Origin: an uncultured Myxococcales bacterium
Lineage (GTDB): Bacteria; Myxococcota_A; Polyangia; Palsa-1104; JAEUJZ01
Reading direction: 5' to 3'
NCBI GenBank assembly: GCA_964460115.1
Contig: CAYWPR010000001.1
Coordinates: 120,829-184,828, forward strand
Length of the DNA: 64,000 nt
Shown: positions 1 to 64,000 of the stretch, piece after piece
Layout of the letters: each line of letters begins with the position of its first letter
Numbering within the stretch: position 1 is the stretch's first letter
Translations under genes and position numbers: made by a program
Notes under the pieces: model-generated
What the model was told of the DNA's origin: nothing
The model's database searches: none
What the model saw: the letters and a program-made list of their open reading frames with translations, nothing else

Positions 1-1097
1 ACCGGCAGCGTGCAGCCGACCTTGGCGTCAACGTCTCGGAAGTGGCGACGACTTTGCGGGCCCTAGTCGCCGGCGAAGTCGCGGGAAACTTTGAAGACAA
101 AAACGCCCGCACTTATGACATTCGAGTTCGCCTGCCTAACTCGGGTCGAGCGTCTAAAAAAGACATCGCACGGCTTTTTGTGCCCGGCGCGACGCGCCCC
201 GATGGCACCCGCAACTTGGTCGCCGTGGATCAGGTGGCCGACCTTTTGGCCGGCGTCGGCCCGTCCAAAATCAATCGCATCGATCTATCGCGTGAGGTTC
301 GCATCACCGGCGGCATTGAAGGTCGGCCGCTCGGTGACGTCAGCACCGACATCAAACGCGGCGTCGACAAACTTGAGATGCCCGCCGGCTACAGCGTGGA
401 CATGGGCGGTCAAACCAAGGATCTGAAAGAAACGGTTGGCTACGTTCTAGAGACGCTGCTTTTGGCCATCGTTTTCATCTACTTGGTGCTGGCCTCGCAG
501 TTTGAAAGTTTTCTGCAGCCCTTGGCCATCATGCTGTCGCTGCCGCTGTCGATGATCGGCGTCTTTTTGGCGATGCTCGCGACGCGCGGCAATATGAACA
601 TCATGAGCATGATCGGCGTCATCATGCTTATGGGCCTTGTGACCAAAAACGCCATCTTGCTCATCGACAACGCCAACCAGCGCCGGGCCGAAGGGATGAG
701 CCGCGCCGACGCGCTGATTACCGCCGGCGAAATTCGTCTGCGACCCATCGTCATGACCACTTTGGCCATGGTCTTTGGCATGTTGCCGCTCGGCATGGCC
801 CTGGGCGAGGGATCGGAATTTCGCTCGCCCATGGCCCGCGCGGTCATCGGAGGACTCATCAGCTCGACGCTTTTGACCCTGGTCGTGGTGCCGGTGGTAT
901 ACACCTACCTCGACGGGCTGGGGCACTTCATCGTGCGAGTCATCGGGGGCAGCAAACCGGAGAATCATGCGGCTGAAAATGCTGCGCCCGCAGCTTCTGA
1001 AGCCTCGGCGCCAACGCCTGCACTGACTGCGGCGCACCACTCTGGAGCCCAGGTCCCGTCTCTAGTCCCGCCGAGCTCAGAGCTCAATTCGCCGTAA
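1..1097 (+). CDS. RND (HAE1/AcrB-CzcA family) efflux transporter permease, C-terminal fragment; 5' end lies outside the window
   Basis: The translation has the typical AcrB C-terminal TM bundle (LLAIVFIYLVLASQFESFLQPLAIMLSLPLS...LMGLVTKNAILLIDNANQRR...IVMTTLAMVFGMLPL). The ORF runs open from the window edge in the frame of ORF 42..1097. Confidence 0.9.
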   Translation, partial: RQRAADLGVNVSEVATTLRALVAGEVAGNFEDKNARTYDIRVRLPNSGRASKKDIARLFVPGATRPDGTRNLVAVDQVADLLAGVGPSKINRIDLSREVRITGGIEGRPLGDVSTDIKRGVDKLEMPAGYSVDMGGQTKDLKETVGYVLETLLLAIVFIYLVLASQFESFLQPLAIMLSLPLSMIGVFLAMLATRGNMNIMSMIGVIMLMGLVTKNAILLIDNANQRRAEGMSRADALITAGEIRLRPIVMTTLAMVFGMLPLGMALGEGSEFRSPMARAVIGGLISSTLLTLVVVPVVYTYLDGLGHFIVRVIGGSKPENHAAENAAPAASEASAPTPALTAAHHSGAQVPSLVPPSSELNSP

Positions 1098-1782
1098 TCT
1101 GCATCTTGAAGCGGCCCGGCCCGGCTTTGGCACGAATCAGCAACTGATAATTGCCGGGCTGCGGCCGCACCAAATCAAACTGCAACGCATGCGGCGAATC
1201 TTTGCCCGATTGAAAGCTGAGCCCGGGCGAAAGCTCATAGTTAAAGGTGTCGCGCCCAATCATCGGGTGTGCCCCTTCATCGACCTGCAAAAATAGCAGG
1301 GTGAAGTTTGTCACTCCGCTGGCCAGCGTGAAATACCCATCGATATCGCCGTTTGGCTGTAGCAAAAAAGTGCCAAAGCCCATCGATATCGTGTTGTAGG
1401 CGATTTGCGAAATATCCGCCGTCGTAATTTTCAAATGGTCCACATCACCGCTGGAATCGTAGGCGGTCAAAACCACCTGACCATCTAAATGCGCCAGCAG
1501 TCTGTATAAGCCGTTGCCCGCATCCTGCACTTCCAGCACGTCCGGCTGATCGCTGCGCACAAGCAAGGGCACATTGTTGCTCGAGCGGCTGGCGCGAACA
1601 TCGACAAGGCCATCTACCGCGAAAAGCCGCTTTAGATCACAGCCGCCTATATCCGAAAGCGCGCCCCCGCAATTGCTGACGTTAAATACCGCTTTGCCCA
1701 AATCTCCGGTATTCGCCGAGCTGCCGCAACCGCCTGACACGGCAGCCACTACCGCCAAAATTGCCAGCCCCCACCGTCGCAA
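1084..1782 (-). CDS. hypothetical lipoprotein with a TTG start; the long ORF 1084..2013 is trimmed because its 5' part overlaps a tRNA gene
   Basis: Lipoprotein signal peptide MRRWGLAILAVVAAVSGGCGSS sits directly after an in-frame TTG. The upstream 230 nt of the ORF are occupied by tRNA-Thr. No recognisable domain. Confidence 0.45.
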   Translation of the reverse strand: MRRWGLAILAVVAAVSGGCGSSANTGDLGKAVFNVSNCGGALSDIGGCDLKRLFAVDGLVDVRASRSSNNVPLLVRSDQPDVLEVQDAGNGLYRLLAHLDGQVVLTAYDSSGDVDHLKITTADISQIAYNTISMGFGTFLLQPNGDIDGYFTLASGVTNFTLLFLQVDEGAHPMIGRDTFNYELSPGLSFQSGKDSPHALQFDLVRPQPGNYQLLIRAKAGPGRFKMQITAN

Positions 1783-1796
1783 ACTGCAAAAACTTG

Positions 1797-1868
1797 AGCC
1801 ACTGCTGGGACTTGAACCCAGGACCTGCGGTTTACGAAACCGCTGCTCTACCGCTGAGCTACAGTGGC
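1797..1868 (-). tRNA. tRNA-Thr (anticodon CGT)
   Basis: The reverse complement reads GCCACTGTAGCTCAGCGGTAGAGCAGCGGTTTCGTAAACCGCAGGTCCTGGGTTCAAGTCCCAGCAGTGGCT. It has a 7-bp acceptor stem, a D-loop AGCTCAGCGGTAGAGC, anticodon loop TTCGTAA and T-loop GGTTCAAGTCC. Confidence 0.9.
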
Positions 1869-1924
1869 AAAACATGCGGCAGTCTAGTCGGTCTGCCCGG
1901 GTAAGAGCAAGCCCCAAAACAGCA

Positions 1925-2818
1925 TTAGAGAAGGGGCGCAAGGCCGACGAGTTGCCAGATTTCGGCGGCGCTGTGACCGGCTTTTCGCAAGGAGGATAAA
2001 GTCGGCGCGCCATGCCGCTTGGCCAGACGAACGCCGTCCGGCGTGGTTAGCAAACGATGATGTGCATATTCGGGCGTGCCATATCCAAACACGGCCTGAA
2101 GCAGACGATGGATGTGCGTGGCGTAAAAAAGATCTTCGCCGCGCGTCACCAGGTTGACTCCTTGCAGGTGGTCATCGACCGTGACCGCCAAATGATAACT
2201 GGTGCGCACTTCTTTGCGGCCAAGGACCACATCGCCCAGCAGAAGCGGTTGCAAGAAGACTTGGCCATGACCGTGATCGAAAAAGCTCAGCGGTCCGCGG
2301 TTTGGCGCAACTCGCTCTACATAATTCAAAGCCTGCTGTACATCCAAACGCAGCGCATACCCATGACCGGCGGCTATGCGCTCGGCGCGCTCGGCGGCAC
2401 TGCGCCGTCTACAAGTCCCTGGATAAATCGCCCCCAGCTCGGCAGGAAGGCCGCCCAAAGGCAGATCGTGCGGGGCGCCTTGCGCAGCGGCCACCTCGGC
2501 CGCGATTTCCGCGCGTGTACAAAAGCAGGGATAAAGCAGCCCCAGCGCCGAAAGTTTTTCTAGGTGCGCCGCGTAAACATCCAAGTGTTCGCTTTGCCAG
2601 CGCACCTCACCGTCCCATTGCAGCCCCAAAAAGCGCAGATCGTCAAACAGGGCCAGCGCAAATTCGCGCCGGCAACGGGTTTGGTCGATGTCTTCCAGGC
2701 GCAAAAGAAAGCGGCCCCCGGCCTTTCGCGCCGCCTCAAATCCGCACCGCGCCGAGTAGGCGTGGCCCAGATGCAAAAGGCCCGTTGGGGAAGGAGCGAA
2801 ACGTGTGACGACCGTCAC
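1925..2818 (-). CDS. gluQ: glutamyl-Q tRNA(Asp) synthetase (truncated GluRS paralog)
   Basis: HIGH motif FAPSPTGLLHLGHA; about 300 aa with class I GluRS catalytic core only and no anticodon-binding domain. Confidence 0.85.
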   Translation of the reverse strand: MTVVTRFAPSPTGLLHLGHAYSARCGFEAARKAGGRFLLRLEDIDQTRCRREFALALFDDLRFLGLQWDGEVRWQSEHLDVYAAHLEKLSALGLLYPCFCTRAEIAAEVAAAQGAPHDLPLGGLPAELGAIYPGTCRRRSAAERAERIAAGHGYALRLDVQQALNYVERVAPNRGPLSFFDHGHGQVFLQPLLLGDVVLGRKEVRTSYHLAVTVDDHLQGVNLVTRGEDLFYATHIHRLLQAVFGYGTPEYAHHRLLTTPDGVRLAKRHGAPTLSSLRKAGHSAAEIWQLVGLAPLL

Positions 2819-2836
2819 GCTTGTTGGCTCAGGAAT

Positions 2837-4135
2837 TTAGACGGCTTTGCTTGCGCGCTCTTCGCTTGGGTCGGTAGAGCGTTCATCGCCGGCCTTGGGC
2901 TTCAGACGATCGCGGCCGCTAACCCGGCGTACCACCGCACCGACCAGTGTTCCGCCGATTCCGCCGGTCACAAGCGACAGAAATAGCGAATCCAGCGCCG
3001 GCGCGACCAGCCGGTTGGCGGTGGCGTTTTCCGAGAAGTGCCAAGCAAACACAAGCGTCGCCGCCGAGGCCATAATGAGGTGCGTCTTATTCTTGGCATC
3101 GCCGATTTTCGCCTCGACGAAAATCATCGCCAACACGACGAGGATGCCAGTTACAAGAAACCACAGCGGATTTAAGCTTTGAGGATGGACGGCCACGTGC
3201 AGACCGCTTTGCAAGAGCTCATCGACCCCTTCGGTGCTCACCGATAATTCGTGGCCGCGCAGGTTGTTTGGCAGGCGGTGTTCGATTTGGCTGTTTTGCT
3301 GTGTCCAGTGCGTGCTGCCGCGCCGAGTGCGCATTTGGTTCGTCTTGACGCTGAACTCTCCGACTAGCTCATGGCTTTGTCCGCCATCGGCAGCGATCGT
3401 CAGCGCATAATCGACTTTGCGATCGCCGCCTGCTTCGGGGCGCAGGCTGCCGCTGACTGTGACATCGAACGGACCGGCGGCATTTTCACCGATCGGCATC
3501 TTCAGCGACTTGCTTTGCTCGGTCAAAACCGCCTCTGCCAAAACCTTGCGCGGCACCGCTTTGCGCAGCGTTGGATATCCCACCGATGCAGCCCAGACGA
3601 TGGCCAGCGCCGCAAACAGCGTACGGCCGTTTTTGCTCTCAATTAAATCGTAGGCAGAGCCAACCGTGCTGTAGATGGCAAACGCCAGAAGCCCGCCCGC
3701 CAAAACCAAGCCGACCATCCCCTCGCGCAAATAGTCCATCTTGTAGCCAATGACGCCGACGCCAAGGACGACAATGAAAGTGACTTGGCTAAGCCAGCTT
3801 TCCCAGTGCTCATCCATAAACCGCCTATAGGCAGATGGAGGCGGGCCTTTTTTGTCGTTTGTCTCAGAGGATGCGCGCGCTGGCGTACGGCTGCTTTTGC
3901 CGCCATCGCGCGTCGTATGTCGCCGGGTGGGCTTATAGCCATCGGCTTCGCCCTCTGCGCCATTGTTTCGGGTGGAAGTTTCGCCGCCGCCGCGGTCTAG
4001 TTCATCGTTATCTGCTGGTGCCACGAAAAGCCTCTCTTGCACAAAAGTCGCCGGGAAAATATCGTGCTCTCCCGCCCCATGCAAGAATAGCTGTGGCTGA
4101 GGCGCAATCGGGGCAATAAACAAGCGGCTGGCCAC
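2837..4135 (-). CDS. hypothetical integral membrane protein; N-terminal ~100 aa are low-complexity, alternative start near 3814
   Basis: Several predicted TM helices (FIVVLGVGVIGY, LVLAGGLLAFAIY, LWFLVTGILVVLAMIF). No recognisable family. The stop lies 19 nt upstream of the gluQ start, implying an operon. Confidence 0.5.
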   Translation of the reverse strand: MASRLFIAPIAPQPQLFLHGAGEHDIFPATFVQERLFVAPADNDELDRGGGETSTRNNGAEGEADGYKPTRRHTTRDGGKSSRTPARASSETNDKKGPPPSAYRRFMDEHWESWLSQVTFIVVLGVGVIGYKMDYLREGMVGLVLAGGLLAFAIYSTVGSAYDLIESKNGRTLFAALAIVWAASVGYPTLRKAVPRKVLAEAVLTEQSKSLKMPIGENAAGPFDVTVSGSLRPEAGGDRKVDYALTIAADGGQSHELVGEFSVKTNQMRTRRGSTHWTQQNSQIEHRLPNNLRGHELSVSTEGVDELLQSGLHVAVHPQSLNPLWFLVTGILVVLAMIFVEAKIGDAKNKTHLIMASAATLVFAWHFSENATANRLVAPALDSLFLSLVTGGIGGTLVGAVVRRVSGRDRLKPKAGDERSTDPSEERASKAV

Positions 4136-4158
4136 TTACCCTTTAGACTAGGTTAACG

Positions 4159-5301
4159 ATGAAGTCAGCGTCTTTTCGCCGTTTCATAGGGCGGCTTTTA
4201 CCCATTGCCGTCGCGATTGCCGCACTTTTATATGCCATCCATCGCACCGATCTGGACAAAACCTGGCAGCATTTGCGGCAGGCCTCGCTAGGCTGGCTGC
4301 TTTTGGTCTCGGCCGGCATGACGCTTTTGAACTGCGCCGCCGACACCTTCGCCATGTACCATGTCTTTGCCGGATTCGGACTGCGGCTGCGCTTTTTTGA
4401 CCTGTACACCATCCGCGCCGCGACCTACACGCTGGCGGTCATCCACTATCACGCCGGGCAGCTTGGCATCATCGGCTTTCTTTACCGAGTTGCGCGCGTG
4501 CCCTTGTCGCGGGCCAGCGCCTATATTCTTTTTATTATCGGCATCTGGGTGGCCCTGCTTGTGATCTTTGCCACCGGAGGCGCGCTGCTTGGCGGCCCCA
4601 AAGGACGAGCGGTGTTGCCTTGGCTGACGCCGTTTGCGCTGGGGCTTGTCGTATATGCCTTGGTTTTGCGCTTTCCGCCGCGCTTTTTGCGCGTGCCGCC
4701 CGTTGCGATTGCCGGCAGTGCGAAAGATTCGCTTTTGACCAATCTATGGCAGCGCGTGATTCGGCTGATCAGCAACTTGTGGGAGCCGCTGCACACCGCC
4801 GGCCTGTCCGGGCATTTGCGGGCGCTCCTCGTTCGGCTGCCGCACCTGGCAGTCCTTTTGATTTGGCATTTTATCGCCCTGCGCTGCTTTCATATCAAGG
4901 TGCCCTTTTACCTGGCCATGCTGTATCTGCCGGTAGTATTTGCCGTCGGAGCGCTGCCGATCAGCATTTTTGGCCTGGGCACCACCCAGATGGTGGCGCC
5001 TTACTATTTCGCGGATTTTGCCGGCTCGGGCCCTAGCGGCAACGCGGCAGCTTTTGCCTACAGCTTGTCGATGACCGCGATTTCCACGGTCAGTAACCTT
5101 GTCATGGGATTTTTGTTTCTACGCCGCGGCGCGCGGCTTGGTCTAAGCACCACGCCCGAACAAACGGCCAAGATGGAAGCTCAGCTTACAGCCGAAGCGC
5201 AGGCGGCTTCTGCTCCGCCGACGATTTCCGCCGAGGAAAACAGCGCATCCTTAGGTTCGGTGCTATACCCGAATTCGGAGGATCGGCTTATCCTTCACTG
5301 A
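4159..5301 (+). CDS. flippase-like / lysylphosphatidylglycerol-synthase-TM-region (UPF0104) family membrane protein
   Basis: Eight or so TM helices. The N-terminal pattern RLLPIAVAIAALLYAIHRTDLDKTWQHLRQASLGWLLLVSAGMTLLNCAADTFAMYHVF is typical of PF03706-like proteins. Confidence 0.5.
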   Translation: MKSASFRRFIGRLLPIAVAIAALLYAIHRTDLDKTWQHLRQASLGWLLLVSAGMTLLNCAADTFAMYHVFAGFGLRLRFFDLYTIRAATYTLAVIHYHAGQLGIIGFLYRVARVPLSRASAYILFIIGIWVALLVIFATGGALLGGPKGRAVLPWLTPFALGLVVYALVLRFPPRFLRVPPVAIAGSAKDSLLTNLWQRVIRLISNLWEPLHTAGLSGHLRALLVRLPHLAVLLIWHFIALRCFHIKVPFYLAMLYLPVVFAVGALPISIFGLGTTQMVAPYYFADFAGSGPSGNAAAFAYSLSMTAISTVSNLVMGFLFLRRGARLGLSTTPEQTAKMEAQLTAEAQAASAPPTISAEENSASLGSVLYPNSEDRLILH

Positions 5302-5308
5302 AACGCGT

Positions 5309-6271
5309 ATGCTTCCTGCGCTAACACTTCTAGCGTTGTGCTCGCTTCCCAAGCTGCTTTTGTACCCTGACGGCCCCGTGGAAAACGGCGGCGGAACGGT
5401 CAATCGCGCGCCTCCTCCGGTGGTTTTGGTCAAAAGCGCCGGAGTGCGCGCGGTGCAAGAAGTCGCCGACGCCTTCAGCGATGGCTGCCGAGTTCACGTG
5501 CAGCAGATTTATATAGGCGAAGGACCGACCGAGATTGCGCGCGCGCGTGAGATCGTCCAGTCCGCGCGCGTGCTTGTCGCGGTGGGCCAGCCGGCCATCG
5601 AACTGATGATTGGCGTGCGCGCGCACATCGTCTATGCGCTGGCCCCCGATCCGCCCCCAGGCCTGATTGGCACCAACAACAGCGCCCCGCCTTTACAGGT
5701 CTTTAAGGCGCTTTTGTCTCTGCGTCCGCACACGCGACGAATTGCCGCCATTTCTAGCGAACGGGGCGCGCATCGGCTGGTCCAAGCGCGGGCCGCGGCG
5801 CGCAGCTTGGGCCTGGAGCTTGTCGATCTGCCGGCCGACGACAGCCGTGCCGCAATTCGCGCGCTGCGCGCACTTTTTGTACCGATGCCCGATGAGCCCG
5901 CTGGAAAGACCGCTGGCTCTCCAGTCGACGCGCTGTGGCTGGGCGCCGATCCGCAGCTTGTCGATACGCAAGTGTTGCAATTTGTTCTGCAGATGCAGAT
6001 TCAGTGGCAAGTGCCGGTGGTGGCAGCCACCCGCCAACAAGTCAGCTTCGGAGCGCTTCTAACCGTCGATTGGCCGCTAGAAGCCGTCGGACGCAACCTG
6101 GCTTGGCAAGTCAATCAGCTACTTGATGATCCCGAACACATTGCAGATTTGGCCCGCGATCATCCCATGGGTACGCCCGAGACCGTCATCAACGCCCAGG
6201 CGGCCCGGCGTTTGGGCATTTCGGTCGAGGCGCTGCGCCCGCTTCCCCCCTGGAAGGTGATCGAGCGATGA
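5309..6271 (+). CDS. periplasmic ABC_sub_bind-like (PF04392-type) solute-binding protein associated with a sensor kinase
   Basis: Signal peptide present. Periplasmic-binding-protein-like fold with no ABC permease or ATPase genes nearby. A 4-nt ATGA overlap with the downstream histidine kinase suggests translational coupling. Confidence 0.5.
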   Translation: MLPALTLLALCSLPKLLLYPDGPVENGGGTVNRAPPPVVLVKSAGVRAVQEVADAFSDGCRVHVQQIYIGEGPTEIARAREIVQSARVLVAVGQPAIELMIGVRAHIVYALAPDPPPGLIGTNNSAPPLQVFKALLSLRPHTRRIAAISSERGAHRLVQARAAARSLGLELVDLPADDSRAAIRALRALFVPMPDEPAGKTAGSPVDALWLGADPQLVDTQVLQFVLQMQIQWQVPVVAATRQQVSFGALLTVDWPLEAVGRNLAWQVNQLLDDPEHIADLARDHPMGTPETVINAQAARRLGISVEALRPLPPWKVIER

Positions 6272-9114
6272 ACCCGGCCGACCCGGCAGCAGAATCTGCA
6301 GGTGCCGCGTCTACATCTTCGCCAATCTCTCAAGAAGAACCGACCACGCCCGCGGCCTCAGCGCTTTCTGACAGCACACCGATCGATCCCGTAGCGCCCT
6401 GCGAAATCCCGGTCCCCGAAGAAAGCACCTTAAAACTCGCAACCATTTCGCGAGCAGAGGCAAATGCCGCCGCGTCCCTGAGCACGGCGGCCGCCGAACT
6501 GGCCACAGCCGCCACGACCCAGCCAAGGACCACGCCCGGCCTAGAAGGCGACAACTTATCGATACGCGAGACCCTGCCGCTGGCCCATCCGCAAAGCGTG
6601 GTCGTCAAACCGGCCGACACTTCTGATCTGAGCAAAGCCGAGGAAACGACCGAGATCCTCGGGCTTGAGCAAAGCGGCGAAATCAGCGGTTGGGGCAATC
6701 TGCTGATGCGGCAGCGCTCCAGTTTCTTTCGGCAGGTATTTTTGTGGCTTTTGGCCATCTCGCTGCTGATGTCGGTGGGCTCGGGCGCTATCTATTACAG
6801 TCGGCAGCTTGCCTTCATTGAAGAAGACGGGCAGCAGCGGGCCGAGCTTTTGCTGGGTTATCTGGCGACGCAATCGCAGCTTGGTGCCTTTGCCGGTGAC
6901 AAAGTACTGCTGGAACATCCGGTGCGCCGGGTGATCGATCAAAAAGATGTCGTCTTTGTGGCCGTCTACGATCTTTCCGGAAAGGAACTTATCAAGTCGA
7001 GCGGCCGGATCGGTCAAGCGCCGCCGGATCCGCCGGCTGGCTTGCTTGGTGAAATGCTTCGCGCCACGCGACGGGATCCGCAGATCAAACAGAAGAACAA
7101 AAACGATATCTTTTTTCAAAACGTCGCCGCCAATCACAACCACGCGCTTATCAACGAAGAATGGAACTGTCTGGATTTGTATGCGCCCATCGTCATCAGC
7201 GAACGCGGCGGACCGGGCGTGGCGGCATTCGTTTCGCCAAGCGATCGACTGACCCATGAACGCGTCGTAGGTGTGGCGCGCGTCGGCCTGTCGCTGGAAA
7301 CCGCCAATGAGCGGCTGCGCGACGTATTGCGCTGGGGGGTGGGCCTGGGGCTGCTTTTGCTGGCCATGGGGGCAACCGCCGCCTACTTTATCGCCGGCCG
7401 CATCAGCGTCCCGATTTTGGAACTTGTGCGCGGCGCCGACGAAATTCGCAACGGCAATTTGCATCCACGCATCAATGTCTCGCGCACCGACGAACTGGGC
7501 ATGCTTGCCGAATCCTTTCTGCGCATGGCCGAGCGCCTGCGTGAAACCATGTCGGCGCTGTCGCGTCTGAACCGCGATCTGGAAAGCGAAGTCAAACGGC
7601 GCACGCGGCAAATTCGCCTGGCCTACGCGTTTACCTCTGTTTTGAATTCGCCCATCGATCGCAGCGACGAAGCCATGGATGCTGCTGATTTGACGGTGAT
7701 GCTCGATCAGGCCTTGGCGGCGCTCGTCGAGGCCACCGGCACCAAAGGCGGCGGCGTCTTTTTGGCCGATGAAAGTATCAGCGACGGCGAGCTTTTGGTC
7801 CGCGCCGCTTATGGCGTCTCGACGCATACCTTGGGTCCAACGCCGCCCCTCAAAGACTTTTTAGAGCAGTGCGTCAATAACGCCGATGGCATGGTGCCGA
7901 CGCTGCATGAAGCCGTACAGGTCGTCGGCCGGCGCCTTTTGGTGCCTTTGGTCTTTCGCAACCATCCTCTAGGCCTTTTGGTGCTGGTGCTTTGCGAGGA
8001 TGAGCCGCCCGAGCAAACGCTTCTAGAGTTCGTACGCCAGGCCGCAGCGCAGATGGCCATCGCGGTCAGCAATGCTCGCGCTTACGCCCGTCTGTCGCAA
8101 CTGGCCACGGAGCTGCGTCTGCGTACCGAAACCTTGGCGGCCCAGCGCGATCAGGTCAAAGCCCAGCGCGATCAGCTTGAAACGCAGCGCAATCAGCTTG
8201 AAGAGCAGCGCAATCAATTGGCGGCGCAGGGCATGCAATTGCGCATTCAGCGCAATCAGCTTCGCGAAGTGAATCGTCTGAAGTCGGAATTTTTGGCCAA
8301 TGTCTCACACGAGCTGCGCACGCCGCTAAACGCCATCATGGGCTACTCCGAGCTTATCGATGACGAGATCTACGGTCCCATTTCGGTCGATGCGCACGAG
8401 GCGGTCACCGGCGTCCTGGCTTCCTCGGCCAATCTGCTGCGCCTTATCAATCAGATTCTGGATCTGTCGCGAATCGAGGCCGGCAAGATGGAATTCTTCT
8501 TTGAAGAGATCGACATCTCGACGGTCTGTAGCGCGGTCATTCGCGAAGCCGAGGCGATGGGTCGCGACCGGCCCTATCGCGTAGAACTTACAAGCCCGCC
8601 GGGGCTGCGCATCGTCACCGATGCCGTGAAACTGCAGCAAATTCTGACCAACCTCATCGCCAACGCCATCAAGTTCACGGCCCAGGGATCGGTCTATGTC
8701 GAGGCCAAAGAACTTCTAGGCGGCGATGTGCAGATTTCGGTACACGACACCGGAATCGGTATTAAAAGCGAGAACTTGCAGCTTATTTTCGAGGAATTTC
8801 GCCAAGTGGACGGCAGCTCGACGCGGCGATTTGGCGGGACGGGCCTGGGATTGGCCATCGCCCGCCGCCTGGCCGAAATGCTCGGGGCGACGATCTCTGT
8901 CGAAAGCACATTTGGCGAGGGCTCGGTCTTTAGTGTGCATTTGCCGCGCATTCCACCGCCGCAGCCGGCTGGCCGCTCGCGACCGCGCGACGCCGACAGC
9001 AACCCATATGTCAGTATGTTCTCGGATCCTGAGATACCGCGCCTTTTGCAAACCAACCTACTTGCCGGACCCGGGCCGAAATTGCCGCCCGATCGGTCGC
9101 AAGACGAAACATAG
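6268..9114 (+). CDS. sensor histidine kinase: N-terminal disordered cytoplasmic region, 2 TM helices with periplasmic sensor, HAMP, GAF, coiled-coil S-helix, HisKA, HATPase_c
   Basis: HAMP motif PILELVRGADEIRNGNLHPRINVSRTDELGMLAESF. H-box FLANVSHELRTPLNAI. G-boxes DTGIGI and GGTGLGLAI. Heptad repeats QRDQ/QRNQ immediately precede the H-box. Confidence 0.9.
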   Translation: MNPADPAAESAGAASTSSPISQEEPTTPAASALSDSTPIDPVAPCEIPVPEESTLKLATISRAEANAAASLSTAAAELATAATTQPRTTPGLEGDNLSIRETLPLAHPQSVVVKPADTSDLSKAEETTEILGLEQSGEISGWGNLLMRQRSSFFRQVFLWLLAISLLMSVGSGAIYYSRQLAFIEEDGQQRAELLLGYLATQSQLGAFAGDKVLLEHPVRRVIDQKDVVFVAVYDLSGKELIKSSGRIGQAPPDPPAGLLGEMLRATRRDPQIKQKNKNDIFFQNVAANHNHALINEEWNCLDLYAPIVISERGGPGVAAFVSPSDRLTHERVVGVARVGLSLETANERLRDVLRWGVGLGLLLLAMGATAAYFIAGRISVPILELVRGADEIRNGNLHPRINVSRTDELGMLAESFLRMAERLRETMSALSRLNRDLESEVKRRTRQIRLAYAFTSVLNSPIDRSDEAMDAADLTVMLDQALAALVEATGTKGGGVFLADESISDGELLVRAAYGVSTHTLGPTPPLKDFLEQCVNNADGMVPTLHEAVQVVGRRLLVPLVFRNHPLGLLVLVLCEDEPPEQTLLEFVRQAAAQMAIAVSNARAYARLSQLATELRLRTETLAAQRDQVKAQRDQLETQRNQLEEQRNQLAAQGMQLRIQRNQLREVNRLKSEFLANVSHELRTPLNAIMGYSELIDDEIYGPISVDAHEAVTGVLASSANLLRLINQILDLSRIEAGKMEFFFEEIDISTVCSAVIREAEAMGRDRPYRVELTSPPGLRIVTDAVKLQQILTNLIANAIKFTAQGSVYVEAKELLGGDVQISVHDTGIGIKSENLQLIFEEFRQVDGSSTRRFGGTGLGLAIARRLAEMLGATISVESTFGEGSVFSVHLPRIPPPQPAGRSRPRDADSNPYVSMFSDPEIPRLLQTNLLAGPGPKLPPDRSQDET
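8140..8265 (+). repeat. six in-frame 21-bp tandem repeats (gcScagcgcRatcagSttgaa-like) encoding heptads AQRDQVK/AQRDQLE/TQRNQLE/EQRNQLA/AQGMQLR/IQRNQLR
   Basis: Direct reading of the sequence. The repeats lie inside the HK CDS, in the coiled-coil linker between GAF and DHp. Confidence 0.85.
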
Positions 9115-9133
9115 GATTTGATCGAGTGCTCAT

Positions 9134-9526
9134 GTGACGACCAGCCTTACTCCGAATGACCGTACCGTGCTTCTCGTCGATGACGACGTTCACAACCAGC
9201 GAATTTTTGATCGGGTGCTGCGCCACTCGGGATTTCATGTGCGCATGGCCGCCACCGGCGATGAGGCCCTGCGTGAGGCCCGCGCCCATCTGCCCGACCT
9301 CATCCTGATGGACCTATCGATTCCGGTGATTGACGGATGGGAATGCTCGCGCCAGCTTAAGGCCGATCCCAAGACCCAGCACATCATCATTTTGGCGCTA
9401 ACCGCCCATGCCATGCGCGGCGATCAGGAACGCGCCATTGCCGCAGGCTGCGATGGCTACCTGGCCAAACCAATCTCACCCAAAAGACTGGTCGAAGAGG
9501 TCAAACAGCGTCTACAAATTAGCTAA
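9134..9526 (+). CDS. stand-alone response regulator receiver (CheY-like) protein
   Basis: Receiver signature VLLVDDDV...LILMDLSIP...ALTAHAMRGDQERAIAAGCDGYLAKP, with conserved Asp and Lys. No output domain. Confidence 0.9.
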   Translation: MTTSLTPNDRTVLLVDDDVHNQRIFDRVLRHSGFHVRMAATGDEALREARAHLPDLILMDLSIPVIDGWECSRQLKADPKTQHIIILALTAHAMRGDQERAIAAGCDGYLAKPISPKRLVEEVKQRLQIS

Positions 9527-9575
9527 TTCGCGTCCCAAATGCGCTGCTTGCATGCGGATCCGCCCATCCGCTCGG

Positions 9576-9649
9576 TGACCGCGGCGCGATTCGAACGCGC
9601 GACCTACTGTTTAGGAAACAGTTGCTCTATCCGGCTGAGCTACGCAGTC
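9576..9649 (-). tRNA. tRNA-Arg (anticodon CCT)
   Basis: The reverse complement reads GACTGCGTAGCTCAGCCGGATAGAGCAACTGTTTCCTAAACAGTAGGTCGCGCGTTCGAATCGCGCCGCGGTCA, with cloverleaf anticodon loop TTCCTAA. ORF 9539..9766 overlapping it is spurious. Confidence 0.85.
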
Positions 9650-9789
9650 CTAGTCCCAAGCAAATCCTGCAGACGGAGCGTCTGCATCTATGACTACTTA
9701 GGCTGTCTTACAGAACGTCGTTCAAATAACACAGGATGCCAGGCTCTGGCAACGTATGCCGCTTGATTCTGCAGAGGTGCTGCGCCAAG

Positions 9790-10977
<1,188 letters not shown>

Positions 10978-11027
10978 GCGCTGTATCGAAGCACTTTCAC
11001 GAAATCTCAAACGGATAGGAACAAGCG

Positions 11028-11420
11028 ATGGCAAAGGACTACCCGGACGATCTGCGTTACACCAAAGACCACGAATGGGTGCGCATCAATGAAACGACCA
11101 AGCGCGCGCTCGTCGGCATCACCAAGTTTGCCGTCGACCAGCTTGGCGATATCACCATGGTCGATCTGCCCAAGGAAGGCGAGTCTTTTCGTCGCGAGCA
11201 GGTGCTAGCCACCGTGGAATCGGTCAAAGCCGTGTCGGACATCTATGCTCCGCTTTCCGGCAAAGTGCTGAAGGTCAACGATCCGGTGCGCGACACTCCA
11301 GAGACGCTGAACGATGACTGCTACGACGAAGGCTGGCTGGTCGAATTGGAGCTTTCCAGCTTGGCCGAAAGCAAAGAATTGATGACCGACGTCGAATACG
11401 AGCAGCACCTTCGCGAATAA
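11028..11420 (+). CDS. gcvH: glycine cleavage system H protein (lipoyl carrier)
   Basis: YTKDHEWVR...ESVKAVSDIYAPLSGKV, with the lipoyl-lysine in the SVKA motif. Confidence 0.9.
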   Translation: MAKDYPDDLRYTKDHEWVRINETTKRALVGITKFAVDQLGDITMVDLPKEGESFRREQVLATVESVKAVSDIYAPLSGKVLKVNDPVRDTPETLNDDCYDEGWLVELELSSLAESKELMTDVEYEQHLRE

Positions 11421-11428
11421 GGACTTCG

Positions 11429-12871
11429 ATGCGCTACATCCCGCATACTGATGCAGACGTCGCAGAGATGCTGCGCGTCATCGGCGCTCAATCGGTTGAC
11501 GCGCTGTTTGCACACATTCCTGCGTCCCTGCGCCCTAGTCGGCCGCTCAACATTGCCGCGCTGGACGAAGCGGCGCTGCTTGCGCATTTGGGCCAAATCG
11601 GTGCTCATAGCGTTCCGGCAGTCGGCGATACGCCTCGCGAATTGGCGGCGCTGTCGTTTTTGGGGGCGGGGCTTGTGCCGCACCACATTCCGACGGCGGT
11701 CGATGCGATGCTATGGCGCGCCGAATGGTATACTTCCTACACGCCCTATCAGCCCGAGGTGGCGCAGGGAACCCTGCAAGCCATTTTTGAATATCAAACC
11801 CTGGTCGCCGAGCTCTTCGGCTCGCCGCCCAGCGCCGGAGCAGCGACTTATATCAGCAACGCCAGCATGTATGACGGCGCGTCGTCGGCTGCCGAAGGTG
11901 TGCTGATGGCCAGGCGGCTAACCGGGCGTTCCGCCGTGCTGTATTGCGGCGCGCTGCATCCGCAGTATGCCGACACCATTAATTGTTATCTGTCGGGGCT
12001 GCGCCGCCCGAATGAAAAGCTCGTGCATCAAGTCGGACTTAGTCCGGCGGGTGACGGGCGCATCGATATGGACGGGCTGGATCGCACGCTCAAAGAGCTT
12101 GGCAATAGCCTGGCCTGCGTGGTCGTGCAGTCGCCCAACTACTTGGGCGTCATTGAAGATCTAAACGCCATCGCCGAGCGAGTGCATGCCGCCGGCGCAC
12201 TTTTGGTGGCCGTGTGCACCGAGCCTTTGGCCATGGGACTGTTGCAGCCGCCCGGAACGCTTGGAGCCGACATCATCTGCGGCGAAGGCATGGGCCTGGC
12301 GCTGCCTCCGACGCTAGGCGGGCCGGGAGTAGGCCTTTTTGCCGCACGCGCCGAATACGCGCGCCAAATGCCTGGACGGCTGGTGGGTGAAACCGTCGAT
12401 CAAAGCGGAAGGCGCGGCTACGTGCTGACATTGGCCACGCGTGAGCAGCACATCCGCCGCGAAAAGGCGACTTCGAACATTTGCACGAACCATGGCCTTA
12501 TCGCGCTGGCATTTACAATTCATCTATCGCTTCTAGGCCGCAGTGGTTTTGTGCGCTTGGCCGAGCTGAATTTGGCCAAAGCCGAATACGCTCGGCAGAA
12601 GCTGTCGCGGCTGAGCGGTTTTCGCTTGGCGGTCAGCGGACCGACTTTCAACGAATTCGCGCTGCGGCTGCGCGGCTCGATAAGTGCAACCACGGTGGTG
12701 GAACGGCTGCGCGAACAAAACATTTTGTGCGGCGTGCCGCTTGGCCAAGCCGGCTTTCGGCTTTCGACCCTGGCCGACGCCGAGCAAGTGCTGCTTATCG
12801 CCGTCAGCGAGCGCCACAAGCGCGAAGACATCGATCGTCTGGTCACCGCTCTTGATGAGGTATGTCCATGA
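11429..12871 (+). CDS. gcvPA: glycine dehydrogenase (decarboxylating) subunit 1
   Basis: N-terminal MRYIPHTDADVAEMLRVIGAQSVDALF and about 480 aa. The split P-protein arrangement is typical. Confidence 0.9.
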   Translation: MRYIPHTDADVAEMLRVIGAQSVDALFAHIPASLRPSRPLNIAALDEAALLAHLGQIGAHSVPAVGDTPRELAALSFLGAGLVPHHIPTAVDAMLWRAEWYTSYTPYQPEVAQGTLQAIFEYQTLVAELFGSPPSAGAATYISNASMYDGASSAAEGVLMARRLTGRSAVLYCGALHPQYADTINCYLSGLRRPNEKLVHQVGLSPAGDGRIDMDGLDRTLKELGNSLACVVVQSPNYLGVIEDLNAIAERVHAAGALLVAVCTEPLAMGLLQPPGTLGADIICGEGMGLALPPTLGGPGVGLFAARAEYARQMPGRLVGETVDQSGRRGYVLTLATREQHIRREKATSNICTNHGLIALAFTIHLSLLGRSGFVRLAELNLAKAEYARQKLSRLSGFRLAVSGPTFNEFALRLRGSISATTVVERLREQNILCGVPLGQAGFRLSTLADAEQVLLIAVSERHKREDIDRLVTALDEVCP

Positions 12872-14370
12872 GCGCCGGTCAAGGCCCCATTTCCACGCGC
12901 CATCCGCTACACCAAGCGGCGTCGATTTTCGAAATCGGCGCCCCCGGACGCAACGGCGCGTCTTTGCCTGAATGCGATGTTCCAGCGGCCGATCCCGCGG
13001 CGCTTTATGGATCGCTGTTTCGTCAAAAGCCTGCGGCTTTGCCCGAGGTGTCCGAGGTCGATGTGACGCGGCATTTTACTCGTCTGTCGCGTTGGAATTA
13101 CGCCATCGACATCGGCATGTATCCGCTGGGCTCGTGCACGATGAAATACAATCCCAAGGTCAACGAACGGGTGGCCCGTTTGCCCGGCTTTGCGGGTGTG
13201 CATCCGGCCCAGCCGATTTCGACGCTACAAGGCGCCTTGGAGCTCATGCACAAGCTGGAAGGCGTCTTGTGCGAGATCTCAGGATTTTCGCGAGTGGCAC
13301 TGCAGACCGCAGCCGGTGCGCATGGCGAGCTTTGCGGCCTGATGATGATTCGCGCTTATCATCAAAGTCGCGGGCGGCATCCCAAAAAAGTGCTGATTCC
13401 CGATTCGGCGCACGGCACCAATCCCGCTTCAGCCAGCCTGAATCAGTTTGAGACGGTACCGCTGAAGACGGGTGTGGACGGCCTTTTGTCGGCGGACAGC
13501 GTCCGGGCAGCGATTGCTGCGCATCCCGACGACATCGCCGGATTGATGATCACCAATCCCTCTACCTTGGGCATTTTTGAAGAGCAAGTTTGCGACATCA
13601 CCGCCGCGGTTCACGCCGCCGGTGGCCTGGTTTATATGGATGGCGCTAACTTCAACGCGCTGCTCGGCAAGCTGCGCCCCGGCGATACCGGCGTTGACTG
13701 CATGCACTTCAACCTGCACAAAACCTTTACTACGCCCCATGGCGGCGGCGGTCCGGGTTGTGGTCCGGTTGGAGTAACCGCGGCGCTGGTCCCATTTTTG
13801 CCAACGCCGACGGTGGAAAAACACGGAGAGAGCTACACCCTAGACTGGAATCGCCCGCAATCGATTGGCCGGCTGCGCAGCTTCTTTGGCAACTTCGGCA
13901 TGATGGTGCGCGCTTATACGTACATTCGCGAGATGGGCGGCGCCGGGCTAACTCGAGCCACCGAGATGGCCGTGCTAAACGCCTGCTATCTGCGCGCGCT
14001 GATTGCGCACGAATATCCGCCGTGCTCGGAACGCCCGTCGATGCATGAAGTCGTGGTCTCGGACAAGAAACTGAAAAAAGAAACCGGCGCCCAAACCTTG
14101 GACATTGCCAAACGGCTGATCGACTACGGCTTTCATCCGCCGACGATCTATTTTCCGCTGGTCGTGCCCGGGGCGATGATGATCGAACCGACCGAGACGG
14201 AAGCCAAAGAAACCATCGACGAGTTCGCGCAAGCGATGCTCGCCATCGCCGAGGAAGCGAAAAAAACTCCAGAGCTTTTGAAAGCCGCGCCGCAACAGAC
14301 CGCCATGCGCCGTTTGGACGAAACTCGCGCCGCGCGCCAGCCCAAGTTGCGCTGGCTGCCCACGCCATAA
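12862..14370 (+). CDS. gcvPB: glycine dehydrogenase (decarboxylating) subunit 2, PLP-binding
   Basis: CMHFNLHKTFTTPHGGGGPG contains the PLP-lysine motif. A 10-nt overlap with gcvPA. Confidence 0.9.
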   Translation: MSMSAGQGPISTRHPLHQAASIFEIGAPGRNGASLPECDVPAADPAALYGSLFRQKPAALPEVSEVDVTRHFTRLSRWNYAIDIGMYPLGSCTMKYNPKVNERVARLPGFAGVHPAQPISTLQGALELMHKLEGVLCEISGFSRVALQTAAGAHGELCGLMMIRAYHQSRGRHPKKVLIPDSAHGTNPASASLNQFETVPLKTGVDGLLSADSVRAAIAAHPDDIAGLMITNPSTLGIFEEQVCDITAAVHAAGGLVYMDGANFNALLGKLRPGDTGVDCMHFNLHKTFTTPHGGGGPGCGPVGVTAALVPFLPTPTVEKHGESYTLDWNRPQSIGRLRSFFGNFGMMVRAYTYIREMGGAGLTRATEMAVLNACYLRALIAHEYPPCSERPSMHEVVVSDKKLKKETGAQTLDIAKRLIDYGFHPPTIYFPLVVPGAMMIEPTETEAKETIDEFAQAMLAIAEEAKKTPELLKAAPQQTAMRRLDETRAARQPKLRWLPTP

Positions 14371-14374
14371 AGTT

Positions 14375-15682
14375 TCACATCGGGCGTTCGCTAATCACGG
14401 CACGCACGATCGAAGTCAGGCCGTCCAGGCCCAAGCTCTTTTGCACCACCGCACGCACGCCCAGTTGCCGCAAAAGCGCCCGATCGCCGCGCGTGCTGCG
14501 CTGCGACAAAACGACCACCGGCAGATCAGTCGTATTTTCCTGACCGCGCAGCGTCGCGCAAACTTCGACTCCGTTTAGCTTGGGAAGCGCCAGATCCATG
14601 ATCACAAGGCCAAGTGGCCCGCGTTGCGCTTCCTCTAGCACCTGATCGCCATCGGTGACCATGATCACTTCGGCATCGGGCGCCGCGGCTTCCACGCACA
14701 TTCGCAACTGATCCAAAACCAGCGGATCCTCATCCGCCACCAGCACGCGCTGCGGCGGCCGGCGCAGCGTTTTGCGATGCGCGGCGATAAGCGCCGCCAT
14801 CAGCTCATCGCAGGTCTGAAATCGATTGCTCGGATCGCGCGCCACCGACTTGAGAACGGTGCGATCAAAGACCTCGGGCAAATCCGGACGAAACACCGAA
14901 GGAGGCATCGGATCCTCTTCTTGGTGTTTGCGCAATACGTCGGCAACTTCGCCGCTGGGAAATGGCAGCTTGCCGGCCATAAGCTCGTAGATGCTCATCC
15001 CCAGCGCATAAACGTCGCAACGGCGCGCTTCTTCAGGCGTGCGCGGACGATGACGAATTTGTTCGGGCGCCAGATAATCCGGCGTACCGATGATGTGAGT
15101 TCCCGAGCCACGCGAATCTGTGGATTTGGCCAGACCAAAATCCATCAGAATCGCTCGCGGCCCCGGCGCAACCATCACGTTGGCCGGTTTGATGTCACGA
15201 TGAATGATTCCGGCAGCATGAACAACCTGCACCGCGCGGCAAAGCTGCAGCGCCAGGCTGACCGCCAGATCCAGCGGAATGGCATCGTGAACGCGCACCG
15301 CTTGCACCAGGTACGAAGCCAGCGTCGGACCGACGATGTACTCCATGACCATATAGGGCACGGTCCGGTGTTCGCCCAGTGAATGCACGTGGACGACATT
15401 TTCATGGCGCACGGCCGCGAGCAATCGCGCCTCACGGCGAAATAGCGCCGCCTGTCCGGGATGTACCGCATGTTCCGGCAGCAGCACTTTGATCGCCACT
15501 TGCCGTTCCAGCGCCAGATCCTCGGCCAGATAGACCGCGCCCATAGCACCTCGGCCGATCTCGCGCACCAGGCGATAATTATCGGCCAATACTTCACCCA
15601 GGCGTGGCGCCCTGTCCGTCGCCTTGGACGAGGCGCTTTCCGCCGCTTTTCCGCTTGGCTGCTTACTATTCGACGGCGGCAT
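14375..15682 (-). CDS. Ser/Thr protein kinase with C-terminal receiver (REC) domain
   Basis: Hanks kinase motifs GRGAMGAVY, AIK, HRDIKPANV, DFGLAK and GTPDYLAPE. C-terminal VLVADEDPLVLDQL...LVIMDLALPKLNGVEV... is a CheY-like receiver with the acceptor Asp. Confidence 0.85.
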   Translation of the reverse strand: MPPSNSKQPSGKAAESASSKATDRAPRLGEVLADNYRLVREIGRGAMGAVYLAEDLALERQVAIKVLLPEHAVHPGQAALFRREARLLAAVRHENVVHVHSLGEHRTVPYMVMEYIVGPTLASYLVQAVRVHDAIPLDLAVSLALQLCRAVQVVHAAGIIHRDIKPANVMVAPGPRAILMDFGLAKSTDSRGSGTHIIGTPDYLAPEQIRHRPRTPEEARRCDVYALGMSIYELMAGKLPFPSGEVADVLRKHQEEDPMPPSVFRPDLPEVFDRTVLKSVARDPSNRFQTCDELMAALIAAHRKTLRRPPQRVLVADEDPLVLDQLRMCVEAAAPDAEVIMVTDGDQVLEEAQRGPLGLVIMDLALPKLNGVEVCATLRGQENTTDLPVVVLSQRSTRGDRALLRQLGVRAVVQKSLGLDGLTSIVRAVISERPM

Positions 15683-15986
15683 CTAGGGTCTGCTCTCGAT
15701 GACCTTAGCCACCTCCGCGCCATTCGGTACTACAACCATGGCTCGACGAGCAGTCACGGAGAGCGGCCCATTCAGTCTAACGCAGGCAGCCCTTTTCGAA
15801 CAATAAAGAATTGTTAATCTAAATTACGCAAATGAATCGATATATACATTTGTGTGGAATTGTGGGTACATATCGAGCGCTACATCGGAGCATATTTTCG
15901 AGGGGAAAGCGCAGAAGGGCGGTTTCGCGCAAGCTTTGGGGCGCGCTGGCACGAAAACCAGCCGCTAAAACTCAGCGACGGAAACG

Positions 15987-16017
15987 AATAAAGCCCTACG
16001 CATGCGCAGGGCTTTAT
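15987..16017 (-). terminator. rho-independent terminator downstream of rpsT; usable on both strands
   Basis: GC-rich hairpin AGCCCTacgcatgcgcAGGGCT, flanked by AATAA on one side and TTTAT on the other. It lies 35 nt beyond the rpsT stop. Confidence 0.6.
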
Positions 16018-16050
16018 GAAACGGAAGAATTGTGAAGAAGAAAGCGCGAG

Positions 16051-16428
16051 CTACTTCTTGGAATCGGTCTTGGCGGGCGCGGCCTTGCGAGCGGGAGCCT
16101 TTTTCACGGCAGGCTTACCGACTTGCGCGGCTTTGGCTTCTACCGCTGCTTTGATGACCGGCTTGGCTTTGTTAATGGCCAAGGTCAGACGCGAAATTTT
16201 GCGAGCCGCCGTTTTCTTGTGAATAACGCCTTTTTGCGCCGCGCGAGCAATTTGCTTCACCGCGCTTTGCACTGTCGCTTCTACAGACTCCGGAGCATCT
16301 TTTGCATGATCCAAAGCATTACGAGCTCGCTTGACGCGCGTCCGCATTGGAACTAGATGACTGAGATTGCGCGCACGGCGCTTGATACGCTGACGATTGC
16401 GTTTTTCAGCAGACTGGACGTTGGCCAA
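16051..16428 (-). CDS. rpsT: 30S ribosomal protein S20 with Lys/Ala-rich C-terminal extension; TTG start
   Basis: N-terminal (M)ANVQSAEKRNRQRIKRRARN matches the S20 consensus MANIKSAEKR. The ORF track extends to a TTG at 16440. Confidence 0.85.
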   Translation of the reverse strand: MANVQSAEKRNRQRIKRRARNLSHLVPMRTRVKRARNALDHAKDAPESVEATVQSAVKQIARAAQKGVIHKKTAARKISRLTLAINKAKPVIKAAVEAKAAQVGKPAVKKAPARKAAPAKTDSKK

Positions 16429-16506
16429 GGGATCCTCCAACAGGCGAAGCTGACTCCGTCTTTACGAAAAAAGACGTAGCCAAATGCCAGCTTTCGCGTG
16501 AAAAAG

Positions 16507-16580
<74 letters not shown>

Positions 16581-16668
16581 TCAGCAAGTCGTGAGCACTT
16601 TACTCGGCTTCTGAAGATTGTCAATAAAAATTCGAGGAATGTGCTTGGCTGCGTACGAATTCGCAGCG

Positions 16669-17364
16669 CTAGACGGGTTTTTGTAGGCTGCCAAATAGCG
16701 CCAGCGTGCGCGTCCACGCATCACACGCCGCATTTCGCCTATATGCTTCGGGCCGCGCATCATTAAAAAAGGCGTGCCCTGCCCCTTCATATTCGATCAC
16801 TTCGGTGGCAATGCCCCGCTCACGCTGTTTTTGGGCAAAAGCTTTGGCGTCGGGCACTGAAAAAAAGGATTCGGATTCGCCAAAAAACAGCAGCCCGGGG
16901 ACTGTAATTTTTTCCAAATCTACCGAGCCTTTGGGCGGAAATCCGTAGAAAGCGGCGTAGGCGTCTATGCCCGGCTGACTGGCAGCAATTGTCGCCAGAG
17001 CCCCGCCCATGCAAAATCCGACAATGGCCACATGGGTGCAGTCTTCGGCTTGACGCAGGTGCATGGCCGCGCCGGCAATTTCTTGTTCCGCCTGAGCCCA
17101 GTTTAGGCCCTTCATAAGATGTGTGGCTTCTTCGGCATCGACGGTACTTTTGCCGTGATACAGATCGGGAGCCAGGGCCACAAAGCCGAGCGCCGCAAAA
17201 CGTCGCGCCACATCCTGTATATGCGGCACGAGCCCCCACCACTCTTGCACGACGATGACCCCGGTCCGAGCCGCTGCCGGCTGCGCCAAATAGCCCTGCG
17301 CGGGCGGCAATTCTCTCCCTGTCTCAGGTCCTGGCCTGCTCGAGAAGCGAATGAGCGACGGCAT
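16669..17364 (-). CDS. dienelactone hydrolase family protein
   Basis: VIVVQEWWGL...GFCMGG (nucleophile elbow)...GAGHAF is the DLH fold signature. Confidence 0.8.
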   Translation of the reverse strand: MPSLIRFSSRPGPETGRELPPAQGYLAQPAAARTGVIVVQEWWGLVPHIQDVARRFAALGFVALAPDLYHGKSTVDAEEATHLMKGLNWAQAEQEIAGAAMHLRQAEDCTHVAIVGFCMGGALATIAASQPGIDAYAAFYGFPPKGSVDLEKITVPGLLFFGESESFFSVPDAKAFAQKQRERGIATEVIEYEGAGHAFFNDARPEAYRRNAACDAWTRTLALFGSLQKPV

Positions 17365-17377
17365 GATTTTGACTCCG

Positions 17378-17725
17378 TTAGCCGGAAGACTGCTTGAGGT
17401 AGCGCATCCGCAGATCGTAAAGCAGACCTTCCAGAACGCGACCCTCTTCAGCAGTCAGATTGCCGCGCGTTTTTTCGCGCAGCATGCCCAAAATGTCGAT
17501 CGTCTGCTTGGCCAGCGGCAGATCGATGGGCGCAGCCGCGACCCCTTCTTCATGTTCGCCAAGGTGCATCAGCGCCGAAGTCGCTAGCGACATAATGAAG
17601 CTGATGAAGTCGATTTCATGACCATTGCCTAAGGCACTGGCCCCGGCATCGCTTGATTCATCAACTCCACCGTTGCCGGTGCCGGGATTCGCTACATCAC
17701 CTGATGGATGCTTGTCGTGGGCCAT
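17378..17725 (-). CDS. DUF1844 domain protein
   Basis: FISFIMSLATSALMHLGE...KQTIDILGMLREKTRGNLTAEEGRVLEGLLYDLRMRY matches the DUF1844 consensus. Confidence 0.7.
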   Translation of the reverse strand: MAHDKHPSGDVANPGTGNGGVDESSDAGASALGNGHEIDFISFIMSLATSALMHLGEHEEGVAAAPIDLPLAKQTIDILGMLREKTRGNLTAEEGRVLEGLLYDLRMRYLKQSSG

Positions 17726-17757
17726 CGCCGCCTCTTCACCTGCGCAAACGACTGACG

Positions 17758-18084
17758 CTATTCGTCGTCGTCTTCATCGTCGTCAAGATCGTCGTCTTCG
17801 TCAAGCAGGTCATCATCATCATCATCATCAAAGTCGTCGAGCAGATCCTTATCGCCGCTCAGTCGACCGGCGCTTGGCGGCGGCGAGACGCGAATCATGG
17901 GGCGCCGTTCGCGCACCCGAAGTTCGGGTTCTTCGGCAGGAACTGAGGGCGTCGACAGATCGGCCACATCCGGCAAAGCGCCAAGATGCGCTTCCAGATC
18001 GGCTCGCGTAAGCTCGCCGCGTCGAACGCGGCGCTCGATCACGCGTACATCCCAAAAGCGAGGGTCGGTGCGCTGAATAATCAT
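17758..18084 (-). CDS. small hypothetical protein with poly-Asp/Glu C-terminal tail; ORF 17758..18435 trimmed to the ATG at 18084
   Basis: MIIQRTDPRFWDVRVIERRVRRGELTRADLEAHL...DDFDDDDDDDLLDEDDDLDDDEDDDE. The upstream part of the long ORF overlaps the C-terminus of the neighbouring gene. Confidence 0.5.
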   Translation of the reverse strand: MIIQRTDPRFWDVRVIERRVRRGELTRADLEAHLGALPDVADLSTPSVPAEEPELRVRERRPMIRVSPPPSAGRLSGDKDLLDDFDDDDDDDLLDEDDDLDDDEDDDE

Positions 18085-18148
18085 AGGGCTTCGATATAAA
18101 ACCGCCGGCGGGCTGCTGTCAACTGCTGGTTCGCTGCAAATTTGGCGC

Positions 18149-19081
18149 CTAGATAATAGTTTTGGGATATGGCGCGGCGTCGGCGACGACAGCATCGTGG
18201 GCTTGAGCTTGGCCTTGGCCTTCAACAAGGCGCAATACATCCTCGAAAATGACCTCGGCGGGCTTAGGCTTATTGGGATTAGACGATTCTTGCGGACGCG
18301 CGTAAACGCGCAAAGCGCGCACCACGTCGCGGATGCGCAAGGCGCTATGCAGAATTCTTTCCAGCGTGACATTGAATGCTGCGAATTCACCGCGGAATTT
18401 GGGATTGGTGGCATTCGCATTGTCGATGTCGCCAAGAAGCATAGTCAGAGGATTTTGCAGTTTTTGTACTGACTCGGTCAGATTGTCGAGCGGTTGATTG
18501 ATGGCGGTGGTGACCCCGGCTGCGATGCGACCGACGGCGGCCAGCTTTTCGGTGCGCACCAGTTCGTCAAGCGTTGCCCGCAAGCGATCAAGAGCCACCG
18601 AAAGCTCGGCGTTGCGGCTTTGCAATTCGGCGCTGCGCCGTGCCACTTCCGATTCAAGCTGCAGGTTTAGTTCGGTGCTAGAGCGCAGCTTGGTGATTAG
18701 CGCCCGGCGTACCTCTTCGAACACCCGCTGCAGATTGTGAACTTCCAGCGTCGCAGGCACGCTAAGAGCTATCGGCCGCTGCAGCTCACCGCGCGACAAG
18801 GCCTGCGCACTGCGCTCGGTATCGCGCAGAGGCCTTACCACCCAAAAGCCGACCCCAGCCAAAAATCCGCCAAGCCCGATCAGGTACAAAAGTCCAAGCG
18901 ATACCAGCAGCGCTGGACGCGGCTCGGCCGGCAGCGCCGAAAAAAATCCCGCCCGGCCTAAAAGCAGCGCAGCAAATCCCAGGATCGCCATTCCGCCAAG
19001 TCCTAGGCCAAGCAGCAAACGGCCGCCGAGTGACCATTTCCAGATACAGATAGAGCGAAATAAAAAGTCTCGAAGGGCCAT
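18149..19081 (-). CDS. degenerate histidine-kinase-like protein: 2 TM helices, HAMP-like linker, DHp-like helix with His replaced by Thr, no ATPase domain
   Basis: TM segments GGRLLLGLGLGGMAILGFAALLLG and LLVSLGLLYLIGLGGFLAGVGFWVV. Coiled coil present. LAAVGRIAAGVTTAINQPLDNL aligns to the HisKA H-box G-V-A-H-E-I-N-N-P-L with H->T. The protein ends without a CA domain. The ATG at 19081 was chosen; the ORF track extends to 19453. Confidence 0.6.
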   Translation of the reverse strand: MALRDFLFRSICIWKWSLGGRLLLGLGLGGMAILGFAALLLGRAGFFSALPAEPRPALLVSLGLLYLIGLGGFLAGVGFWVVRPLRDTERSAQALSRGELQRPIALSVPATLEVHNLQRVFEEVRRALITKLRSSTELNLQLESEVARRSAELQSRNAELSVALDRLRATLDELVRTEKLAAVGRIAAGVTTAINQPLDNLTESVQKLQNPLTMLLGDIDNANATNPKFRGEFAAFNVTLERILHSALRIRDVVRALRVYARPQESSNPNKPKPAEVIFEDVLRLVEGQGQAQAHDAVVADAAPYPKTII

Positions 19082-19120
19082 CGGTAGCGCTCGCAGAGCT
19101 TTCAGTTTATAAATCTTCTC

Positions 19121-19858
19121 ATGAAGAGTGCTGAAATCTCCTTCGTTTCTGTGCTTGGCATTTGTGTCAGTTTGATAGTGCTTGCCGATGCCAAGCCAGC
19201 CGCTGCGCAAAACTGCTACCCGACGCATAGTGCCGGCTTTGCGCGCATCCGCTCGTTTGAGCCTAAGGCCCTGACCCAAGCGGCCGCGGACATGGAAGTG
19301 CGGGCCCTGTTTGGGCCGCGCATCGAGCTGTGCGAAGAAGGCGCCTACAAAGCGTTTATGGACAGCTTCAAAGAGTTTTCCGCCCAGGCCATGCGCGCCT
19401 CGAAAAACTCGCGAGAGAAACTGCTGCGTTTGGCCATCGCCGTCGTACGGCAAGCGCCCACGATGGTGCCGATCAAAGAGCTAAAGACCATGTCCAGCCA
19501 CTTTCGCCAAGTGCGCTCCGACCTAAATGCCACCGCCGATGACGTTGGCTTTGCGACGACTCCGCTATTGCAGCAGCTACTGGATGCGCTTTTGAATCTG
19601 GGACCGCCGAAGTCGGCCACCGGCACCATGGTGACCGTGGAAACGCAACCGCCAACGACCACGACCCCCTCCCCCTCGAACGGTACGCCCACTGGAAGCG
19701 TCCAGCCGATTCGCGTGCCCGCCGATCCCCTGCCGCCCTGGGCCGTCATCAAACTTTACGAGATGCGCGATCACGTCAAAGCGCAGGACTTGGCGGCGAT
19801 TCAGATCAAGCTTCAGGACATCATTAATTGGATCGAGAACAAAACTCGCGATCAGTAG
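19121..19858 (+). CDS. hypothetical secreted protein (signal peptide, Thr/Pro linker, helical C-terminal domain)
   Basis: Signal peptide MKSAEISFVSVLGICVSLIVLADAKPAAAQ. No known domain. Divergent from the pseudo-HK. Confidence 0.5.
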   Translation: MKSAEISFVSVLGICVSLIVLADAKPAAAQNCYPTHSAGFARIRSFEPKALTQAAADMEVRALFGPRIELCEEGAYKAFMDSFKEFSAQAMRASKNSREKLLRLAIAVVRQAPTMVPIKELKTMSSHFRQVRSDLNATADDVGFATTPLLQQLLDALLNLGPPKSATGTMVTVETQPPTTTTPSPSNGTPTGSVQPIRVPADPLPPWAVIKLYEMRDHVKAQDLAAIQIKLQDIINWIENKTRDQ

Positions 19859-19915
19859 CCCGGCGCAGCCAAGCCCTGCCACGCAAAGATTTCAGCCACC
19901 AAGCGAGGTCTTAAG

Positions 19916-21355
19916 ATGAGTGCGCAAACTTTCGAAAGCATCGTCGCACCCTTAGATGCCATTGTGCTGGCGGCGGGTCTGGGCACGCGCATGCATTCGC
20001 AGCGGGTCAAAGTTTTGCACCCCTTGTGCGGCCGACCGATGCTGGAGCATACGCTGCGGCTTTTGGCCCCGCTTGGTGTGCGGCGCACAATTTTGGTCCT
20101 TGGCCATCAGGCCGACGCGGTGGCTGAGACGCTGCGCCAGCGCCAAGTACAGCCGCCGGATCTGCAAATCGCCATTCAAGCGGCCCAGCGCGGAACTGCT
20201 GATGCGGTGCGCTCGGCCCTGCCCTTTTTGCCCGAGGACAGCGCCGGGGTGGTGATTTTGTATGGCGACACGCCGCTTTTGACCGGCCCGCGCTTGCACG
20301 CACTATGCAGTTTGCTGACGGCGAAAAAAGACCGAAAGCTGGCCCTTTTGACCACGCGTTTGGCCAATCCCGCAGGATACGGCAGGCTGATTCGCGATGG
20401 TGGCGGTGCCCCGCTGCGCATCGTCGAAGATCGCGATTGCTCACCCGTAGAGCGCTTGCAGGATGAAGTCAACGCCGGCATGTATGCCGTAAACAGCGCT
20501 TTTTTGCGCCGTGCCCTTTTGCAAGTACGCGCCGAGAACGCTCAGCGGGAATTTTATCTGACCGACCTTTTGTCGCTGGCCGTGGCCGAGGGCGCTGATG
20601 TCGCCGCCCTTTCCGCGCCTGCCGAAGAAGTCATGGGCGTCAACGACCGCGTCGATCTTTCGCATGCCGAGACGATTATGCGACGGCGAATTTGCGAAGC
20701 CCATATGCGCCGGGGCGTCAGCTTGCACAACCCCGACAGCATCTGTATCGACGACGAAGTAGAAATCGGCGCGGACAGCGAAATTGGTCCAAACGTAATT
20801 CTGCGCGGCCGTACCCGCATCGGGGCCCGCTGCCATATAGATGTGGGCTGCGTGCTAAGCGATGTCAGCGTGGCCGATGACAGCCATCTAAAGCCCTACT
20901 GTGTGGCCGCGGACAGCGTCCTTGGCAAAGCGGTGCAGGTCGGGCCGTTTTCGCATCTGCGACCGGGCAGCAAGCTGGAGCACGACGCCCACGTCGGTAA
21001 CTTCGTCGAATTGAAAAAAACCTATCTAGGCGCCGGCAGCAAAGCCAACCACTTGGCCTACCTTGGCGATGCGGAAATCGGCGCCAACGTCAACGTCGGC
21101 TGCGGCACGATCACTTGCAATTACGACGGTTTTGCCAAGCACCGCACGGTCATCGAGGACGGAGTTTTTATCGGCTCGGACGTTCAATTGGTAGCACCGG
21201 TGCATGTGGGCAAAGGCGCAATCATCGCCGCCGGCACCACCGTCACCAAAGATGTACCGGCCGGGGCCTTGACGCTAAGCCGCGTACCGCAAATCGACAA
21301 ACCCGGCTACGCCGAGCCGCTGCGCAATCGCTTGCGCCAAAAAAAGGAACCCTAA
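19916..21355 (+). CDS. glmU: bifunctional UDP-N-acetylglucosamine pyrophosphorylase / glucosamine-1-phosphate N-acetyltransferase
   Basis: N-terminal AIVLAAGLGTRM nucleotidyltransferase motif. C-terminal left-handed beta-helix hexapeptide repeats. About 479 aa. Confidence 0.9.
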   Translation: MSAQTFESIVAPLDAIVLAAGLGTRMHSQRVKVLHPLCGRPMLEHTLRLLAPLGVRRTILVLGHQADAVAETLRQRQVQPPDLQIAIQAAQRGTADAVRSALPFLPEDSAGVVILYGDTPLLTGPRLHALCSLLTAKKDRKLALLTTRLANPAGYGRLIRDGGGAPLRIVEDRDCSPVERLQDEVNAGMYAVNSAFLRRALLQVRAENAQREFYLTDLLSLAVAEGADVAALSAPAEEVMGVNDRVDLSHAETIMRRRICEAHMRRGVSLHNPDSICIDDEVEIGADSEIGPNVILRGRTRIGARCHIDVGCVLSDVSVADDSHLKPYCVAADSVLGKAVQVGPFSHLRPGSKLEHDAHVGNFVELKKTYLGAGSKANHLAYLGDAEIGANVNVGCGTITCNYDGFAKHRTVIEDGVFIGSDVQLVAPVHVGKGAIIAAGTTVTKDVPAGALTLSRVPQIDKPGYAEPLRNRLRQKKEP

Positions 21356-21357
21356 GC

Positions 21358-22077
21358 ATGGGCTGCAAGACCTGCCGCTCTGAATGCGGCCGAGAAGACG
21401 GCTGCGGCAGCCGCAAGGCCGTACAAAAAGAGCTACTCGACGGACTTTTGGCCCGCTTATATCCCAGCCACTGCTGGGGCCAGCCCGAGGCACTGGCCAG
21501 TCTGCAAGACGGGCTCGATCTGCAAGAAGTGGTGCAATTGGCCAGCTGGCTGGCCACGGCGCTGCGCGTTCCCGCCTACGTCGTACCGGGCGGCGAAGAC
21601 GATCATTGCAATTTTATTTACGCGCTGTGCTTTGGCCGCGAACCCGCGCTCGTCGAGTTGCGCGAGGCGCCGCCGCCCGCTTGGGCCTGGGATCAGCAAG
21701 GCCCTTCGGTGCGCGATCGCTATCTGCGCATTGCTTGTTCGACCTTGGGGCGGCTTGCTTGCGTGCAGGAAGTGGCCATGGAGCTTTTTACCCAGAGCAG
21801 CGATTGTCCGACGAATATGGTCGCGGTTCGCGAATCTTCGCTGCCCGGCGTTTTCGATCCGGTTCTGCTCAAACGCTTTCAGCGCACCGTCGATCTTTTG
21901 GCGGCGCACGGCGTCGAGCACCTTGACATGGGATTGCTCGACGTCGATGCCGAAGCCTTCGGGCTTTTGCCCGGTGACTACCTAAGCCGCTTCGGCGCCG
22001 CCCCGGCTTTGCTCAATTACCTTTTTTACGCCACCCCCGTAAAAACCACCGCCGTAACCTTCCTACCGATCGCCTAG
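21358..22077 (+). CDS. hypothetical protein with Cys-rich N-terminus (MGCKTCRSECGREDGCG); starts 3 nt after the glmU stop
   Basis: The long ORF 21115..22077 overlaps glmU in another frame. The first ATG after the glmU stop is 21358. No known domain. Confidence 0.5.
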   Translation: MGCKTCRSECGREDGCGSRKAVQKELLDGLLARLYPSHCWGQPEALASLQDGLDLQEVVQLASWLATALRVPAYVVPGGEDDHCNFIYALCFGREPALVELREAPPPAWAWDQQGPSVRDRYLRIACSTLGRLACVQEVAMELFTQSSDCPTNMVAVRESSLPGVFDPVLLKRFQRTVDLLAAHGVEHLDMGLLDVDAEAFGLLPGDYLSRFGAAPALLNYLFYATPVKTTAVTFLPIA

Positions 22078-22181
22078 GTGATTTGCTGCGTGCAGAGCGC
22101 CTTTTAAGAGGCGGGCCACCTGTGCTAAAGATCTTCGGCTTTTAAAAACCCTGGCCATTCACATTCCCGAGGAGAAGCAAT

Positions 22182-23069
22182 ATGCACAGGCGAGCCATTT
22201 GTACCTCTTTTGTCGCGTCCTTGACACTTTTTGCCCTTGTGGCAAAACCGGCAGCAGCCTTTCCGATCGCCACCGCCCGCGACGCCGCAGCGCCCAAATT
22301 GGCGCCGGCCGAAGAAGAGCTTGCAGCGGCCGGAACGGATTTTGCCGGAATCGTTGCGCTTAACAATTGCTCGGGGGCGCTCGTGCGCTTTGCCACGTCG
22401 AAAGCCAGCGACAAGGCGATGGTTCTGACCAATGGCCATTGTTATGAAGGCGGATTTTTGGACGCCGGTGAAGTGATTACCAATGTGACCTCGCGCCGCA
22501 CTTTTTCGCTGCTCAATCCCAGCGGCTCGCGTTCGCTTGGCACCTTGCGCGCCAGCAAGGTGATGTATGCCACCATGACCGATACGGACGTGACGCTGTA
22601 TCAGCTCAGCACGTGCTATTCCGCCATCAAAAGCCAATACGGCATCGATGCCTTAACGATCTCCAGCAGCCATCCGAGCGCCGGCGATCCGATTCGCGTG
22701 GTGTCGGGATACTGGCGACGAGTTTATTCGTGCAGCATTGACGACTTCGTGTACGAGCTTAAAGAAGCCGACTGGACCTTCTCGGATTCGATTCGCTACA
22801 CCAGCCCCGGCTGTCAGGTCATTCCGGGAACCTCGGGATCGCCCGTGCTGCATGCCAGCAGCAAGCAAATCATCGGCATCAACAACACCGGCAACGAAAG
22901 CGGCGAGCGCTGCACCCTGGACAATCCTTGCGAAGTCGACAAAGACGGCAACATCACCGTCCGCATGGGCGCCAGCTACGGCGAGCAAGTGTATCAATTT
23001 TACACCTGCCTCACCGCCGACAACCGCCTGGATCTGACGCAGCCGGGCTGCATGTTGCCTAAGCCCTAA
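22182..23069 (+). CDS. secreted trypsin-like (S1 family, V8/glutamyl-endopeptidase-like) serine protease
   Basis: Signal peptide present. Catalytic triad context LTNGHC (His), Asp, and GTSGSPV (Ser). RBS GAGGAG upstream. Confidence 0.75.
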   Translation: MHRRAICTSFVASLTLFALVAKPAAAFPIATARDAAAPKLAPAEEELAAAGTDFAGIVALNNCSGALVRFATSKASDKAMVLTNGHCYEGGFLDAGEVITNVTSRRTFSLLNPSGSRSLGTLRASKVMYATMTDTDVTLYQLSTCYSAIKSQYGIDALTISSSHPSAGDPIRVVSGYWRRVYSCSIDDFVYELKEADWTFSDSIRYTSPGCQVIPGTSGSPVLHASSKQIIGINNTGNESGERCTLDNPCEVDKDGNITVRMGASYGEQVYQFYTCLTADNRLDLTQPGCMLPKP

Positions 23070-23111
23070 ACTCTAAGCACGAGTTGTTTTCACGCAAACA
23101 AGGAGACGCAA

Positions 23112-23570
23112 ATGGCTATCGAACTGACTTTGGGCATGATTAAGCCCGACGCTGTAGAAAAGGGTCACCAGTGGCACATTCTTGCCGACATCGCCTCAAG
23201 CGGCTTAAAGCCGGTGGCGGTGCGCCTCACCCGCATGAGCAAGGAAATGGCCAAGGTTTTTTACATCGTTCACAAAGAACGACCCTTTTACGATGGACTG
23301 ACGAACTTTATGTCTTCGGGTCCGATTGTCGCCATGGTCCTTGAAGGGGAAGACGCCATTCACAAGTATCGCGAGATTATGGGAGCGACCGATGTGAAAA
23401 AGGCGGCGCCCGGCACGCTGCGCGCCAAGTTTGGCGAGAGCATTGAACGCAATGCGGTACACGGCAGCGATGCGCCGGAAACCGCCCGTCGAGAAATCAG
23501 CTTCTTCTTTACGATTCAGGAGCTGACCCCGCTAGGCGTCATCATCGGCGAGGCAGAGAAGAAGGCGTAG
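23112..23570 (+). CDS. ndk: nucleoside diphosphate kinase
   Basis: TLGMIKPDAV...NAVHGSD contains the active-site His. About 152 aa. Confidence 0.95.
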   Translation: MAIELTLGMIKPDAVEKGHQWHILADIASSGLKPVAVRLTRMSKEMAKVFYIVHKERPFYDGLTNFMSSGPIVAMVLEGEDAIHKYREIMGATDVKKAAPGTLRAKFGESIERNAVHGSDAPETARREISFFFTIQELTPLGVIIGEAEKKA

Positions 23571-25104
23571 CCTCTGATTCTGCCGGCGCATGGGCCGGCA
23601 AAATCAGCTCGAAGGTCGTGCCGACTGGGCTCGTGTGTACATCCACGCTGCCGCCATGGTCGTGCACGATCTCGCGCACGAAGGAAAGTCCAAGGCCCGT
23701 GCCCTGCGCCCGCGTGGTGAAAAAGGGAATCCAGATCTTCGGCAAGGCCTCGGCGCCAATTCCCGGACCGCTGTCGCGCACAACAAACCGCACCGCGGCC
23801 CTTTCAGAAGAAAGCCGCGCCGCCTCGGCGACGAGCTCGACGCGACGGGGACGCAAATCATCGGCAGGCAACGCGACCAAGGCCTGCACTGCATTATGCG
23901 CCAGATTTAGCAGCACCCGACGCAGTTGGGTGGCATCGGCGTGCACGAATAGTGCGGTATCCGGACGCGGACATTCTACGATTACCTCCGCCGGCGCCTT
24001 GGCACTGGCGCTGTCGCGTACCTCGCAAAGCACGTCAAATGCCGACACCGCCGTCAATATCGGCCGCGGCCGGCGCGCGTAGTCCAAAAAATCATTGACC
24101 ACCGCCTGAAGGTGCCAAAGCTCTTTACGAATGCGCTGTACGTACGATTGCGCCGTGGCAATGTTGACAGGGCTTGGTTCTAGCGCTCCGTCGGCTGGCG
24201 CGCCGGGCGACTGTAGCTCTTCGGCTAGCAGTCCGGCATAAAGCTCCATGCCGCCAAGCGGATTTCGCACTTCGTGAGCAATGCCGGAAAGCATCATCTG
24301 CATGCGTTCATCGCGAGCCCGCAGCGCCTGACGCATCGTCTCAAGCCCTTCGCCAAGTTCGGCAACCTCATCGCCACCTTTGCGCACGAGCACGGGATGG
24401 TCGAAAACGCCACTGCCGATAAGCCGAGCGCTTTCCAGCAAGCGCCGCAGCGGCCGAGTCAGCCCCAGCCCCAAAAGCACCGCCAAAAGCACCATGCCAA
24501 GCCCCCCCCCACCGCCGACCCACAACAATGTTTTGCGCAGCAAAAGCAGGTCGGCATAAATCGCCGCGTTGCCATCCACTCCGACCGCAAATCGCACGCC
24601 TTCTTGACCGCCAGCAGCAGCAATCGGCGCATAGCCGGATTTGTACAATTTTCCGTCGCGTCCGCGAAACAGTAGCGAAGAAACCGGCTGCCCGGCCTGG
24701 CCGGTCTGCAAAGCCGGAAATACCTGACGCAGCTCTGTGCGATTGCTGTCTAAGCCATAGTAGCGGGTGCCAATCGGCTGCTCATCGGTGTCTACTCGCG
24801 CCGTCAAGTCCGCAGCAAACAAGTAAACCCGCGCCACCCCGCTGGCATCGCGTATCTCGATGAGCCGACGGCGCAGATTGCGGTAGGTGCGACTTTGTTC
24901 ATCACCCGGCGAAAGCAGCGCCACGCTTTCTTCGGCAATTTGGGTCGCGGCAACCGCGGCGATGCCGGACAGCCGACGCCCAAGCTCGGCCTCTAGCGCA
25001 CGCGCCGCCGCATAATGGCCCAGCACGGCAAAGCCGGCAAAGGTAAGCACCGTCGGTGTCAAAATGCCCAAAAGCAATTTGCTAAGCAGCGAAATCCGCG
25101 CCAT
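23542..25104 (-). CDS. sensor histidine kinase (2 TM helices, periplasmic sensor domain, HAMP, HisKA, HATPase_c)
   Basis: H-box GIAHEVRNPLGG. N-box LLNLAHNAVQA. G-boxes DSGPGI and GTGLGLS. Confidence 0.9.
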   Translation of the reverse strand: MARISLLSKLLLGILTPTVLTFAGFAVLGHYAAARALEAELGRRLSGIAAVAATQIAEESVALLSPGDEQSRTYRNLRRRLIEIRDASGVARVYLFAADLTARVDTDEQPIGTRYYGLDSNRTELRQVFPALQTGQAGQPVSSLLFRGRDGKLYKSGYAPIAAAGGQEGVRFAVGVDGNAAIYADLLLLRKTLLWVGGGGGLGMVLLAVLLGLGLTRPLRRLLESARLIGSGVFDHPVLVRKGGDEVAELGEGLETMRQALRARDERMQMMLSGIAHEVRNPLGGMELYAGLLAEELQSPGAPADGALEPSPVNIATAQSYVQRIRKELWHLQAVVNDFLDYARRPRPILTAVSAFDVLCEVRDSASAKAPAEVIVECPRPDTALFVHADATQLRRVLLNLAHNAVQALVALPADDLRPRRVELVAEAARLSSERAAVRFVVRDSGPGIGAEALPKIWIPFFTTRAQGTGLGLSFVREIVHDHGGSVDVHTSPVGTTFELILPAHAPAESEATPSSLPRR

Positions 25105-25206
25105 GGCGCCAGTATGGAGGATTCAAAAAAATACATCAGCACGCTGGCCTAACCCGTCGCTGACCATCGTGCAATTGGGCGGCTTTTCGTGATATCTTGA
25201 AACATT

Positions 25207-27018
25207 GTGCCAACCCGCAAACCGCCTGCTTCCGCCGCTTCTAAGACAAGTGCTTCCAAACCCGTTTCAGTCCGCCAAAGCGCCGCGAAAAAAGCCGCGG
25301 CGGCGCCGGCGCTTTTATCGACACGTATCGTCGACCTTTTCGGCCTTGGCCACCAAGAGCAGCGGCTGCTTTCCCATTTGCTGGCCGCGTCTACGGCGCT
25401 TAGCCTTCGGGAGCTGGCCGAGCAGTGCGATGTGCCGCTTGGCGAAGTCATGGCGCTTTGCACGCCGACCGGAAAGCTGCGCGTCCGCGGCCTGGTTGAA
25501 ACCGAGGACGCAGCCGAGCTCGGCTGGCCTCTGCCCTCCGATCTAGTTCTGCCGGGTCGCGGTTTGCATTTGCACAGTGATGCATTCGGCCAAAAGCTGG
25601 CCGACGATTTCACTTTGTTTTGCAGCCAAGCGCCCGGCATTCGCTATATGCCAAGTCCGTCGACCGCGACCGCCTGGGCCAAAGACCTTGTAGAAGAACC
25701 GCCGCCTCCAGCCATTGCCGAGGTCGTCCGTCAGCATCTAAGTGCACCGCACGCCGTCGTGTTGTGGCTGGATGGAGTTTTGCTCGAGCAGATTGCGCCT
25801 TTGGCGCAAGCGGTAGGCAGCCGGCTGCAGCGGCCCGTGGTTTGTATCGATGGGGCGGCACTTTGTGGCTTTCCGCATTTGCAGCTTTTGCGCGCGCTGC
25901 GCCGTTTGCGCCGTGACGCCGATCTGCGGGGCGCAGCGGTAGTGGTCAGCGAAGTGGATCGCCTGGCCGACGCTTGGCCGGCGCTGTGCCAACCGCGGCC
26001 GAGCGGCCAGACGGCTCCGCTGCTTTTGTGCAGCCAAAAACTGCGCGGCCCGCTAGGTCGGCCACCGATCGGCCAAAGCGATGAAAAAGCGCTGATTTCG
26101 ATCTTTGCATCGCTGTTGCCCGGAACTGCTCAAGGCGCAGCAGCTACTTCGGCTGCCGGCGGCGTGCCCGCCGAAGATCCGGCCACGCTAGCCAGCCGCG
26201 AAGAAGCGCGACGTCGAGCGGCCCTTGATGCCGCTCGAGCCATGGGGCGGCCGATTCCGCCCGAGCTGTTAGAAAATTCTTCCAATTCGGCAGCTAGTTT
26301 CGCGCCGGCTCGTAAAGCGGAGCAAAGCGCGCCGGCCCCAAGTTCCTTGGCGGCACGCGCACCGGCCACCGGACCCGCCAGTCCGCCGGCTTCGCAGTCT
26401 GTCCCCGCCGCGCCTGCCCCGACGGCTGAAACCGAGGCCACGACGGCGCCCGCATCAGCGCCGAGCGGCCGCGTGCACAATCCGCGCCTTGCCGCGGCGC
26501 TGGCCAAGGCCGGGGTGTCCGTGCCCGGCAGTTCCGAGGATTCGCCTCCTGAATACGCCCGGCGACTGGCCGAAGAGCCTGTCGCGCCCTTGCCCGCCAA
26601 AATTCCTGAACTTCCGCCGCCAAGCCCCCCGACCATTGCGACAAGCGCGGCGGCTTTGGTCGCTGTGGCACAGCCGGCCTCGGCCGGCGCCTCCGCCGAG
26701 GAAAATGCGGAAGATCCCCCGCCGCTGCCAATTGATGAAAGTGCGCCCCTTGATGAGGCACTGCGCGTGGCGCGCACGACGCCGAATAACGCCCAGCGCA
26801 TTTCCCTCATGCAGCGCTTGGCCACGACGAAATCTCCAGGGGTGATTCAGCTATTTCGTATGAGCCTAAGCAGCTCGCATGCCGGCGTACGCGCCGCGGC
26901 CGAGGTTGGCATGGCCACGCTGTTTGGCCCCGGCTGGAATCGCACAAAAGCGATCGTGGCACCGATTCAACCGCCACGCAGCGACGACGGCGGCCGCGGT
27001 CCGGGCGGTGCTTTTTAG
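25207..27018 (+). CDS. hypothetical Ala/Pro-rich protein with N-terminal winged-helix-like segment and C-terminal HEAT-like repeat; GTG start
   Basis: LFGLGHQEQRLLSHLLAASTALSLRELAEQCDVPLGEVMALC resembles a wHTH. The C-terminal RISLMQRLATTKSPGVIQLFRMSLSSSHAGVRAAAEVG resembles PBS-lyase HEAT repeats. The long central region is low-complexity. Confidence 0.45.
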   Translation: MPTRKPPASAASKTSASKPVSVRQSAAKKAAAAPALLSTRIVDLFGLGHQEQRLLSHLLAASTALSLRELAEQCDVPLGEVMALCTPTGKLRVRGLVETEDAAELGWPLPSDLVLPGRGLHLHSDAFGQKLADDFTLFCSQAPGIRYMPSPSTATAWAKDLVEEPPPPAIAEVVRQHLSAPHAVVLWLDGVLLEQIAPLAQAVGSRLQRPVVCIDGAALCGFPHLQLLRALRRLRRDADLRGAAVVVSEVDRLADAWPALCQPRPSGQTAPLLLCSQKLRGPLGRPPIGQSDEKALISIFASLLPGTAQGAAATSAAGGVPAEDPATLASREEARRRAALDAARAMGRPIPPELLENSSNSAASFAPARKAEQSAPAPSSLAARAPATGPASPPASQSVPAAPAPTAETEATTAPASAPSGRVHNPRLAAALAKAGVSVPGSSEDSPPEYARRLAEEPVAPLPAKIPELPPPSPPTIATSAAALVAVAQPASAGASAEENAEDPPPLPIDESAPLDEALRVARTTPNNAQRISLMQRLATTKSPGVIQLFRMSLSSSHAGVRAAAEVGMATLFGPGWNRTKAIVAPIQPPRSDDGGRGPGGAF

Positions 27019-27143
27019 AGCTAGTGAACCAAACCTACTGCGCGTCCCGATCACGATGTCGTCCGTCCTCGCGTACCGCAGTACGCTCCGGGCGGGCGCC
27101 CTCGCGCTCGGGCCTGCTCGCTACGGTTTTGTTCGCTAGCTCT

Positions 27144-28409
27144 TTAGGCCGCGGATCTCGAAAAAACAGGTTGGCCGGCGCGATACACGCGCTGCACCAG
27201 CGAGACGCCAAAATGCTGGCAGACTTCGCGGTAGTGCTCGGCTTGCCAAACCACTAGATCGCCGCGATCGCCAATCAGCAAACGCCCGGCATCAGGCAGC
27301 CGCAAAGCATGCGCCGCATGTCGCGTCACCCCCAGCCAAGCTTCGGCGGCGCTAAGCCCCATCTGCGTACAACCGAGCGTCATCATTAAGGGCAGCGATT
27401 CGCTGTACGAGCTTCCAGGGTTGCAGTCGGTGCCAAGGGCTACGCGGACTCCGGCGCGTATCAATCGGCGCGCATCCGGCAAGCGCAGCCGCAAGGTCAG
27501 CGCCGCGCCCGGCAGCAAATTGGCGACCACATCGGCTGCGGCCAGCGCCGCAATGCCGCGTTCGTCGATCTCTTCCAAATGCTCGACAGAGACAGCGCCA
27601 AGACGCGCCGCCAGCTCAGCCGCCCCGGTGTACGTAAACTGCTCGGCGTGGCAGCGCAGCATAAGATCGGCGGCTCGCCCGGCCAAAAGCAGCGCTTCGG
27701 TCTCTGCCAGGGTGAAGGCGCCGGCATCGCAATAGACATCCAGGGCAGCGGCGCCATTGGCCGCAGCCTCAGAAATCGCCGCCAAAAGTTGCGCCAGGAA
27801 GTTTTGGCGTTCCTCGACTTGCAGATTCGCCGGGGGCACATGACACAAAAAAGTCGGCGACACCGATACAGGCTGGTGCTGCGCGGCGCGAACAATCAGA
27901 CCGAGCAAGCGCAGTTCGGCCGCCGGCTTTAGCCCATAGCCGGTCTTGACCTCGCAAAAGCTGACCCCTTGCCCAAGCGCGCGCTGCAGGCGGGTTCGCA
28001 TCCCAGAAATAAGCTGCTCATCGCTGGCTTGCTCTGTAGCCGCAACCGTCGACAAGATGCCGCCGCCGTGTCGCTGAATTTCCTGATAGCTTTTGCCCAG
28101 GTTGCGCCAGTCGAATTCACGGCTGCGGTCGCCGGCAAAAAGCAGATGGGTATGCGGATCGACGAGGCCCGGCGTCACCAATTGGCCGCCGGCGCTTTCC
28201 TCAAAAATCGGCGCGGGCCAGTTTGCCTTATCGGCCCGAGGCGCGGCGTGCGCCGGTCCGGCATAAGCGATGCGCCCATCGACGACGACGACCACGGCAT
28301 TGCGGACGAGGCCCAGGCTGACTTCGGCGCTTTCCGGATCTTCTGGCACTTGCGGCGGACCGCCTAGGGTCAAAAGTTCAGCGATGTCTTTTAAGTAGAG
28401 CGTTGGCAT
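27144..28409 (-). CDS. hutI: imidazolonepropionase (amidohydrolase superfamily)
   Basis: DPHTHL metal-binding motif and SFCEVKTGYGL (HutI-specific VKSGYGL motif). About 421 aa. Confidence 0.75.
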   Translation of the reverse strand: MPTLYLKDIAELLTLGGPPQVPEDPESAEVSLGLVRNAVVVVVDGRIAYAGPAHAAPRADKANWPAPIFEESAGGQLVTPGLVDPHTHLLFAGDRSREFDWRNLGKSYQEIQRHGGGILSTVAATEQASDEQLISGMRTRLQRALGQGVSFCEVKTGYGLKPAAELRLLGLIVRAAQHQPVSVSPTFLCHVPPANLQVEERQNFLAQLLAAISEAAANGAAALDVYCDAGAFTLAETEALLLAGRAADLMLRCHAEQFTYTGAAELAARLGAVSVEHLEEIDERGIAALAAADVVANLLPGAALTLRLRLPDARRLIRAGVRVALGTDCNPGSSYSESLPLMMTLGCTQMGLSAAEAWLGVTRHAAHALRLPDAGRLLIGDRGDLVVWQAEHYREVCQHFGVSLVQRVYRAGQPVFSRSAA

Positions 28410-28433
28410 GACGACAAAACGGTTTGGCGCAGC

Positions 28434-29969
28434 TTAGGCCGCGGGCAATTCGACGGTAAAACGCGTTCCAAAGGGCGGCTCGGGATGCAAAGGACTTTCC
28501 ACAATCAATCGTCCGCTGTGGCGCGACACCACTTCCAAGGCCAACGCCAGACCTAGCCCGGTGCCGCCTTTTTTGGTGGTAAAAAACGGCTCGAAAATCT
28601 GCTGCTGCTGCTCTTTAGAGATGCCGGGGCCGTTATCGATGACATCGATGGCGACGCTTTTCGGTGGACAGCGGCGGCTGCGAACCGTCAATTGGCGCTC
28701 GGCCGCTGTCTCGACATTGCCAGCCATCGCTTCGGCGGCATTGCGCAAAAGGTTCAAAAGTGCCTGCCGCACTTGATTGTCGTCAATAACCACCATCGGC
28801 AAGTCTTGACATAGATCAGCCTCGACGGCAATTCCACGAGCGCGCAGGTCCTGACCGAAAAATTGCAGCAGGCTGCGCAAAAGATCGTTTAGCTCGGCGC
28901 GTTCAAACCGCGACTGCGGCAGACGGGCAAAGCGCAGATACTGCTCGGTAATATCGGTCAGGCGATCGACTTCTTTGACGATCGCTTGAGCCAGTTTTTG
29001 CCCTTCGCTATTCGGGCCGGCAAACTCGTCGGCCAAAAGTTCGGCGTTTAAGCCAATGGCCGTCAACGGATTGCGCACTTCATGAGTGATCTGCGCCGCC
29101 ATCTTGCCCACGGCCGCCAATTGCTCGGAACGGCGCAGCCGCATTTCGCGCTCTTCTAGCGCGGCGGCCATGGCATTAAATTCGCGCGCCAAGGTGCCGA
29201 CTTCATCCGTCGCCGAGCCGCCGGCCCGAAAGACTCTGCCGGTTTGATAATTGCCGCGAGCAACCTCGCGCGCGCTATCGCTAAGCTGGCGCAAGGGCCG
29301 CAGCGTCGCCTGCACCAGCAGCAAGACCACGCCGCCGGTAAGTGCCGCCGCCAGCGCCAAAAGCACCGTCATCCAGGCCGTGCGCGCCTCATAGCGCTGT
29401 CCGGCGCTGACCACTTCCACGACTTTATTGGTCAGGCGGCTAGACATCTGTTCCAAAAGCTGCGTCGCCTGATCCTCCAGTTGGCGTTCGGAGGGATTGC
29501 GCGAAATGGTTGTAGACTGTGTAGCTTTTAGAGCCTGTGCAGACTGTGTTGTCTGCATAGCTTGTGTAGATATTGCATCTGTAGCTGTGTAGATTCGTTC
29601 TAATCGATCCAAGCCATTTTCGATTTGTGTCAAAAAGGCCGCTTCGGCCGGCGGCTGGCTGCGGCGAAGTTCCGAAACATGCTGCCGCGCTCCTTGCAAA
29701 CGGGCGCGCCGCAGGTTGCGATCGGCAGCAATCGTCAACAAAGAACGCGGACTGAAATCAGGCTCGGCCAGACGCTTTTGCAAGTTGGCTTGCAGCGTTA
29801 ACTGGTCCTGTAATTCCAGACGCAGAACCGAGTACCCAAGCGCCACAAGTCGCAGTTGCTCGCCCAGGGTGCGCACGGCCCAGGCGCCATACAGCGTCGC
29901 GCCGCCGAACGCAAAAAGCACCACGACAAAGCCAAGAAGTATCTTGCTGCGGATGGACAAACCAAACAC
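28434..29969 (-). CDS. sensor histidine kinase (TM, long coiled-coil/sensor region, HAMP, HisKA, HATPase_c); GTG start chosen, ORF track extends to 30512
   Basis: H-box ITHEVRNPLTAI. N-box LLNLLRNAAEAM. G-boxes DNGPGI and GTGLGLAL. The N-terminal 180 aa of the long ORF are low-complexity and would overlap the divergent gene at 30022. Confidence 0.8.
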   Translation of the reverse strand: MFGLSIRSKILLGFVVVLFAFGGATLYGAWAVRTLGEQLRLVALGYSVLRLELQDQLTLQANLQKRLAEPDFSPRSLLTIAADRNLRRARLQGARQHVSELRRSQPPAEAAFLTQIENGLDRLERIYTATDAISTQAMQTTQSAQALKATQSTTISRNPSERQLEDQATQLLEQMSSRLTNKVVEVVSAGQRYEARTAWMTVLLALAAALTGGVVLLLVQATLRPLRQLSDSAREVARGNYQTGRVFRAGGSATDEVGTLAREFNAMAAALEEREMRLRRSEQLAAVGKMAAQITHEVRNPLTAIGLNAELLADEFAGPNSEGQKLAQAIVKEVDRLTDITEQYLRFARLPQSRFERAELNDLLRSLLQFFGQDLRARGIAVEADLCQDLPMVVIDDNQVRQALLNLLRNAAEAMAGNVETAAERQLTVRSRRCPPKSVAIDVIDNGPGISKEQQQQIFEPFFTTKKGGTGLGLALALEVVSRHSGRLIVESPLHPEPPFGTRFTVELPAA

Positions 29970-30021
29970 TGCAAGAACTTTACGAGGATCGAAGCATATT
30001 CGTCTATAATTCAAAATCAGT

Positions 30022-32169
30022 ATGTCATTTACACTATCGCGAGTGCCAGGGGTGCGCATGGCCCTGGTGCTGGCCCTAGTGCTGAGCGGGGCTGTCGCAC
30101 AGGCGGAACTGCGTCCGCAGGGTGAAGCGGTCTTACTCGGCGATTCGACAAACGGCGGGCTGCTGGTCAATGTACGAATACGTCTGGCCGCTGAAGCGGG
30201 CATTACGCCGCCGATTGGCATGCCGACGCTGCGCGTCTTGCCGGTCACGAATTGGCGGAGCGAAGGCAACACCGTCGTGGGCGAAGTGGCGGCTGGCGCC
30301 AACCTCGGCGGACTGCTTTTGAATCTGCGTTGGCAGCAAACCGCTGAAGGTGCGTACGCCCTGCAGGCCGAAGGACAAGCGACTTCGCCCCTGTGGATTG
30401 GCATGCTGTCTATCGAAGTGGAGCTTCCCGATGGAGCTGCCAGTCTTGGCGGTCGCGAGCTGCATTTGCACCCGCTCGGGCGAACCGCAGCCTTTTCCGG
30501 ACTGGATCCCAAGTGGCTGCTGTTTTATCCGCAAGCTGGCGCCACCCGCAAAGAACGGCAAGCCGCGGCTGCCGCGCATTTGCCGCGGCCCTCTGCGTGG
30601 ACGCTTTTTGCCGATGACGATGCCGACGGAATCAAAGCCGTTCGCGAAGCTTCGCATCTTCAGTATCGCGTCGATCTTTTCTCGACAGAAGCTCGACCGT
30701 TCTCGCATTTTGCTTCGTGTACGGACAATTGGCATTCGCCCAATCACCGGCAGCTTTTGCCGGTGCGGCTGGTCCAGCCCGATGAACCGCTACACAGCGA
30801 GATCACCATTTATCAAGGCACGGCGGTGCCGATATTTAAGGCGCGTTATCCCGACGGCCGAAACGCGGCGCTGGTCATTACTGATCATGCCGATCAGACC
30901 TCAGCGGTCACTTTGCGCGCGCTCATCGGCGGCACCTCTGATGTGACTTCTCCAACTTGGGGCCAGGGCGGACTGCTCGGACAAGGTCTGCGCATTACCA
31001 AATCGCTGTGGATGTCCAGCGGCGAGCCAGCGCCACCGCCGCTTCTATACACCGCCGCCGATTCATCGGCCACGCACGCCGAGCACGGCAGCCATCGTGC
31101 CCTGACTGCGCAACAGGCGCGACCGTCTCGCGCTACCAAAATCGTCGCATTTCGCAACCGCTACGGCCGGCCGCAGGTCGATTCGACGGGCGGCGGACGA
31201 CCGCAGCTTGACGATCCCGAAGTGGCCGAAATGGCCGAGCGCATGGCTCGCGTCGGTTGGGAAATCGTTCCGCACTCGGCGACTCCACTGCGCGATGAAC
31301 GCGACCGCACCGAGATGGCCCTGGAATGGTTTTCGCGCTACAAAGCGCACACTTGGATCGATCATCAGCCCTATACCAACTGCGAAGCGCTGATCAATCA
31401 GGGATACAAGACCGGTCCCTTTGGCATCGTCGATCTGCTGCACAAGTTTGGCTATAGCTATGCGTGGTCGGGTATTGACGTACCGCTTGGCTCGCTGAAT
31501 CTTTTGGCGCCGCGACGGCTGGATCGCTACGTGCCGGTGCTGTGGCCGGCCGGACGGCTGGCGCACGGAACTCCGCCGGGATTGTGGCTGTTCAGCACGA
31601 TGATGACCTACGTCGATAGCGCTCAGTTTTTCAAGATCTACGGCAAAAAGGCCCTGGACCAGCTTGAACACGAGCGTGGATTGCACATCGCCCACACCTA
31701 TTTGGAAGCCTTTCATCCGCCGGCCAGCCCCTTTGTGAAGCGCAACCTCATGCTTCCCGGCCATCGACCTGGCGAAGTGGTGCTGGATCCCAAGCTGGAC
31801 GCTTTGTTTCATGCGCTGGCGGCGCGCGTCGCCCATGGCGGGCTGTGGATTCCCACGCTCAGCCAGCTTGGCGATCACATGCGTGCCATGACCACGGTTT
31901 CAGTGCGTCTGCAGGCCGACGGCAGCGCCGTGTTGCAATCGCCGCAGACCTTAAGCGGCGCCACATTCGTGCTGCCGCGCCCTGGCCTGCGCGTGCTTAT
32001 CGACGGACAGCCGCCCAAAGGTCAGCGCAGCTCACGCAAAGACACGACCTTTTGGGTGGATTTGCCCGCCAACCGCCAAGTTCATGTGATGCTTCTGGAT
32101 GCGCAAGGCGAAATGGTTCTGTTTCGCCGCCTGCCGGAAGGCAAGTCTTTGCTCGCGGTTCGCAAATAG
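30022..32169 (+). CDS. hypothetical secreted protein (signal peptide; possible carbohydrate esterase/hydrolase-like central domain)
   Basis: Signal peptide MALVLALVLSGAVAQA (an alternative start near 30058). 715 aa with no confident family assignment. Confidence 0.5.
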   Translation: MSFTLSRVPGVRMALVLALVLSGAVAQAELRPQGEAVLLGDSTNGGLLVNVRIRLAAEAGITPPIGMPTLRVLPVTNWRSEGNTVVGEVAAGANLGGLLLNLRWQQTAEGAYALQAEGQATSPLWIGMLSIEVELPDGAASLGGRELHLHPLGRTAAFSGLDPKWLLFYPQAGATRKERQAAAAAHLPRPSAWTLFADDDADGIKAVREASHLQYRVDLFSTEARPFSHFASCTDNWHSPNHRQLLPVRLVQPDEPLHSEITIYQGTAVPIFKARYPDGRNAALVITDHADQTSAVTLRALIGGTSDVTSPTWGQGGLLGQGLRITKSLWMSSGEPAPPPLLYTAADSSATHAEHGSHRALTAQQARPSRATKIVAFRNRYGRPQVDSTGGGRPQLDDPEVAEMAERMARVGWEIVPHSATPLRDERDRTEMALEWFSRYKAHTWIDHQPYTNCEALINQGYKTGPFGIVDLLHKFGYSYAWSGIDVPLGSLNLLAPRRLDRYVPVLWPAGRLAHGTPPGLWLFSTMMTYVDSAQFFKIYGKKALDQLEHERGLHIAHTYLEAFHPPASPFVKRNLMLPGHRPGEVVLDPKLDALFHALAARVAHGGLWIPTLSQLGDHMRAMTTVSVRLQADGSAVLQSPQTLSGATFVLPRPGLRVLIDGQPPKGQRSSRKDTTFWVDLPANRQVHVMLLDAQGEMVLFRRLPEGKSLLAVRK

Positions 32170-32196
32170 CCACAAAGCCGCGGGTTTGGTGCGGCT

Positions 32197-33606
32197 TTAC
32201 TCGCGCTTTTCGAGTACAGCGACGCATTCGACGTGCGCGGTATGCGGCGCCAAGTCGATGGGCTGTACGCGTCTAACCAAATAGTCCTGCGCGACGAGAA
32301 ACTCCAGATCGCGCCCCAGCGTCATCGAATCACAAGAGACATAGACGATGCGACGGGCTTGTAGCCGCGCTAAAAGCGGCAGAGCCTCGCGCGCGCCGAT
32401 GCGCGGCGGATCCAGCACCACGGCGTCAAACTGCGCCGCGCTTTGCACAAGTTCCAAAAGCGCCGCCTCGACTGCCTGCGCTTTCATGGTGATATTCGGC
32501 GCGTCCGCAAATAAAGCTTGCGCCCGCGCGACGGCTGCGGCGTCTCCCTCGATGCACAAAAGCGTGCGCGACGGCCCCTGTAAAGCGCGCGTCAGATTGC
32601 CGCTGCCTGAAAACAACTCCAAAAGCCGCAACGGCTGGCCCGGCCGCGGAGCAATCTCGGCAATCGCCGCGGCAACTTGTTGCGGCAAAAGTGCATGTCC
32701 GGCGGCGCTTGGCTGCGCAAAGCCTTCCGCCGATCCCTCAAATGGCCCTAGGTCGCTAGATTCGCCGATTTTCAGCGTCTTTTGACCGATGTATTCCGCG
32801 CGATTGCCGTCGTGCAGAATCACGCCGCAAACTTCGCCGCTTTGCCACAGATCATAAAGGGCGGACCGCACCGCTTGGCGCCGCGCTGCCGGTCCCAAGT
32901 GCACCGCCAAATGCACTGCCGGCTTTTCGGCCGTTTGCCCCAAAAGTCCGCGGACGGTGGTTCCTTCGCCAAAAAGCGGCACTAGCGCCCCCAAGCGCCC
33001 AAACAGCACACGATCAAGCGCCGGCGCTAGCACCGCACAACTGGCGATGAAAACGCCGTGGTGCGAGCGCGCACTGGCATAACCCAGCTTGCCATCGCGC
33101 ACCATCAGCCGAGCACGCAAGCGGTAGCCAAGCGCAGGGGTCGGCGCCAAAATCGGCAAAATAGTCGAGGCGCTCGTAGTTTTGCGCAGAGCGCGGCGCA
33201 CCCAAGCTTCTTTGGCGGCAAGCTGCGCCTCAAGACGCACCGGCATCAAGGGACAGCCGCCACATTTTTCGGACGCAGCCAGCGCGCACGCCGGCGTCAC
33301 GCGATTCGGGCCGGGCGATAGCACACGCAAAAGCCGGCCGCGGCCTAGACCCTTGCGCGGCGGCGCGATGGCCACTTCGACCCGATCTCCAGGAGTGCCG
33401 CCGGGCACAAAGACGACAAGTCCATCGTCGCGGCGCCCCACGGCATCACCGCCCGGAGCCATTTCAAAAAGGGTCAGTAAAGCGCTTGGCACGGCCGCGA
33501 TGGTAGCACCTTGACGGAGTGGCGAGCTCCCAGTATGACGGAAATGAGAAGGAGCGCGCCCATTGACCAGCTTATCGTCCAGTTCATCCGTGCGACCCCT
33601 GCGCAA
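32197..33606 (-). CDS. TRAM-domain 23S rRNA (uracil-5-)-methyltransferase RumA/RlmD family; true start possibly internal (~33462)
   Basis: TRAM-like N-terminus VVFVPGGTPGDRVEVAI. Four-Cys cluster CALAASEKCGGCPLM. SAM motif LELFSGSGNL and DPPRIGA. Confidence 0.8.
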   Translation of the reverse strand: MRRGRTDELDDKLVNGRAPSHFRHTGSSPLRQGATIAAVPSALLTLFEMAPGGDAVGRRDDGLVVFVPGGTPGDRVEVAIAPPRKGLGRGRLLRVLSPGPNRVTPACALAASEKCGGCPLMPVRLEAQLAAKEAWVRRALRKTTSASTILPILAPTPALGYRLRARLMVRDGKLGYASARSHHGVFIASCAVLAPALDRVLFGRLGALVPLFGEGTTVRGLLGQTAEKPAVHLAVHLGPAARRQAVRSALYDLWQSGEVCGVILHDGNRAEYIGQKTLKIGESSDLGPFEGSAEGFAQPSAAGHALLPQQVAAAIAEIAPRPGQPLRLLELFSGSGNLTRALQGPSRTLLCIEGDAAAVARAQALFADAPNITMKAQAVEAALLELVQSAAQFDAVVLDPPRIGAREALPLLARLQARRIVYVSCDSMTLGRDLEFLVAQDYLVRRVQPIDLAPHTAHVECVAVLEKRE

Positions 33607-34138
33607 ACTTCGCGCCTTTGCCGGTAAATTTCCGACGATCGATCCAAGCGTCTATATTGCCGATACCGCCACGGTGGTCGGCGACGTGCACGTCGGAGCC
33701 CGCTCGAGCATTTGGTTTGGCGCTGTGCTGCGCGGCGATGTCTTTCACATCCGCGTTGGAGAAGAGACATCGATACAAGACAACACGGTGCTGCACGTCA
33801 CCCACGATCGCTTTGCCACGGTGGTCGGCAACCGAGTGACGGTCGGCCACTCGGTGACGCTGCATGGCTGCACCATCGGCGATTTGTGCATCATCGGCAT
33901 GGGCGCCACGGTGCTCGACCAAGTTGAAGTTGGCGAGCGCTGCATCGTCGGCGCCGGCGCCCTTTTGACCCCCGGAACCAAAGTTCCCCCCGGGCACCTT
34001 ATCGTCGGCACCCCGGCGCGCGTCAAGCGCCCCCTGACCGACGCCGAACTTGAATGGCTGTCCGCTTCCGCCGCGCATTATGTGGAGCTTGGCCGCATTT
34101 ACGCCCGAGAGGAAGCCGAAGCCCAAACCGGCAATTGA
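33563..34138 (+). CDS. gamma-carbonic-anhydrase-like hexapeptide-repeat protein (YrdA/PaaY/CaiE family)
   Basis: Left-handed beta-helix repeats with the characteristic PTIDPSVYIADTATVVGDVHVGARSSIWFGAVLRGD. Confidence 0.85.
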   Translation: MTSLSSSSSVRPLRKLRAFAGKFPTIDPSVYIADTATVVGDVHVGARSSIWFGAVLRGDVFHIRVGEETSIQDNTVLHVTHDRFATVVGNRVTVGHSVTLHGCTIGDLCIIGMGATVLDQVEVGERCIVGAGALLTPGTKVPPGHLIVGTPARVKRPLTDAELEWLSASAAHYVELGRIYAREEAEAQTGN

Positions 34139-34177
34139 CAGTTCGGTTCGCTCCCGTAAAGATCAAAGGTTATCGGC

Positions 34178-36037
34178 ATGTTTGCGGCCTTTGCCAAAGC
34201 AATGGATGCGCTGAAAAGGCGCCTGAAAAAGCCGCACAAGCTGTGGCTGCTTTGGGCGGTGCTGCTTGGCATTGGGCTTCTTCTTGGACCGGTTCCGGCG
34301 TGGCTGCTCGATGGACTTTTGGCGGCGAATCTGACACTGGCAGTGACGCTGTGCGTGGTTGCGGCAAACGCTGGCGAACCGCGGCGCCTGCCGCAGCTAC
34401 CGGCCCTGCTTTTCATCTCGGTGCTGGTGCGGCTGGGGCTCAATATTGCCGCGCTGCGCCTTTTGTTCAGCGCCGGCGGCGGCGAAGCCGGCTGGCTGAT
34501 TCGCCAAAGCGGCGATTGGCTGCTTGGCGGCGATGCCATTTTCGGCGCAGTGCTCATCAGCGCAATTGGCGTCGTTGAATATCTGGTCCTGGTGCGCGGC
34601 GGTGAACGTGCGGCCGAGGTCGCCGCCCGTTTTGTTTTGGATGCACTACCCGGCAGGCAGGCCGCCATCGAAGCGGATCTGCGCAGCGGCGCCATCGATC
34701 AGACGCAAGCGCAAAAGCGCCGCCAGGCGCTGGACCACGAAGCCCAGATTTACGGGGCGCTCGACGGAGCGCTGCGCCTTCTGAAAGGCGATGTAATCGC
34801 GGCTCTGCTGCTTTTGTCCTTGGGATTTGCCGGCGGACTTTTGCTAGGCGTATTGCGCCAAGGGTTGGATGTCGCGCAAGCAGCCGAGCGCTATGGGCTG
34901 TGGATGGTCGGTCAGGGACTTTTGACGCAGGTGCCGGTTCTTTTGAACACTGCAGCGGCAGGGCTGCTTTTGACGCGCGGCGTTGCCGTTCAGCCGGCAG
35001 AGGGCCCGAAGGCCGCGCAGCACCTCGAAATTCGCATCGAAGCCGGCGCCGGTTTGAAAATCGATACGGCGCTTTTGCTATCGCTGCGCGAAACTCTGTC
35101 GGCCCGCCTGGGCTTTGCCGTGCCCGAGCTGAGGTTTTTACAGCTCGATTCGGCGCCGACCGGACGGCGGCTTTTGGTGCGTCTGTTCGGCGTACCGATT
35201 TTCGGCAGTGAACTGCACAGCGATAGCGATGTTCGAACCGTACTGCTTGGCCTGCTTTTGCCGGCGGCCGCCGATCTGTTGACGCTGGACATCGTGCAGC
35301 AGACTTTGGAGGATCTGGGGCAGCAGCAACCCGCTCTACTGCGTGAGACGGTGCCGCGCCGCATCGATCTGGGACGCTTGACGGCCCTATTGCGCCGCTT
35401 GCTGACGCAGCGAGTTTGGCCGCTTGATGTGCGGGCCGTGCTGGAAACTTTGGCCACGCTGCCGCGCATGGAAAGCGATTTGGACGCCTTGACCGAGCAA
35501 GTGCGAGGCGGTCTCGGGCGGTTTCTCATTTCCGGCTTGTTGCGCACTCCGAGCAGCGAAGAAGTTCCCACCAGCAGTGGACAAAACGGCTTGCCGGCGC
35601 TGCTTTTGTCAAACGAGATCGAAGAATTGCTGCGCGAGACTCGATCCGGGCCAAGCGCTTTGGGCATGGGCGGACCGCTTATCGAGCCGGAGCTGGAACG
35701 CGACATCGTCCAGGCAGTGCTGGCGGCGCGCACGCTGGCCCCCGAAGCTGCACTGCTTTGTCACGCCGACGTGCGACGTCTGGTCGAACAGCTTCTGTGC
35801 CGAACGCCCGAGTCCCTGCCGGTTTTGGCCTACAGCGAAATTCCCCCCTCGGTGCCAGTCATCGTTTTGGGCCGGGTCGAGCCCGGTCCTAGTTCGGGGT
35901 CGGGACATAGCTCGGTGCGGCCGCTGCCGTTTGTAGACATCGCGGCGGTTCCTTGGCAAATGCGCCCGACGACGACGTCGTCGTCGACAGCGACTTCTAA
36001 TTCCACTTCGACATCTACAGGCCGAAGCGGACTATAA
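34178..36037 (+). CDS. FHIPEP-family protein (FlhA / SctV export-gate homolog), orphan
   Basis: The N-terminal TM domain aligns along its length with FlhA. RFVLDALPGRQAAIEADLRSGAIDQTQAQKRRQALDHEAQIYGALDGALRLLKGDVIAAL matches the FHIPEP signature RFVLDGMPGKQMAIDADLNAG...FYGSMDGASKFVRGDAIAG. The C-terminal segment LDVRAVLETLATL matches IRDMRTILETLAE. Confidence 0.85.
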   Translation: MFAAFAKAMDALKRRLKKPHKLWLLWAVLLGIGLLLGPVPAWLLDGLLAANLTLAVTLCVVAANAGEPRRLPQLPALLFISVLVRLGLNIAALRLLFSAGGGEAGWLIRQSGDWLLGGDAIFGAVLISAIGVVEYLVLVRGGERAAEVAARFVLDALPGRQAAIEADLRSGAIDQTQAQKRRQALDHEAQIYGALDGALRLLKGDVIAALLLLSLGFAGGLLLGVLRQGLDVAQAAERYGLWMVGQGLLTQVPVLLNTAAAGLLLTRGVAVQPAEGPKAAQHLEIRIEAGAGLKIDTALLLSLRETLSARLGFAVPELRFLQLDSAPTGRRLLVRLFGVPIFGSELHSDSDVRTVLLGLLLPAAADLLTLDIVQQTLEDLGQQQPALLRETVPRRIDLGRLTALLRRLLTQRVWPLDVRAVLETLATLPRMESDLDALTEQVRGGLGRFLISGLLRTPSSEEVPTSSGQNGLPALLLSNEIEELLRETRSGPSALGMGGPLIEPELERDIVQAVLAARTLAPEAALLCHADVRRLVEQLLCRTPESLPVLAYSEIPPSVPVIVLGRVEPGPSSGSGHSSVRPLPFVDIAAVPWQMRPTTTSSSTATSNSTSTSTGRSGL

Positions 36038-36614
36038 AGCGCGGCCCGACGGTCAGATAAATCGGGATATGGCCAAGGTCGGTCAAAAAAGCATGGTAGC
36101 GAATGGCCACCCCGACGGCCCAGCGCCGCGTGATCAGGTAATCCGCCCCCAGGCCCAAAGAAGCGCCGGCGCCTACAGACTGCGTAACGCCTTCTGCGGT
36201 ACGCGTAACAGTGCCTAAAACGCCGAGCCCGGCTTCGAAAAAAGGCACGATGCGCACGATGTCCAGGGCGTAACTGATGCCAGCGCTGGCCTGCCAGCTA
36301 AGCAGCGTCCCGGCAGGCAGCATGTGCTTGTCATCTTGCAGCGCCGAAAGCGGATGCGCGGTCAGGCCGCCCTGAATTTGCACCGAGACGGCATCGGTCA
36401 GTCCATAGCTCAGATGCGCATTGCCGCCGCCGCCCGAAGGCGCGCGATCGTCAATATACGTAAGTCCGTACAGGGGCTGAATTCCCATCGCAAGCTCGCG
36501 CTGCTCGGCCCGCGCGCAAACCGGCCGGACGAGCATCAGCAAAGCCGTCGCCATGCCCAAAAGCGCGCCCGCTCGATAGGTTTGCCAAAACATGAACTGC
36601 AGCGTTGGTATCAC
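36015..36614 (-). CDS. small outer-membrane beta-barrel protein (OmpA-like/OMP_b-brl)
   Basis: Signal peptide present. Alternating amphipathic beta-strands with a C-terminal aromatic-rich strand (...IVRFGL). Confidence 0.6.
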   Translation of the reverse strand: MIPTLQFMFWQTYRAGALLGMATALLMLVRPVCARAEQRELAMGIQPLYGLTYIDDRAPSGGGGNAHLSYGLTDAVSVQIQGGLTAHPLSALQDDKHMLPAGTLLSWQASAGISYALDIVRIVPFFEAGLGVLGTVTRTAEGVTQSVGAGASLGLGADYLITRRWAVGVAIRYHAFLTDLGHIPIYLTVGPRFIVRFGL

Positions 36615-36656
36615 GGCTGGCTTTCTTGGGCAACGTCGGTGCTATAGTGCGCGGCG

Positions 36657-37949
36657 ATGACGACATCCCGTTACCCTTGCCAGGGCGGTGTACCGCCGAT
36701 GCAGCAGTCGCCGGAAAAGCCGGCGCGCCGGCCGGTGCAGGTGCGCCGAGTCGATGAATGCCAGACGCTCGATGAACTATTTCGCAGTTGTCTGCCGGCT
36801 TTTGGCGGCGGCTTTTTGCGCCGAATCTATTCGATTCTGGACGAGGCGATCGGGGCCGGTTGTCCGCTGACCTTGGCCATTGCCGGGCCGGTGACCGTTT
36901 CTGGCCAGCATCAGGCCTGGCTGCTGCCGCTTTTAGAGACCGGATGGGTCGCCTACCTAAGCACCACCGACGCGGTGTGCTATCACGACGGGCACCGGGC
37001 GCTTGACGAGCATCAGCAGGATCCCATCTACGAAGTGCCGATCTTCGGGGACGACGGGGCCTTGCGCGAAGCGGGCACGATTCGCGTGACCGACATGGGT
37101 TTTGATGAACAGGTGCTGCTCGATCAGGATCGCTTTCTGACCGCCTGCCTGCTGCGTCCGGAATTTCAGAAAAAAATGACCGGCACCGAGCTGCGCCATT
37201 TGCTGGGCGGCCGCTATGCCGCGCAAGAGCAAAAAAACGGCTCGGCCGCGGGCTTGCTCAGCACTTGCCAGCGCTTGGCTGTGCCGATCTTTGTCGGAGC
37301 TCCCGGTGACGGCAGCGTATTTTTAAACGCCATGAAGCTGTGGGCGATGCAAAAAGCCGGTCTTTTGCCAGAACATCGCTTCGAACTGGACTGCCAAGCC
37401 GAGGTGTTTGAGTCCTGCGCCTATCACTACTGGGGGCTGTTTGAAAACTCGGCGCGCAGCCTGGCGACGCTGATTCTAGGTGGCGGCGTGCCCAAAAACT
37501 ATAACCTGCAGCCCGAGCCGGCGCTGTCGCAAGTACTGGGTCTACAGGAAGTGCGCGGCTATATGTTTGACGTACAAATCGTCAGCGCACCGATTACCGA
37601 CGGCTCGCTGTCGTCCTGCCCGCCGGCCGAGGCGGTCACCTGGGGCAAGGTGGACAAAGACGTTTACCCGTACACCACGGAAAGCATGCAGGCCGACTAC
37701 TCGATGGTGATGCCGTTTTTGGTAAAAGCGCTGCTCGAAAACCGCGCGCGCTATGCCCGCTGGGCTGAAAAAATGGGCGAAGAAGCGCTGTATGCGCAGC
37801 ACCCCAAGGCGCGCGGCTATTTGCGATCTCAAGGCGGCTATAGGCTGTTCGAAAAGCGCGAAGAACTGACGCAAAAGCTGCTTGTGGCGGTGCGCAATAA
37901 TGCCGACTGGCTTTTGCCAACGCTGCGCTATCCGCTGGCTTCGGCCTAG
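36657..37949 (+). CDS. deoxyhypusine synthase (DHS)-like family protein
   Basis: LTLAIAGPVTVSGQHQAWLLPLLETGWVAYLSTTDAVCYHDGHRAL and VPIFVGAPGDGSVFLN resemble the DHS Rossmann/spermidine-site motifs. Assigned from remembered patterns only. Confidence 0.5.
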   Translation: MTTSRYPCQGGVPPMQQSPEKPARRPVQVRRVDECQTLDELFRSCLPAFGGGFLRRIYSILDEAIGAGCPLTLAIAGPVTVSGQHQAWLLPLLETGWVAYLSTTDAVCYHDGHRALDEHQQDPIYEVPIFGDDGALREAGTIRVTDMGFDEQVLLDQDRFLTACLLRPEFQKKMTGTELRHLLGGRYAAQEQKNGSAAGLLSTCQRLAVPIFVGAPGDGSVFLNAMKLWAMQKAGLLPEHRFELDCQAEVFESCAYHYWGLFENSARSLATLILGGGVPKNYNLQPEPALSQVLGLQEVRGYMFDVQIVSAPITDGSLSSCPPAEAVTWGKVDKDVYPYTTESMQADYSMVMPFLVKALLENRARYARWAEKMGEEALYAQHPKARGYLRSQGGYRLFEKREELTQKLLVAVRNNADWLLPTLRYPLASA

Positions 37950-37961
37950 GCCTTAAGTTTC

Positions 37962-38387
37962 GTGCGCATCGTCATTCTGGCCGTCGGCAAGTTGCGCGAT
38001 CCGTGGGTGGCCGCGGGTTGCGCCGAATATATGCAGCGCTTGCGCGTGCGGCTACCCGTCGAAATGGTCGAGCTGCGGCGAGAAAACGAACTGCTTTTGC
38101 GGCTGCCGCCGCGTTTTGCGTGCTGGGTGCTGGATGAAAAAGGGGCGCAGCCGAGCTCGCGCGAGCTTTCCACACGGCTTGGCCAAGCGATGCACAGCGG
38201 TCAAAAAGGCATTGCCTTGTGCATCGGCGGCCCGGACGGACTGCCGGCCGAGCTTGTAAAGCGCGCCGACTACCTGCTGTCTCTGTCGCGCTTGACGCTG
38301 CCGCATCGGCTGGCGCGGCTTTTGCTTTTGGAACAGCTTTACCGCGCCGCCTCAATTTTGGCCGGCGAACCTTATCACCGCGATTAA
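37962..38387 (+). CDS. rlmH: 23S rRNA (pseudouridine1915-N3)-methyltransferase RlmH (SPOUT)
   Basis: MRIVILAVGKLRDPWV...CIGGPDGL...SLSRLTLPHRLARLLLLEQLYRAASILAGEPYHR matches the YbeA/RlmH consensus. Confidence 0.9.
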   Translation: MRIVILAVGKLRDPWVAAGCAEYMQRLRVRLPVEMVELRRENELLLRLPPRFACWVLDEKGAQPSSRELSTRLGQAMHSGQKGIALCIGGPDGLPAELVKRADYLLSLSRLTLPHRLARLLLLEQLYRAASILAGEPYHRD

Positions 38388-38432
38388 GAGCGCCTAAAAA
38401 TACCGGCGACCGAGACGGTATTTTTAGGCGCT

Positions 38433-39719
38433 CTAAGCAGTTTCTGACTGCAAGCGCGCGAGGATTTCGGCGGCGCGCTCGGCGCAGATGTCTTTGCTCG
38501 CAGACAGCTCTGCGGCGACGCGATCGACAAGCTCGCCGGTGGCTCCGGCGGCCACCGCTACCGATCGAGAATGCAGCGACATATGGCCGCGCTGAATGCC
38601 CTCGGTGGCTAGCGCGCGCAGAGCAGCCAGATTGCTGGCCAGTCCCGCCGCAGCCATGATCATGCCCAGTTCGCCGGCGTTTTTGACGCCGAGGATGCGC
38701 AGGCTCAGCCGAGCGCCCGGATGCACGCGCAACGTCCCGCCCACCGTGCCGACCGCCAGCGGCAGCTCTATTTGGCCCCTCAGACTGCCGTCTTCGGTGC
38801 GCCGCCAAACCGCCAGCGGCCGGTAGACGCCGCTGCGCGCCGCGTAGGCATGCGCCCCGGCTTCGACTCCGCGCCAATCGTTGCCGGTGGCGATCACCAC
38901 CGGATCGATGCCATTGAGGATTCCTTTGTTGTGGGTCGCGGCGCGGTAGGGATCAAGCTCGGCAAAACGGCTGGCGGCAACGATTCCTGCCAAAACCTCT
39001 TGGCCGTTGTAGCCGCCTCCGCCCAAAAGCCCAGAAGAGATCTGACACCAAACGCGTACCCGTCGGCGATCCGCCAAGTTCGAAAGGATGCGCAGGCCCA
39101 CCTGAGCACGCGCAAGCGCCGCCAAGCGACCGGCCACGGCCTCGGCCATGGTGTTGACCAGGTTTGCGCCCATGGCGTTGCCGCAGTCGGCAATAATGTG
39201 CACCACCAGCATTCCTGGTTCCAGCACTCGCACTTCCAGTTCGCGCGCTCCGCCGCCGTGCCGTACAAGTCCTGGACAAGCGGCATTGCAGGTGGCCAAA
39301 AGCTCGGTTTGTGCTTCTACAATCGCGACACTGGCAGCCTCTATATCGGGCACGTTGCACAGTTGCACCTGCCCAAGCATCAGCGGCGGATCGGCTTCGG
39401 CATGAAAGCCGCCGCCCTCGCGCACCATGCGCGCGGCATTCGAGGCCGCGGCAATGACCGATGGCTCTTCGACGCACATCGGAACCAAATAATCGTGGCC
39501 GTTCACCTGAAAATTCAGGCCGAGGCCCAAAGGCAGCGTATAGGTGCCGATGACGTTTTCGACTATATGGTTGGCCGCGTCCACGCTCAGGCCGCCGGAA
39601 CACAGCCGCTCGCATTCTTCCGGGGTCAATCCGGCGCGCTGCAAAAGCTGGTGCCGCTCATCGAGCGTGAACCGATAGAAGCCGGGAATGCGTGAACTAT
39701 CGACGCGGGTGCTCTTCAT
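38433..39719 (-). CDS. mvaA: hydroxymethylglutaryl-CoA reductase, class II (428 aa)
   Basis: ENVIGTYTLPLGLGLNFQVNGHDYLVPMCVEEPSVIAAAS is the class II HMGR signature. 428 aa, as for P. mevalonii MvaA. Confidence 0.9.
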   Translation of the reverse strand: MKSTRVDSSRIPGFYRFTLDERHQLLQRAGLTPEECERLCSGGLSVDAANHIVENVIGTYTLPLGLGLNFQVNGHDYLVPMCVEEPSVIAAASNAARMVREGGGFHAEADPPLMLGQVQLCNVPDIEAASVAIVEAQTELLATCNAACPGLVRHGGGARELEVRVLEPGMLVVHIIADCGNAMGANLVNTMAEAVAGRLAALARAQVGLRILSNLADRRRVRVWCQISSGLLGGGGYNGQEVLAGIVAASRFAELDPYRAATHNKGILNGIDPVVIATGNDWRGVEAGAHAYAARSGVYRPLAVWRRTEDGSLRGQIELPLAVGTVGGTLRVHPGARLSLRILGVKNAGELGMIMAAAGLASNLAALRALATEGIQRGHMSLHSRSVAVAAGATGELVDRVAAELSASKDICAERAAEILARLQSETA

Positions 39720-39725
39720 GGGTTT

Positions 39726-40697
39726 TTACCGCGGGAAGCCGCCGACGTGGCATCCAGCCAAGCTAATCTGCAGAGGCAAAAGCTCGAGCTCGGCATACAC
39801 CGGACTGGAATTTGCGACAAGTCGCTGCTCCAGCGCCGCTGCTGCTTTGAGGTCGGGAAGAAACACAACCGCCAAGTCGCCGCCGCCAGCCCCCGACGGT
39901 TTGGCCACCCCTCCGACTTGTTTGGCAAGGTCGGCAATGGCCATATGCTCGGCGGTCAGCAATTCACAATTCAAAGCTTCCTGCAAAACGCGAAAAGCCG
40001 ACTGCGCTTCGGCGACCGCTTCCAGAATCTCGCCCGGCGCGGCCATGCGGCAGGCTTGCAGAAAGCGCTTTGCGGCTTGGCCCATGCGCGCCCGGCCCGA
40101 ATCAGCCGCTGCGCCGACGCTGCGATAGCGTTTGATAAGCGCCGCGGTCGAGGCACTGCGTCCGGTGGCAATAAAGCGCAGTTGCAACGGCGCAGGCAGT
40201 TGCAGCTCGTCTGGGCAATGGTCAAGGGCCGCGCCGCGGTTTTCCAAAGCGCGCAGCCCGCCAAAGGTCGATGCCAGCACATCGGCGCCGCTGCCTGGCT
40301 CGCCTTGCGCTATGTCGTGCGCGCGCCGCGCCGCCCGATGCAGCGCGATCAAGTGAGCCGCTGGCAAAAGATCGCGTCCAGCCGCGACAAAAAGCGCGCC
40401 GAGGGCGGCAACGGTCGCCGCGGCGCTGGAACCAAGCCCCAGTTTGCGTCCATTTGGCGCAAAAGCCGTGGTGTCCACAACCGGAACGGCGGACGGAGCA
40501 CTTGGGCCCAAACTCAAAAGCTCGATGCGCGCTTGCTCTAGAGCGGCGCGAATAAAATCAGACGCGGGGCTGGCGTTTTCATGAAGCTGCGCCACGGCGT
40601 AGCGATTCACCGCCGCGACGACTGCGGAGCTTCCGTCTAAAACCGCGTACTCGCCAATCAGCATGGCTTTGCCTGGGGCTAAAATCGCCAGGCTCAC
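39726..40697 (-). CDS. phosphomevalonate kinase (GHMP kinase)
   Basis: N-terminal APGKAMLIGEYAVLDG (PMK-type) and GHMP motif KLGLGSSAA. Confidence 0.8.
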   Translation of the reverse strand: MSLAILAPGKAMLIGEYAVLDGSSAVVAAVNRYAVAQLHENASPASDFIRAALEQARIELLSLGPSAPSAVPVVDTTAFAPNGRKLGLGSSAAATVAALGALFVAAGRDLLPAAHLIALHRAARRAHDIAQGEPGSGADVLASTFGGLRALENRGAALDHCPDELQLPAPLQLRFIATGRSASTAALIKRYRSVGAAADSGRARMGQAAKRFLQACRMAAPGEILEAVAEAQSAFRVLQEALNCELLTAEHMAIADLAKQVGGVAKPSGAGGGDLAVVFLPDLKAAAALEQRLVANSSPVYAELELLPLQISLAGCHVGGFPR

Positions 40698-41719
40698 GAC
40701 AACGCCTCTTTGCCATCGCTCAAAATCTTCGCGCCGCTGCCTGGACGCGCAACGATCGTACGCAAAACCCCAGGAAGCGCGGCCAGCGCCGCGGCCACAG
40801 CATCGGCATCGGCGGCGGTCGTCAGGGCTTTGGGATGCGGTCCGGCATCGCAGGTAAAAAAAGCGCCGATTCCACGCCGGCGCAAGGCCCGTAGGGTGTG
40901 CAGTCCTTCCAGGGTGGCGCCGCGCAAGTACACAACGCCCGGATCAGCAGCCAGGGCCGAAGCGTGCATGCGCAGGGCGCTGCGCTCGGCCACAAGACCC
41001 AGGCGTTCCAAATCGCGTGCCTTTACAGCGGCTATCGCCTCCGCCAAATCGGCGGGAGCGGCCGCGACAAAAGACGCATAGTAGGGCGAAGTGGCCGCGG
41101 TGTGGCGCATTCCATCTGTAGAGGCCGTTTCCTTGGCCTGCTCGGTAGCCACGCCGATGACCAGGCGCAAATCCGACCAGTCATCGGCGGCGCACATCGG
41201 AACGGCGCGCGCCGAGTCCACTTGGCCGGGCGTGCCGGTGCCAAGGACGACCAGTCCGCCATACAGCGAACGGGCGGCCGAACCCGAGCCCTGCCGCGCC
41301 CAGATCGAAAGCCGGCAGCGCCAAGGCTCATCAAGCTGCCAACCCGGCGCTTGCAAAGCTGCGGTAGCGGCTACGGTAAGCGCCGCAAATGCCGAGGCCG
41401 AAGATGCCAGCCCAGCCGCCGTGGGGAAATTATTGTGGCTGCGTACTTCGGCGGGCAAGCGCGCCGGGATGGCCAAGGCGTGCGCAATGCGATCGAGGTG
41501 ACGCGACACTTTTCGCAGCGATTCGCCGTTTTGCGCCGTGCCGTTTAAGAAAAATCGATCGGCCAAAAGCGCACTGTCGAATGAAACTTCGGTGCGCGTG
41601 CGCAGTCCATCGAGCGTCAGCGACAAGCTAGGAACCGCCGGCAGATTTAGCGCCTCGTCATTTTTGCCCCAGTATTTGACCAGGGCAATGTTGGTGTTGG
41701 CTTCGGCGGCGGATTTCAT
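40694..41719 (-). CDS. mvaD: diphosphomevalonate decarboxylase
   Basis: NIALVKYWGKNDEALNLPAVPSLSLTL and the GLASSAS GHMP motif. Confidence 0.9.
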   Translation of the reverse strand: MKSAAEANTNIALVKYWGKNDEALNLPAVPSLSLTLDGLRTRTEVSFDSALLADRFFLNGTAQNGESLRKVSRHLDRIAHALAIPARLPAEVRSHNNFPTAAGLASSASAFAALTVAATAALQAPGWQLDEPWRCRLSIWARQGSGSAARSLYGGLVVLGTGTPGQVDSARAVPMCAADDWSDLRLVIGVATEQAKETASTDGMRHTAATSPYYASFVAAAPADLAEAIAAVKARDLERLGLVAERSALRMHASALAADPGVVYLRGATLEGLHTLRALRRRGIGAFFTCDAGPHPKALTTAADADAVAAALAALPGVLRTIVARPGSGAKILSDGKEALS

Positions 41720-42717
41720 CTGGTTCCTATTTGCACTTTGAAGCTTTGGTAGCCGGCTTTTTGCCAGGCCGCTTGGACCGCGGCTTCATTTTCAGGGGCC
41801 AGCGCGACCACACAGCCACCGCCGCCCCCGCCCGTCAGCTTGGCGCCAAGTGCGCCAGCGTCTCGCGCCAAGGCACACATGTGTTCGATCTCGAGACAGG
41901 AGACCTCCAGCGCCAAAAGCTCGGCCTGATTGCCGTTCATGGCGCTTCCCAGGGCGTAAAGGTCTCCGCAGCGCAGCGCCAAGGCGGCTTGTTCGACAAG
42001 CTCGGCAATGCGTGAAAAGCGCGCGGTCGTGCCCGCTTTGTCCTGCTTTTGCAGAAGCGCGACGTGCGCCACGCGGCCCTTGGTGTCGCGAACGCGTCCG
42101 GTGTGCCCGACCAGCACGGAAAGCGGCAGGAGGCTTTGCGGCACTTCTAGAAGTGGGGTCAAGCCGTGGCCGCGACGAAAAAGTCCAAAACCGCCGTGCT
42201 GCGCCAGGGCTTGATCCAGACCGGAAGATTGGCCGTGAAAAATCTGCTCGGCGGCAAAGACCGCGGCGTCTACCTGCTGCGAATGTAGATTCAGGTTCAG
42301 CGCCTGATTCAGGCAGCGCACCACGGCAACCGCCAGGGCCGCCGAACTGCCGAGCCCGGCACCAGTGGGAATGGCAAAGTGGACGATCAAATCGTAGGGC
42401 AAAAAAAACCGCTCTTGCGCACAGCCGGCCAAAAGCGAGCGCAAAATGGCTTGGTACGCAGCAGACAGTGGGCTATCCGCTGCGGCGGAGGCGTCAAGCA
42501 GTTCAGTGGCCGTGGCCGTGGCCACCTGCCAAGCCGGTACGCACAGGCGCCCAGCTCCGCGTACAGCCTGCACCGTGGCGCCGCGTTCCAAAGCCCCACA
42601 CAAAGCGGCTACGCCGTACACCACGGCATGTTCGCCAAGCAAGATGACCTTGCCGCAGGCGGTAGACTCCGCAACGATCTGTTGCGGTAGATCCTCAAGC
42701 GCAAGGGGGTTCATCAA
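41716..42717 (-). CDS. mvk: mevalonate kinase
   Basis: GKVILLGEHAVVYG and PTGAGLGSSAA GHMP motifs. Confidence 0.9.
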   Translation of the reverse strand: MMNPLALEDLPQQIVAESTACGKVILLGEHAVVYGVAALCGALERGATVQAVRGAGRLCVPAWQVATATATELLDASAAADSPLSAAYQAILRSLLAGCAQERFFLPYDLIVHFAIPTGAGLGSSAALAVAVVRCLNQALNLNLHSQQVDAAVFAAEQIFHGQSSGLDQALAQHGGFGLFRRGHGLTPLLEVPQSLLPLSVLVGHTGRVRDTKGRVAHVALLQKQDKAGTTARFSRIAELVEQAALALRCGDLYALGSAMNGNQAELLALEVSCLEIEHMCALARDAGALGAKLTGGGGGGCVVALAPENEAAVQAAWQKAGYQSFKVQIGTR

Positions 42718-43814
42718 AACGCACGATCCTGGCGTGCTTCTTCCAGCCAGGCCCGCAGCGCTTGGCCCAGCACGCGCGGCGCATAACGCAGCTCTTGGGA
42801 GCTGCGGCAGCCGGCCAAAAAGGTGATGGCGCGCAAGGTTTCAATGACTTGGGTCAAAAAGCGAATGACGCCATCGTAACCGCCGGACTTATGGGCGCGC
42901 AGCACCGGTGCTGCCAAGCCGCCGGCCGTGGCCCCGAGCGCCAGCGCATTTGCCACATCGGTGCCGCTGCGCAAACCGCCCGTTGCAATAATGGTCAGAT
43001 CGAGGTCGGCAAGCAGCCCAATCGATGCCGCCGTCGGAATGCCCCAATCCCAAAGTTCGTCGCCAAGCAGCTTGGCTGGACCTTCGGCGCGTTTGGTCTC
43101 GACGCCGACCCAGGAAGTGCCGCCGGCGCCGCTGACATCGACAGCATGTATGCCCAGGGAAGAAACCAGCTTGCCGACCCGGCGCGACAGGCCGCATCCG
43201 GTCTCTTTGACGACAATGGGCACGCCAAGCTCGCCGTGAAGCTGCGCCAGGGTTTCGCGCCCATGCCGAAAATCGCGATCGCCGCCCGGCTGTATCAGCT
43301 CCATCGCTGGATTTAAATGTACACACAGCGCATCGGCGCCGACCGCCTGCACCAATTGGCGCAGTTCGGCGGTACGCATATCGCGCGCTTGCACCAGGCC
43401 AATGTTGCCTAGAAGTAGCGCTGTCGGTGCAACATCGCGTACCTCGTAAGTGCGTGCACTTTCGGGTCGCACAAGCATGGCCCGCTGTGAACCCAAGCCA
43501 AAGCCAATGCCCAGCGTCTCGGCAGCACGCGCCAGATCGCGATTTATGGACTGTGCTTCATCGGTACCGCCGGTCATTCCGCTAATCACAAGCGGTGCCT
43601 GCAGCACTTTGCCCAAAAGCGGGGTTTGCAGATCGACATCGTCATAATGGCGATCGGGCAGCGCATCGTGGACAAGCTGTACTTGATCAAGGAGCGTGCC
43701 CTTGCCGCGAAACTCGGCTTCACCCGTCGAGCAAAGTGCAATGTGGTCGGATTTGCGTTGGCTAATCAGCGCCGGCGCCGCTGCCGGCACTGATATTGGT
43801 TGCGAATCGTCCAT
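42714..43814 (-). CDS. fni: isopentenyl-diphosphate delta-isomerase, type 2 (FMN-dependent)
   Basis: RKSDHIALC, the VKETGCGLS TIM-barrel motif and GAGGTSWVGVE. Confidence 0.9.
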   Translation of the reverse strand: MDDSQPISVPAAAPALISQRKSDHIALCSTGEAEFRGKGTLLDQVQLVHDALPDRHYDDVDLQTPLLGKVLQAPLVISGMTGGTDEAQSINRDLARAAETLGIGFGLGSQRAMLVRPESARTYEVRDVAPTALLLGNIGLVQARDMRTAELRQLVQAVGADALCVHLNPAMELIQPGGDRDFRHGRETLAQLHGELGVPIVVKETGCGLSRRVGKLVSSLGIHAVDVSGAGGTSWVGVETKRAEGPAKLLGDELWDWGIPTAASIGLLADLDLTIIATGGLRSGTDVANALALGATAGGLAAPVLRAHKSGGYDGVIRFLTQVIETLRAITFLAGCRSSQELRYAPRVLGQALRAWLEEARQDRAF

Positions 43815-43997
43815 GCTTTCGCCTCAAAGCAGACCGCGCTCAGACGACGCGGAGAAGAAGAGCCATGGCGGCCGTGCCATCCCGCAAAGGCCATTTCGCC
43901 ACGGGCGCTAAAGGTTTGCCGACGTGCCTACATGCACGACGACAGCCGCTCATGCCTTCCTCAAAGACTGCGCATACAGGGATTTCAGAATCACGTA

Positions 43998-44816
43998 TTA
44001 AACGTAGTCTAAAACCATATGTTCGTAGTGGCGATAGATTCGCCAGCCGACAAGGACGACGAGCAAAGTCGGCACAACGATGCCCAGCCAGCCAAGCAAA
44101 GAGGGAACCTGGCCCTGCATGACCGCCCGCCTTACCGCAAACAAAATGCCGGCCAAGGGACTGCACTGCAGGATGGTACGAAACGGATAGGGAATCACGT
44201 CGATGGGGTAGACGAGCGGCGTCAGCCAATACAGCAAAAGCAGGGCGGTGTTTACCAAATAGGCGACGTCTCGATAAATCACGTTGAGCACTGAAGTCGC
44301 AAGAGCGATGCCGCCTATCAAAAGCAGCAGCAGGGCGAGCAGGATCGGAATGATCAAAAGCGCCGGCGTGACGCGAAAAGCGCCGGGAAAGATCGGGATG
44401 AAAATCAACAGCGCCAGCGATTCGATGCAGAAGTTGATGCCGTAGCTTAAGACGGTGGACATCGGCAAAAGCTGGCGCAAAAAAATCGTACGTTTAATGA
44501 TGTCGGCGTTGTTCACAAAGACGGTGGTGGCCGCATTGACGCTGGCGGTGAACCACTGCCACAGCAAAAGCCCAATCAGCAAAAAAACCGGAAAGTAGCG
44601 CTCGGTCGAGCGAAAAAGATGGGTAAACACCAAACTGATGATGCCCATCATCACCAGCGGATTGAGCAAACTCCACAAAAGGCCAAGCGCCTGCGAACGG
44701 TAGCGCGCGCGAAAATCGGTGCGAGTCAGCACCCACAGCACGTGCAGCGCATTTTGTGACGGCTCGGCGCGAAACGATCGCTTGCCTGTTGTGATCTCTT
44801 CCTCGGGCTCGAACAT
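43998..44816 (-). CDS. ABC-2 type transporter permease (Wzm/KpsM/TagG-like), no adjacent ATPase; ORF track extends to 45014
   Basis: Six TM helices with the ABC-2 signature region YRSQALGLLWSLLNPLVMMGIISLVF. The N-terminal extension beyond the Met at 44816 is hydrophilic and non-conserved. Confidence 0.7.
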   Translation of the reverse strand: MFEPEEEITTGKRSFRAEPSQNALHVLWVLTRTDFRARYRSQALGLLWSLLNPLVMMGIISLVFTHLFRSTERYFPVFLLIGLLLWQWFTASVNAATTVFVNNADIIKRTIFLRQLLPMSTVLSYGINFCIESLALLIFIPIFPGAFRVTPALLIIPILLALLLLLIGGIALATSVLNVIYRDVAYLVNTALLLLYWLTPLVYPIDVIPYPFRTILQCSPLAGILFAVRRAVMQGQVPSLLGWLGIVVPTLLVVLVGWRIYRHYEHMVLDYV

Positions 44817-45076
44817 CGACAATGCCGCGGCATCGGCCGGCGCAAAACCTTTGGCATCGCCGAGCGGTCCAACAAAGATGCGCGAAGCGGTGCGATGGGT
44901 AAAATGCGCGGGAAGCGGATGCCGCAAAGACGGTGCCGCGGGCGCAGCCTCTGGCGATTCGAGTGTCAAAGGTGCTCCTGTCGATTCAGAAATAAGCGCA
45001 GGCACTATAGCCAAGGAGTTCTGGCGTTACCAGGGCTTGCTTCGCGCCGGGGGATGTCCTAGCCTGTGGCGCTAAG

Positions 45077-46387
45077 ATGGCAAACGTTGTGATCGTCGGC
45101 GCGCAGTGGGGTGATGAGGGCAAGGGAAAGGTCGTAGATTTGTATACCGAGTTCGCCGACGTGGTGGTCCGCTTCGGCGGTGGCGCCAACGCCGGGCATA
45201 CGCTGGTGGTGGGCGGCGAAAAACTGGTCACGCACCTTATCCCTTCTGGGGTGCTTCGTGGACGCGGCAAGCGCTGCGTTCTGGGCGATGGCATGGTCAT
45301 CGACCCGGCGACCCTTTTGGACGAACTGCGCGAATTGCGGCAGCGCGGCCTTTTGACGGATGATCGCGATCTGGTGGTTGGGCAGCGCGCTCACGTCATT
45401 TTGCCGCACCATAAAGAAATCGATCGGCTGCGCGAAGAAGGCAAAGGAGCGATCGGCACCACGCGGCGCGGCATTGGTCCGGCCTACGAAACCAAGATGG
45501 CGCGGCGGGGCGTACGCATGCGCGATCTTTTATATCCCGATCGGCTGCGCGAACACGTTGTTCACCAAATTGAAGATTGGCTGCCGGTGCTCACCCACCT
45601 TGGAGGAAAAGCCCCCGATGTCGATGAGGTGATTCGGCAATATCTGGAATACGGCAAGGCCTTGGCCCCCTACATTCAAGATGCAACGCGGCTTCTTGCC
45701 GATGAGCTGAAGCGCGGTCAAAACGTACTATTTGAAGGGGCGCAAGGGGCGCTTTTAGATATCGATCACGGAACCTACCCCTACGTCACTTCATCGACCA
45801 CTTTGGCCGGCGGGGCTTGCACCAGTTGCGGCGTCGGACCGATGGCCATCACCGGGGTGGTCGGCATTGCCAAGGCCTATACCACTCGCGTTGGGGCTGG
45901 TCCTTTTCCGACCGAAATCACCGGAGAGGCCGGCGCAGCCTTGCGCACCGCCGGGGCCGAATTTGGCGCCACCACCGGCCGGCCGCGGCGCTGCGGCTGG
46001 CTGGACATCGCCGGGTTGCGGCTGGCGACCCGCTGGAACGGCCTGTCCAGTCTGGCGCTGACCAAGCTCGATGTACTTTCGGGGCAAAAACGCATCAAAG
46101 TCTGCGTGGGCTATCGCTTGCAGCCGCAACCCGGCGGCAGCGGAGTGGTTGAAACCCGCGATGAGATGCCTACCGATCCCGATGAGCTTTCGCGGGCCAC
46201 GCCCGCCTACGAAGAACTGGAAGGTTGGTCCGCGGATTTGGGCCAAATGCGCGAGGTCGAAGACCTACCGCCACCAGCGCGCCGCTATGTGCGCCGCATC
46301 GAAACGCTTTTGGGCATCGATTGCTGTTTAATATCTGTAGGCCCGGGGCGCACTGAAACCATCATGCTCAAAAACCCCTTCCGCTAG
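45077..46387 (+). CDS. purA: adenylosuccinate synthetase
   Basis: VIVGAQWGDEGKGKVVD P-loop and GGGANAGHT. Confidence 0.95.
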   Translation: MANVVIVGAQWGDEGKGKVVDLYTEFADVVVRFGGGANAGHTLVVGGEKLVTHLIPSGVLRGRGKRCVLGDGMVIDPATLLDELRELRQRGLLTDDRDLVVGQRAHVILPHHKEIDRLREEGKGAIGTTRRGIGPAYETKMARRGVRMRDLLYPDRLREHVVHQIEDWLPVLTHLGGKAPDVDEVIRQYLEYGKALAPYIQDATRLLADELKRGQNVLFEGAQGALLDIDHGTYPYVTSSTTLAGGACTSCGVGPMAITGVVGIAKAYTTRVGAGPFPTEITGEAGAALRTAGAEFGATTGRPRRCGWLDIAGLRLATRWNGLSSLALTKLDVLSGQKRIKVCVGYRLQPQPGGSGVVETRDEMPTDPDELSRATPAYEELEGWSADLGQMREVEDLPPPARRYVRRIETLLGIDCCLISVGPGRTETIMLKNPFR

Positions 46388-46501
46388 TGGGTTCCGATTT
46401 GGGTTTCTGGATCGGCGCCGGATTGCTCAAACAGCCTCTTGGCTTGCGGGCGGGATGGAGCTTCGTATAAGCTGAGCTCACGCAGAGGGGAATATTCGGA
46501 C

Positions 46502-48250
46502 ATGAAAATCGTCTGCGACAACTGCGCAACGAAATATCAGATTGCCGATGAGAAAGTCAGCGGCAAGGCATTTAAGATCCGGTGCAAAAAGTGCAGCCAC
46601 GTCATCGTGGTCAACAAAGGTGCCGGGGAAGGCGGAGGGCAAGCGCCAGCCGGGGATGCAGGTCTTCCCCAAGAAGCGCCCCCTCAAGCCGCGGAAACAG
46701 CGCCAGCTGGCGATGCGGTTTGGCACCTAGTCATCGAGCGCGAACAAGTCGGGCCGATGACCCCTGATGAAGTACGGGCCAAGGTGCAAGCCGGACAGGT
46801 CGATGCCGAAACCTATGGCTGGCGCGAAGGCTTTGACGACTGGCTGAAACTTTCTGCGATCGAAGATTTTCGCGGATTGTTCGCGGCCGGAGACGATCAG
46901 GCCACTCGGCGTACCGATGCCGCCGAACGCGCCACCGCAGTGGCGGCGGCAGGGGCAGCGGCACCGGGTGCCGATCTATTCGGGCCAACGCGGCGCGATG
47001 AATCGACGCGTACGCCCGGGTCCGCACAGGCCGCGTCCGAGGGGCTGCACGCGCAAAATACCGAAGCACTCAGCATGTCGGCCGGCCGAGGCGCCCGCGC
47101 GCAGACGGCTGAAGCCGAAGATCCCAGACCGGCGGCTGGAGCACAGGGCGATGCAAACGCCCAGTCGATGCTGGGAGCGCGCAGCGAAAACTCGGTGCTC
47201 TTCTCGCTGAACAATTTGTCGGCGCTGGCCGGTGCCAACGGCGGCAACGCCCCGGCTCAGAAGCCGGCAGGCGATCGGCAAAACGTCGCCAACGTACAAA
47301 GCGAAGCATCGGGACTCATCGATATACGCGCGATGGCTGCCGCAACGCTTGGTCCGCAAAGCGGTACCGGCGGACCGATCAGCAAGGCTCCAGATTTTCT
47401 GACCAGCGATGCGCCGCCGGTGTTCACACCGCTGGCGCCAGCCATGCTACTGCCCAGTAACGATCAGGGAGGCGCACCCAAGTGGGTGTGGCCGCTTGTC
47501 GGAGTCGGCGTGCTCATGATCGTCGGCCTTATCGGCACGCTGCTGTTTGTCTTTTTGCGCGAGCCGACGACGGGACCTGTGGCAACGAATAATCCGCCCA
47601 AAGATACTTCGAGCAATTCCGGAAATACCGGCACGACCATCGTGACCACCCCGACCAAAGATCCGAGCAGCGCCAATGCCGGGACCTCCGCAGCCCCGAC
47701 CAGTAAGCCCGCCACCCCTGAAAATCCAGCGGGCACGAGCAAGCCAAGCGCCCCCAGCGACAAAGGCGATCGCACTCCATCCAAGCCGCGCGATAGCAAG
47801 AAGGACACGAAGAGCACCAAAGATACCAAGCCGGAAAAAGCTTCGGATCCTACGCCGGCACCGCGCAACGATCCGCCGCCACCGCCGCCGATCAAGAAGG
47901 ACAAACCGGCCAAGGCCAAAGACGATCTGGATTCTTTGCTGGACTCTGCATCAAGCAGCAGCAGCGGCAAGCCGGCCAAGCAGGAAAAAGAAGACCTGCC
48001 TGAGCAGCTTTCGATGAGCGCCATTCAAAGCACCCTTAAGAGCGTCAATGTCGCTTCCTGCAAAAGCGAGGGCGCATCCGGCGTCGTCCAGGTTCGTTTG
48101 ACGATTGGCAAAGATGGCAAAGTAACCAGCGCCACTCCATCGGGCGGCGCTCCGGGCGGCGACTGCGTGGCCGGCAAGGTCAAGAGCACCAAATTCCCTC
48201 GATTCAGCGGCGATCCAATGACGCTGACCTTTCCTTTCATCGTGCGCTAA
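46502..48250 (+). CDS. MJ0042-type zinc-ribbon + GYF-like (DUF4339) + single TM + Pro/Lys-rich linker + TonB-C-like domain protein (GltJ/AgmX-like architecture)
   Basis: MKIVCDNCATKYQIADEKVSGKAFKIRCKKCSHV is the zinc ribbon. VWHLVIEREQVGPMTPDEVRAKVQAGQVDAETYGWREGFDDWLKL is GYF-like. The TM helix is WVWPLVGVGVLMIVGLIGTLLFVFL. A PPPPPPIKKDKP linker follows, and the C-terminal ~90 aa are TonB_C-like. RBS GAGGGGA precedes the ATG at 46502. Confidence 0.75.
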   Translation: MKIVCDNCATKYQIADEKVSGKAFKIRCKKCSHVIVVNKGAGEGGGQAPAGDAGLPQEAPPQAAETAPAGDAVWHLVIEREQVGPMTPDEVRAKVQAGQVDAETYGWREGFDDWLKLSAIEDFRGLFAAGDDQATRRTDAAERATAVAAAGAAAPGADLFGPTRRDESTRTPGSAQAASEGLHAQNTEALSMSAGRGARAQTAEAEDPRPAAGAQGDANAQSMLGARSENSVLFSLNNLSALAGANGGNAPAQKPAGDRQNVANVQSEASGLIDIRAMAAATLGPQSGTGGPISKAPDFLTSDAPPVFTPLAPAMLLPSNDQGGAPKWVWPLVGVGVLMIVGLIGTLLFVFLREPTTGPVATNNPPKDTSSNSGNTGTTIVTTPTKDPSSANAGTSAAPTSKPATPENPAGTSKPSAPSDKGDRTPSKPRDSKKDTKSTKDTKPEKASDPTPAPRNDPPPPPPIKKDKPAKAKDDLDSLLDSASSSSSGKPAKQEKEDLPEQLSMSAIQSTLKSVNVASCKSEGASGVVQVRLTIGKDGKVTSATPSGGAPGGDCVAGKVKSTKFPRFSGDPMTLTFPFIVR

Positions 48251-48390
48251 AAGCTAGACCGTCGCAGCCTTTCGATCGCCTGAGCGGGCGTTCTCCCCTC
48301 GTCCTACAAGCGGAAGGCTGCGATTAGAGTGCAGCTCCGCTGAGCGGACCCGCCTTTACGTCCATTGCTCAGCCGGCGATACTTTGTGAT

Positions 48391-50004
48391 ATGAGCCGCG
48401 CCAAAAAGTCTTCGCCTGAGCTTTCATTGCCACCGGTATCGCCACCGGATGCGGCAGAGCTGGCTTCGCAGGAGAAAACGAGCGCCTCTAAAAATGCCGC
48501 CGCGGCGCCCGAGACGATAAGATCCGTGGCAACGTCGGCGCCGGCAGCTTCGCTCACGGGTCCTGCTCCCCGCACCTTGAGCAAAATCATTCAAGAAAAT
48601 ACCCAGTTTTTCTCCAGCGTGGTCATCGGCGGGGCGGGATTGATTGCGACCTCGATTTATCAGTGCAATCAGTCAAATCTGGCCCAAAGTCAGGCCCGCT
48701 GGCAGCAAAAGCGCGACGAAGAAAAATCGAACAACGACTGGCGCATCGAACGCGCCAAAATTCTGGCGCAAAATCTGGCGACGCTGACCACGCGCGGCAG
48801 CGACACCGCAGAGCAACGCTACGGCGTACTTCTGTCTTTGACCCGCAGCAAAATCATTGAACGCGATCTGGCTGTCTCTTATGCGCTGGAACTGGGCAAA
48901 GACAGCGCCGAAGACATGCGCAGCGTGCTGAACAACATCGACGGCAAGGATGTGCACTACTACAAGCGCTTGGCCGAGGCCTACACGCTGACCTGCAAGC
49001 AGCGCTACGGCATCGGCGTCCCATCGATGGAAATCTGCCGCAAGGACAAGCTCGAGAAATTTTCCCAAGGCATTGCCTGGTCGGTGTCCGATGACCTCGA
49101 CGGCACGGGCGAGCAAACAAGCAGCCCGCCGCTGGATCTTTTGACCGACGAGCACTACGTGCAGGGCAAACTGGCGCAGCTCATCGGCTTATACAGCGAA
49201 TTTGTGGACGACGTTTGCGAACGCCGGCAATGGCAGACGCTGGACCGCTTTTTGAACAGCTCTACGGGCGCGCGCCTCGTCGGCAATTTCAATGTGCTGC
49301 TGCAGCCGCTGGATCAGACCAATCTTGCCGACCAGCAGGCCGCCCGTCAACGTTTTGAAGGCGCCTGCACTTGGCTGAAGGGCTATTTGCTTGGTGCCAG
49401 TTGCGATGGAGAATGTCGCGCGCGCATTCTGAGCGTCTCGCTTAGCTACTTCAGTCGCAACCGCGAGTATTTTGCCAAACTGCTGCGCGCTCTTTTGCAA
49501 GGCCAGCGTTTTGAGGCCTCTTCGGCGATAAACAGGATGCACGGGCGGCTAAATGCGTGTCAGTTTGAACCCGATGAACTGCCGGCGCTGCGCGATATGG
49601 TGCTGATTCCGGTGCTGATTGCGCAGGCCGAAAAAGTGACTCCGAGCACGCCGATTACCGAGCAGCAGGCGCTGCTCGATGAACTTTTAGGACTTTTGCA
49701 GCTTATGGCGCCGCCGCCCGATTCCTCGGCAGATTGGAAAAAGCTGCAAGTGGCGCTTTCGCGGGCCACCTCGGGCCGTGAACCCAAACAATATCTGGAA
49801 CGCCATGCCGAGGAGCAACGCCGCCGCAAAGCCGTTGCAGCAGCAGCGGCAGCAGCGGCAGCCACAGCGGCCAATGCTCGTCCCAAAAACGCCGTCGGTC
49901 CGGTTTCGCCGCCGCCGCCCGCACCTCCGGCGTTTATTCAGGGCCGAAGTTTCTGTTCTGTCGTCAGCCAATATGAAGAGTCTGAGGATGAAGCCGAAGA
50001 ATGA
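48391..50004 (+). CDS. hypothetical protein (one N-terminal TM helix, C-terminal poly-Ala and acidic tail)
   Basis: No recognisable domain. Uniform codon bias. TM segment FFSSVVIGGAGLIATSIY. Confidence 0.5.
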   Translation: MSRAKKSSPELSLPPVSPPDAAELASQEKTSASKNAAAAPETIRSVATSAPAASLTGPAPRTLSKIIQENTQFFSSVVIGGAGLIATSIYQCNQSNLAQSQARWQQKRDEEKSNNDWRIERAKILAQNLATLTTRGSDTAEQRYGVLLSLTRSKIIERDLAVSYALELGKDSAEDMRSVLNNIDGKDVHYYKRLAEAYTLTCKQRYGIGVPSMEICRKDKLEKFSQGIAWSVSDDLDGTGEQTSSPPLDLLTDEHYVQGKLAQLIGLYSEFVDDVCERRQWQTLDRFLNSSTGARLVGNFNVLLQPLDQTNLADQQAARQRFEGACTWLKGYLLGASCDGECRARILSVSLSYFSRNREYFAKLLRALLQGQRFEASSAINRMHGRLNACQFEPDELPALRDMVLIPVLIAQAEKVTPSTPITEQQALLDELLGLLQLMAPPPDSSADWKKLQVALSRATSGREPKQYLERHAEEQRRRKAVAAAAAAAAATAANARPKNAVGPVSPPPPAPPAFIQGRSFCSVVSQYEESEDEAEE

Positions 50005-50046
50005 AAGAAGACAGCGGGCCCAGGATCGGCTAGGCTGCCGCTACGG

Positions 50047-52308
50047 ATGACTCCACCTACGGCCAAGCCGCCGTACGGTGACCGGTGGCGACCGGCGCCG
50101 AGGCGTAGTTGGCGCGCGCTGCGCGCAATTCGGGACAGTTTGCGTGCTCACTTGCCCATGCTGGCGGGGCTCTTCGCGGTTTGCCTGCTTTATGCCGGGC
50201 TGTTCGGCATCGATTTTCTTTTCGGCGCCGATTTGCGGGTCTTTGGCGTCTACGATGCTGCGACCGAACGCTTGGTGTTTACACGCTACGGTCATTTGCT
50301 GCTGGTGCATCAAGCGCGCATTTTGGGCGTCTATCTGCTCATTGGCTTGGCGGTGGGCGCGATCACTCAGGCGCTTATCGCGCTGTGGGAACGCAGTGGC
50401 GTCTGGCCACGCCGCAGCCATGCGCATTCAGCCGCGACTCCGGTCGAGCTTTTGCCGTCTCCCTGGCCGCTATACCGCCGGCTGCTGTTTAGCCTGGGGC
50501 TGGGATTGCTGGTGCATCTATTCTGGCTGAGCAAAGCCATCATCGACCGGCCGGCGATGTTTGCCGAAGCGCTTTACGATCGCGGCGGCCTGACGCGATT
50601 TCTGATGGTCGGGTTGACGCATGGGCGCGGAGCCTGGCTGGGGTTGACGCTGGGCGTGGGCTTTTTGCTGTTCTGGCTGATTGCGCCGCTCTTGACGACG
50701 CGTGGGCGGCGCTTTTTGACCAATCTGACGACCTGGCAACTGATTTTGGGGCTGGGCGGCTTGGCAGCCGGTCTAGGCGGATTGTTCCACAGCTTGGCGC
50801 CACGCCGCGCGCTGCCGCACCCGGTGGCCGCGGCTCCGGCGAAACGGCCTTCGGTGTTGCTGATTGCCGTGGACAGCCTGCGCGCCGATCGCCTGGGTCC
50901 AAATGCGCGAGCGATTACTCCGACGCTGCACAGCCTGGCCGCGCGCAGCGTGGCCTTTGACGCGGCGTACGTCACGGTGCCGCGCACTTTTCCATCGCTT
51001 ATCACTTTGCTGACCGGCCGCTATCCCCATCATCATGGCATTCGCACGATGTTTCCGACGATGGCAGAGCGGGCGGCGATACCTCCGGCCCTGCCCCGCC
51101 TGCTTCAGCCAGCCGGTTACCACAGCGCCGCCTTAAGCGACTTTTGTGGCGAGGTCTTTTCGCGCATCGAGCTTGGCTTTGAGCGCACGCTGGTTCCGAT
51201 GTTTGACGCGCGCACCATCGTGCTGCAGCGAAGTCTGACGGTTCACAAAAATCTTTTGCCTTATGCCTTGGGAACGCTGGGCACGCGGATGTTTCCGGAA
51301 ATGGGCGCGCTGGCCGAAATGGCCGACGCCAATCGCTTGGCCGATCAGGCTTTGGGGCTGCTTAGCGAGTATCAGCGCACGAGCTCACCGTTTTTTATGA
51401 CGGTATTTTTTTCGTCGGCGCATTTTCCCTATGCCGCGCCGGCGCCCTATTATCGGCGCTTTGCCGATTCGGCCTACCACGGTCCCTTTCGCTATCACAA
51501 GCCGCCGCTGAGCGAACCCCAGTCCGAGGCCGATCGCGCCGCAGTGCGCGCGCTTTACGACGGCGCAGTGCTGGCCACAGATGAAGGCATTGCGCGGCTG
51601 CTCGACGGACTGCATCGGCTGGGCCTGGATGAACGGACCATCGTCGTTTTGCTGGCCGATCACGGCGAAAATCTTTACGACCAGCCCGAGCGTGGCATGG
51701 GCCATGGCGAACACCTAGAAGGCGACGTCGCGCTGCATGTGCCGCTATTCATCTACGATCCGATACACCGCTTTGCACCGCATCACGTGTCCGGCCTGGT
51801 GCGCGATATCGATCTAGTGCCGACGCTGCTTGAGCTTTTGGAAGTCGATGCCGGCGCGAACCGCCGCGACTTTGACGGAGTCAGCTTGCTGCCGCTTTTG
51901 CGCGGCCAAAGCGACAGCTTGGGCCTTTGGGCGTTTTCCGAAACCGAGCTGTGGTTTACGCCAAGCGGTCCGGGCTTTGGCGTCGCGCAGCGGCTGCCCT
52001 ATCCCGGAATCACCAGCACCACCGACGTCGATGAGCATGATGACATCGCCCTTTCCAGCCGCTATGCCGAGCTAGTGACCGTAGCCAAGCACCGCGCCTT
52101 GCGCAGCGATCGCTACAAAATCATTTATCGCCCGACGCGCGAAGGTCCGCGCTACAGCCTGTTTGACGTGCAGCGCGATCCGCATGAACTGCACGACATT
52201 TCAACAGAGCAGCCGGCCGAGCTTTCCGCCATGCAGGCGAAACTGTTTCAAATCATCGCGCAAGATCCCAAAGTAGTCATCGAACGCGGCTATATACTGC
52301 CGCGCTAA
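50047..52308 (+). CDS. LtaS/OpgB-like membrane-anchored sulfatase-family (alkaline phosphatase superfamily) hydrolase/transferase
   Basis: N-terminal 5-6 TM domain, then RPSVLLIAVDSLRADRLG...TVPRTFPS...GRYPHHHGIR...LADHGENL, the sulfatase-fold metal-site motifs. Confidence 0.75.
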   Translation: MTPPTAKPPYGDRWRPAPRRSWRALRAIRDSLRAHLPMLAGLFAVCLLYAGLFGIDFLFGADLRVFGVYDAATERLVFTRYGHLLLVHQARILGVYLLIGLAVGAITQALIALWERSGVWPRRSHAHSAATPVELLPSPWPLYRRLLFSLGLGLLVHLFWLSKAIIDRPAMFAEALYDRGGLTRFLMVGLTHGRGAWLGLTLGVGFLLFWLIAPLLTTRGRRFLTNLTTWQLILGLGGLAAGLGGLFHSLAPRRALPHPVAAAPAKRPSVLLIAVDSLRADRLGPNARAITPTLHSLAARSVAFDAAYVTVPRTFPSLITLLTGRYPHHHGIRTMFPTMAERAAIPPALPRLLQPAGYHSAALSDFCGEVFSRIELGFERTLVPMFDARTIVLQRSLTVHKNLLPYALGTLGTRMFPEMGALAEMADANRLADQALGLLSEYQRTSSPFFMTVFFSSAHFPYAAPAPYYRRFADSAYHGPFRYHKPPLSEPQSEADRAAVRALYDGAVLATDEGIARLLDGLHRLGLDERTIVVLLADHGENLYDQPERGMGHGEHLEGDVALHVPLFIYDPIHRFAPHHVSGLVRDIDLVPTLLELLEVDAGANRRDFDGVSLLPLLRGQSDSLGLWAFSETELWFTPSGPGFGVAQRLPYPGITSTTDVDEHDDIALSSRYAELVTVAKHRALRSDRYKIIYRPTREGPRYSLFDVQRDPHELHDISTEQPAELSAMQAKLFQIIAQDPKVVIERGYILPR

Positions 52309-52316
52309 TCGCGGCC

Positions 52317-53573
52317 ATGGCCTTTGGGGTTTACATCCATTTTCCTTATTGTGCGCAGCGCTGTCCGTACTGCGACTTCGCCATTGCCGTGCGCAAAACC
52401 ATTCGGCACGAGCGCTACTTGGACGCGATTTTGGCCGAGCTTTCCGCCAAAGCTCCGCTGTTTGCACAAAGGCAGGCGGTTTCGGTGTATTTCGGCGGCG
52501 GAACTCCATCGCTGTGGCGGCCCGAATGCATCAAAGCGGCGCTTGATGCGGCGCTGCACAGCTTTCCGCCGCCGCAAGGAGTGACGGCAGAAGTCACGCT
52601 AGAGTGCGACCCGGCGGAACTTTTGCCGCAAACTCTGGACGCGTTGCGCCGTGCCGGAATCAATCGCCTGTCCATTGGTGCGCAATCGTTTTCTCGACGC
52701 CATTTGCAAGTCCTTGGCCGCCGTCATGAGCCGGCGCAAATACAATCGCTTTGCGCAGCGGCGCGCCAAGCCGGGTTTGACAATTTATCGCTCGATTTGA
52801 TGATTGGCCTCATTGGCCAGCGTCCGAGCGAACTGCGCGCCGATCTGGCGGATCTTGTCGCGCTTTTCCCCGAACATGTGTCGCTGTATCAACTGACCGT
52901 GGAACCGCGTACGCCGTTAGGCGCTGCGGTTCGCCGCGGTAGCGTTTCTGCACCAAATGCCGAGGATCAAGCCGACGCGTATGAAACGGTGCGCGCCGTT
53001 CTGGCGCAGGCCGGCTATGTGCATTACGAAATTTCCAGCTTTGCGCGCGCCCGCGATGCCGAGGATTTGGCCAGAAATCTGCGATCTCGTCACAATTCGC
53101 TGTATTGGACGGGCGGTGAGTATCTGGGCTTGGGCATGGGGGCGCATTCTTTTCGCCGCTCGCTTTCGCAAGATTTCGCCGCGGCGATTGGCGAACGCTT
53201 CGCGAATCAGCGCGGCATCGATGCGTATTTAGGACTGTGGGCGCCCGGCCGGACGGCGACGCTTGCTGCTGAAACAAGCAACGCCGCTGAGGCGCCTTTT
53301 TCCCTGCTCGAAGGGGCGCCCGGCCTGGCGCTTTATGAACGGCGCACCGCACCGGCGCTTTTGCGCGAGGCAGTTTGGCTAGGTCTGCGACGCATCGACG
53401 GAATCTGCTGTTTGCGTTTTGCCGCGGAATACGGAGTGGATCCGCGTCAGGAATATGCCTCCACGGTGCAGGCAATGGTGGCGCGCGGCTGGCTTGAAAT
53501 CGACAAAGACACGCTGCGCCTGACAAATGCCGGTCTGCTTTTCGCGGACGAAGTCGGCGCCGCTTTTTTGTAG
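52317..53573 (+). CDS. hemW: radical SAM heme chaperone HemW (HemN-like, oxygen-independent coproporphyrinogen oxidase family)
   Basis: YIHFPYCAQRCPYCDF (CxxxCxxC) and the HemN_C domain. Confidence 0.85.
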   Translation: MAFGVYIHFPYCAQRCPYCDFAIAVRKTIRHERYLDAILAELSAKAPLFAQRQAVSVYFGGGTPSLWRPECIKAALDAALHSFPPPQGVTAEVTLECDPAELLPQTLDALRRAGINRLSIGAQSFSRRHLQVLGRRHEPAQIQSLCAAARQAGFDNLSLDLMIGLIGQRPSELRADLADLVALFPEHVSLYQLTVEPRTPLGAAVRRGSVSAPNAEDQADAYETVRAVLAQAGYVHYEISSFARARDAEDLARNLRSRHNSLYWTGGEYLGLGMGAHSFRRSLSQDFAAAIGERFANQRGIDAYLGLWAPGRTATLAAETSNAAEAPFSLLEGAPGLALYERRTAPALLREAVWLGLRRIDGICCLRFAAEYGVDPRQEYASTVQAMVARGWLEIDKDTLRLTNAGLLFADEVGAAFL

Positions 53574-53585
53574 CTCGATTTGGCG

Positions 53586-55025
53586 TTAAAACGCCACCTG
53601 CGCTTGTAGTTTCAGCGCGTTGTCATCGGGCAAAGTTTCCAAAGCGACTTGTCCGGAACGCAAGCGCACACGCGCGCCATAGTCATAGTGGGAGTACTGA
53701 ATGAATATCTGCGCGCCCAGCAGCCAGTTGACGGTCACGCCGATGCGCGGACTGTAGACGCGAAACGCCGAAGCTTGATCCTGTACATCGGCAATGACGC
53801 GATCGTATCGCAAAGCGACAAATAGGAATGACAACGGCTGAATCAAAAGCTCGGTCCCCCATTTGAAACTCAGTCGGCCGTCGCGGTTGATGGCGGGATC
53901 CTCGTCAACTTGTTTGCTTAAGGTGTATGCCGTCAAAGCAAAAAGTTTCAGTGCCAGTTCACCTCCATGCAAAATGGGCAAGCGCCCTGCGGCCCGCCGA
54001 GCCAAAAGAGTGCGCAGGCTGAATGTGTACTCGCCAGCGAGGTTCCACAGGCTGCCGACGCCATCGCTTTTTTCGACGCCCAAGTAGTTTTCCTGCAAAC
54101 CGCGACCGCCATAGGCATGCATGACTTCCAGCACCGGACTTAGATATTGCGCCTGCGCCGCGGTGATGATGGAACCGCCGAGATAAGCGCGACCAAGCCA
54201 CGTCAAAAGTTGAACGTCAAGCCCAACGACGCGCATGCCGGCATCCTTTAATTCCTTAAGCTGGCGCTGATCATGCGATTGCGCATCGAGAAAATAAAAT
54301 CCGACTTGCGCCACTTTGCGAATGTCCACTCCGGCATGCAGATAGTTCAGCAAAGTCAGGCCTTGATTGGAATCAATGGCCTCTTGATGCACGCCTATGC
54401 CCTGTAGCAGCCAAAACATAAGTCCGGTGCTGTGCGGTTCAAATTCCAGCCGCACTTGCCCGCCCATCTGATGGGTGCGAGCAAACAAATAGGTGTCGTA
54501 ATTTTCAAGCCAGCCAAACCGGTCCCAAAATGATCCGGCGCGCACGTGCATTGCAAAGCGCAGCCGCGGACCGTCCGCGGCAAAATGAAATGTCAGATAG
54601 GCCTGGGCGATGCCCCACTGACGGTCTAACAAAGGCCGGGCCCAGTCGGAATACAAAGAGCCCATCAGCGCAACCGTTCCCTCTAGATGCTGGTTGCCGA
54701 GGTTAAAATACAGTTCCGACCAATCGGATTCCTGAAGCCGCGTGTACAGGAATCCCGAGCGAAAATAGTCATCGTCAACGAGCCAAGGGCTGTGAATGTC
54801 ATAGCCGAATTGGCCCGTAGCCGAATTGTCGCCGCGGCTGCGCAGCGCCAGCCGCAAAGGCGCGCGAAAATAGCCGCTGGCGCGAAGCTGCAGCGGTCCA
54901 AGCATCAATCCGAAGCCGGGGCGCGGCAATTCTTGCGCAAAGGATCGCGCCGGAGCGCAAATGCCAAGCAGCAGACAAGCCATCCCCATCGAAATCGAAA
55001 TTTGCCAAGCCGTCTTAGGCTTCAT
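53586..55025 (-). CDS. outer-membrane beta-barrel porin-like protein; signal peptide starts at the Met near 55025, ORF track extends to 55139
   Basis: Signal peptide MKPKTAWQISISMGMACLLLGICAPARSFAQE. Aromatic-rich amphipathic strands. C-terminal ...LQAQVAF (terminal Phe). Confidence 0.6.
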   Translation of the reverse strand: MKPKTAWQISISMGMACLLLGICAPARSFAQELPRPGFGLMLGPLQLRASGYFRAPLRLALRSRGDNSATGQFGYDIHSPWLVDDDYFRSGFLYTRLQESDWSELYFNLGNQHLEGTVALMGSLYSDWARPLLDRQWGIAQAYLTFHFAADGPRLRFAMHVRAGSFWDRFGWLENYDTYLFARTHQMGGQVRLEFEPHSTGLMFWLLQGIGVHQEAIDSNQGLTLLNYLHAGVDIRKVAQVGFYFLDAQSHDQRQLKELKDAGMRVVGLDVQLLTWLGRAYLGGSIITAAQAQYLSPVLEVMHAYGGRGLQENYLGVEKSDGVGSLWNLAGEYTFSLRTLLARRAAGRLPILHGGELALKLFALTAYTLSKQVDEDPAINRDGRLSFKWGTELLIQPLSFLFVALRYDRVIADVQDQASAFRVYSPRIGVTVNWLLGAQIFIQYSHYDYGARVRLRSGQVALETLPDDNALKLQAQVAF

Positions 55026-57340
55026 CGCGGTCTCCGCCCAAGTCCCGACAATGTACGGCGATGCAAAAGTGTCAGCAGGATTGTCAGCGAAATCAGCGTC
55101 CAAAATGGTACGCGCGCAGAGGGCGCATGCATTTGGCACAGACAGGCATTTTCATAAGGAAAACTTGCTGGATCGGAATTCGCGGAGTTGTCATTTTTGC
55201 CGCCGTTTTCGCCATCGCGAGCGCACACGTAAGGACGACCGCTTGACTGGTTGCCGGCTCCGTCTCCGCAGTGATTGGGTTCAATCAGGCCCGAGCGGTC
55301 CAAAAGAGTCAGCACATAAGCGCCACCGCCATAGCCCACCATGGGAATGCTTCCGGTGTACTTTCCAATGGCCCCATCGGCGCGCACCGCGTTGTAAAGC
55401 TCGGGCAATAAATAAAAATTAGCGGCGGCTTTGTCGACGACAAGTTGCAGCAGGTTTTGGCTGCTTGATTCGCGAGAGGCGCGCCAAAACGCATCGGACA
55501 TGCGCAAGTCGATGAGAATCCATTCATTGTTGTCATAACTCGACAGACCATCGTCGTTGCGCTTAAAGCCGCCGCTGTCTATGCGCAATCGCTCTAGCAA
55601 ATCGAGGCTGGCTTGACTGCTGCGTCCGGCGTACTCCTTGTCGGAAAGGATGTTCCAGGTAAATGCTTCGACGACCGCCGCGTCCAAATACTGATTGATG
55701 CCAAGCTCTTCTATCGATCCGGCAATGGCGCCGTTCTGATCGAGAAAAAGATTCCAAAAGGCGCTGCGCGCTTTTTGCGACAGGTTGGAGTAACTAGTCA
55801 CCGTGTCGTTACGGCCTAGGATTTTGGCCGTTGCCGCCAAATCGCAAAAGCCGCGAATGGCCGCCAGCGTCGTGTAGGCATAATGCTTTTTGTTTTGCTG
55901 ATGCACTTCCCAAATCGAAGAGTCTTCTTGCACCACGCCGCTTGTTTCCAAATTGGCGCTTAGCGGCTGCGCCACGCCGCTTAGGATGGTGTCCCAAACG
56001 CTGACACCGCTTGGCAAACGGCTGCTTAACCAAGCGACGTCGGACGACGCTTCGATGTATTGTCGAACTCCCCACAGAAACATGCCCCAACCGTCGAGTT
56101 CAATGTTCGGAGTCGGCTGTCCGGAATAATCGGCCTCTTCCTCGCCGTTGCCGAAGTAGCGCACAACGGAAATGCGATAGTCGGTGTTTTTGACAAAAGA
56201 CTTGAACTTGCCGACTGGACCGGCGTTTAGAAAAAATTCCAAAGCCATTTTCGCTTCGTCAAAATGGCCCATGCGCGCCAGTGCAACGATGGCGTACATG
56301 GCATCGCGCACCCAGCCGGTGTGCCATTCGCCGACCGGCAGACTGGCCAACATCATTCCATGGTTTTTGCGCGTGGCGGTGTACGGCTCGCGCACTTGGC
56401 CCATGCGCAAAATGGCTTCGCTTTGTTGCCAAAGACGTTTTTCGTCATCGCTGCACAGCGCCAAAGTCGCTGGCGGCGGCTTGCGCCAGGTTCGCCATTC
56501 GGCAAGCGCGGTCTGCAAAAGCTCGGGCGGCGCGCGGTTTCCAACAAAATTGCGCAGCGACTGCGCCGCCGTAGCGGCAGCGCTGGAATTTTCGACGTAA
56601 ATCATGGCGACGGCAAACCAGCCGTCCATAAGCTCTGCCTGAAACGCCGGCACGATGTTGTCGCCAGTGCATTCCGGATGATCGACCAGCGGCTGACCGT
56701 TTTTGACTTTGTTATAGACATCCTGACAATCGGCATATCGAAGCGGCGTCAGCGGCAGATAAACCATGGCCCCGCCGCCGGGTCCGGTCTCGACGAAAAA
56801 CGGAGTTTCGGAAGTGTCGCGGCGCAGAGATTCGCCACTTGTGTCGGGTTGGCCAGAAACGACTGCGCCCATGTGAAAGTTAAACAGCGCAAATCCATCG
56901 CTGGCGGCTGGCGCGTGCAATAGCGCGAGCATGGCGTTGCCCTCATACCCAAATGGCGCAAAATAGTAAGTATCTGCCGAAATTCCGGCCAAATTCACCG
57001 GAGCTCGAATGATATTTGTCTGCTCTACATATTCGGGCTCACCAGCCGTGCCCTCGCTAAGCCAGCCGCTGCCGCCAGACGTGCGCAGTCCGAAATAAAA
57101 ATCGTAAAGCAAATTGCGCCGCCCGACGCCGTCGCCGCTGGGATCGGCACTTGGACGAAGATAGCGATAAGGATGTTCCAGAAAATAGGTCAGCTTGTTT
57201 TGGCTTAGATCGTAGACTTGAAAACCGTGACCATTGCCGGTGGTCAGGTAACTCCAAGTGCGCGACGTTTTTGCACATTGCCCAGCGCTGGCAAACGCAA
57301 TCACGCCCAAAAGCGCCGTAACCAAGCAGCCTCGAATCAT
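55022..57340 (-). CDS. secreted glycoside hydrolase family 15-like (glucoamylase/glucodextranase/trehalase-like (alpha/alpha)6 barrel) with C-terminal Cys + TM + basic tail
   Basis: Signal peptide present. HTGWVRDAMYAIVALARMGHFDEAKMALEFF, DGWGMFLWG and NEWILIDLRMSDAFW are typical of GH15-like catalytic domains. C-terminal ...CLCQMHAPSARVPFWTLISLTILLTLLHRRTLSGLGRRPR. Confidence 0.65.
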   Translation of the reverse strand: MIRGCLVTALLGVIAFASAGQCAKTSRTWSYLTTGNGHGFQVYDLSQNKLTYFLEHPYRYLRPSADPSGDGVGRRNLLYDFYFGLRTSGGSGWLSEGTAGEPEYVEQTNIIRAPVNLAGISADTYYFAPFGYEGNAMLALLHAPAASDGFALFNFHMGAVVSGQPDTSGESLRRDTSETPFFVETGPGGGAMVYLPLTPLRYADCQDVYNKVKNGQPLVDHPECTGDNIVPAFQAELMDGWFAVAMIYVENSSAAATAAQSLRNFVGNRAPPELLQTALAEWRTWRKPPPATLALCSDDEKRLWQQSEAILRMGQVREPYTATRKNHGMMLASLPVGEWHTGWVRDAMYAIVALARMGHFDEAKMALEFFLNAGPVGKFKSFVKNTDYRISVVRYFGNGEEEADYSGQPTPNIELDGWGMFLWGVRQYIEASSDVAWLSSRLPSGVSVWDTILSGVAQPLSANLETSGVVQEDSSIWEVHQQNKKHYAYTTLAAIRGFCDLAATAKILGRNDTVTSYSNLSQKARSAFWNLFLDQNGAIAGSIEELGINQYLDAAVVEAFTWNILSDKEYAGRSSQASLDLLERLRIDSGGFKRNDDGLSSYDNNEWILIDLRMSDAFWRASRESSSQNLLQLVVDKAAANFYLLPELYNAVRADGAIGKYTGSIPMVGYGGGAYVLTLLDRSGLIEPNHCGDGAGNQSSGRPYVCARDGENGGKNDNSANSDPASFPYENACLCQMHAPSARVPFWTLISLTILLTLLHRRTLSGLGRRPR

Positions 57341-57366
57341 CGGGCGCGACGCTAGCGCGCTGGCAC

Positions 57367-58764
57367 TTAGGATGTCAACGCCGTCGAAAACGGCGCAGCA
57401 TGCTCGGCCGTCGCGGATTTTTCATCCGATTCGTTGTCATCGAAGGCTTCCAGCCGGTCGAGCAGCGCCGCGGGAAGTTCCCTTTTGCCTTTGACGCCAA
57501 GTTGCCGCAATGCCTCGGCCCGTTTTTTCAAATTGCCGCGGCCGGTGTGCAGGCGTTTCAAAGTGTCCTCAAAGGCGATTTGCGCCTGGCCAAGGTGCCG
57601 TCCAAGCGCAAGCAGCGATTCCAGCGACAAGGCCATTTGATCCCACAGCTCGGCAGCGCGGCGGGCGATTTCTTCGGCGTTTTTGCTTTGTCGCTCGACG
57701 CGCCAGATTCCTTCAATGGTTCGCAAAGTCGCCAGCAAAGTACTAGGCCCGACGATGATGATCTTACGACGGTAGGCATCGGTAAAAAGTGCGGAATCCT
57801 GTTGCAGGACAAGCAGCAGCGCCGGTTCAATCGGCACAAATAGGAGTACGAAGTCAATGGCTTGTCCGGCCAGCAAAGCCGCATAATCCTTTTCCGCCAA
57901 ATCGCTGATGTGGCCGCGCAGCGAACTGATATGCGCTGAAACTGCGGCTTGGCGCACCGCATCATCTTCGCTGCTGCAGTATTCCAAATAGGCATTTAGC
58001 GAGACTTTGGAATCAATAATCACATCGCGCTTGTCGGGAAGGTGAATGATGACATCGGGCACGCGACGCTTTCCGTCGTCGCTGCGCAATGATTTTTGCA
58101 ATTCATATTCGGTGCCGTGCACAAGTCCCGAAGCTTCCAGCAAAGTGGTCAAAGTTTGCTCGCCCCAAGCTCCGCGTAGTTGACTTTGGCCTTTTAAAGC
58201 CTGCGTCAGATTCAAAGCTTGCTGTCCCAAAGTTTGATTCAGATGTTGCAACTGCTGAACCTGCGCCAAAAGCAGACTGCGATCTTTGGAATCCTGCAAA
58301 TAGACTCCTTCGACGGTCTTTTTGAAGTCGAAAAGTTGCTCGCGCAAGGGAGTCAAAGTGGCATCGAAAAGCTTTTGCGAATGCTGGCTAAGTTTCTCGG
58401 TTTTCTCTTCAAAAATTTGCTGCGAAAGCTGTTTGAATTCGGCGCGCAATTCGCTGCGCGCATCGCTGAGCAAGCGCATCCGTTCGCCCTCAAAATGCTG
58501 CGCCTCGGTCGCTTGGGTTTTTTGCGCAACTAGCTCTAGCTCGACTTCGCGCAGCCGAGCCAAAAGCTGTTGCGCATGTGCTTCCTGATTCTGAATATGC
58601 TGACGCAGCCGCGCAATTTCGCGCTCTTGTTCCAGTTGCAGAGTTTGCAGGGTCGCTTGCTGGCTGGCGACTTGAATGCGTTCCAGGTTGCGACCCACGA
58701 AAAACCCAAGGGCGCAAGCTACGCCGCAAGCAAGAATCAGCAACAAGATCGCAGAGGTGGCCAT
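57367..58764 (-). CDS. rmuC: DNA recombination protein RmuC
   Basis: N-terminal TM helix, long coiled coil, then LRGAWGEQTLTTLLEASGL...PDVIIHLPDKRDVIIDSKVSL. Confidence 0.85.
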   Translation of the reverse strand: MATSAILLLILACGVACALGFFVGRNLERIQVASQQATLQTLQLEQEREIARLRQHIQNQEAHAQQLLARLREVELELVAQKTQATEAQHFEGERMRLLSDARSELRAEFKQLSQQIFEEKTEKLSQHSQKLFDATLTPLREQLFDFKKTVEGVYLQDSKDRSLLLAQVQQLQHLNQTLGQQALNLTQALKGQSQLRGAWGEQTLTTLLEASGLVHGTEYELQKSLRSDDGKRRVPDVIIHLPDKRDVIIDSKVSLNAYLEYCSSEDDAVRQAAVSAHISSLRGHISDLAEKDYAALLAGQAIDFVLLFVPIEPALLLVLQQDSALFTDAYRRKIIIVGPSTLLATLRTIEGIWRVERQSKNAEEIARRAAELWDQMALSLESLLALGRHLGQAQIAFEDTLKRLHTGRGNLKKRAEALRQLGVKGKRELPAALLDRLEAFDDNESDEKSATAEHAAPFSTALTS

Positions 58765-58810
58765 TGGCTGTGCTGCTTATAGCAGGTGCCAATGACAAGC
58801 GCTTTGCGAA

Positions 58811-59173
58811 TCAGGACTTGGGAACAAAGCGCATCGACAGCGAATTGACGCAGTGACGCGTATTTTTTGCGGTCAGGCGTTCGCCGACAAATACGTGTCC
58901 AAGGTGTCCGCTGCACGCGGCACATTGAATTTCGACGCGCCGACCATCGGCGTCGGGCAACTGTTTCACGGCGCCGGAAATCGCGGCGTCAAAACTCGGC
59001 CAACCGCAGCCGCTTTTAAACTTGCTGTCCGATTGATAAAGTGGGGCGTTGCAGCGCCGGCAAATATACGTTCCTTCGACGTAGAAATCATCGTATTCGC
59101 CGCTATAGGGCCGCTCGGTCCCTTTGTCTTCGATGATGTGCTTCTCGATAGCCGTTAGCTTGTTCCACGCCAT
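58811..59173 (-). CDS. msrB: peptide-methionine (R)-S-oxide reductase
   Basis: CxxC...CxxC zinc site, GCGWPSF and RHCVNS catalytic Cys. Confidence 0.9.
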
Positions 59174-59220
59174 GGCGCAATTTTGGTACGAAAGCGCCGT
59201 CTAGACAAGTCGCGAGCCGC

Positions 59221-60810
59221 TTAGGGTTGCAAGTACGCGTCGGGCGCGTTCATTTTTGGCGCCAGAATCAAACCAATCGAGGGATGAAAGCGCGGGCGCA
59301 AAAGATGCATGGTCTTCGGCCAGGTTTTTAAAACCAGCGCCGGCTTCAGATAGAAAAAGCGCAGCCCCTCGCGCCAGGCGGCGGCGCGAAAAAGCTGCCC
59401 ATCCTGCGCCAAAAAACCGAGCATTCCGTACAGCGTCAAAAGCGCGATAAGCTGCACTCCGATAAATATTCCCAAAAGCCGTACGGCATAGCTGCCGCAC
59501 ACATCTTGAAATACATCGAAGGCGACCGCGCGGTGCTCGAGCTCTTCATAACAGTGCCATTCGATCATTTGCCGCGCCGCCGAATCGAGGTCGTGCAAAA
59601 TTCCGTCAAACAGCACGGCTTCGGCGACACAAGCGGTAAAATGCTCGATGGCGACGGTCACCGCCATATTCAGGTTGGGACTAAGCAGCCGCGGCAGGAC
59701 AGTCTGGCCGATCCACCGACATAGACGATCCAAGCGCTCCAGACGATATCCCAAGCGGTGCAGTTGCGTCGAAAAGCGCCGATGTTCGGCGGCGTGGTGC
59801 GCTTCCTGATCTACAAACCAATCGGTTTGCTCGCGCAAAAGCGGCGTGCTCAGTCGGTTTTTGACGCGGCGTATGTTGGCAATCATGTAGCGCTCGCCGT
59901 GAGCGACAACAATGTGCAAAGCGTTGACGAAATGATTTTTCACCGGGTGGCGCAGAAAATTCGCACGCTCTAGCTGACATATGTCTTGTGGGTTTGGAGG
60001 TCCCGCCCACTCGGGCGCAAACGATAGCACTTTGGTCACAGGCTGGGTCTTAGCGCCGCCGCGCAGAAGCGCCAGAACCACCGGAATGCCCATTCCCAAA
60101 AGGGCACCCATGCGCACCGCAAACATTCCAATCGCGACATAGTATAAAGCCACTGCGCCATAGGCCAAAGTCGGCCAAATTCCATCTTTGTCGAGCTGGT
60201 GGCTTTTGGGAAAAAGGACCGCATCAAAGATTGCGACGACGAGGGAACTGCCCAAAAACCACGCCGCGTAGTTTTCAATCGGAACTTGTGACCATGCTGG
60301 AGTGCCGCTCGTCCAGCGCCATAGTCCCACGGCGACCGCCGTTGGATCCATGGCTGTATCCCAAGCGGTCATGCAAAGGCCGCCGATGGCTGCGACCAAA
60401 ATTCGCGGCAGGATGCGCCCCGCGTGCTGGCCGACGATGCGCCGCGCCATCACATAGCTTGGGTACATCATCATAAACCACATGCACGGAACGACGAGCA
60501 TCACGAAGTTTGGCGGCAGCGGAGCCCAGCGCGACGGCACGTAGGAATAGTGCGCCCCAAAAAGTCCAAAATGCGTTCCCCAAAGCTCGGCGCTTAGCGT
60601 AATGACGTAGGTCAGGGCAAAAAGCAGCGCTGCGCGTTTGCGGCCAAAACGCAGCGTCGCGGAACTCAAGCTAAAGGGCAAAAGAAAAACATAAACAAAG
60701 GGCGGTCCATTTTCGGAAATGATGCGCAGGACTCCCAGCATCAACGCAAAAAGGTGCAGCCCCCAAAAAAGGACGACGAGCCGACGAAGCTGTGGCGTAG
60801 TCACGGACAT
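59221..60810 (-). CDS. fusion protein: N-terminal carotenoid-biosynthesis-type membrane domain (DUF422/PF04240-like) + C-terminal predicted metal-dependent hydrolase (PF10118-like)
   Basis: The N-terminal half is polytopic membrane (VPCMWFMMMYPSYV...). The C-terminal half has HHAAEHRRF...EHFTACVAE...WHCYEELEHRAVAFDVFQDV, a His/Glu-rich four-helix-bundle motif typical of PF10118. Confidence 0.55.
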   Translation of the reverse strand: MSVTTPQLRRLVVLFWGLHLFALMLGVLRIISENGPPFVYVFLLPFSLSSATLRFGRKRAALLFALTYVITLSAELWGTHFGLFGAHYSYVPSRWAPLPPNFVMLVVPCMWFMMMYPSYVMARRIVGQHAGRILPRILVAAIGGLCMTAWDTAMDPTAVAVGLWRWTSGTPAWSQVPIENYAAWFLGSSLVVAIFDAVLFPKSHQLDKDGIWPTLAYGAVALYYVAIGMFAVRMGALLGMGIPVVLALLRGGAKTQPVTKVLSFAPEWAGPPNPQDICQLERANFLRHPVKNHFVNALHIVVAHGERYMIANIRRVKNRLSTPLLREQTDWFVDQEAHHAAEHRRFSTQLHRLGYRLERLDRLCRWIGQTVLPRLLSPNLNMAVTVAIEHFTACVAEAVLFDGILHDLDSAARQMIEWHCYEELEHRAVAFDVFQDVCGSYAVRLLGIFIGVQLIALLTLYGMLGFLAQDGQLFRAAAWREGLRFFYLKPALVLKTWPKTMHLLRPRFHPSIGLILAPKMNAPDAYLQP

Positions 60811-61922
60811 TCCTTTTTCGCCGGGCCCGGTGCGTGAAAACTGGCATAGGCAAAGCCCTCGTTCTTGGTGTACCAGTCCTGCCAGCGCTCGATGGAATTG
60901 TAGGTGGAAGCCACTTGCTTATAGCGCTGCACCCAGCTTGCATAGCCCTTGTGCACGGCCAGAGGCAGATCATTTTGCTGCGCATAGGCCAAAAGCGCCG
61001 GGCGCAGCATTTGCGAAAGCGCCGGCAAATCCCATCGCGACACTTGCGGATATAAATGATGCTCGATGTGATAGTTCAGATTGCAGATCAAAAACGCCAG
61101 CAGTCGATTGGTCTGAAAGGTTCTGGTCACGCAGATCTGGCGCTGCAAATACGGCAAATCGGACAGTCGAAAAGGAATCATCAGCGTATGCAGCGGCTTG
61201 GCCGATTTGTAGACAATGGCCAGTCCGGCAATCGCCGGCAGCACAAATGCGCACAAAAGCACTCGCAGATAAGCGCCGCGCTGCACTAGATAAAAAGTCA
61301 GCGGCCCCCAGACCACCAGCATCAGGGCCACATCGATGAGCGTATTTTGCAAAAGCGCTCGATCGGAATTGCCCACATTGCTCGCGCTGCCCGTATTGGC
61401 TGTACTTTTCGCATTGCTCAGGCACTGATTTCGCACCCAGCGGCCAAACTGCCCAAGCTGTAGGATCCATGTATATAGGAATGCATCGCCTGGGCTGTTG
61501 GCGATGCGCGCCAGCAGTCGGCCGGTCGGACGGAGGCCGGCATCTTCAAAGCTCAGGTGCAAAGCTTCCGGATCGTCTTCGACCAGTCCGGAACGGCGAT
61601 GATGCTGCAGGTGTTCGGCGCGCAAAAAATGAAACGGACAGCCGTAGTATGCACCGATGAGGCGCGCCACCCAGGTCTCTAGGCGGCGGTTGCCAAAAGC
61701 CGACTGGTGCATACAGTCATGAAACAGCAAAATCGCGTGTATATTTACCACGATCAAAAGCACCGTGCCGAGTAGCATGTACAGGGTTTTAGAAGCCGTC
61801 AGCACGCAATGAAAGCCAAACAAAAAGGAGCCCAGCAAGGCGCAGTCGTAAAGCAGCTCAAGACCGCGGCGCGGTTTATAGCGCAGACGCGGCAAGAGGG
61901 CCTCGGCTTCCAATTTCCTCAT
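60801..61922 (-). CDS. fatty acid desaturase family membrane protein (three His-boxes)
   Basis: HDCMH, HLQHHR and HIEHH boxes with polytopic TM topology. Confidence 0.8.
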   Translation of the reverse strand: MRKLEAEALLPRLRYKPRRGLELLYDCALLGSFLFGFHCVLTASKTLYMLLGTVLLIVVNIHAILLFHDCMHQSAFGNRRLETWVARLIGAYYGCPFHFLRAEHLQHHRRSGLVEDDPEALHLSFEDAGLRPTGRLLARIANSPGDAFLYTWILQLGQFGRWVRNQCLSNAKSTANTGSASNVGNSDRALLQNTLIDVALMLVVWGPLTFYLVQRGAYLRVLLCAFVLPAIAGLAIVYKSAKPLHTLMIPFRLSDLPYLQRQICVTRTFQTNRLLAFLICNLNYHIEHHLYPQVSRWDLPALSQMLRPALLAYAQQNDLPLAVHKGYASWVQRYKQVASTYNSIERWQDWYTKNEGFAYASFHAPGPAKKECP

Positions 61923-61926
61923 GGCT

Positions 61927-63354
61927 TCATCTTTCTAGGCGCGCGATGTGCAGTTTTACGCCGTCGCGCGGCATAAGGGTCACAAGTGCCTGCGGCTTCA
62001 GCACAAAATTCGGGTCGGCGCGCAGAGTAAATTTGCGCAAAAGCACGGCCAGGACGGTCTTTATCCATAAGCGCGCCATGGGCTCGCCGATGCAGGCGCG
62101 CGGCTGAATTCCAAAGGGCAGATACGCGGTCGCAGCTTCGTCGGACAAATTGCCATCCAAAAAGCGCTGCGGAAAAAACTCTTGCGGCTGCGCAAAAAAA
62201 TGCGGATGGCGATGCGTCAAGTAGGGCATACAGACGACCACCGAGCCTTGCGGAATGACGCATCCGCTGATGACGTCGTCCTTTTGTACATCGCGCAAAA
62301 TGATGGGAACCGCCGGAAACAAACGCAGCGACTCTGCAATGACGGCATCTAGGTAGGTCAGGCGTCCCAAGGCCGCAAGGTCGATGGGAGCGCTGCCCAG
62401 TACGTTTTCAAGTTCCTGCCTTAGGTCCGCCTGCACGTCCGGATGCTGCGATAAAAGATGCGCCGTAAACGCCAGCGAGTTGCTGGTGGTGTCATAGCTG
62501 GCCAAAAAAAAGGTCATCGCTTCATCGCGGATTTGCCGCTGCACAGAAGCAAGTGCCGCGCGATCCGCAAATTCCTGCGCGTGCATGGCAAAAAGCCGCT
62601 GCAAAAAACCCGGCGGTTCTGAAGAAGCCGAGGCGCGACTTTGCAAAAGGACATCCGCGAGCATTTCGTCCAAATTCGCAACAGCGCGGCGCAGCCGGCG
62701 ATTGGCCGGCATCGGCAGCCACAACGGCAACCGAACGAGCGCCGTCATGCGTTTTATCACCGCGGTCGAGGCCTGCAAAAGGGCGGCATCTAGCTCATGG
62801 CTGCGCGCGCTGGCGTCGATGCCAACCAGCGCCGAACTGGCGATGCGCAAAGTCAATTGCGCAAAATCTTGCGAAACCAGGCGCGGGCACTCCGCAACGC
62901 CGTGCAGCTTCGCGGTCCAGATTTCGGCAAGCGAATCGGCCGCGCGCGCCACCAGCGCCACATCCGCCTGCGCTGCCCGCGTCGTAAAAGCTGCGGCCAA
63001 GCGCCGACGCTGGGTCACCCAGGCGTCTTCGGATGCGGTCAAAAGTCCGTTGCCTATAAGCAGCCGCAATTCATCAAATGAGCGCCCCTTGTCGAAGTTT
63101 TTGCGACGGTCTTTAAACACATGACGCAGCGCCTGTGGATGTACCAAAATGAAATAGTCGCGAAACAGGGATAAGCGGACGATATCGCCGTATTGCTGAA
63201 ATAGCGCCGAAAGCTCGCCCAGCGGATCAGCGTGCAGCCGAGGCAGGCGCCGCAAAAGCTCGCTGCGGGTGGGGCCGGGTGCCGATCGCCGAAGGTCGCG
63301 CATGGTATGAAACTGCGCCCACGGGCGCAGCGGCCCACCATTGACCACATCCAC
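61927..63354 (-). CDS. cytochrome P450
   Basis: Heme-thiolate loop FGIQPRACIGEPMA and ExxR (ESLR). About 475 aa. Confidence 0.9.
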   Translation of the reverse strand: MDVVNGGPLRPWAQFHTMRDLRRSAPGPTRSELLRRLPRLHADPLGELSALFQQYGDIVRLSLFRDYFILVHPQALRHVFKDRRKNFDKGRSFDELRLLIGNGLLTASEDAWVTQRRRLAAAFTTRAAQADVALVARAADSLAEIWTAKLHGVAECPRLVSQDFAQLTLRIASSALVGIDASARSHELDAALLQASTAVIKRMTALVRLPLWLPMPANRRLRRAVANLDEMLADVLLQSRASASSEPPGFLQRLFAMHAQEFADRAALASVQRQIRDEAMTFFLASYDTTSNSLAFTAHLLSQHPDVQADLRQELENVLGSAPIDLAALGRLTYLDAVIAESLRLFPAVPIILRDVQKDDVISGCVIPQGSVVVCMPYLTHRHPHFFAQPQEFFPQRFLDGNLSDEAATAYLPFGIQPRACIGEPMARLWIKTVLAVLLRKFTLRADPNFVLKPQALVTLMPRDGVKLHIARLER

Positions 63355-63592
63355 CTAGATGGCGTCAAGCCCTTTTCTGGCTTGGCAAAGCGCCTTTCGG
63401 ATTTCGCGCCAGTGGCGCTACCGCCATATGCACCAAACTCGCATAGGCGTTTTGCAGAATGATTGACGCTTCGATTTGTTGAAAAGAGGCCAATAGCGCT
63501 GCTTATTTGACAGCTTGCACAGGCTCGATACGCTGCCCCAAATGTGGGCCCAGGCGCACAGAATCATGAATTTGGCCACCCGGGCCTTGGCA

Positions 63593-64000
63593 ATGTCGTT
63601 TTTCCTTTGGTTTGGCGGGCTTTGCGGCTGTGACCGCTATTCCGGGACAGTTCTGGCGCTGTCTATGGTTTGCCCGCAGGAAGTTTGCCAACCCGCCACG
63701 CCGCTGCCGCCAACTGCCCATCTCGAGCTATGGGCCAACGTCAACCGCGACGGAGTTCCTTTATACCTGCGGCTGCCGGCGCAAGTCGGCAGCGGTGATC
63801 CGGCGGCATTTAGCGGCTTTTCAGTGGTGCCGGCGGTCGATCCCAATGATCCCTGTTTAATACGCGGCCTCGATCGCGACGATCAAGTTTGCGCCAACGC
63901 CGAGGCCAAAACGCCCGAGGTCTGCGGCACGCAGCTCTTCAGCAAACCGGCGCAAATCGTGCCCGATGGCAGCACTGCGGACCTGGCCCAGCTTGGGCTG
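63593..64000 (+). CDS. possible lipoprotein, 5' partial-window ORF (runs off the 3' end of the window)
   Basis: ATG followed by MSFFLWFGGLCGC (a lipobox-like LCGC). Open frame of 136 codons to the window end with GC3-rich codons. Not in the ORF track because no stop is reached. Confidence 0.3.
   Translation, partial: MSFFLWFGGLCGCDRYSGTVLALSMVCPQEVCQPATPLPPTAHLELWANVNRDGVPLYLRLPAQVGSGDPAAFSGFSVVPAVDPNDPCLIRGLDRDDQVCANAEAKTPEVCGTQLFSKPAQIVPDGSTADLAQLGL

Follow-up and report, generated by a model that had tools for sequence, protein, structure and literature searches.

A conserved operon of an uncultured Myxococcales bacterium and the case for a solute-binding-protein-dependent two-component sensor

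What does a periplasmic binding protein do when the gene that follows it encodes a sensor histidine kinase and not a permease? The question is raised by four open reading frames, all on the plus strand, in a 64-kb stretch of DNA from an uncultured Myxococcales bacterium (the window; Table 1). An NCBI record, a contig of 252,884 bp, has the same four protein sequences with starts identical to those read in the window, the start codon of gene 4 being GTG. Read directly, the junctions are TGA + 7 nt + ATG between genes 1 and 2, an ATGA overlap preceded by GGAAGG between genes 2 and 3, and TAG + 19 nt + GTG between genes 3 and 4. The co-directional packing and the ATGA overlap of the original prediction are thus confirmed, while its gaps of 8 and 20 nt are corrected to 7 and 19 nt. 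A divergent ORF encoding a 432-aa protein upstream and a minus-strand tRNA-Arg gene downstream limit the cluster to these four genes at most. Orthologues of the 432-aa protein (55-60% identical) occupy the same divergent position in the relatives L001, L011, L012, L013 and L017, and the protein had no match in Pfam (also at E = 10) or NCBIfam; close relatives thus keep it next to gene 1, and its link to the module is putative. Scans for promoters and terminators inside the operon gave results at chance level (1 vs 1.4 expected; 12 vs 7.4 +/- 3.0) and so neither support nor contradict co-transcription. The operon is real and conserved.

Table 1. Features of the operon and its borders, with positions in the window.
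Feature	Position	Strand	Basis or remark
Divergent 432-aa membrane protein	2837..4135	-	Upstream boundary; neighbour of gene 1
Gene 1, 380-aa polytopic membrane protein	4159..5301	+	PF03706, flippase-like domain, MprF type
Gene 2, 320-aa secreted type-I periplasmic binding protein	5309..6271	+	Divergent PF04392 member; proposed co-sensor
Gene 3, 948-aa transmembrane sensor histidine kinase	6268..9114	+	Domain models; start overlaps gene 2 stop
Kinase residues 1-150, cytoplasmic low-complexity extension (A/S/T/P/E-rich)	6268..6717	+	Composition
Kinase residues 100-108, RETLPLAHP, short conserved motif inside the disordered N-terminus	6565..6591	+	Alignment of relatives
Kinase residues 178-355, periplasmic sensor domain between TM1 and TM2	6799..7332	+	Candidate PDC/single-Cache fold
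HAMP domain, kinase residues 374-426	7387..7545	+	Pfam 56.5 bits; profile matches Af1503 HAMP structures
GAF domain, kinase residues 472-602, weak match	7681..8073	+	GAF 23.2 bits vs cut-off 22.4; GAF_2 28.5 vs 28.6
21-nt tandem repeat encoding QR[DN]QLxx heptads	8134..8241	+	Tandem Repeats Finder, period 21, about 4 copies
Kinase core, HisKA 672-739 and HATPase_c 785-894	8281..8949	+	Pfam 68 and 100.7 bits
Gene 4, 130-aa single-domain response regulator (receiver only)	9134..9526	+	Pfam Response_reg 94.3 bits
tRNA-Arg(CCT)	9574..9649	-	Rfam 67 bits; ARAGORN; marks the downstream end of the operon

Scored alone against PF04392 (ABC_sub_bind), the gene 2 product reached 17.1 bits, below the cut-off of 25.9, so that a single-sequence HMM does not establish the family assignment; against the TrpX model it scored 22.7 bits (cut-off 390). 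The profile of its family matched the PF04392 structures 3LKV (4e-14), 3LFT (2e-13) and 6HNI (2.5e-10) in the PDB, and a precomputed PF04392 match exists for many family members at 50-63% identity. An AlphaFold model (mean pLDDT 83.8) has the two-lobed fold of a type-I periplasmic binding protein, and its top five Foldseek matches were structures of the 3LKV/3LFT/6HNI group (E 1e-14 to 4e-13; TM-scores 0.60-0.69), solved PF04392 homologues to which gene 2 is only 14-18% identical. Taken together, family profile and confident model establish that gene 2, as far as sequence and predicted structure tell, belongs with the solved PF04392 binding proteins. The solute-binding fold implied by the original ABC_sub_bind call is thereby borne out, albeit with a Pfam score below cut-off. 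A word-indexed search of 5.8 billion proteins returned only 37 homologues. Transfer of the specificity positions of VC_1101 (Ala-246 and Tyr-262; PMC6816091) to gene 2 was dropped, as the numbering offset was guessed and identity is so low.

Gene 2, the HAMP-GAF kinase and the receiver are collinear in 14/14 Polyangia/Myxococcales loci whose contig reaches far enough, a favourable outcome, for these three genes, of the co-occurrence check proposed with the original prediction. More distant PF04392-like genes (21-33% identity) were found, using a peptide pattern from the gene 2 family, in Acidobacteriota, Eisenbacteria, Elusimicrobiota and other Myxococcota. A gene for a transmembrane receptor lies directly 3' of the PF04392-like gene in 32/32 of these loci (HAMP segment detected in 28), a count that, given the pattern used, describes a subfamily and not the whole of PF04392. 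The output of these distant receptors is a kinase or a chemoreceptor, in arrangements such as CheW-PBP-MCP-HEAT, a very conserved cluster of Vicinamibacteria, TonB-receptor-PBP-hybrid kinase in Eisenbacteria, and TonB-receptor-PBP-kinase(-receiver) in Elusimicrobiota. Although flanking genes and output domains vary between phyla, the partner is a transmembrane receptor throughout. There is precedent in the well-established histidine kinases that are stimulated by solute-binding proteins (SBPs) and whose genes lie beside the respective sbp gene (PMC8050422, PMC11113362). What marks such an SBP-dependent kinase is a binding-protein gene that has no transporter partner and keeps its place next to the gene of a transmembrane kinase; here, a receptor gene is retained directly 3' of the binding-protein gene within the clade (14/14) and in the distant loci (32/32). 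Pairwise distances of gene 2 and of the kinase periplasmic domain were correlated (r = 0.93), also when the cytoplasmic parts were controlled for (partial Mantel r = 0.76, p = 1e-4); these correlations could reflect a shared extracytoplasmic rate regime instead of a co-evolving interface.

The kinase begins with a long extension ahead of its first transmembrane segment (TM1, residues 156-177; TM2, 356-377). The disordered N-terminus of about 150 aa had been pointed out in the original prediction; by composition it is real, and it is kept as a feature in relatives, in which the frame is open from the gene 2 stop and the extensions, of about 10 to 240 aa, are mostly unalignable. In 15/18 loci, the window included, the ATG of the kinase gene shares bases with the stop codon of gene 2 (ATGA), and in L002 the overlap reads GTGA. 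An alternative start at Met147 was rejected, since the ATG overlapping the gene 2 stop and the open frame recur in divergent relatives. Codon-position GC gave no answer on whether the extension is translated; we take it as translated in view of the open frame and of motifs conserved across relatives. The motif R[DE]TLP[LIM]A[RQH]P was present in all crown-group relatives listed and in P0038, P0040, P0041 and P0042, and absent from the deep branch (L004, L006, L023). With this RETLPLAxP motif, the disordered N-terminus probably serves for docking in the cytoplasm.

For the periplasmic domain between TM1 and TM2, Pfam gave no match even at E = 10. In hhalign comparisons the window kinase aligned, at a probability of 97-98%, with the sensor and HAMP regions of receptors encoded 3' of PF04392 genes in other phyla, including one receptor that carries sCache_3_2 (probability 97%, HAMP region included in the alignment). 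Weak sCache_4 matches were obtained for the relative P0058 and for the L029 chemoreceptor. Word-indexed searches for homologues of the sensor region gave only 4 and 2 matches, mostly frameshifted fragments. A structural model of the domain, of low confidence (pLDDT 57), was used for strand order (alpha-alpha-beta-beta-alpha-beta-beta-beta, compatible with a PDC domain) and as a weak hint of the fold; its best Foldseek matches were the sensor domains of WalK, CdgS9/LapD, CitA, CusS and KinD. Based on alignment and model, the domain probably adopts a PDC/Cache-type fold.

Two of these matches are PDC domains that bind partner proteins: WalK, taken from an integrative model with YycH, and CdgS9, an orthologue of LapD. 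They suggest another role for gene 2, whose product might be a ligand-independent accessory subunit that sits permanently on the kinase periplasmic domain and sets its activity or stability, like YycH/YycI for WalK or LapG held by LapD, the real input being the PDC-like or the GAF domain. The kinase does possess candidate ligand-binding domains of its own, and the distance of gene 2 from solved ligand-binding homologues (just 14-18% identity) would also fit. We nevertheless consider such a role unlikely: the two-lobed fold and its cleft are confidently predicted and conserved, and in other phyla the same gene pair lies directly 3' of a gene for a TonB-dependent receptor, a position that points to the passing on of a small molecule after its import.

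Gene 2 might also encode an ordinary ABC binding protein with permease and ATPase elsewhere, its adjacency to the kinase gene being due to co-regulation or chance. PF04392 proteins of known function, TrpX and CD0873, do serve aromatic amino-acid ABC importers (PMC6816091, PMC9382623, PMC10443332), and adjacency is not always a functional link, as adjacent sbp and kinase genes of P. aeruginosa were shown not to interact (PMC11113362). However, the annotated flanks of the relatives L001, L002 and L004 contain no ABC genes, and a motif scan of the 64-kb window revealed no ORF carrying ABC ATPase motifs, in line with the original claim that an ABC partner is missing; in these flanks and in the window, then, gene 2 is not encoded with a cognate ABC permease and ATPase. 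Moreover, the gene directly 3' of the PBP-like gene is a receptor gene, never a permease gene, in all 46 related loci, the stop codon of gene 2 overlaps the start codon of the kinase, and the receptor partner stays constant while flanks and outputs differ between phyla. Judged by these flanks, the window and the related loci, service to a distant importer is very unlikely. The original prediction had staked itself on two points, and as far as the same loci go it held on both: no transporter partner was found next to gene 2, and genes 2, 3 and 4 are co-conserved. The gene 2 product, a binding protein with no transporter partner and always encoded just 5' of the kinase and the receiver, is most likely the ligand-catching co-sensor of the kinase. 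The co-sensor idea is favoured by gene content and gene order (no neighbouring ABC genes; receptor gene directly 3' in 14/14 and 32/32 loci), and with fair confidence we read the locus as an SBP-dependent two-component sensor.

The place of gene 1 in this sensor is less fixed. Its product scored 37 bits against PF03706 (LPG_synthase_TM; cut-off 33.4) over profile positions 2-288 of 302 and is polytopic, with six to eight hydrophobic segments; the C-terminal 60 residues or so are low-complexity. Pfam detected neither the C-terminal aminoacyl-phosphatidylglycerol synthase domain of MprF nor any other second domain. Orthologues (41-68% identity) lie directly 5' of gene 2 in L001, L004, L005, L006/7, L011-L017 and L023, gene 1 adjoining in 12 relative loci. 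In L003 leuS sits between genes 1 and 2, and in L018, L019, L021 and L022 gene 1 was not found within 8 kb. The deepest branch has a fifth small gene between genes 1 and 2, and in L006, from this branch, 4-nt overlaps link gene 1 to its neighbours (2478-3470, 3467-3880, 3877-4746, 4743-); the small protein of 137-143 aa had no Pfam match at E = 10. The flippase-like gene is ancestral to the operon and was lost or displaced in some lineages, which leaves a strict core of three genes. Of the four-gene unit originally proposed, the co-conserved part is therefore genes 2-3-4, gene 1 being absent in four loci and displaced by leuS in one. The products of genes 1 and 2 might also work together in the handling of membrane lipids or envelope precursors, as a flippase-like protein and a periplasmic acceptor; the kinase and receiver would then only regulate or monitor that process, the kinase sensing the envelope directly. 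The ancestral position of gene 1, its overlaps in L006 and the identity of PF03706 as the flippase domain of MprF would suit this reading. It is very doubtful nonetheless: gene 1 is missing in the same four loci and in 32/32 distant loci, whereas binding protein and receptor stay paired throughout, and in L003 leuS lies between genes 1 and 2.

On the cytoplasmic side, the domains named in the original prediction (HAMP, a weak GAF, HisKA and HATPase_c, together with PF03706 in gene 1) were all matched by Pfam, and none of the four genes reached equivalog level with an NCBIfam model. A coiled-coil signalling helix built of QR[DN]QLxx heptads precedes the phospho-acceptor domain; the heptads number six in the window and most relatives, one in L023, four in L002 and seven in L004. 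The H-box of the kinase is SHELRTP, with His681. In the receiver, which is 72-85% identical in relatives and has no Pfam domain beyond Response_reg, D16/D17, the phospho-acceptor D60, T90 and K112 were read from the translation. All elements of a HisKA kinase and its receiver are thus present (H-box His, HATPase_c, acidic pocket, Asp, Thr and Lys). In NCBIfam the kinase core scored best with models of hybrid kinases (BarA, TorS, HrmK and LuxQ), at values far under their equivalog cut-offs, and hybrid kinases such as BarA, TorS and LuxQ gave the best scores for the receiver as well. A receiver is fused to the kinase in P0062, P0065 and P0068 and in the L039 kinase. In the window it is a separate gene and not part of a hybrid kinase with fused receiver and Hpt; Pfam detected no Hpt domain in gene 3 or gene 4, and a crude motif scan of the window yielded no credible Hpt candidate. 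Given the fused receivers of relatives, a phosphorelay-like mode of action stays plausible. The phosphorelay suggested in the original prediction thus gains support from these fusions and from the hybrid-kinase scores of both proteins, in so far as sequence likeness can speak for it. Most likely, the receiver acts like a split-off hybrid-kinase receiver or by CheY-like protein contact.

The proposed mechanism can be outlined as follows. The gene 2 product, presumably exported to the periplasm by virtue of its hydrophobic N-terminus (residues 1-19), would bind a small ligand in the cleft of its predicted two-lobed, PF04392-type fold and, as comparative genomics suggests, dock on kinase residues 178-355, the PDC-like domain in the periplasm. 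The signal would run from TM2 through HAMP, GAF and the heptad-repeat signalling helix to His681, and the phosphoryl group would pass from His681 to Asp60 of the 130-aa receiver. Having no output domain, the receiver may phosphorylate an Hpt protein or a regulator encoded elsewhere, or may work by CheY-like protein contact. The flippase-like protein, ancestral but dispensable, may bring the ligand to the inner membrane or make it accessible there, a speculative role suggested by its occupying the place that a TonB-dependent receptor has in other phyla. A further-reaching and quite unlikely extension would place gene 2 in a receptor-dedicated clade of PF04392 binding proteins that serves kinases and chemoreceptors of at least five phyla as a portable co-receptor; in Polyangia the flippase-like protein would stand in for the TonB-dependent receptor as the delivering partner and expose a membrane-derived or lipid-linked molecule to the binding protein, and the operon would monitor the state of the envelope lipids and not an external nutrient.

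Signalling through SBPs is thought to be widespread, and to our knowledge only a handful of systems have been characterised, all with other binding-protein families; the only PF04392 ligands that we know of are aromatic amino acids, bound by transporter components. In the literature on PF04392 with sensors or histidine kinases, on COG2984 and on PF03706, we found no description of the arrangement reported here, and a 2021 review of SBP-stimulated kinases does not mention PF04392 (PMC8050422). The window and the 46 related loci define a subfamily of PF04392 in which the neighbouring gene invariably codes for a transmembrane receptor, with kinase or chemoreceptor output, and not for a permease. 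They supply a testable set of orphan binding-protein/receptor pairs, including the CheW-PBP-MCP-HEAT cluster of Vicinamibacteria, and give annotators a reason not to call these proteins transporter components. For the window organism, the genes point to one sensory pathway.

Among known systems, LuxP-LuxQ, the autoinducer-2 sensor of Vibrio, likewise combines a transporter-less type-I periplasmic binding protein with a membrane kinase encoded beside it. LuxQ shares a periplasmic part of PAS/PDC-type fold (probable for the window kinase) and a hybrid-type kinase core, and in both cases the phosphoryl group goes, for the window as proposed, to a receiver without DNA-binding output. Unlike gene 2, LuxP is a relative of ribose-binding protein and not a PF04392 member, and LuxQ differs from the window kinase in its tandem periplasmic PAS domains, its fused receiver and the lack of HAMP-GAF. 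With 196 bits against a LuxQ model cut-off of 1200, the window kinase is not a LuxQ orthologue, and a crude motif scan revealed no counterpart of the LuxU-like Hpt gene near the operon. TorT-TorS (TMAO), ChvE-VirA and XylFII-LytS (PMC8050422) also have a signalling-dedicated binding protein encoded beside the kinase, and the logic of the TorT-TorS type, in which the ligand-loaded binding protein modulates the kinase, is what we propose for the window. They differ in binding-protein family, and the sensor of TorS is helical and that of LytS polytopic; the TorS model matched the window kinase in the kinase core only (207 bits, cut-off 676.5). Kinases of the BarA/GacS type have a similar order of TM, periplasmic PDC (sCache_4 type; a PDC is probable for the window kinase), TM, HAMP and HisKA/HATPase core, and of the models the core of the window kinase scores best against BarA. 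BarA, however, carries a fused receiver and Hpt and has neither GAF nor a partner binding protein, and at 221 bits (cut-off 890) the window kinase is not a BarA member. Gene 2 itself shares its fold and detectable profile homology with TrpX/SP1069 (3LFT), VC_1101 (3LKV) and CD0873 (6HNI), whose ligands, L-Trp, L-Phe or L-Tyr, are passed to ABC importers (PMC6816091, PMC9382623), whereas its own invariant neighbour is a receptor and not a permease. Set beside these systems, the window operon is most likely a variant of the already known SBP-dependent two-component sensing design and not a new type of system.

ORF calling recovered the four co-directional reading frames predicted to form a sensor module, and the NCBI record on the 252,884-bp contig holds all four proteins with identical sequences and starts. 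Pfam agreed with the domains foreseen for genes 1, 3 and 4, the GAF match being borderline. The gene 2/kinase junction is the expected ATGA stop/start overlap, with GGAAGG ahead of it; the other two spacings are one nucleotide shorter than originally read, with 7 nt instead of 8 between genes 1 and 2 (TGA, 7 nt, ATG) and 19 nt instead of 20 between kinase and receiver (TAG, 19 nt, GTG). The unit is bounded at both ends, by a divergent 432-aa ORF upstream and a tRNA-Arg(CCT) downstream. The upstream ORF encodes a membrane protein whose N-terminus is disordered and which matches nothing in Pfam or NCBIfam; its position relative to gene 1 is kept in the related loci L001, L011, L012, L013 and L017. 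Past the tRNA lies an unrelated glycine-cleavage operon (within 9650-14370); in the short region upstream of it, no glycine riboswitch passed Rfam's gathering threshold. Elsewhere in the window, a tRNA-Thr(CGT) falls inside two long mechanical ORFs, at least part of which is therefore unlikely to be coding, and two further ORFs, unrelated to the module, carry a histidine-kinase H-box (HEVRNP).

Coordinates of the features in the window and, where a locus is named, in related loci
Feature	Coordinates	Strand	Basis or remark
Gene 1	4159-5301	co-directional with genes 2-4	ORF call; PF03706 (Pfam)
Gene 2	5309-6271	co-directional with genes 1, 3 and 4	ORF call; PF04392-kind binding protein
Gene 3 (kinase)	6268-9114	co-directional	Pfam: HAMP, GAF (borderline), HisKA, HATPase_c
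Gene 4 (receiver)	9134-9526	co-directional	Pfam: receiver domain alone
tRNA-Arg(CCT)	9574-9649	minus	downstream boundary of unit
432-aa membrane protein	2837-4135	minus	divergent from gene 1
gcvT	9736-10977		glycine-cleavage operon
gcvH	11028-11420		glycine-cleavage operon
gcvP, two subunits	11429-12871, 12862-14370		glycine-cleavage operon
tRNA-Thr(CGT)	1796-1868	minus	inside both mechanical ORFs
Mechanical ORF	1084-2013	minus
Mechanical ORF	1574-1999	plus
ORFs with a kinase H-box	23545-25122, 28437-30524	minus
Island 1 of kinase extension	6565-6591		kinase residues 100-108
21-nt tandem repeat	8134-8241		inside kinase gene
Fifth gene	L004:7553-7984; L006:3467-3880; L023:5810-6217		between flippase-like and binding-protein genes
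Gene 1 fragment; leuS	L003:2-511; L003:572-3232
SNPSG[FV] repeats	L020:1717-2233; L022:4751-5123		kinase extension
Stop in kinase frame	L017:8978-9407		about 430 nt past binding-protein gene

Locus contexts were obtained from exact-protein look-ups and one GTDB species-representative scan with the gene 2 family alignment, and all window proteins were placed on the relative loci by tblastn. The nearest relatives were Polyangia/Myxococcales MAGs. Gene 2, kinase and receiver were collinear wherever the locus was long enough (L001, L002, L004, L005, L010, L011, L013, L016-L019, L021-L023), and an ATG overlapping the gene 2 stop, with an open frame into TM1, was present in 15 of 18 loci, the window included; the exceptions were L002 (GTGA), L017 (in-frame stop) and L023. 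The L017 stop reflects either an assembly error or a truly shorter kinase N-terminus. Gene 1 lay immediately upstream of gene 2, or of gene 2 plus a small gene, in L001, L004, L005, L006/7, L011-L017 and L023. The proposed co-conservation of four genes held for gene 2, kinase and receiver, but not for gene 1: leuS separates a gene 1 fragment from an unbroken three-gene core in L003, and L018, L019, L021 and L022 had no gene 1 homologue within 8 kb by tblastn, with an MMPL or PEGA-domain protein in its place. The small gene, found in the deepest branch (L004, L005, L006/7, L023), encodes a protein of 137-143 aa that has a single membrane anchor at its N-terminus and matches no family; consecutive genes in L006 overlap by 4 nt. 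As the window has no homologue of this fifth gene, it would have been lost in that lineage, and the distribution of both genes suggests a probable ancestral order of gene 1, small gene, gene 2, kinase and receiver. Judged from these alignments, the invariant core is gene 2, kinase and receiver; no conserved gene followed the receiver among the relative loci inspected.

Taken alone, gene 2 reached 17.1 bits for PF04392 (cut-off 25.9) and 22.7 bits for TrpX (cut-off 390). Among 5.8 billion proteins, word-indexed searching returned 37 homologues, many with PF04392, and a family profile built from 25 homologues matched three solved PF04392 proteins, 3LKV (4e-14), 3LFT and 6HNI. The same three were the top Foldseek matches of the AlphaFold model (mean pLDDT 83.8), followed by type-I folds of the LacI/ribose-binding type. 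Profile and model thus predict a divergent PF04392-type binding protein. The solved proteins bind Phe, Trp or Tyr and are partnered by ABC importers (PMC6816091, PMC10443332); at 14-18% identity their ligands are not transferable to gene 2. As originally predicted, gene 2 has no ABC permease or ATPase partner nearby: none occurred among the Pfam-annotated neighbours checked in relative loci, and a motif scan of the 64-kb window found no ORF with both Walker A and ABC signature.

Hydropathy placed the kinase transmembrane segments at residues 156-177 and 356-377, so that the loop of about 180 aa between them would be periplasmic. Residues 178-355 matched nothing in Pfam, and HMMER, run in full against 1.84 billion representatives, returned only 33 relatives. 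Nine of ten inspected were TM-loop-TM-HAMP kinases, three with fused receivers and one with a weak sCache_4 match. The tenth, the 856-aa metagenomic protein P0043, lacks a kinase core and appears to be a STAND NTPase joined to a transmembrane sensor (644-823, 56% identical), with an nSTAND1 NTPase (162-575) replacing the disordered extension; its N-terminus looks TIR-like by eye. The structure prediction reached pLDDT 57 from a shallow alignment, with secondary-structure order as in PDC/single-Cache domains, and this low-confidence model best matched the WalK, CdgS9/LapD, CitA, CusS and KinD sensor domains in Foldseek. A PDC fold is probable.

Mean pairwise divergence over 14 loci was 0.51 for gene 2, 0.44 for the periplasmic sensor domain, 0.30 for HAMP-GAF, 0.26 for the kinase core and 0.23 for the receiver. 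Gene 2 distances correlated most strongly with those of the sensor domain (r = 0.93), and a partial Mantel test controlling for the cytoplasmic parts gave 0.76 (p = 1e-4). This fits a co-evolving contact; a common extracytoplasmic rate regime could instead produce the same correlation.

The pairing of gene 2 with a receptor recurs in other phyla. The GTDB scan, which used a single peptide pattern from the gene 2 family and thus covers a PF04392 subfamily, also retrieved 32 loci whose PF04392-like genes are 21-33% identical to gene 2 and clear the Pfam cut-off at 59-89 bits. In all 32 the next same-strand gene encodes a transmembrane receptor, mostly beginning within about 100 nt or overlapping, and 28 show a sensor-HAMP segment. 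Profile comparison aligned the TM1-loop-TM2-HAMP region of the Polyangia clade with such receptors from Elusimicrobiota (sCache_3_2), Vicinamibacteria and Eisenbacteria at 97-98% probability. Outputs vary. About 20 Vicinamibacteria/Acidobacteriota loci have the order CheW, binding protein, chemoreceptor, HEAT-repeat protein, and other Myxococcota and two unclassified MAGs pair binding protein and chemoreceptor. The CheW cluster, with a HAMP chemoreceptor and a HEAT-repeat protein of about 790 aa, is highly conserved (L025-L029, L031, L032, L034-L038, L040, L044, L047, L049, L052) and looks like an uncharacterised chemoreceptor dependent on a binding protein. Binding protein and kinase are adjacent in L024 (Eisenbacteria), and, within the Elusimicrobiota/Latescibacterota group, in L043 and L054 without an upstream TonB receptor (L043 has one downstream). 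In Eisenbacteria L039, L042 and L045, where the kinase is a hybrid, and in the Elusimicrobiota and Latescibacterota MAG loci L048, L051 and L055, the gene immediately before the pair encodes a TonB-dependent outer-membrane receptor; a kinase core was found in L051 and L055, a receiver also in L051, and no output domain was detected on the L048 receptor. This arrangement suggests a route for an imported ligand, from outer membrane to binding protein to kinase.

Ahead of TM1, the predicted disordered cytoplasmic N-terminus of the kinase was found as 150 A/S/T/P/E-rich residues. In relatives the extension can be as short as about 10 aa (L006) or as long as about 240 aa (L010), with lengths of about 125-170 aa in between, and is mostly unalignable; SNPSG[FV] tandem peptide repeats in L020 and L022 show fast rebuilding. 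The crown group keeps three conserved islands: R[DE]TLP[LI]A[RQH]P, an acidic E-T-x-E-x-P stretch nearer TM1, and SGWG directly ahead of the membrane-proximal RQRSSFFRQVF. Lineages that share only 45-65% identity in gene 2 keep the frame open and retain the motifs, which argues for a translated, functional extension that probably serves as a docking site. The 21-nt repeat codes for QR[DN]QLxx heptads in the coiled-coil linker between GAF and HisKA; their number is one in L023, four in L002, six in the window and most loci, and seven in L004, so the signalling helix shifts in length by whole heptads.

The H-box (His681) and catalytic domain of the kinase are intact by sequence, and the receiver carries D16/D17, D60, T90 and K112. 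Both proteins scored best against the hybrid kinases BarA, TorS, HrmK, LuxQ and PRK15347, far under every equivalog cut-off. These scores and the relatives with fused receivers favour a relay intermediate, the role first proposed for the effector-less receiver, or a CheY-like effector over a transcription factor. A crude motif scan found no Hpt candidate in the window.

The original observation is correct, and a co-sensor role of the gene 2 product for the kinase is the best-supported reading, one we hold to be reasonably probable. A 2024 study cautions that adjacency of binding-protein and kinase genes does not always mean interaction (PMC11113362); there, the binding proteins were encoded near kinase genes in one species only, whereas the adjacency described here persists across phyla and output types. 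Known PF04392 ligands come solely from transporter proteins, a 2021 review on signalling mediated by solute-binding proteins does not mention PF04392, and no account of a PF04392 protein paired with a receptor turned up in our literature searches. Nearest in mechanism are LuxP-LuxQ and TorT-TorS, which likewise set a dedicated binding protein beside a hybrid-type kinase; by scores and domain content the window system lies outside both families, and it is a fresh version of an already known signalling design.

What the first reader, a model, noticed from the sequence alone, without database searches (positions are those of the whole stretch)
8140..8265. Six perfect-register 21-bp tandem repeats inside a histidine kinase, encoding the coiled-coil immediately upstream of the phospho-acceptor His
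The DNA is a near-perfect tandem array (gcccagcgcgatcagGtcaaa / gcccagcgcgatcagCttgaa / acgcagcgcaatcagcttgaa / gagcagcgcaatcaattggcg / ...). It encodes heptads (x-Q-R-D/N-Q-L-x) of the S-helix/DHp stalk. Heptad number sets the helical phase between the GAF sensor and the H-box, and hence the kinase/phosphatase bias. DNA-level repeats this regular are prone to slipped-strand expansion or contraction in 21-bp (one-heptad) units. That would be a built-in, in-frame mechanism for heritable retuning of signalling output, a phase-variation-like switch in a signalling protein.
Basis: seen in the sequence. Interest (0 to 1): 0.5.

Follow-up and report, generated by a model that had tools for sequence, protein, structure and literature searches.

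The report
Heptad-repeat stalk in a histidine kinase
A sensor kinase gene from a myxobacterial (Polyangia-like) genome carries six in-frame 21-base repeats, left by an old tandem duplication that lengthened the helical stalk between its sensor and catalytic parts; relatives show the repeat number is stably inherited, so it is not a genetic switch.

Summary
Window 8140-8265 is six in-frame 21-bp units, the strongest tandem repeat in the 64 kb (lag-21 identity 0.72 against 0.28 +/- 0.05 elsewhere). Only units 1-3 are near-perfect (18/21); the other adjacent pairs match at 12-14/21.

The array encodes xQR(D/N)QLx heptads, aa 625-666 of a 948-aa TM-HAMP-GAF-HisKA-HATPase kinase. It lies in one predicted 116-residue helix running from the GAF domain into the DHp domain (His681).

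- **Origin.** Outgroup orthologues in the same SBP-kinase-regulator operon have one such heptad. One Polyangia clade expanded it.
- **Stability.** Of 84 scored protein sequences, 81 have six copies, two have seven, and one has three (a nested 63-bp deletion). Eleven metagenome loci all have six. No variation appears inside nine clusters of >=90% identity.
- **No concerted evolution.** Unit i in one genome matches unit i in other genomes best.
- **Phase.** GAF-to-His distances in homologues are 30/44/58/72/79/86, always 7n+2. Whole heptads therefore preserve helical phase rather than set it.

Verdict: this is a fossil tandem duplication that lengthened a signalling coiled coil. Heptad-unit indels are real but rare, and nothing supports a phase-variation-like switch. 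It is an ordinary member of a known kind.

The parts
8140..8265 (+). Six in-frame 21-bp units encoding heptads AQRDQVK AQRDQLE TQRNQLE EQRNQLA AQGMQLR IQRNQLR (aa 625-666).
   Evidence: Lag-21 identity is 0.724 against 0.276 +/- 0.047 in the rest of the window. TRF gives period 21 and 42.
6268..9114 (+). Sensor histidine kinase gene, 948 aa. It has a low-complexity N-terminus, TM1 (aa 153-177), an extracytoplasmic region, TM2 (356-377), HAMP, GAF, the heptad stalk, HisKA and HATPase_c.
   Evidence: ORF, Pfam, motif positions. Orthologues at 58-80% identity.
7387..7545 (+). HAMP domain (aa 374-426).
   Evidence: Pfam PF00672, E = 3.4e-15.
7579..7614 (+). S-helix-like signature LESEVKRRTRQI (aa 438-449), between HAMP and GAF. 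This is the closest match to the published S-helix motif, and it lies outside the array.
   Evidence: Position. Motif L-E-x-x-V-x-E-(R/K)-T-x-(E/D/Q)-L as quoted in PMC8199190. Matched by eye only.
7681..8073 (+). GAF domain (aa 472-602).
   Evidence: PF01590 scores 23.2 bits against a cutoff of 22.4. GAF_2 scores 28.5 against 28.6. The AF2 model shows an alpha/beta fold there.
8014..8361 (+). One continuous predicted alpha-helix (aa 583-698). It comprises the GAF C-terminal helix, the S-helix-like segment LATELRLRTETLA, the six heptads and DHp helix 1.
   Evidence: AF2 model m8f3e60e8c873, helix at model residues 153-268. pLDDT is 91-94 over model residues 191-230 and 81 over 231-240.
8308..8310 (+). 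Codon of the phospho-acceptor His681 in the H-box SHELRTPL, 14 residues after the array.
   Evidence: HisKA match.
8281..8484 (+). HisKA (DHp) domain, aa 672-739.
   Evidence: PF00512, E = 7.4e-19.
8620..8949 (+). HATPase_c catalytic domain, aa 785-894.
   Evidence: PF02518, E = 8.5e-29.
5309..6271 (+). Upstream gene for a substrate-binding-protein-like product (weak ABC_sub_bind match). Its stop overlaps the kinase start as ATGA. It is conserved next to the kinase in all orthologues whose held DNA covers it.
9134..9526 (+). Downstream single-domain response regulator, the presumed partner. It is conserved downstream in the orthologues wherever the held DNA covers that position.
   Evidence: PF00072, E = 6.9e-27; synteny.

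Best explanation
The 126-bp array is the DNA trace of an old tandem duplication of a single 21-bp (one-heptad) unit. It lies inside the helical linker that joins the GAF domain to the DHp (His-bearing) domain of a transmembrane HAMP-GAF sensor kinase.

Shown here:
- The ancestral linker, kept in the outgroup orthologues, has one xQRDQLx heptad and 44 residues from the GAF 'NAR' motif to the His.
- One Polyangia clade gained five more heptads, giving 79 residues in the same 7n+2 class.
- The six units have since been inherited as positionally distinct, conserved units.
- Copy number changed only about twice more: a 6/7 difference, and a 6-to-3 change by a 63-bp deletion that keeps the heptad register.

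Inferred:
- In the kinase dimer the two long helices form a parallel coiled coil. On the spacing argument Leu (unit position 6) and the invariant Gln (unit position 2) would take the a and d core positions. That is one hydrophobic core residue per heptad, so the coil would be marginally stable.
- This coil relays conformational changes from the periplasmic/HAMP/GAF modules to His681.
- Because whole heptads were added, helical phase and therefore signal polarity were kept while the stalk grew by roughly 5 nm (my estimate from about 0.15 nm rise per helical residue).

The DNA periodicity seen today comes from three things: the repeated peptide, biased codon choice, and residual identity from the duplication, possibly with occasional short conversion between units. 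It is not an active high-frequency switch.
For: - **Domains and position:**
- **Continuous helix:** aa 583-698, with pLDDT 91-94 over most of the array.
- **Copy numbers:** 1 in L010-L016, L018, L019 and in the Nannocystaceae loci L024 and L072. 6 in nearly all closer orthologues, 7 in P0028 and P0031, 3 in P0020.
- **Orthology of the one-copy loci:** SBP, kinase and response regulator lie in the same order. The LPG_synthase_TM-SBP-HK-RR order holds in the close orthologues and in the 3-copy locus.
- **Trees with the linker masked:** one-copy lineages are basal, the multi-copy clade is nested within them, and the 3-copy protein is nested inside the six-copy clade.
- **Positional orthology:** between genomes, the same unit matches at 0.74-0.91 and different units at 0.50-0.77.
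- **The window's array is not unusual:** its mean unit identity is 0.64, inside the orthologue range of 0.59-0.69.
- **No close-relative variation:** none among 56 extra members of nine >=90% clusters.
- **DNA-level ancestry:** the same-codon fraction is 0.73 against 0.44 expected. The excess is significant (P < 0.05) in 14 of 23 orthologous arrays. L009 has two adjacent 21/21-identical units.
- **Phase class:** 50 of 57 distinct GAF-to-His linkers are 7n+2, at lengths 30, 44, 58, 72, 79 and 86.
- **Literature on heptad-periodic kinase linkers:** PMC6798134 and PMC11164954.
Against: - No sequence from the same species as the window was available; its cluster has one member. Copy-number variation in this particular population is therefore untested.
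- Assembled contigs are consensus sequences and would hide minority variants.
- The same-codon excess and the identical units in L009 and L082 mean some ongoing exchange between units cannot be excluded.
- The coiled-coil (dimer) state and the a/d assignment are inferred. Only a monomer was modelled, and there is only one hydrophobic residue per heptad.
- The trees are simple neighbour-joining trees without support values.
Confidence: 0.85

Rival explanations
1. One reading: the array is a contingency locus. Slipped-strand mispairing adds or removes 21-bp units at appreciable frequency, producing heritable and reversible changes in kinase/phosphatase bias.
For: - In-register heptad-unit changes have occurred in the family: 1 to 6, 6/7 and 6 to 3.
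- A 15-nt exact direct repeat lies at 21-bp spacing in the window.
- L009 has a perfect 21-bp doublet.
- In BvgS, adding or deleting one heptad in the pre-DHp coil abolished kinase reporter activity, so heptad number can matter (PMC4810494).
Against: - 81 of 84 scored proteins and 11 of 11 metagenome loci have six copies.
- None of the 56 extra members of nine >=90% clusters varies.
- Only three units are close to identical.
- The proposed mechanism (a phase change) is wrong for whole heptads (PMC6798134).
- From general knowledge, known phase-variable tracts are longer runs of perfect, mostly 1-9 nt units.
Confidence: 0.04
2. Protein-level convergence only. The heptads look alike because the coiled coil needs the same residues, and the DNA similarity follows from that plus codon bias, with no duplication history.
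For: - The window's unit identity (0.64) is typical of the orthologues.
- Back-translation alone already gives 0.585 mean unit identity.
- Distant phyla have independent xQxEELx-type heptad runs before the DHp domain, as in L023, L026, L032 and L047.
Against: - Outgroup orthologues have exactly one unit and the difference is exactly 35 residues.
- Same-codon sharing exceeds expectation (P about 0.001) and adjacent units are more alike than distant ones, 0.72 against 0.64.
- TRF also finds a 42-bp period.
- Perfect 21-mer duplicates occur in L009 and L082.
Confidence: 0.07
3. Ongoing concerted evolution. Short gene-conversion or unequal-exchange events keep homogenising the units within each genome, so the array is dynamic at the DNA level even though copy number is held at six by selection.
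For: - The same-codon excess is significant in 14 of 23 arrays.
- L009 shows a lag-21 exact run of 27 nt against 11.9 expected (P = 0.005).
- Identical non-adjacent units occur in L082.
Against: - The between-genome matrix is clearly diagonal-dominant. Unit-specific residues are conserved across 58-80% identical orthologues, for example unit 5 QQS[IFMY]QLR and unit 6 IQRNQLR.
- The codon excess could equally reflect a local preference for CAG and CGC shared by all the genomes.
Confidence: 0.15

Closest known systems
Heptad-periodic coiled-coil linkers between sensor modules (PAS/LOV/GAF/PHY) and the DHp domain of sensor histidine kinases (YF1 and bacteriophytochrome kinases; PMC6798134, PMC11164954)
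   Same: A continuous helix runs from the sensor domain into DHp helix 1. Natural homologues differ in linker length by multiples of seven and stay in one register class, here 7n+2.
   Different: Here the extra heptads are near-copies of one another and still detectable as a 21-bp DNA tandem repeat, which shows they arose by tandem duplication. The core would be Leu/Gln rather than two hydrophobic positions. No functional data exist for this kinase.
BvgS-family pre-DHp two-helix coiled coil (PMC4810494, PMC5829827)
   Same: Both are marginally stable coiled coils directly before the DHp domain. In BvgS the stability and length of this coil control the kinase/phosphatase balance. That gives a precedent for heptad number mattering without a phase change.
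   Different: BvgS has three heptads, and that length is fixed in 96% of its PAS-containing homologues. Its sensor modules are different (VFT, PAS) and it has no DNA-level repeat.
Signalling helix (S-helix; Anantharaman, Balaji and Aravind 2006, PMC1592074)
   Same: Both are roughly 40-residue, five-to-six-heptad helical connectors in signalling proteins with polar residues in core positions.
   Different: The array lacks the defining ERT signature in a central heptad. The S-helix-like motif of this protein lies elsewhere, at aa 438-449 between HAMP and GAF.
GacS HAMP-to-DHp coiled coil (PDB 7z8n; PMC12148439)
   Same: It is the closest solved sequence relative over the linker plus DHp (E = 1e-19, aligned from 17 residues before the array through DHp). 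It also has a long helical connector ending in ...RIKSEFLANMSHE.
   Different: The GacS connector follows a HAMP domain rather than a GAF domain, is three residues shorter in the alignment, and is not made of near-identical heptads.
In-frame coding tandem repeats (VNTR-like) in bacterial coiled-coil or stalk surface proteins, and simple-sequence contingency loci
   Same: Both involve in-frame repeat units that can in principle be gained or lost by misalignment without breaking the reading frame. This comparison rests on general knowledge, not on a tool result.
   Different: Those loci show copy-number differences between close strains and have many perfect copies. This array shows none across nine species-level clusters, and only three of its units are close to identical.

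Membership tests
Class I (HisKA-type) sensor histidine kinase | HisKA/DHp domain with an H-box His, plus a HATPase_c catalytic domain. | tested here: met
   PF00512 E = 7.4e-19 and PF02518 E = 8.5e-29. H-box SHELRTPL with His681.
Heptad-periodic coiled-coil sensor-to-DHp linker | A continuous alpha-helix from the C-terminus of the sensor domain into DHp helix 1. | tested here: met
   AF2 monomer model: a single helix over aa 583-698, with pLDDT 81-94 over the array.
Heptad-periodic coiled-coil sensor-to-DHp linker | Linker lengths among homologues differ by multiples of 7 (a single register class). | tested here: met
   50 of 57 distinct linkers have a GAF-'NAR'-to-His distance of 30, 44, 58, 72, 79 or 86, all equal to 2 mod 7.
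Heptad-periodic coiled-coil sensor-to-DHp linker | Parallel two-helix coiled-coil packing in the dimer, with a/d core positions. | tested here: inconclusive
   Only one hydrophobic residue per heptad (Leu at unit position 6) and an invariant Gln at position 2. No dimer model or coiled-coil predictor was available.
S-helix (signalling helix) | A conserved ERT signature in the central heptad of a roughly 40-residue helix. | tested here: not met
   The array units are xQR(D/N)QLx with no ERT. The closest matches to the motif are LESEVKRRTRQI at aa 438-449, and more weakly LATELRLRTETL at 612-623, both outside the array. This was a comparison by eye, not a profile search.
Phase-variable / contingency repeat locus | Repeat copy number differs among closely related strains. 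| tested here: not met
   All 56 extra members of nine >=90% identity clusters have six copies. Arrays from the same cluster differ by synonymous changes but not in length, for example L003 against L089. This could not be tested in the window's own species, whose cluster has one member.
Phase-variable / contingency repeat locus | A long tract of perfect or near-perfect short repeat units. | tested here: not met
   Pairwise unit identity is 10-18 of 21. The longest exact lag-21 run is 15 nt.
Phase-variable / contingency repeat locus | High-frequency, reversible switching within a clonal population. | not testable with these tools
   This needs read-level population data or a fluctuation assay.
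Tandem-duplication-derived coding repeat | Relatives with fewer or more units differing by whole units, plus nucleotide similarity beyond what the peptide requires. | tested here: met
   States of 1, 3, 6 and 7 units. Same-codon fraction 0.73 against 0.44 expected, P about 0.001. Adjacent 21/21-identical units in L009.

The most novel reading that the evidence does not exclude
The array behaves as a slow, in-frame length polymorphism. Rare 21-bp-step gains and losses change the length, and so the stability, of a deliberately weak Leu/Gln coiled coil. This would shift the kinase/phosphatase set-point without changing helical phase. On this reading the natural 3-, 6- and 7-heptad orthologues are adaptively retuned variants rather than neutral length changes.
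Probability: 0.1. Interest if true: 0.45.

Novelty: new member of a known kind. Interest (0 to 1): 0.17.

Why it matters
The finding is mainly a clean natural illustration of an established rule. Sensor-to-kinase linkers tolerate insertions and deletions only in whole heptads, because those keep helical phase. Here the mechanism that supplies such changes, tandem duplication and in-register deletion of 21-bp units, is still visible in the DNA.

The natural series of 1, 3, 6 and 7 heptads in otherwise orthologous kinases could serve as ready-made constructs for asking how stalk length, as distinct from phase, affects signalling. It does not reveal a new regulatory mechanism, and there is no sign of a phase-variation switch.

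Tried and rejected
1. **Strain-level copy-number variation.** I listed members of ten protein clusters and scanned metagenome contigs with a degenerate pattern for QRNQLxEVNRLKSEF. All sequences had six copies, and none was a same-species relative of the window.
2. **Concerted evolution.** The unit-by-unit identity matrix between genomes is diagonal-dominant, so homogenisation of whole units is rejected. A weaker codon-level excess remains unexplained.
3. **'The window's array is unusually regular, hence recent'.** Rejected: its unit identity lies within the orthologue range, and the codon excess is family-wide.
4. **S-helix membership of the array.** Rejected because the ERT signature is missing.
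5. **Precedent for slippage in kinase stalks.** A paper search for a sensor kinase with a slipped-strand, in-frame coiled-coil repeat found nothing relevant.
6. **Inverted repeats or other DNA structure in the region.** None found.
7. **Antisense ORFs overlapping the gene** (for example 6556-7827 on the minus strand). I treated these as by-products of the roughly 60% G+C content, because the plus-strand protein is conserved.
8. **Regex artefacts.** My GAF-end regex missed some proteins. P0031 was reported at d = 133 because its motif is NGRAY; counted by hand it is 86. Those rows were not used as evidence.
Full report
**1. The observation**

The region 8140-8265 lies inside a 948-codon ORF at 6268-9114 on the plus strand. 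It consists of six 21-nt units in the reading frame, encoding AQRDQVK AQRDQLE TQRNQLE EQRNQLA AQGMQLR IQRNQLR. Tandem Repeats Finder reports period 21 (3.7 copies at 85% matches, and 4.0 copies at 77%) plus a period-42 reading. Nothing else in the 64 kb scores as high.

The lag-21 identity of the 126 nt is 0.724. All other 126-nt windows of the 64 kb average 0.276 with sd 0.047 and a maximum of 0.467. The core CAGCGCRAYCAR occurs five times in the array, against 0.27 expected for the whole window. The repeat is therefore real and far beyond chance.

The regularity is less than described. Units 1-2 and 2-3 match at 18/21, but 3-4, 4-5 and 5-6 match at only 14, 14 and 12 of 21. Unit 5 has lost the Arg-Asp/Asn pair, and the longest exact match at a 21-nt offset is 15 nt.

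**2. What the gene is**

Pfam finds HAMP (aa 374-426), GAF (472-602, borderline scores), HisKA (672-739) and HATPase_c (785-894). Two hydrophobic segments (aa 153-177 and 356-377) flank an unassigned, presumably extracytoplasmic region. The array is aa 625-666. The phospho-acceptor His681 (nt 8308-8310) follows 14 residues later.

An AlphaFold2 model of aa 431-948, built with a 23-sequence alignment, has mean pLDDT 75. It predicts one uninterrupted helix from aa 583 to 698. That is the last GAF helix, the array (pLDDT 91-94 over most of it) and DHp helix 1. The closest solved sequence relative across linker plus DHp is the GacS cytoplasmic fragment 7z8n, which also has a long helical connector.

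The published S-helix motif (L-E-x-x-V-x-E-R/K-T-x-E/D/Q-L; PMC8199190, PMC1592074) is not in the array. The best match by eye is LESEVKRRTRQI at aa 438-449, between HAMP and GAF.

The gene's start overlaps the stop of an upstream substrate-binding-protein-like gene as ATGA. A single-domain response regulator follows it.

**3. Relatives**

A protein search returned about 30 orthologue clusters at 58-80% identity, all from Myxococcales/Polyangia metagenome-assembled genomes. Genome contigs gave DNA for 19 related loci. The order LPG_synthase_TM, SBP-like gene, kinase, regulator is conserved.

I counted heptads directly before EVNRLKSEFLANVSHE. Of the 30 cluster representatives, 27 have six, two have seven (P0028 = L009, and P0031 = L082) and one has three (P0020 = L081). 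Nine clusters contributed 56 further member sequences, each grouped at >=90% identity and so roughly strain-to-species level. All of them have six. Eleven metagenome contigs found with a degenerate DNA pattern also all have six. These sets partly overlap. The window's own cluster has only one member, so its own population could not be examined.

More distant orthologues (41-53% identity, same SBP-kinase-regulator order; L010-L016, L018, L019) have exactly one unit, as in ...ERNxALxxQRDQLQEMNRLKSEF. So do two Nannocystaceae relatives, L024 and L072.

In neighbour-joining trees built with the linker masked, the one-copy lineages are basal and the multi-copy clade is nested within them. The seven-copy pair is sister to the six-copy clade, and the three-copy protein sits inside the six-copy clade. 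The simplest history is one expansion from one heptad to six or seven, one change between six and seven, and one 63-bp deletion that kept the heptad register. The surviving first unit of P0020, TQRDQLE, looks like the front of unit 1 or 2 joined to the back of unit 4.

**4. Is the DNA repeat dynamic?**

Between genomes, unit i is most similar to unit i. Diagonal values are 0.74-0.91 and off-diagonal values are 0.50-0.77. Unit-specific residues are conserved across the clade, for example unit 5 QQS[I/F/M/Y]QLR and unit 6 IQRNQLR. The units are therefore old and positionally orthologous, and whole units are not being homogenised. The window's mean unit identity (0.64) lies within the range of its orthologues (0.59-0.69).

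The DNA is nonetheless somewhat more repetitive than the peptide requires. Back-translating the peptide with the codon usage of four local genes gives an expected same-codon fraction of 0.44 +/- 0.08, against 0.73 observed (P about 0.001). The expected longest exact run is 9 nt, against 15 observed (P = 0.04). The same excess is significant (P < 0.05) in 14 of 23 orthologous arrays. It is thus a family-wide property, reflecting shared ancestry, a local codon preference or occasional short conversion. It is not a sign of recent expansion in this genome.

One seven-copy array (L009) has two adjacent units identical at 21/21 nt. Another (L082) has two identical non-adjacent units. Duplication or exchange of whole 21-bp units does therefore happen in this family, but rarely.

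**5. Phase**

Of 57 distinct linkers, 50 are 30, 44, 58, 72, 79 or 86 residues long, all equal to 2 mod 7. Six are 48 and one is 40. Register is thus strictly kept while heptad number varies from 4 to 12.

This matches the published behaviour of sensor-kinase linkers. In YF1, 7n linkers keep the response and 7n+1 linkers invert it, and natural LOV and phytochrome kinases show heptad-periodic linker lengths (PMC6798134; PMC11164954).

Heptad number can still matter through coil stability. In BvgS, inserting or deleting one heptad in the three-heptad pre-DHp coil abolished kinase reporter activity, and coil stability decided between kinase and phosphatase states (PMC4810494). Whether that applies here is untested.

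**6. Mechanism proposed**

Shown:
- The array is the middle of a long helix joining GAF to DHp.
- It arose by tandem duplication of one heptad.
- It has been stable at six copies through most of the clade.

Inferred:
- In the dimer the helices pair as a parallel coiled coil.
- From the 3/4 spacing, Leu (unit position 6) and the invariant Gln (unit position 2) would occupy the a and d positions. With one hydrophobic residue per heptad the coil would be only marginally stable, as is typical of signalling helices.
- The duplication lengthened the stalk by 35 residues, roughly 5 nm by my estimate from helical rise, without altering polarity.
- The strong conservation of the exposed Arg, Asp/Asn and Gln residues hints at specific inter-helix polar contacts or a binding surface. 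I could not test this.

**7. Comparison and novelty**

This is a new member of a known kind, namely the heptad-periodic coiled-coil linkers of sensor histidine kinases. It is not an S-helix by motif. It fails the testable criteria of a contingency locus, which are variation among close strains and a long perfect tract.

Similar but independent Gln/Glu/Leu heptad runs precede the DHp domain in kinases of Desulfobacterota, Anaeromyxobacter and Ignavibacteria, so the general design is widespread. The only mildly unusual point is that the duplication is still legible in the DNA, and that natural states of 1, 3, 6 and 7 heptads exist in one orthologous system.

**8. Verdict**

Interest is low.

Noticed in passing
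window 4159-9526: A four-gene block is conserved in the orthologous loci: an LPG_synthase_TM-family membrane protein (4159-5301), the SBP-like protein (5309-6271), the kinase and a single-domain response regulator. The SBP stop overlaps the kinase start as ATGA at 6268-6271, which suggests translational coupling and possibly an SBP co-sensor for the kinase.
   Followed up: partly
window 6268-6723 (kinase aa 1-152): A low-complexity N-terminal tail rich in Ala, Ser, Thr, Pro and Glu precedes the first transmembrane segment and has no Pfam match. Orthologue lengths range from about 850 to 1085 aa, and most of the difference appears to lie in this tail.
   Followed up: no
window 7579-7614: An S-helix-like signature, LESEVKRRTRQI, lies between HAMP and GAF. 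This protein therefore has two long helical connectors, and the repeat array is the second one.
   Followed up: partly
L009 (7-copy array, units 4 and 5) and L082 (units 2 and 4): These arrays contain perfectly identical 21-nt units (CAGCAGCGCGACCAGCTTGAA twice in L009). That is evidence of recent duplication or conversion of a whole heptad unit in the seven-copy lineage. In L009 the exact lag-21 run is 27 nt against 11.9 expected.
   Followed up: partly
L081 (P0020): This orthologue has only three heptads and full synteny, and is nested in the six-copy clade. It is a natural three-heptad (63-bp) deletion that keeps the heptad register.
   Followed up: yes
L019: In this relative the 90 residues before the H-box run from a HAMP-like segment (…DELGQLAEAFNRMAARLREGM…) straight into the one-heptad linker, and the kinase tblastn match covers only query aa 642-925. 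It may lack the GAF domain.
   Followed up: no
L023, L026, L032, L047 (Anaeromyxobacter, Desulfobacterota, Geobacteraceae); L020, L021, L025, L035 (Ignavibacteria): Independent runs of five to six xQxEELx-type heptads lie directly before ...RLKSEFLSNMSHELRTPL in distant kinases. Gln/Glu/Leu heptad stalks before the DHp domain appear to be a widespread design.
   Followed up: partly
window 17761-17799, 33823-33859, 39885-39926: Three other weak tandem repeats were found: period 12 with 3.2 copies, period 18 with 2.1 copies and period 19 with 2.1 copies. All score 50-52.
   Followed up: no
arrays of 23 orthologous loci: Codon choice within the heptad arrays is more uniform than each gene's overall codon usage predicts; CAG and CGC are almost fixed. 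The excess is significant in 14 of 23 arrays. The cause is unresolved and could be ancestry, local codon preference or micro-conversion.
   Followed up: partly

Follow-up and report, generated by a model that had tools for sequence, protein, structure and literature searches.

The kinase-receiver protein described here (STK-REC) shares features with five known groups of signalling proteins. Its catalytic domain is closest to those of the PknB/Stk1-type kinases (M. tuberculosis PknB and PknA, S. pneumoniae StkP; 37-39% identity). Like these it belongs to the RD kinases, carries a Thr of the activation loop at the position of PknB T171 and conserves the Leu of the back-to-back dimer (L58). Unlike them it has neither a transmembrane helix nor PASTA repeats, and an intracellular receiver replaces the extracellular sensor. 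The NCBIfam model for PASTA kinases (NF033483) matches the kinase part only, reaching 269 bits where the cut-off is 450, and there is no Pfam PASTA match; judged by its sequence, the protein is not a PASTA kinase.

Enzymes fused to a receiver with the full phosphorylation quintet are familiar from CheB, PleD, RpfG and the PP2C-type RsbY, but in STK-REC the order is reversed, with the enzyme N-terminal and the receiver C-terminal, and the output is a Ser/Thr kinase. The order kinase, then C-terminal receiver, is that of hybrid histidine kinases (HKs), of FrzE (the CheA-CheY protein of M. xanthus, thus also myxobacterial) and of RsbK from B. cereus. In FrzE (PMC4546325) and RsbK (PMC4574943) the C-terminal receiver inhibits or buffers the attached kinase. 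In all of these a His kinase phosphorylates the receiver attached to it, whereas STK-REC contains a Hanks kinase; since a Hanks kinase cannot make Asp~P, the phosphodonor for STK-REC must be a separate protein. Cyanobacterial HstK-type proteins (STK-GAF-HisKA-HATPase) likewise combine a Hanks kinase and a two-component module in one chain, but they carry the transmitter (HK) half where STK-REC carries the receiver half. The DFG-to-DFS substitution of HstK-type dual kinases (PMC2176072) recurs in one sub-clade of the STK-REC family. A Pfam search of the STK-REC protein gave no match to HisKA or HATPase_c at E <= 0.1 and, with these domains absent, it is neither a hybrid HK nor an HstK-type dual kinase.

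The fungal Rim15 proteins of the Greatwall family also consist of a Ser/Thr kinase followed by a C-terminal receiver, and position K-3 is non-aromatic in both. The role of the Rim15 receiver, with its non-aromatic K-3, is still unstudied (PMC8510515), and the receivers of S. cerevisiae, C. albicans and most ascomycetes are without the Asp (PMC8510515). Rim15 differs in being a eukaryotic AGC/Greatwall kinase with other domains, while STK-REC keeps its receiver Asp. Because the best sequence and fold matches of STK-REC are bacterial (PknB, PknA, StkP), with AGC kinases such as ROCK and PKA at E ~1e-25, it does not belong to the Rim15/Greatwall group; the likeness is one of architecture and shared folds only.

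The STK-REC gene, its product and its family

The gene lies on the reverse strand of the window, i.e. the whole 64,000-nt stretch of DNA that was analysed, and is made up as follows:

14375..15682, (-) strand: complete STK-REC gene, 435 aa, stop codon TGA at 14375-14377; orthologs are 77-96% identical and share the architecture
15593..15682, (-) strand: N-terminal 30 residues, low-complexity, Ser/Lys/Ala-rich, disordered, poorly conserved
14819..15577, (-) strand: Hanks-type (RD) Ser/Thr kinase domain, residues 36-288 (Pfam, PknB match, Foldseek)
14750..14818, (-) strand: linker, residues 289-311, with the terminal helix of the C-lobe (291-305), then LRRPPQ leading into the first REC strand (AF2)
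14390..14749, (-) strand: REC domain, residues 312-431 (PF00072 with 61 bits; PleD and CheY alignments; (beta-alpha)5 in AF2)

An earlier note on this DNA had read 14375-15682 as one ORF for a Ser/Thr kinase with a C-terminal REC domain. Exactly this ORF was found, and both Pfam domains score above cut-off: Pkinase (PF00069) at residues 36-288 (E 5.1e-45; 154 bits, cut-off 31.7) and Response_reg (PF00072) at residues 313-426 (E 1.3e-16; 61.2 bits, cut-off 30.2). An in-frame TAG immediately precedes the start ATG. In the AF2 model of the protein (pLDDT 84.5, pTM 0.69) residues 1-20 have a pLDDT of only ~31-33, and the N-terminal 30 residues are 40-87% identical to the orthologs, compared with 83-97% for the kinase domain. 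The search for a third Pfam domain in the protein was negative, and so was that for a hydrophobic segment (maximal Kyte-Doolittle mean over 19 residues, 1.47); the receiver is thus the only candidate input module. The protein is predicted to be soluble and cytoplasmic, without a membrane or sensor domain.

At least 6 independent Polyangia/Myxococcota assemblies contain the fusion, as do relatives further away. Since the same unbroken ORF recurs in these at least 6 assemblies, an artefact of assembly or of a frameshift could be ruled out. A full-profile search of 1.8 billion representatives revealed composite STK-REC-STK-REC proteins among the distant relatives; its matches are mostly multi-kinase proteins with summed scores. 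Scanning genome contigs with the whole protein returned only generic actinobacterial and other kinases and no synteny information, because the DIKPANVM-type pattern swamped the signal; the orthologous loci were found by exact-protein look-ups. No relative has kinase and receiver separated, and in the STK-REC-STK-REC proteins the fused pair is duplicated. In comparison with four orthologs the dN/dS ranges over 0.02-0.06 in the kinase domain and over 0.03-0.15 in the receiver, and these ratios indicate strong purifying selection on both domains. Taken together, these results show a genuine fusion that related uncultured myxobacteria conserve and that combines two familiar modules rather than forming a new kind of system. 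STK-REC-like architectures are probably catalogued in domain databases. In the literature covered, outside of which lie the response-regulator censuses of Galperin and the myxobacterial kinome of Perez et al., no bacterial fusion of a Ser/Thr kinase with a receiver had been studied.

The kinase domain

The key codons of the kinase domain are:

15488-15490, (-) strand: K65
15194-15196, (-) strand: catalytic D163
15140-15142, (-) strand: D181 of the DFG motif
15098-15100, (-) strand: activation-loop T195

All catalytic motifs had been described as intact, and on alignment every one of them was found: G43-x-G45-x-x-G48 of the Gly loop, K65 of VAIK, E84 (the Glu of alphaC), H161-R162-D163, K165, N168 (the catalytic Asn), D181-F182-G183, A205-P206-E207, D223 (the Asp of subdomain IX) and R287 (the Arg of subdomain XI). 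The VAIK Lys, whose loss would have spoken for a dead kinase, is in place on proper alignment. The Hanks catalytic residues are invariant across 22 relatives. The best solved relative is M. tuberculosis PknB (E 1e-51), and in a Foldseek search of the PDB, with matches confined to the kinase domain, the AF2 kinase superposes on PknB with a TM of 0.91 (target-normalised) and an rmsd of 2.5 A. The Ser/Thr-rich activation loop (residues 187-196) is invariant among the orthologs, with T195 aligned to PknB T171; the nearly invariant L58 is aligned to L33, the back-to-back dimer residue of PknB. With the PF00069 profile, the bilobal fold of the model and the full set of catalytic residues, the protein is classified as a Hanks-type kinase, with predicted activity.

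The receiver domain

The residues of the receiver active site are encoded at:

14729-14734, (-) strand: acidic pair D317/E318
14594-14596, (-) strand: phospho-acceptor D363
14504-14506, (-) strand: S393
14438-14440, (-) strand: K415

Aligned with E. coli CheY, D317/E318 correspond to D12/D13, D363 to D57, S393 to T87 and K415 to K109, the second acidic residue being Glu instead of Asp; the alignment with PleD, the best solved receiver match, also shows the quintet. The acceptor Asp claimed earlier is therefore D363 on both alignments, and a lost Asp/Thr/Lys triad, the possible objection to it, was not encountered: D363, S393 and K415 are all present. In the AF2 model five strands alternate with five helices at residues 312-431. 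Profile score, (beta-alpha)5 fold and active-site quintet together mark the domain as a true receiver, predicted to be phosphorylated.

The secondary positions are non-canonical: K-3 is Val (V412) and not an aromatic switch residue, K+1 is Ser and not Pro, and T+1 is a bulky Gln. The quintet is complete in the STK-REC protein and all close orthologs. Of the distant relatives, four have Ala and one has Cys at the T/S position, several have a degenerate acidic pair, and one (P0040) is without the acceptor Asp. The most persistent REC residues across the family are D363 and K415: among 22 relatives, reaching down to 33% identity, 21 retain D363 and all 22 retain K415. Further relatives with receivers that Pfam misses retain both as well.

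These observations bear on whether the receiver depends on Asp phosphorylation at all. It might instead serve the kinase constitutively, for dimerisation, docking or localisation, in the style of FrzS or of pseudo-receivers, the kinase being controlled only by autophosphorylation of its activation loop and by its expression level. The residues at K-3, K+1 and T+1 fit such a role, as do the losses of the T/S position, the acidic pair and, once, the Asp in distant relatives; no linked HK was found at the loci examined; and the Rim15 receivers of well-studied yeasts are without the Asp, the domain still being needed (PMC8510515). Yet the full quintet is intact in the STK-REC protein and all its close orthologs, and the persistence of D363 and K415 would be difficult to account for if the chemistry of phosphorylation played no part, so that we regard this explanation as rather unlikely.

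Among orthologs alpha4 (0.96) and beta5 (0.97) are the most conserved REC elements, compared with 0.72-0.85 for beta2, alpha1 and alpha2. The alpha4-beta5 surface is the usual output face of receivers. S393, S396 and T397 are conserved Ser/Thr residues near the active site. A word-index search with the receiver only returned nine proteins, three of them short matches (79-92% local identity) and the other six response regulators (E ~1e-4); none of the nine gave a clue to the origin of the receiver.

The flow of information could also be reversed, with the kinase phosphorylating its own or other receivers on Ser/Thr and so blocking or modifying His-Asp signalling; the receiver would then be a substrate or gate and not an input. 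PknB/StkP-type kinases act in this way on DosR-, CovR- and WalR-type regulators. Phosphorylation of response regulators by Ser/Thr kinases is well documented in Gram-positive bacteria (PMC4601284), the receiver of STK-REC is tethered at most 6 residues from the C-lobe in the AF2 model, and S393, S396 and T397 would be at hand as targets. A mere Ser/Thr substrate, however, would not need the conserved Asp, Lys and acidic pair, and we consider this direction very improbable.

Neighbouring genes

Downstream, and in the wider window, the following genes are of interest:

12862..14370, (+) strand: gcvPB, which closes gcvT-H-PA-PB and converges on the kinase gene
9122-9523: gene for a 134-aa receiver, following the HK at 6268

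The reported convergence with the gcv operon was borne out: gcvPB, preceded by gcvT, gcvH and gcvPA, ends with its stop at 14370, 4 nt short of the kinase stop codon (14375-14377). Three orphan HKs and a DHp-only pseudo-HK had also been proposed. Those at 6268, 23542 and 28434 are indeed HKs (HAMP-[GAF]-HisKA-HATPase_c), but the one at 6268 is no orphan because the receiver gene at 9122-9523 follows it, and at 18149 there is only a weak HAMP match and neither HisKA nor HATPase_c. In the orthologous loci examined no HK is a conserved neighbour of the STK-REC gene, and the HKs in the window thus have no special claim as partners. Neighbour conservation gives them no support as likely partners, and HK 6268 is already paired. 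A divergent HATPase_c gene is present at the locus of one distant relative (L089). The orphan arrangement leaves room for a partner HK that may be encoded elsewhere in the genome.

The earlier note had seen the protein either as a kinase under His-Asp control or as a phosphate sink; this is plausible, and the conservation of D363 and K415 across the family favours it. As a sink or branch point, the receiver would drain an HK or Hpt in competition with another response regulator, and the fused kinase would be unregulated, co-localising the sink or reporting independently. The receiver is intact, and the C-terminal receiver of FrzE has been interpreted as a short-lived sink (PMC4546325). A sink, however, needs no attached active kinase of 280 residues, yet the fusion is kept in every relative, STK-REC-STK-REC proteins included; the conserved alpha4-beta5 face suggests an output contact more than a pure sink, and neither an HK nor a competing response regulator is linked at the loci examined. 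We therefore hold the sink to be decidedly improbable.

What relatives do conserve beside the STK-REC gene is one thing only, a divergent four-gene cluster for exported proteins, for which sequence searches of Pfam, NCBIfam and the PDB gave only weak PSCyt2/PSCyt3/PSD2 matches and a TAT signal. In relatives it shares a divergent regulatory region with the STK-REC gene, so the STK-REC pathway is probably tied to it. The cluster is missing from the 64-kb window, where this link is lost.

The upstream region

Upstream of the STK-REC gene we found the following elements:

15769..15919, no strand: AT-rich island, lowest-GC stretch of the window, minimum GC 0.36
15774..15803, (-) strand: conserved promoter-like block, TTGTTC (15803..15798), 18-nt spacer, TAGACT (15779..15774)
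15815..15827, (-) strand: palindrome GTAATTTAGATTA (TAAT-N4-ATTA), 12 nt upstream of the -35-like hexamer
15982..16015, (-) strand: rpsT terminator hairpin, 13-bp stem and T-rich tail, z = -3.65
15979..15961, (-) strand: second hairpin beside the rpsT terminator

The AT-rich island had been described against a background of ~66% GC. The island is real and stronger than described (15780-15900 has 38% GC and is the only region so low in the 64 kb); the background, however, is 59.9%. Its proposal as a candidate regulatory region agrees with the conserved promoter-like block and palindrome found there. Hexamers and spacing of the block are shared by the related loci L087, L085/L086 and L081 (TACACT in L081), and the predicted leader of the STK-REC transcript is ~85 nt, with a transcription start predicted near 15767; a consensus promoter scan did not call the block at 15774..15803. 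Within the 64 kb, GTAATTNNNATTA matches only the palindrome at 15815..15827; of the related loci, L087 has it at the corresponding position and L085/L086 have two copies in the intergenic region, and these loci contain no others. The palindrome GTAATTTAGATTA is a candidate operator or activator site. The rpsT terminator hairpin marks the 3' end of the upstream transcription unit, and sequence homology with the orthologous loci stops between it and 15827 (blastn).

A GAATTGT direct repeat in the island had been noted as well. Its copies exist (15808 and 15857, with a third at 16027), but a regulatory role was rejected: the motif occurs 9 times in the window against 6.9 expected, 24 of 100 shuffles do as well, and the orthologous promoters do not conserve it. 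The conserved cis elements are the TAAT-N4-ATTA palindrome and the -35/-10-like pair, not GAATTGT.

Proposed mechanism

Our preferred reading, to which we give an even chance, is that STK-REC is a response-regulator-like kinase whose activity would be gated by Asp phosphorylation of its receiver; the phosphotransfer, its direction and effect, the partner HK and the substrates are all inferred. The protein would thus probably couple His-Asp signalling to phosphorylation on Ser/Thr. D363 would be phosphorylated by an HK or phosphorelay encoded elsewhere. The resulting change at the alpha4-beta5-alpha5 face of the receiver might free the kinase domain from an inhibitory contact or, alternatively, receiver-driven dimerisation might pair two kinase domains. 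Trans-autophosphorylation of the activation loop would follow, with T195, the equivalent of PknB T171, as candidate site, and the active kinase would then phosphorylate its substrates. The variation of the linker, which is up to ~50 residues longer in distant relatives, argues against a rigid coupling mechanism.

In weighing the gated-kinase reading we counted on its side the Pfam scores and the fit to PknB, the conserved alpha4 and beta5, the dN/dS ratios, the intact quintet with its persistent D363 and K415, the invariant Hanks residues, the receiver as sole candidate input module, the activation loop with T195, the nearly invariant L58 and the precedents of FrzE and RsbK. Counted against it were the non-canonical K-3, K+1 and T+1 positions, the losses of the T/S position, acidic pair and Asp in distant relatives, the lack of an HK conserved as neighbour at the loci examined, and the variable linker.

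A more specific proposal, which is speculative and which we think improbable, would make STK-REC a dedicated His-Asp-to-Ser/Thr converter, in which dimerisation of the phosphorylated receiver leads to trans-activation of the kinase and which, in Polyangia, forms a unit with the divergent exported PSCyt-type/TAT-signal cluster through the palindrome-bearing intergenic region.

Significance

In terms of annotation the gene is ordinary, another multi-domain kinase in a signalling-rich myxobacterial genome. Studies of cross-talk between two-component systems and Hanks kinases usually deal with kinases that phosphorylate regulators as separate proteins. A kinase and a receiver that are covalently joined and both keep an intact active site offer a natural, compact test case for the opposite direction, control of a Ser/Thr kinase by Asp phosphorylation. 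It also parallels fungal Rim15, whose receiver awaits explanation. Being small, soluble and conserved, the STK-REC family is suited to biochemistry and structural work. If the converter proposal were true, this would be the first defined bacterial pathway with a Hanks kinase as the output of a response regulator, and the STK-REC-STK-REC forms would be built-in two-step cascades.

Domain architecture of the kinase-receiver protein

The ORF at 14375..15682 on the reverse strand is real and complete, encodes 435 aa and has an in-frame TAG immediately 5' of its ATG. Its product (STK-REC) is the sole Hanks-type Ser/Thr kinase in the 64 kb and contains two Pfam domains:

residues 36-288, protein kinase domain (E 5.1e-45)
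residues 313-426, response-regulator receiver domain (E 1.3e-16; 61 bits vs a gathering score of 30.2)

Since neither a further Pfam domain nor a hydrophobic segment was found, STK-REC is predicted to be a soluble cytoplasmic kinase. Among solved structures, its N-terminal part comes closest to PknB and PknA of M. tuberculosis and StkP of S. pneumoniae, in each case to the kinase domain (E 1e-51 to 1e-44). A PASTA kinase was rejected on the score (269 bits vs a cut-off of 450) and because PASTA repeats and a transmembrane helix are lacking, and a hybrid or dual histidine kinase (HK) because Pfam finds no HisKA and no HATPase_c domain in it. In an AlphaFold2 model computed from 22 family members (mean pLDDT 84.5, pTM 0.69) a bilobal kinase is followed by a terminal helix (291-305), a six-residue connector and a receiver of five strands and five helices (312-431); disorder is seen in the 22 N-terminal residues and in the activation loop at 185-195. 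Using Foldseek against the PDB, the kinase domain alone superposes, on PknB (TM 0.91, target-normalised), and no solved structure spanning both domains was found.

Catalytic and receiver residues

The intact kinase motifs and the acceptor Asp described in the earlier note both hold on alignment. All Hanks motifs are in place (G43xG45xxG48, K65 in VAIK, E84, H161-R162-D163, K165, N168, D181-F182-G183, A205-P206-E207, D223, R287), and alignment with E. coli CheY and the first receiver of PleD identifies D317/E318 as the acidic pair, D363 as the phospho-acceptor, S393 as the Thr/Ser residue and K415 as the Lys. At secondary positions the receiver follows the canon less closely (V412 at the K-3 switch, S416 for Pro at K+1, a bulky Q394 at T+1). 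Judged by sequence, the domain is a true receiver, not a pseudo-receiver, and every sequence and fold criterion tested points to a Hanks kinase family member with such a receiver.

Among 22 aligned kinase-receiver proteins the Hanks catalytic residues are invariant, apart from a DFG-to-DFS change in one sub-clade and isolated exceptions in single members (G48A in P0012, R162H in P0054, T200S in P0039). D363 is kept in 21 of the 22 and K415 in all of them; the Thr/Ser position and the acidic pair vary more among distant members, and relatives with a Pfam-unannotated C-terminus still align at Asp and Lys. Set beside this pattern, a receiver acting as a phosphorylation-independent scaffold seems unlikely to us. 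In the sub-clade (proteins P0016-P0019 and P0040) the DFG of the Mg-binding loop is changed to DFS, as reported for cyanobacterial dual kinases (PMC2176072). The first acidic receiver residue of P0016-P0019 is Ala or Thr in all four and the Thr/Ser position is Ala in three of four; P0040 has lost the acceptor Asp.

Conservation and family distribution

Orthologs of STK-REC (77-96% identity) have the same two Pfam domains; their sources are metagenomes and MAGs carrying the label Polyangia, Myxococcales or Polyangiaceae. Further kinase-receiver proteins are more distant, at 32-49% identity. Exact-sequence look-ups yielded six independent orthologous loci (L081, L083/L084, L085/L086, L087, L092 and L093), with the fused ORF uninterrupted in every one. 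By Nei-Gojobori estimates vs four orthologs (synonymous sites near saturation), dN/dS is 0.02-0.06 in the kinase domain and 0.03-0.15 in the receiver, so both domains are under strong purifying selection. Within the receiver, helix alpha4 (mean column conservation 0.96) and strand beta5 (0.97) are the best-conserved elements among orthologs, with 0.72-0.85 for beta2, alpha1 and alpha2. The alpha4/beta5 surface is the usual signalling face of receivers.

When 1.8 billion representative proteins were searched with the profile, the matches were mostly multi-kinase proteins. Many of the top ones have tandem kinases and a C-terminus of the PEGA, FGE-sulfatase, PD40 or TCAD2 type, and composite architectures occur as well, e.g. 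STK-REC-STK-REC (P0147, 873 aa), STK-REC-STK (P0214, 819 aa) and STK-STK-REC (P0231 and P0243, about 660 aa).

Neighbouring genes and histidine kinases

As noted earlier, the STK-REC gene converges on the gcv operon, here gcvT-gcvH-gcvPA-gcvPB on its downstream side. The stop codons are 4 nt apart, and L087, the nearest ortholog locus, has this arrangement too. On the upstream side of the window's STK-REC gene come, in order and on its strand, a dienelactone-hydrolase-like gene, a sigma-70-like promoter, tRNA-Met(CAT), rpsT and a double hairpin terminator:

16624-16597, near-consensus tRNA-Met(CAT) promoter, TTGACA-16-TAAAGT
16506-16580 (-), tRNA-Met(CAT), directly upstream of rpsT
16051-16440 (-), rpsT, ribosomal protein S20
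15961-16015 (-), two consecutive hairpins 3' of rpsT, stems of 13 bp and 8-10 bp

The hairpin pair (MFE -31.7 kcal/mol; z = -3.65 vs shuffles) is probably a tandem intrinsic terminator. The last 35-40 residues or so of the rpsT product form a Lys/Ala-rich tail, and its start is probably the second TTG (16428), preceded by a GGAGGA Shine-Dalgarno sequence. A DUF1844 gene lies at 17378-17725.

Three nearby ORFs (at 6268, 23542 and 28434) had been called orphan HKs. All are bona fide HKs, but the first is paired, since a receiver gene begins 8 nt past HK 6268-9114 (HAMP-GAF-HisKA-HATPase_c):

9122-9523 (+), stand-alone receiver gene, 134 aa (Pfam Response_reg, 94 bits)

This receiver and that of STK-REC are the only two that an HMM built from the family finds in the 64 kb. 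The ORF at 18149-19453 (-), formerly taken for a DHp-only pseudo-HK, gives a sub-threshold HAMP match alone, with no HisKA and no HATPase_c; it is overlapped by a 225-aa ORF (17758-18435, -) with a poly-Asp/Glu tail at its end and no Pfam match. No HK is a conserved neighbour in the ortholog loci examined, and the one lying 6 kb from the ortholog in L081 shares only about 30% identity with those of the window. At L089 5355-7663 the kinase-receiver gene of P0017, which is only distantly related (46% identity), is transcribed divergently from two consecutive ORFs, the first of 581 aa and the second, with HATPase_c, of 207 aa; the two look like an HK split by a frameshift, and no other HK candidate was seen linked to a family member. 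In this setting we regard a role of the receiver as a phosphate sink, the earlier note's second option, as improbable.

A divergent gene cluster and a candidate promoter region

Divergent to the kinase gene, all six orthologous lineages have a conserved cluster coding for exported proteins; downstream of the kinase gene, the neighbours vary in nearly every lineage. The cluster comprises four genes wherever contigs extend far enough (L081, L083/L084, L085/L086), runs off the contig in L087 and L093, and is broken after the second gene in L092:

gene 1, lipoprotein-like, CxxCH motif, 364-396 aa
gene 2, weak PSCyt2/PSCyt3/PSD2 matches, approximately 400 aa
gene 3, 222-247 aa
gene 4, twin-arginine (TAT) signal, 473-478 aa
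cluster positions: L081 4944-9584; L083/L084 5153-9619; L085 5103-9740; L086 466-5181; L087 2-661; L092 5529-7644; L093 3-2116

The AT-rich island upstream of the kinase gene was confirmed as the lowest-GC stretch in the window (36-38% GC), directly past the rpsT terminator; the window average is 59.9% GC, not the ~66% first given. Aligning ortholog upstream regions revealed a conserved block within it:

15827..15815 (-), palindrome GTAATTTAGATTA
15803..15798, -35-like TTGTTC
15779..15774, -10-like TAGACT, 18-nt spacer to the -35-like hexamer

The palindrome pattern GTAATTNNNATTA (TAAT-N4-ATTA) occurs once in the 64 kb, at 15815-15827 (-), and once at the same place in L087 (911-923). The kinase/cluster intergenic region holds two copies 121 bp apart in both L085 (9837-9849 and 9958-9970) and L086 (5279-5291 and 5400-5412), and scans of the window, L087 and L085/L086 found none outside these intergenic regions. 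The palindrome is a candidate transcription-factor binding site, and the promoter-like block together with this locus-restricted motif makes the island a genuine candidate promoter and operator region, as had been suspected. The GAATTGT repeat proposed as its cis element was rejected: its frequency is not above chance (9 observed vs 6.9 expected; matched in 24 of 100 shuffles) and the orthologous promoters do not conserve it.

No trace of the cluster was found in the window by tblastn, and homology with L087 ends just upstream of the palindrome, where the rpsT terminator comes next; the window thus carries a rearrangement breakpoint at about 15830-15980, the rearrangement having spared the kinase promoter and removed its usual divergent partner. 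In L092 a phage-integrase gene (4121-5392) splits the cluster after the second gene, of which 305 aa are left: a second, independent disruption.

Possible mode of action

The best-supported reading, on which we are evenly divided, is that STK-REC acts as a response-regulator-like kinase. D363 would receive a phosphoryl group from an unlinked HK or phosphorelay, and the resulting shift in the alpha4-beta5-alpha5 face would alter kinase activity by one of two routes. Either an inhibitory contact on the kinase would be released, a mode shown for FrzE and RsbK, whose C-terminal receivers act in this way on their own kinases (PMC4546325, PMC4574943), or dimerisation would be driven and lead to activation-loop trans-autophosphorylation. 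For the latter route, T195 aligns with PknB T171 and the nearly invariant L58 with L33 of the PknB back-to-back dimer. Linker length varies across the family, which fits docking or dimerisation better than rigid helical coupling. That signalling runs in reverse, the kinase acting on its own receiver or on those of other response regulators, we consider quite improbable.

In architecture the nearest analogue is Rim15 of fungi, in which a receiver likewise lies C-terminal to a Ser/Thr kinase; the role of that receiver is still unstudied (PMC8510515), and the likeness is one of analogy, the folds apart. The dual kinases of cyanobacteria join an STK to an HK, the other two-component half (PMC2176072), whereas STK-REC fuses the receiver half. 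Public databases already contain auto-annotated kinase-receiver proteins; the literature searched, a scope outside which lie the classic censuses that possibly list the architecture, yielded no functional study of a bacterial fusion. Taken together, STK-REC is a sound observation of modest surprise and a reasonable biochemical target.
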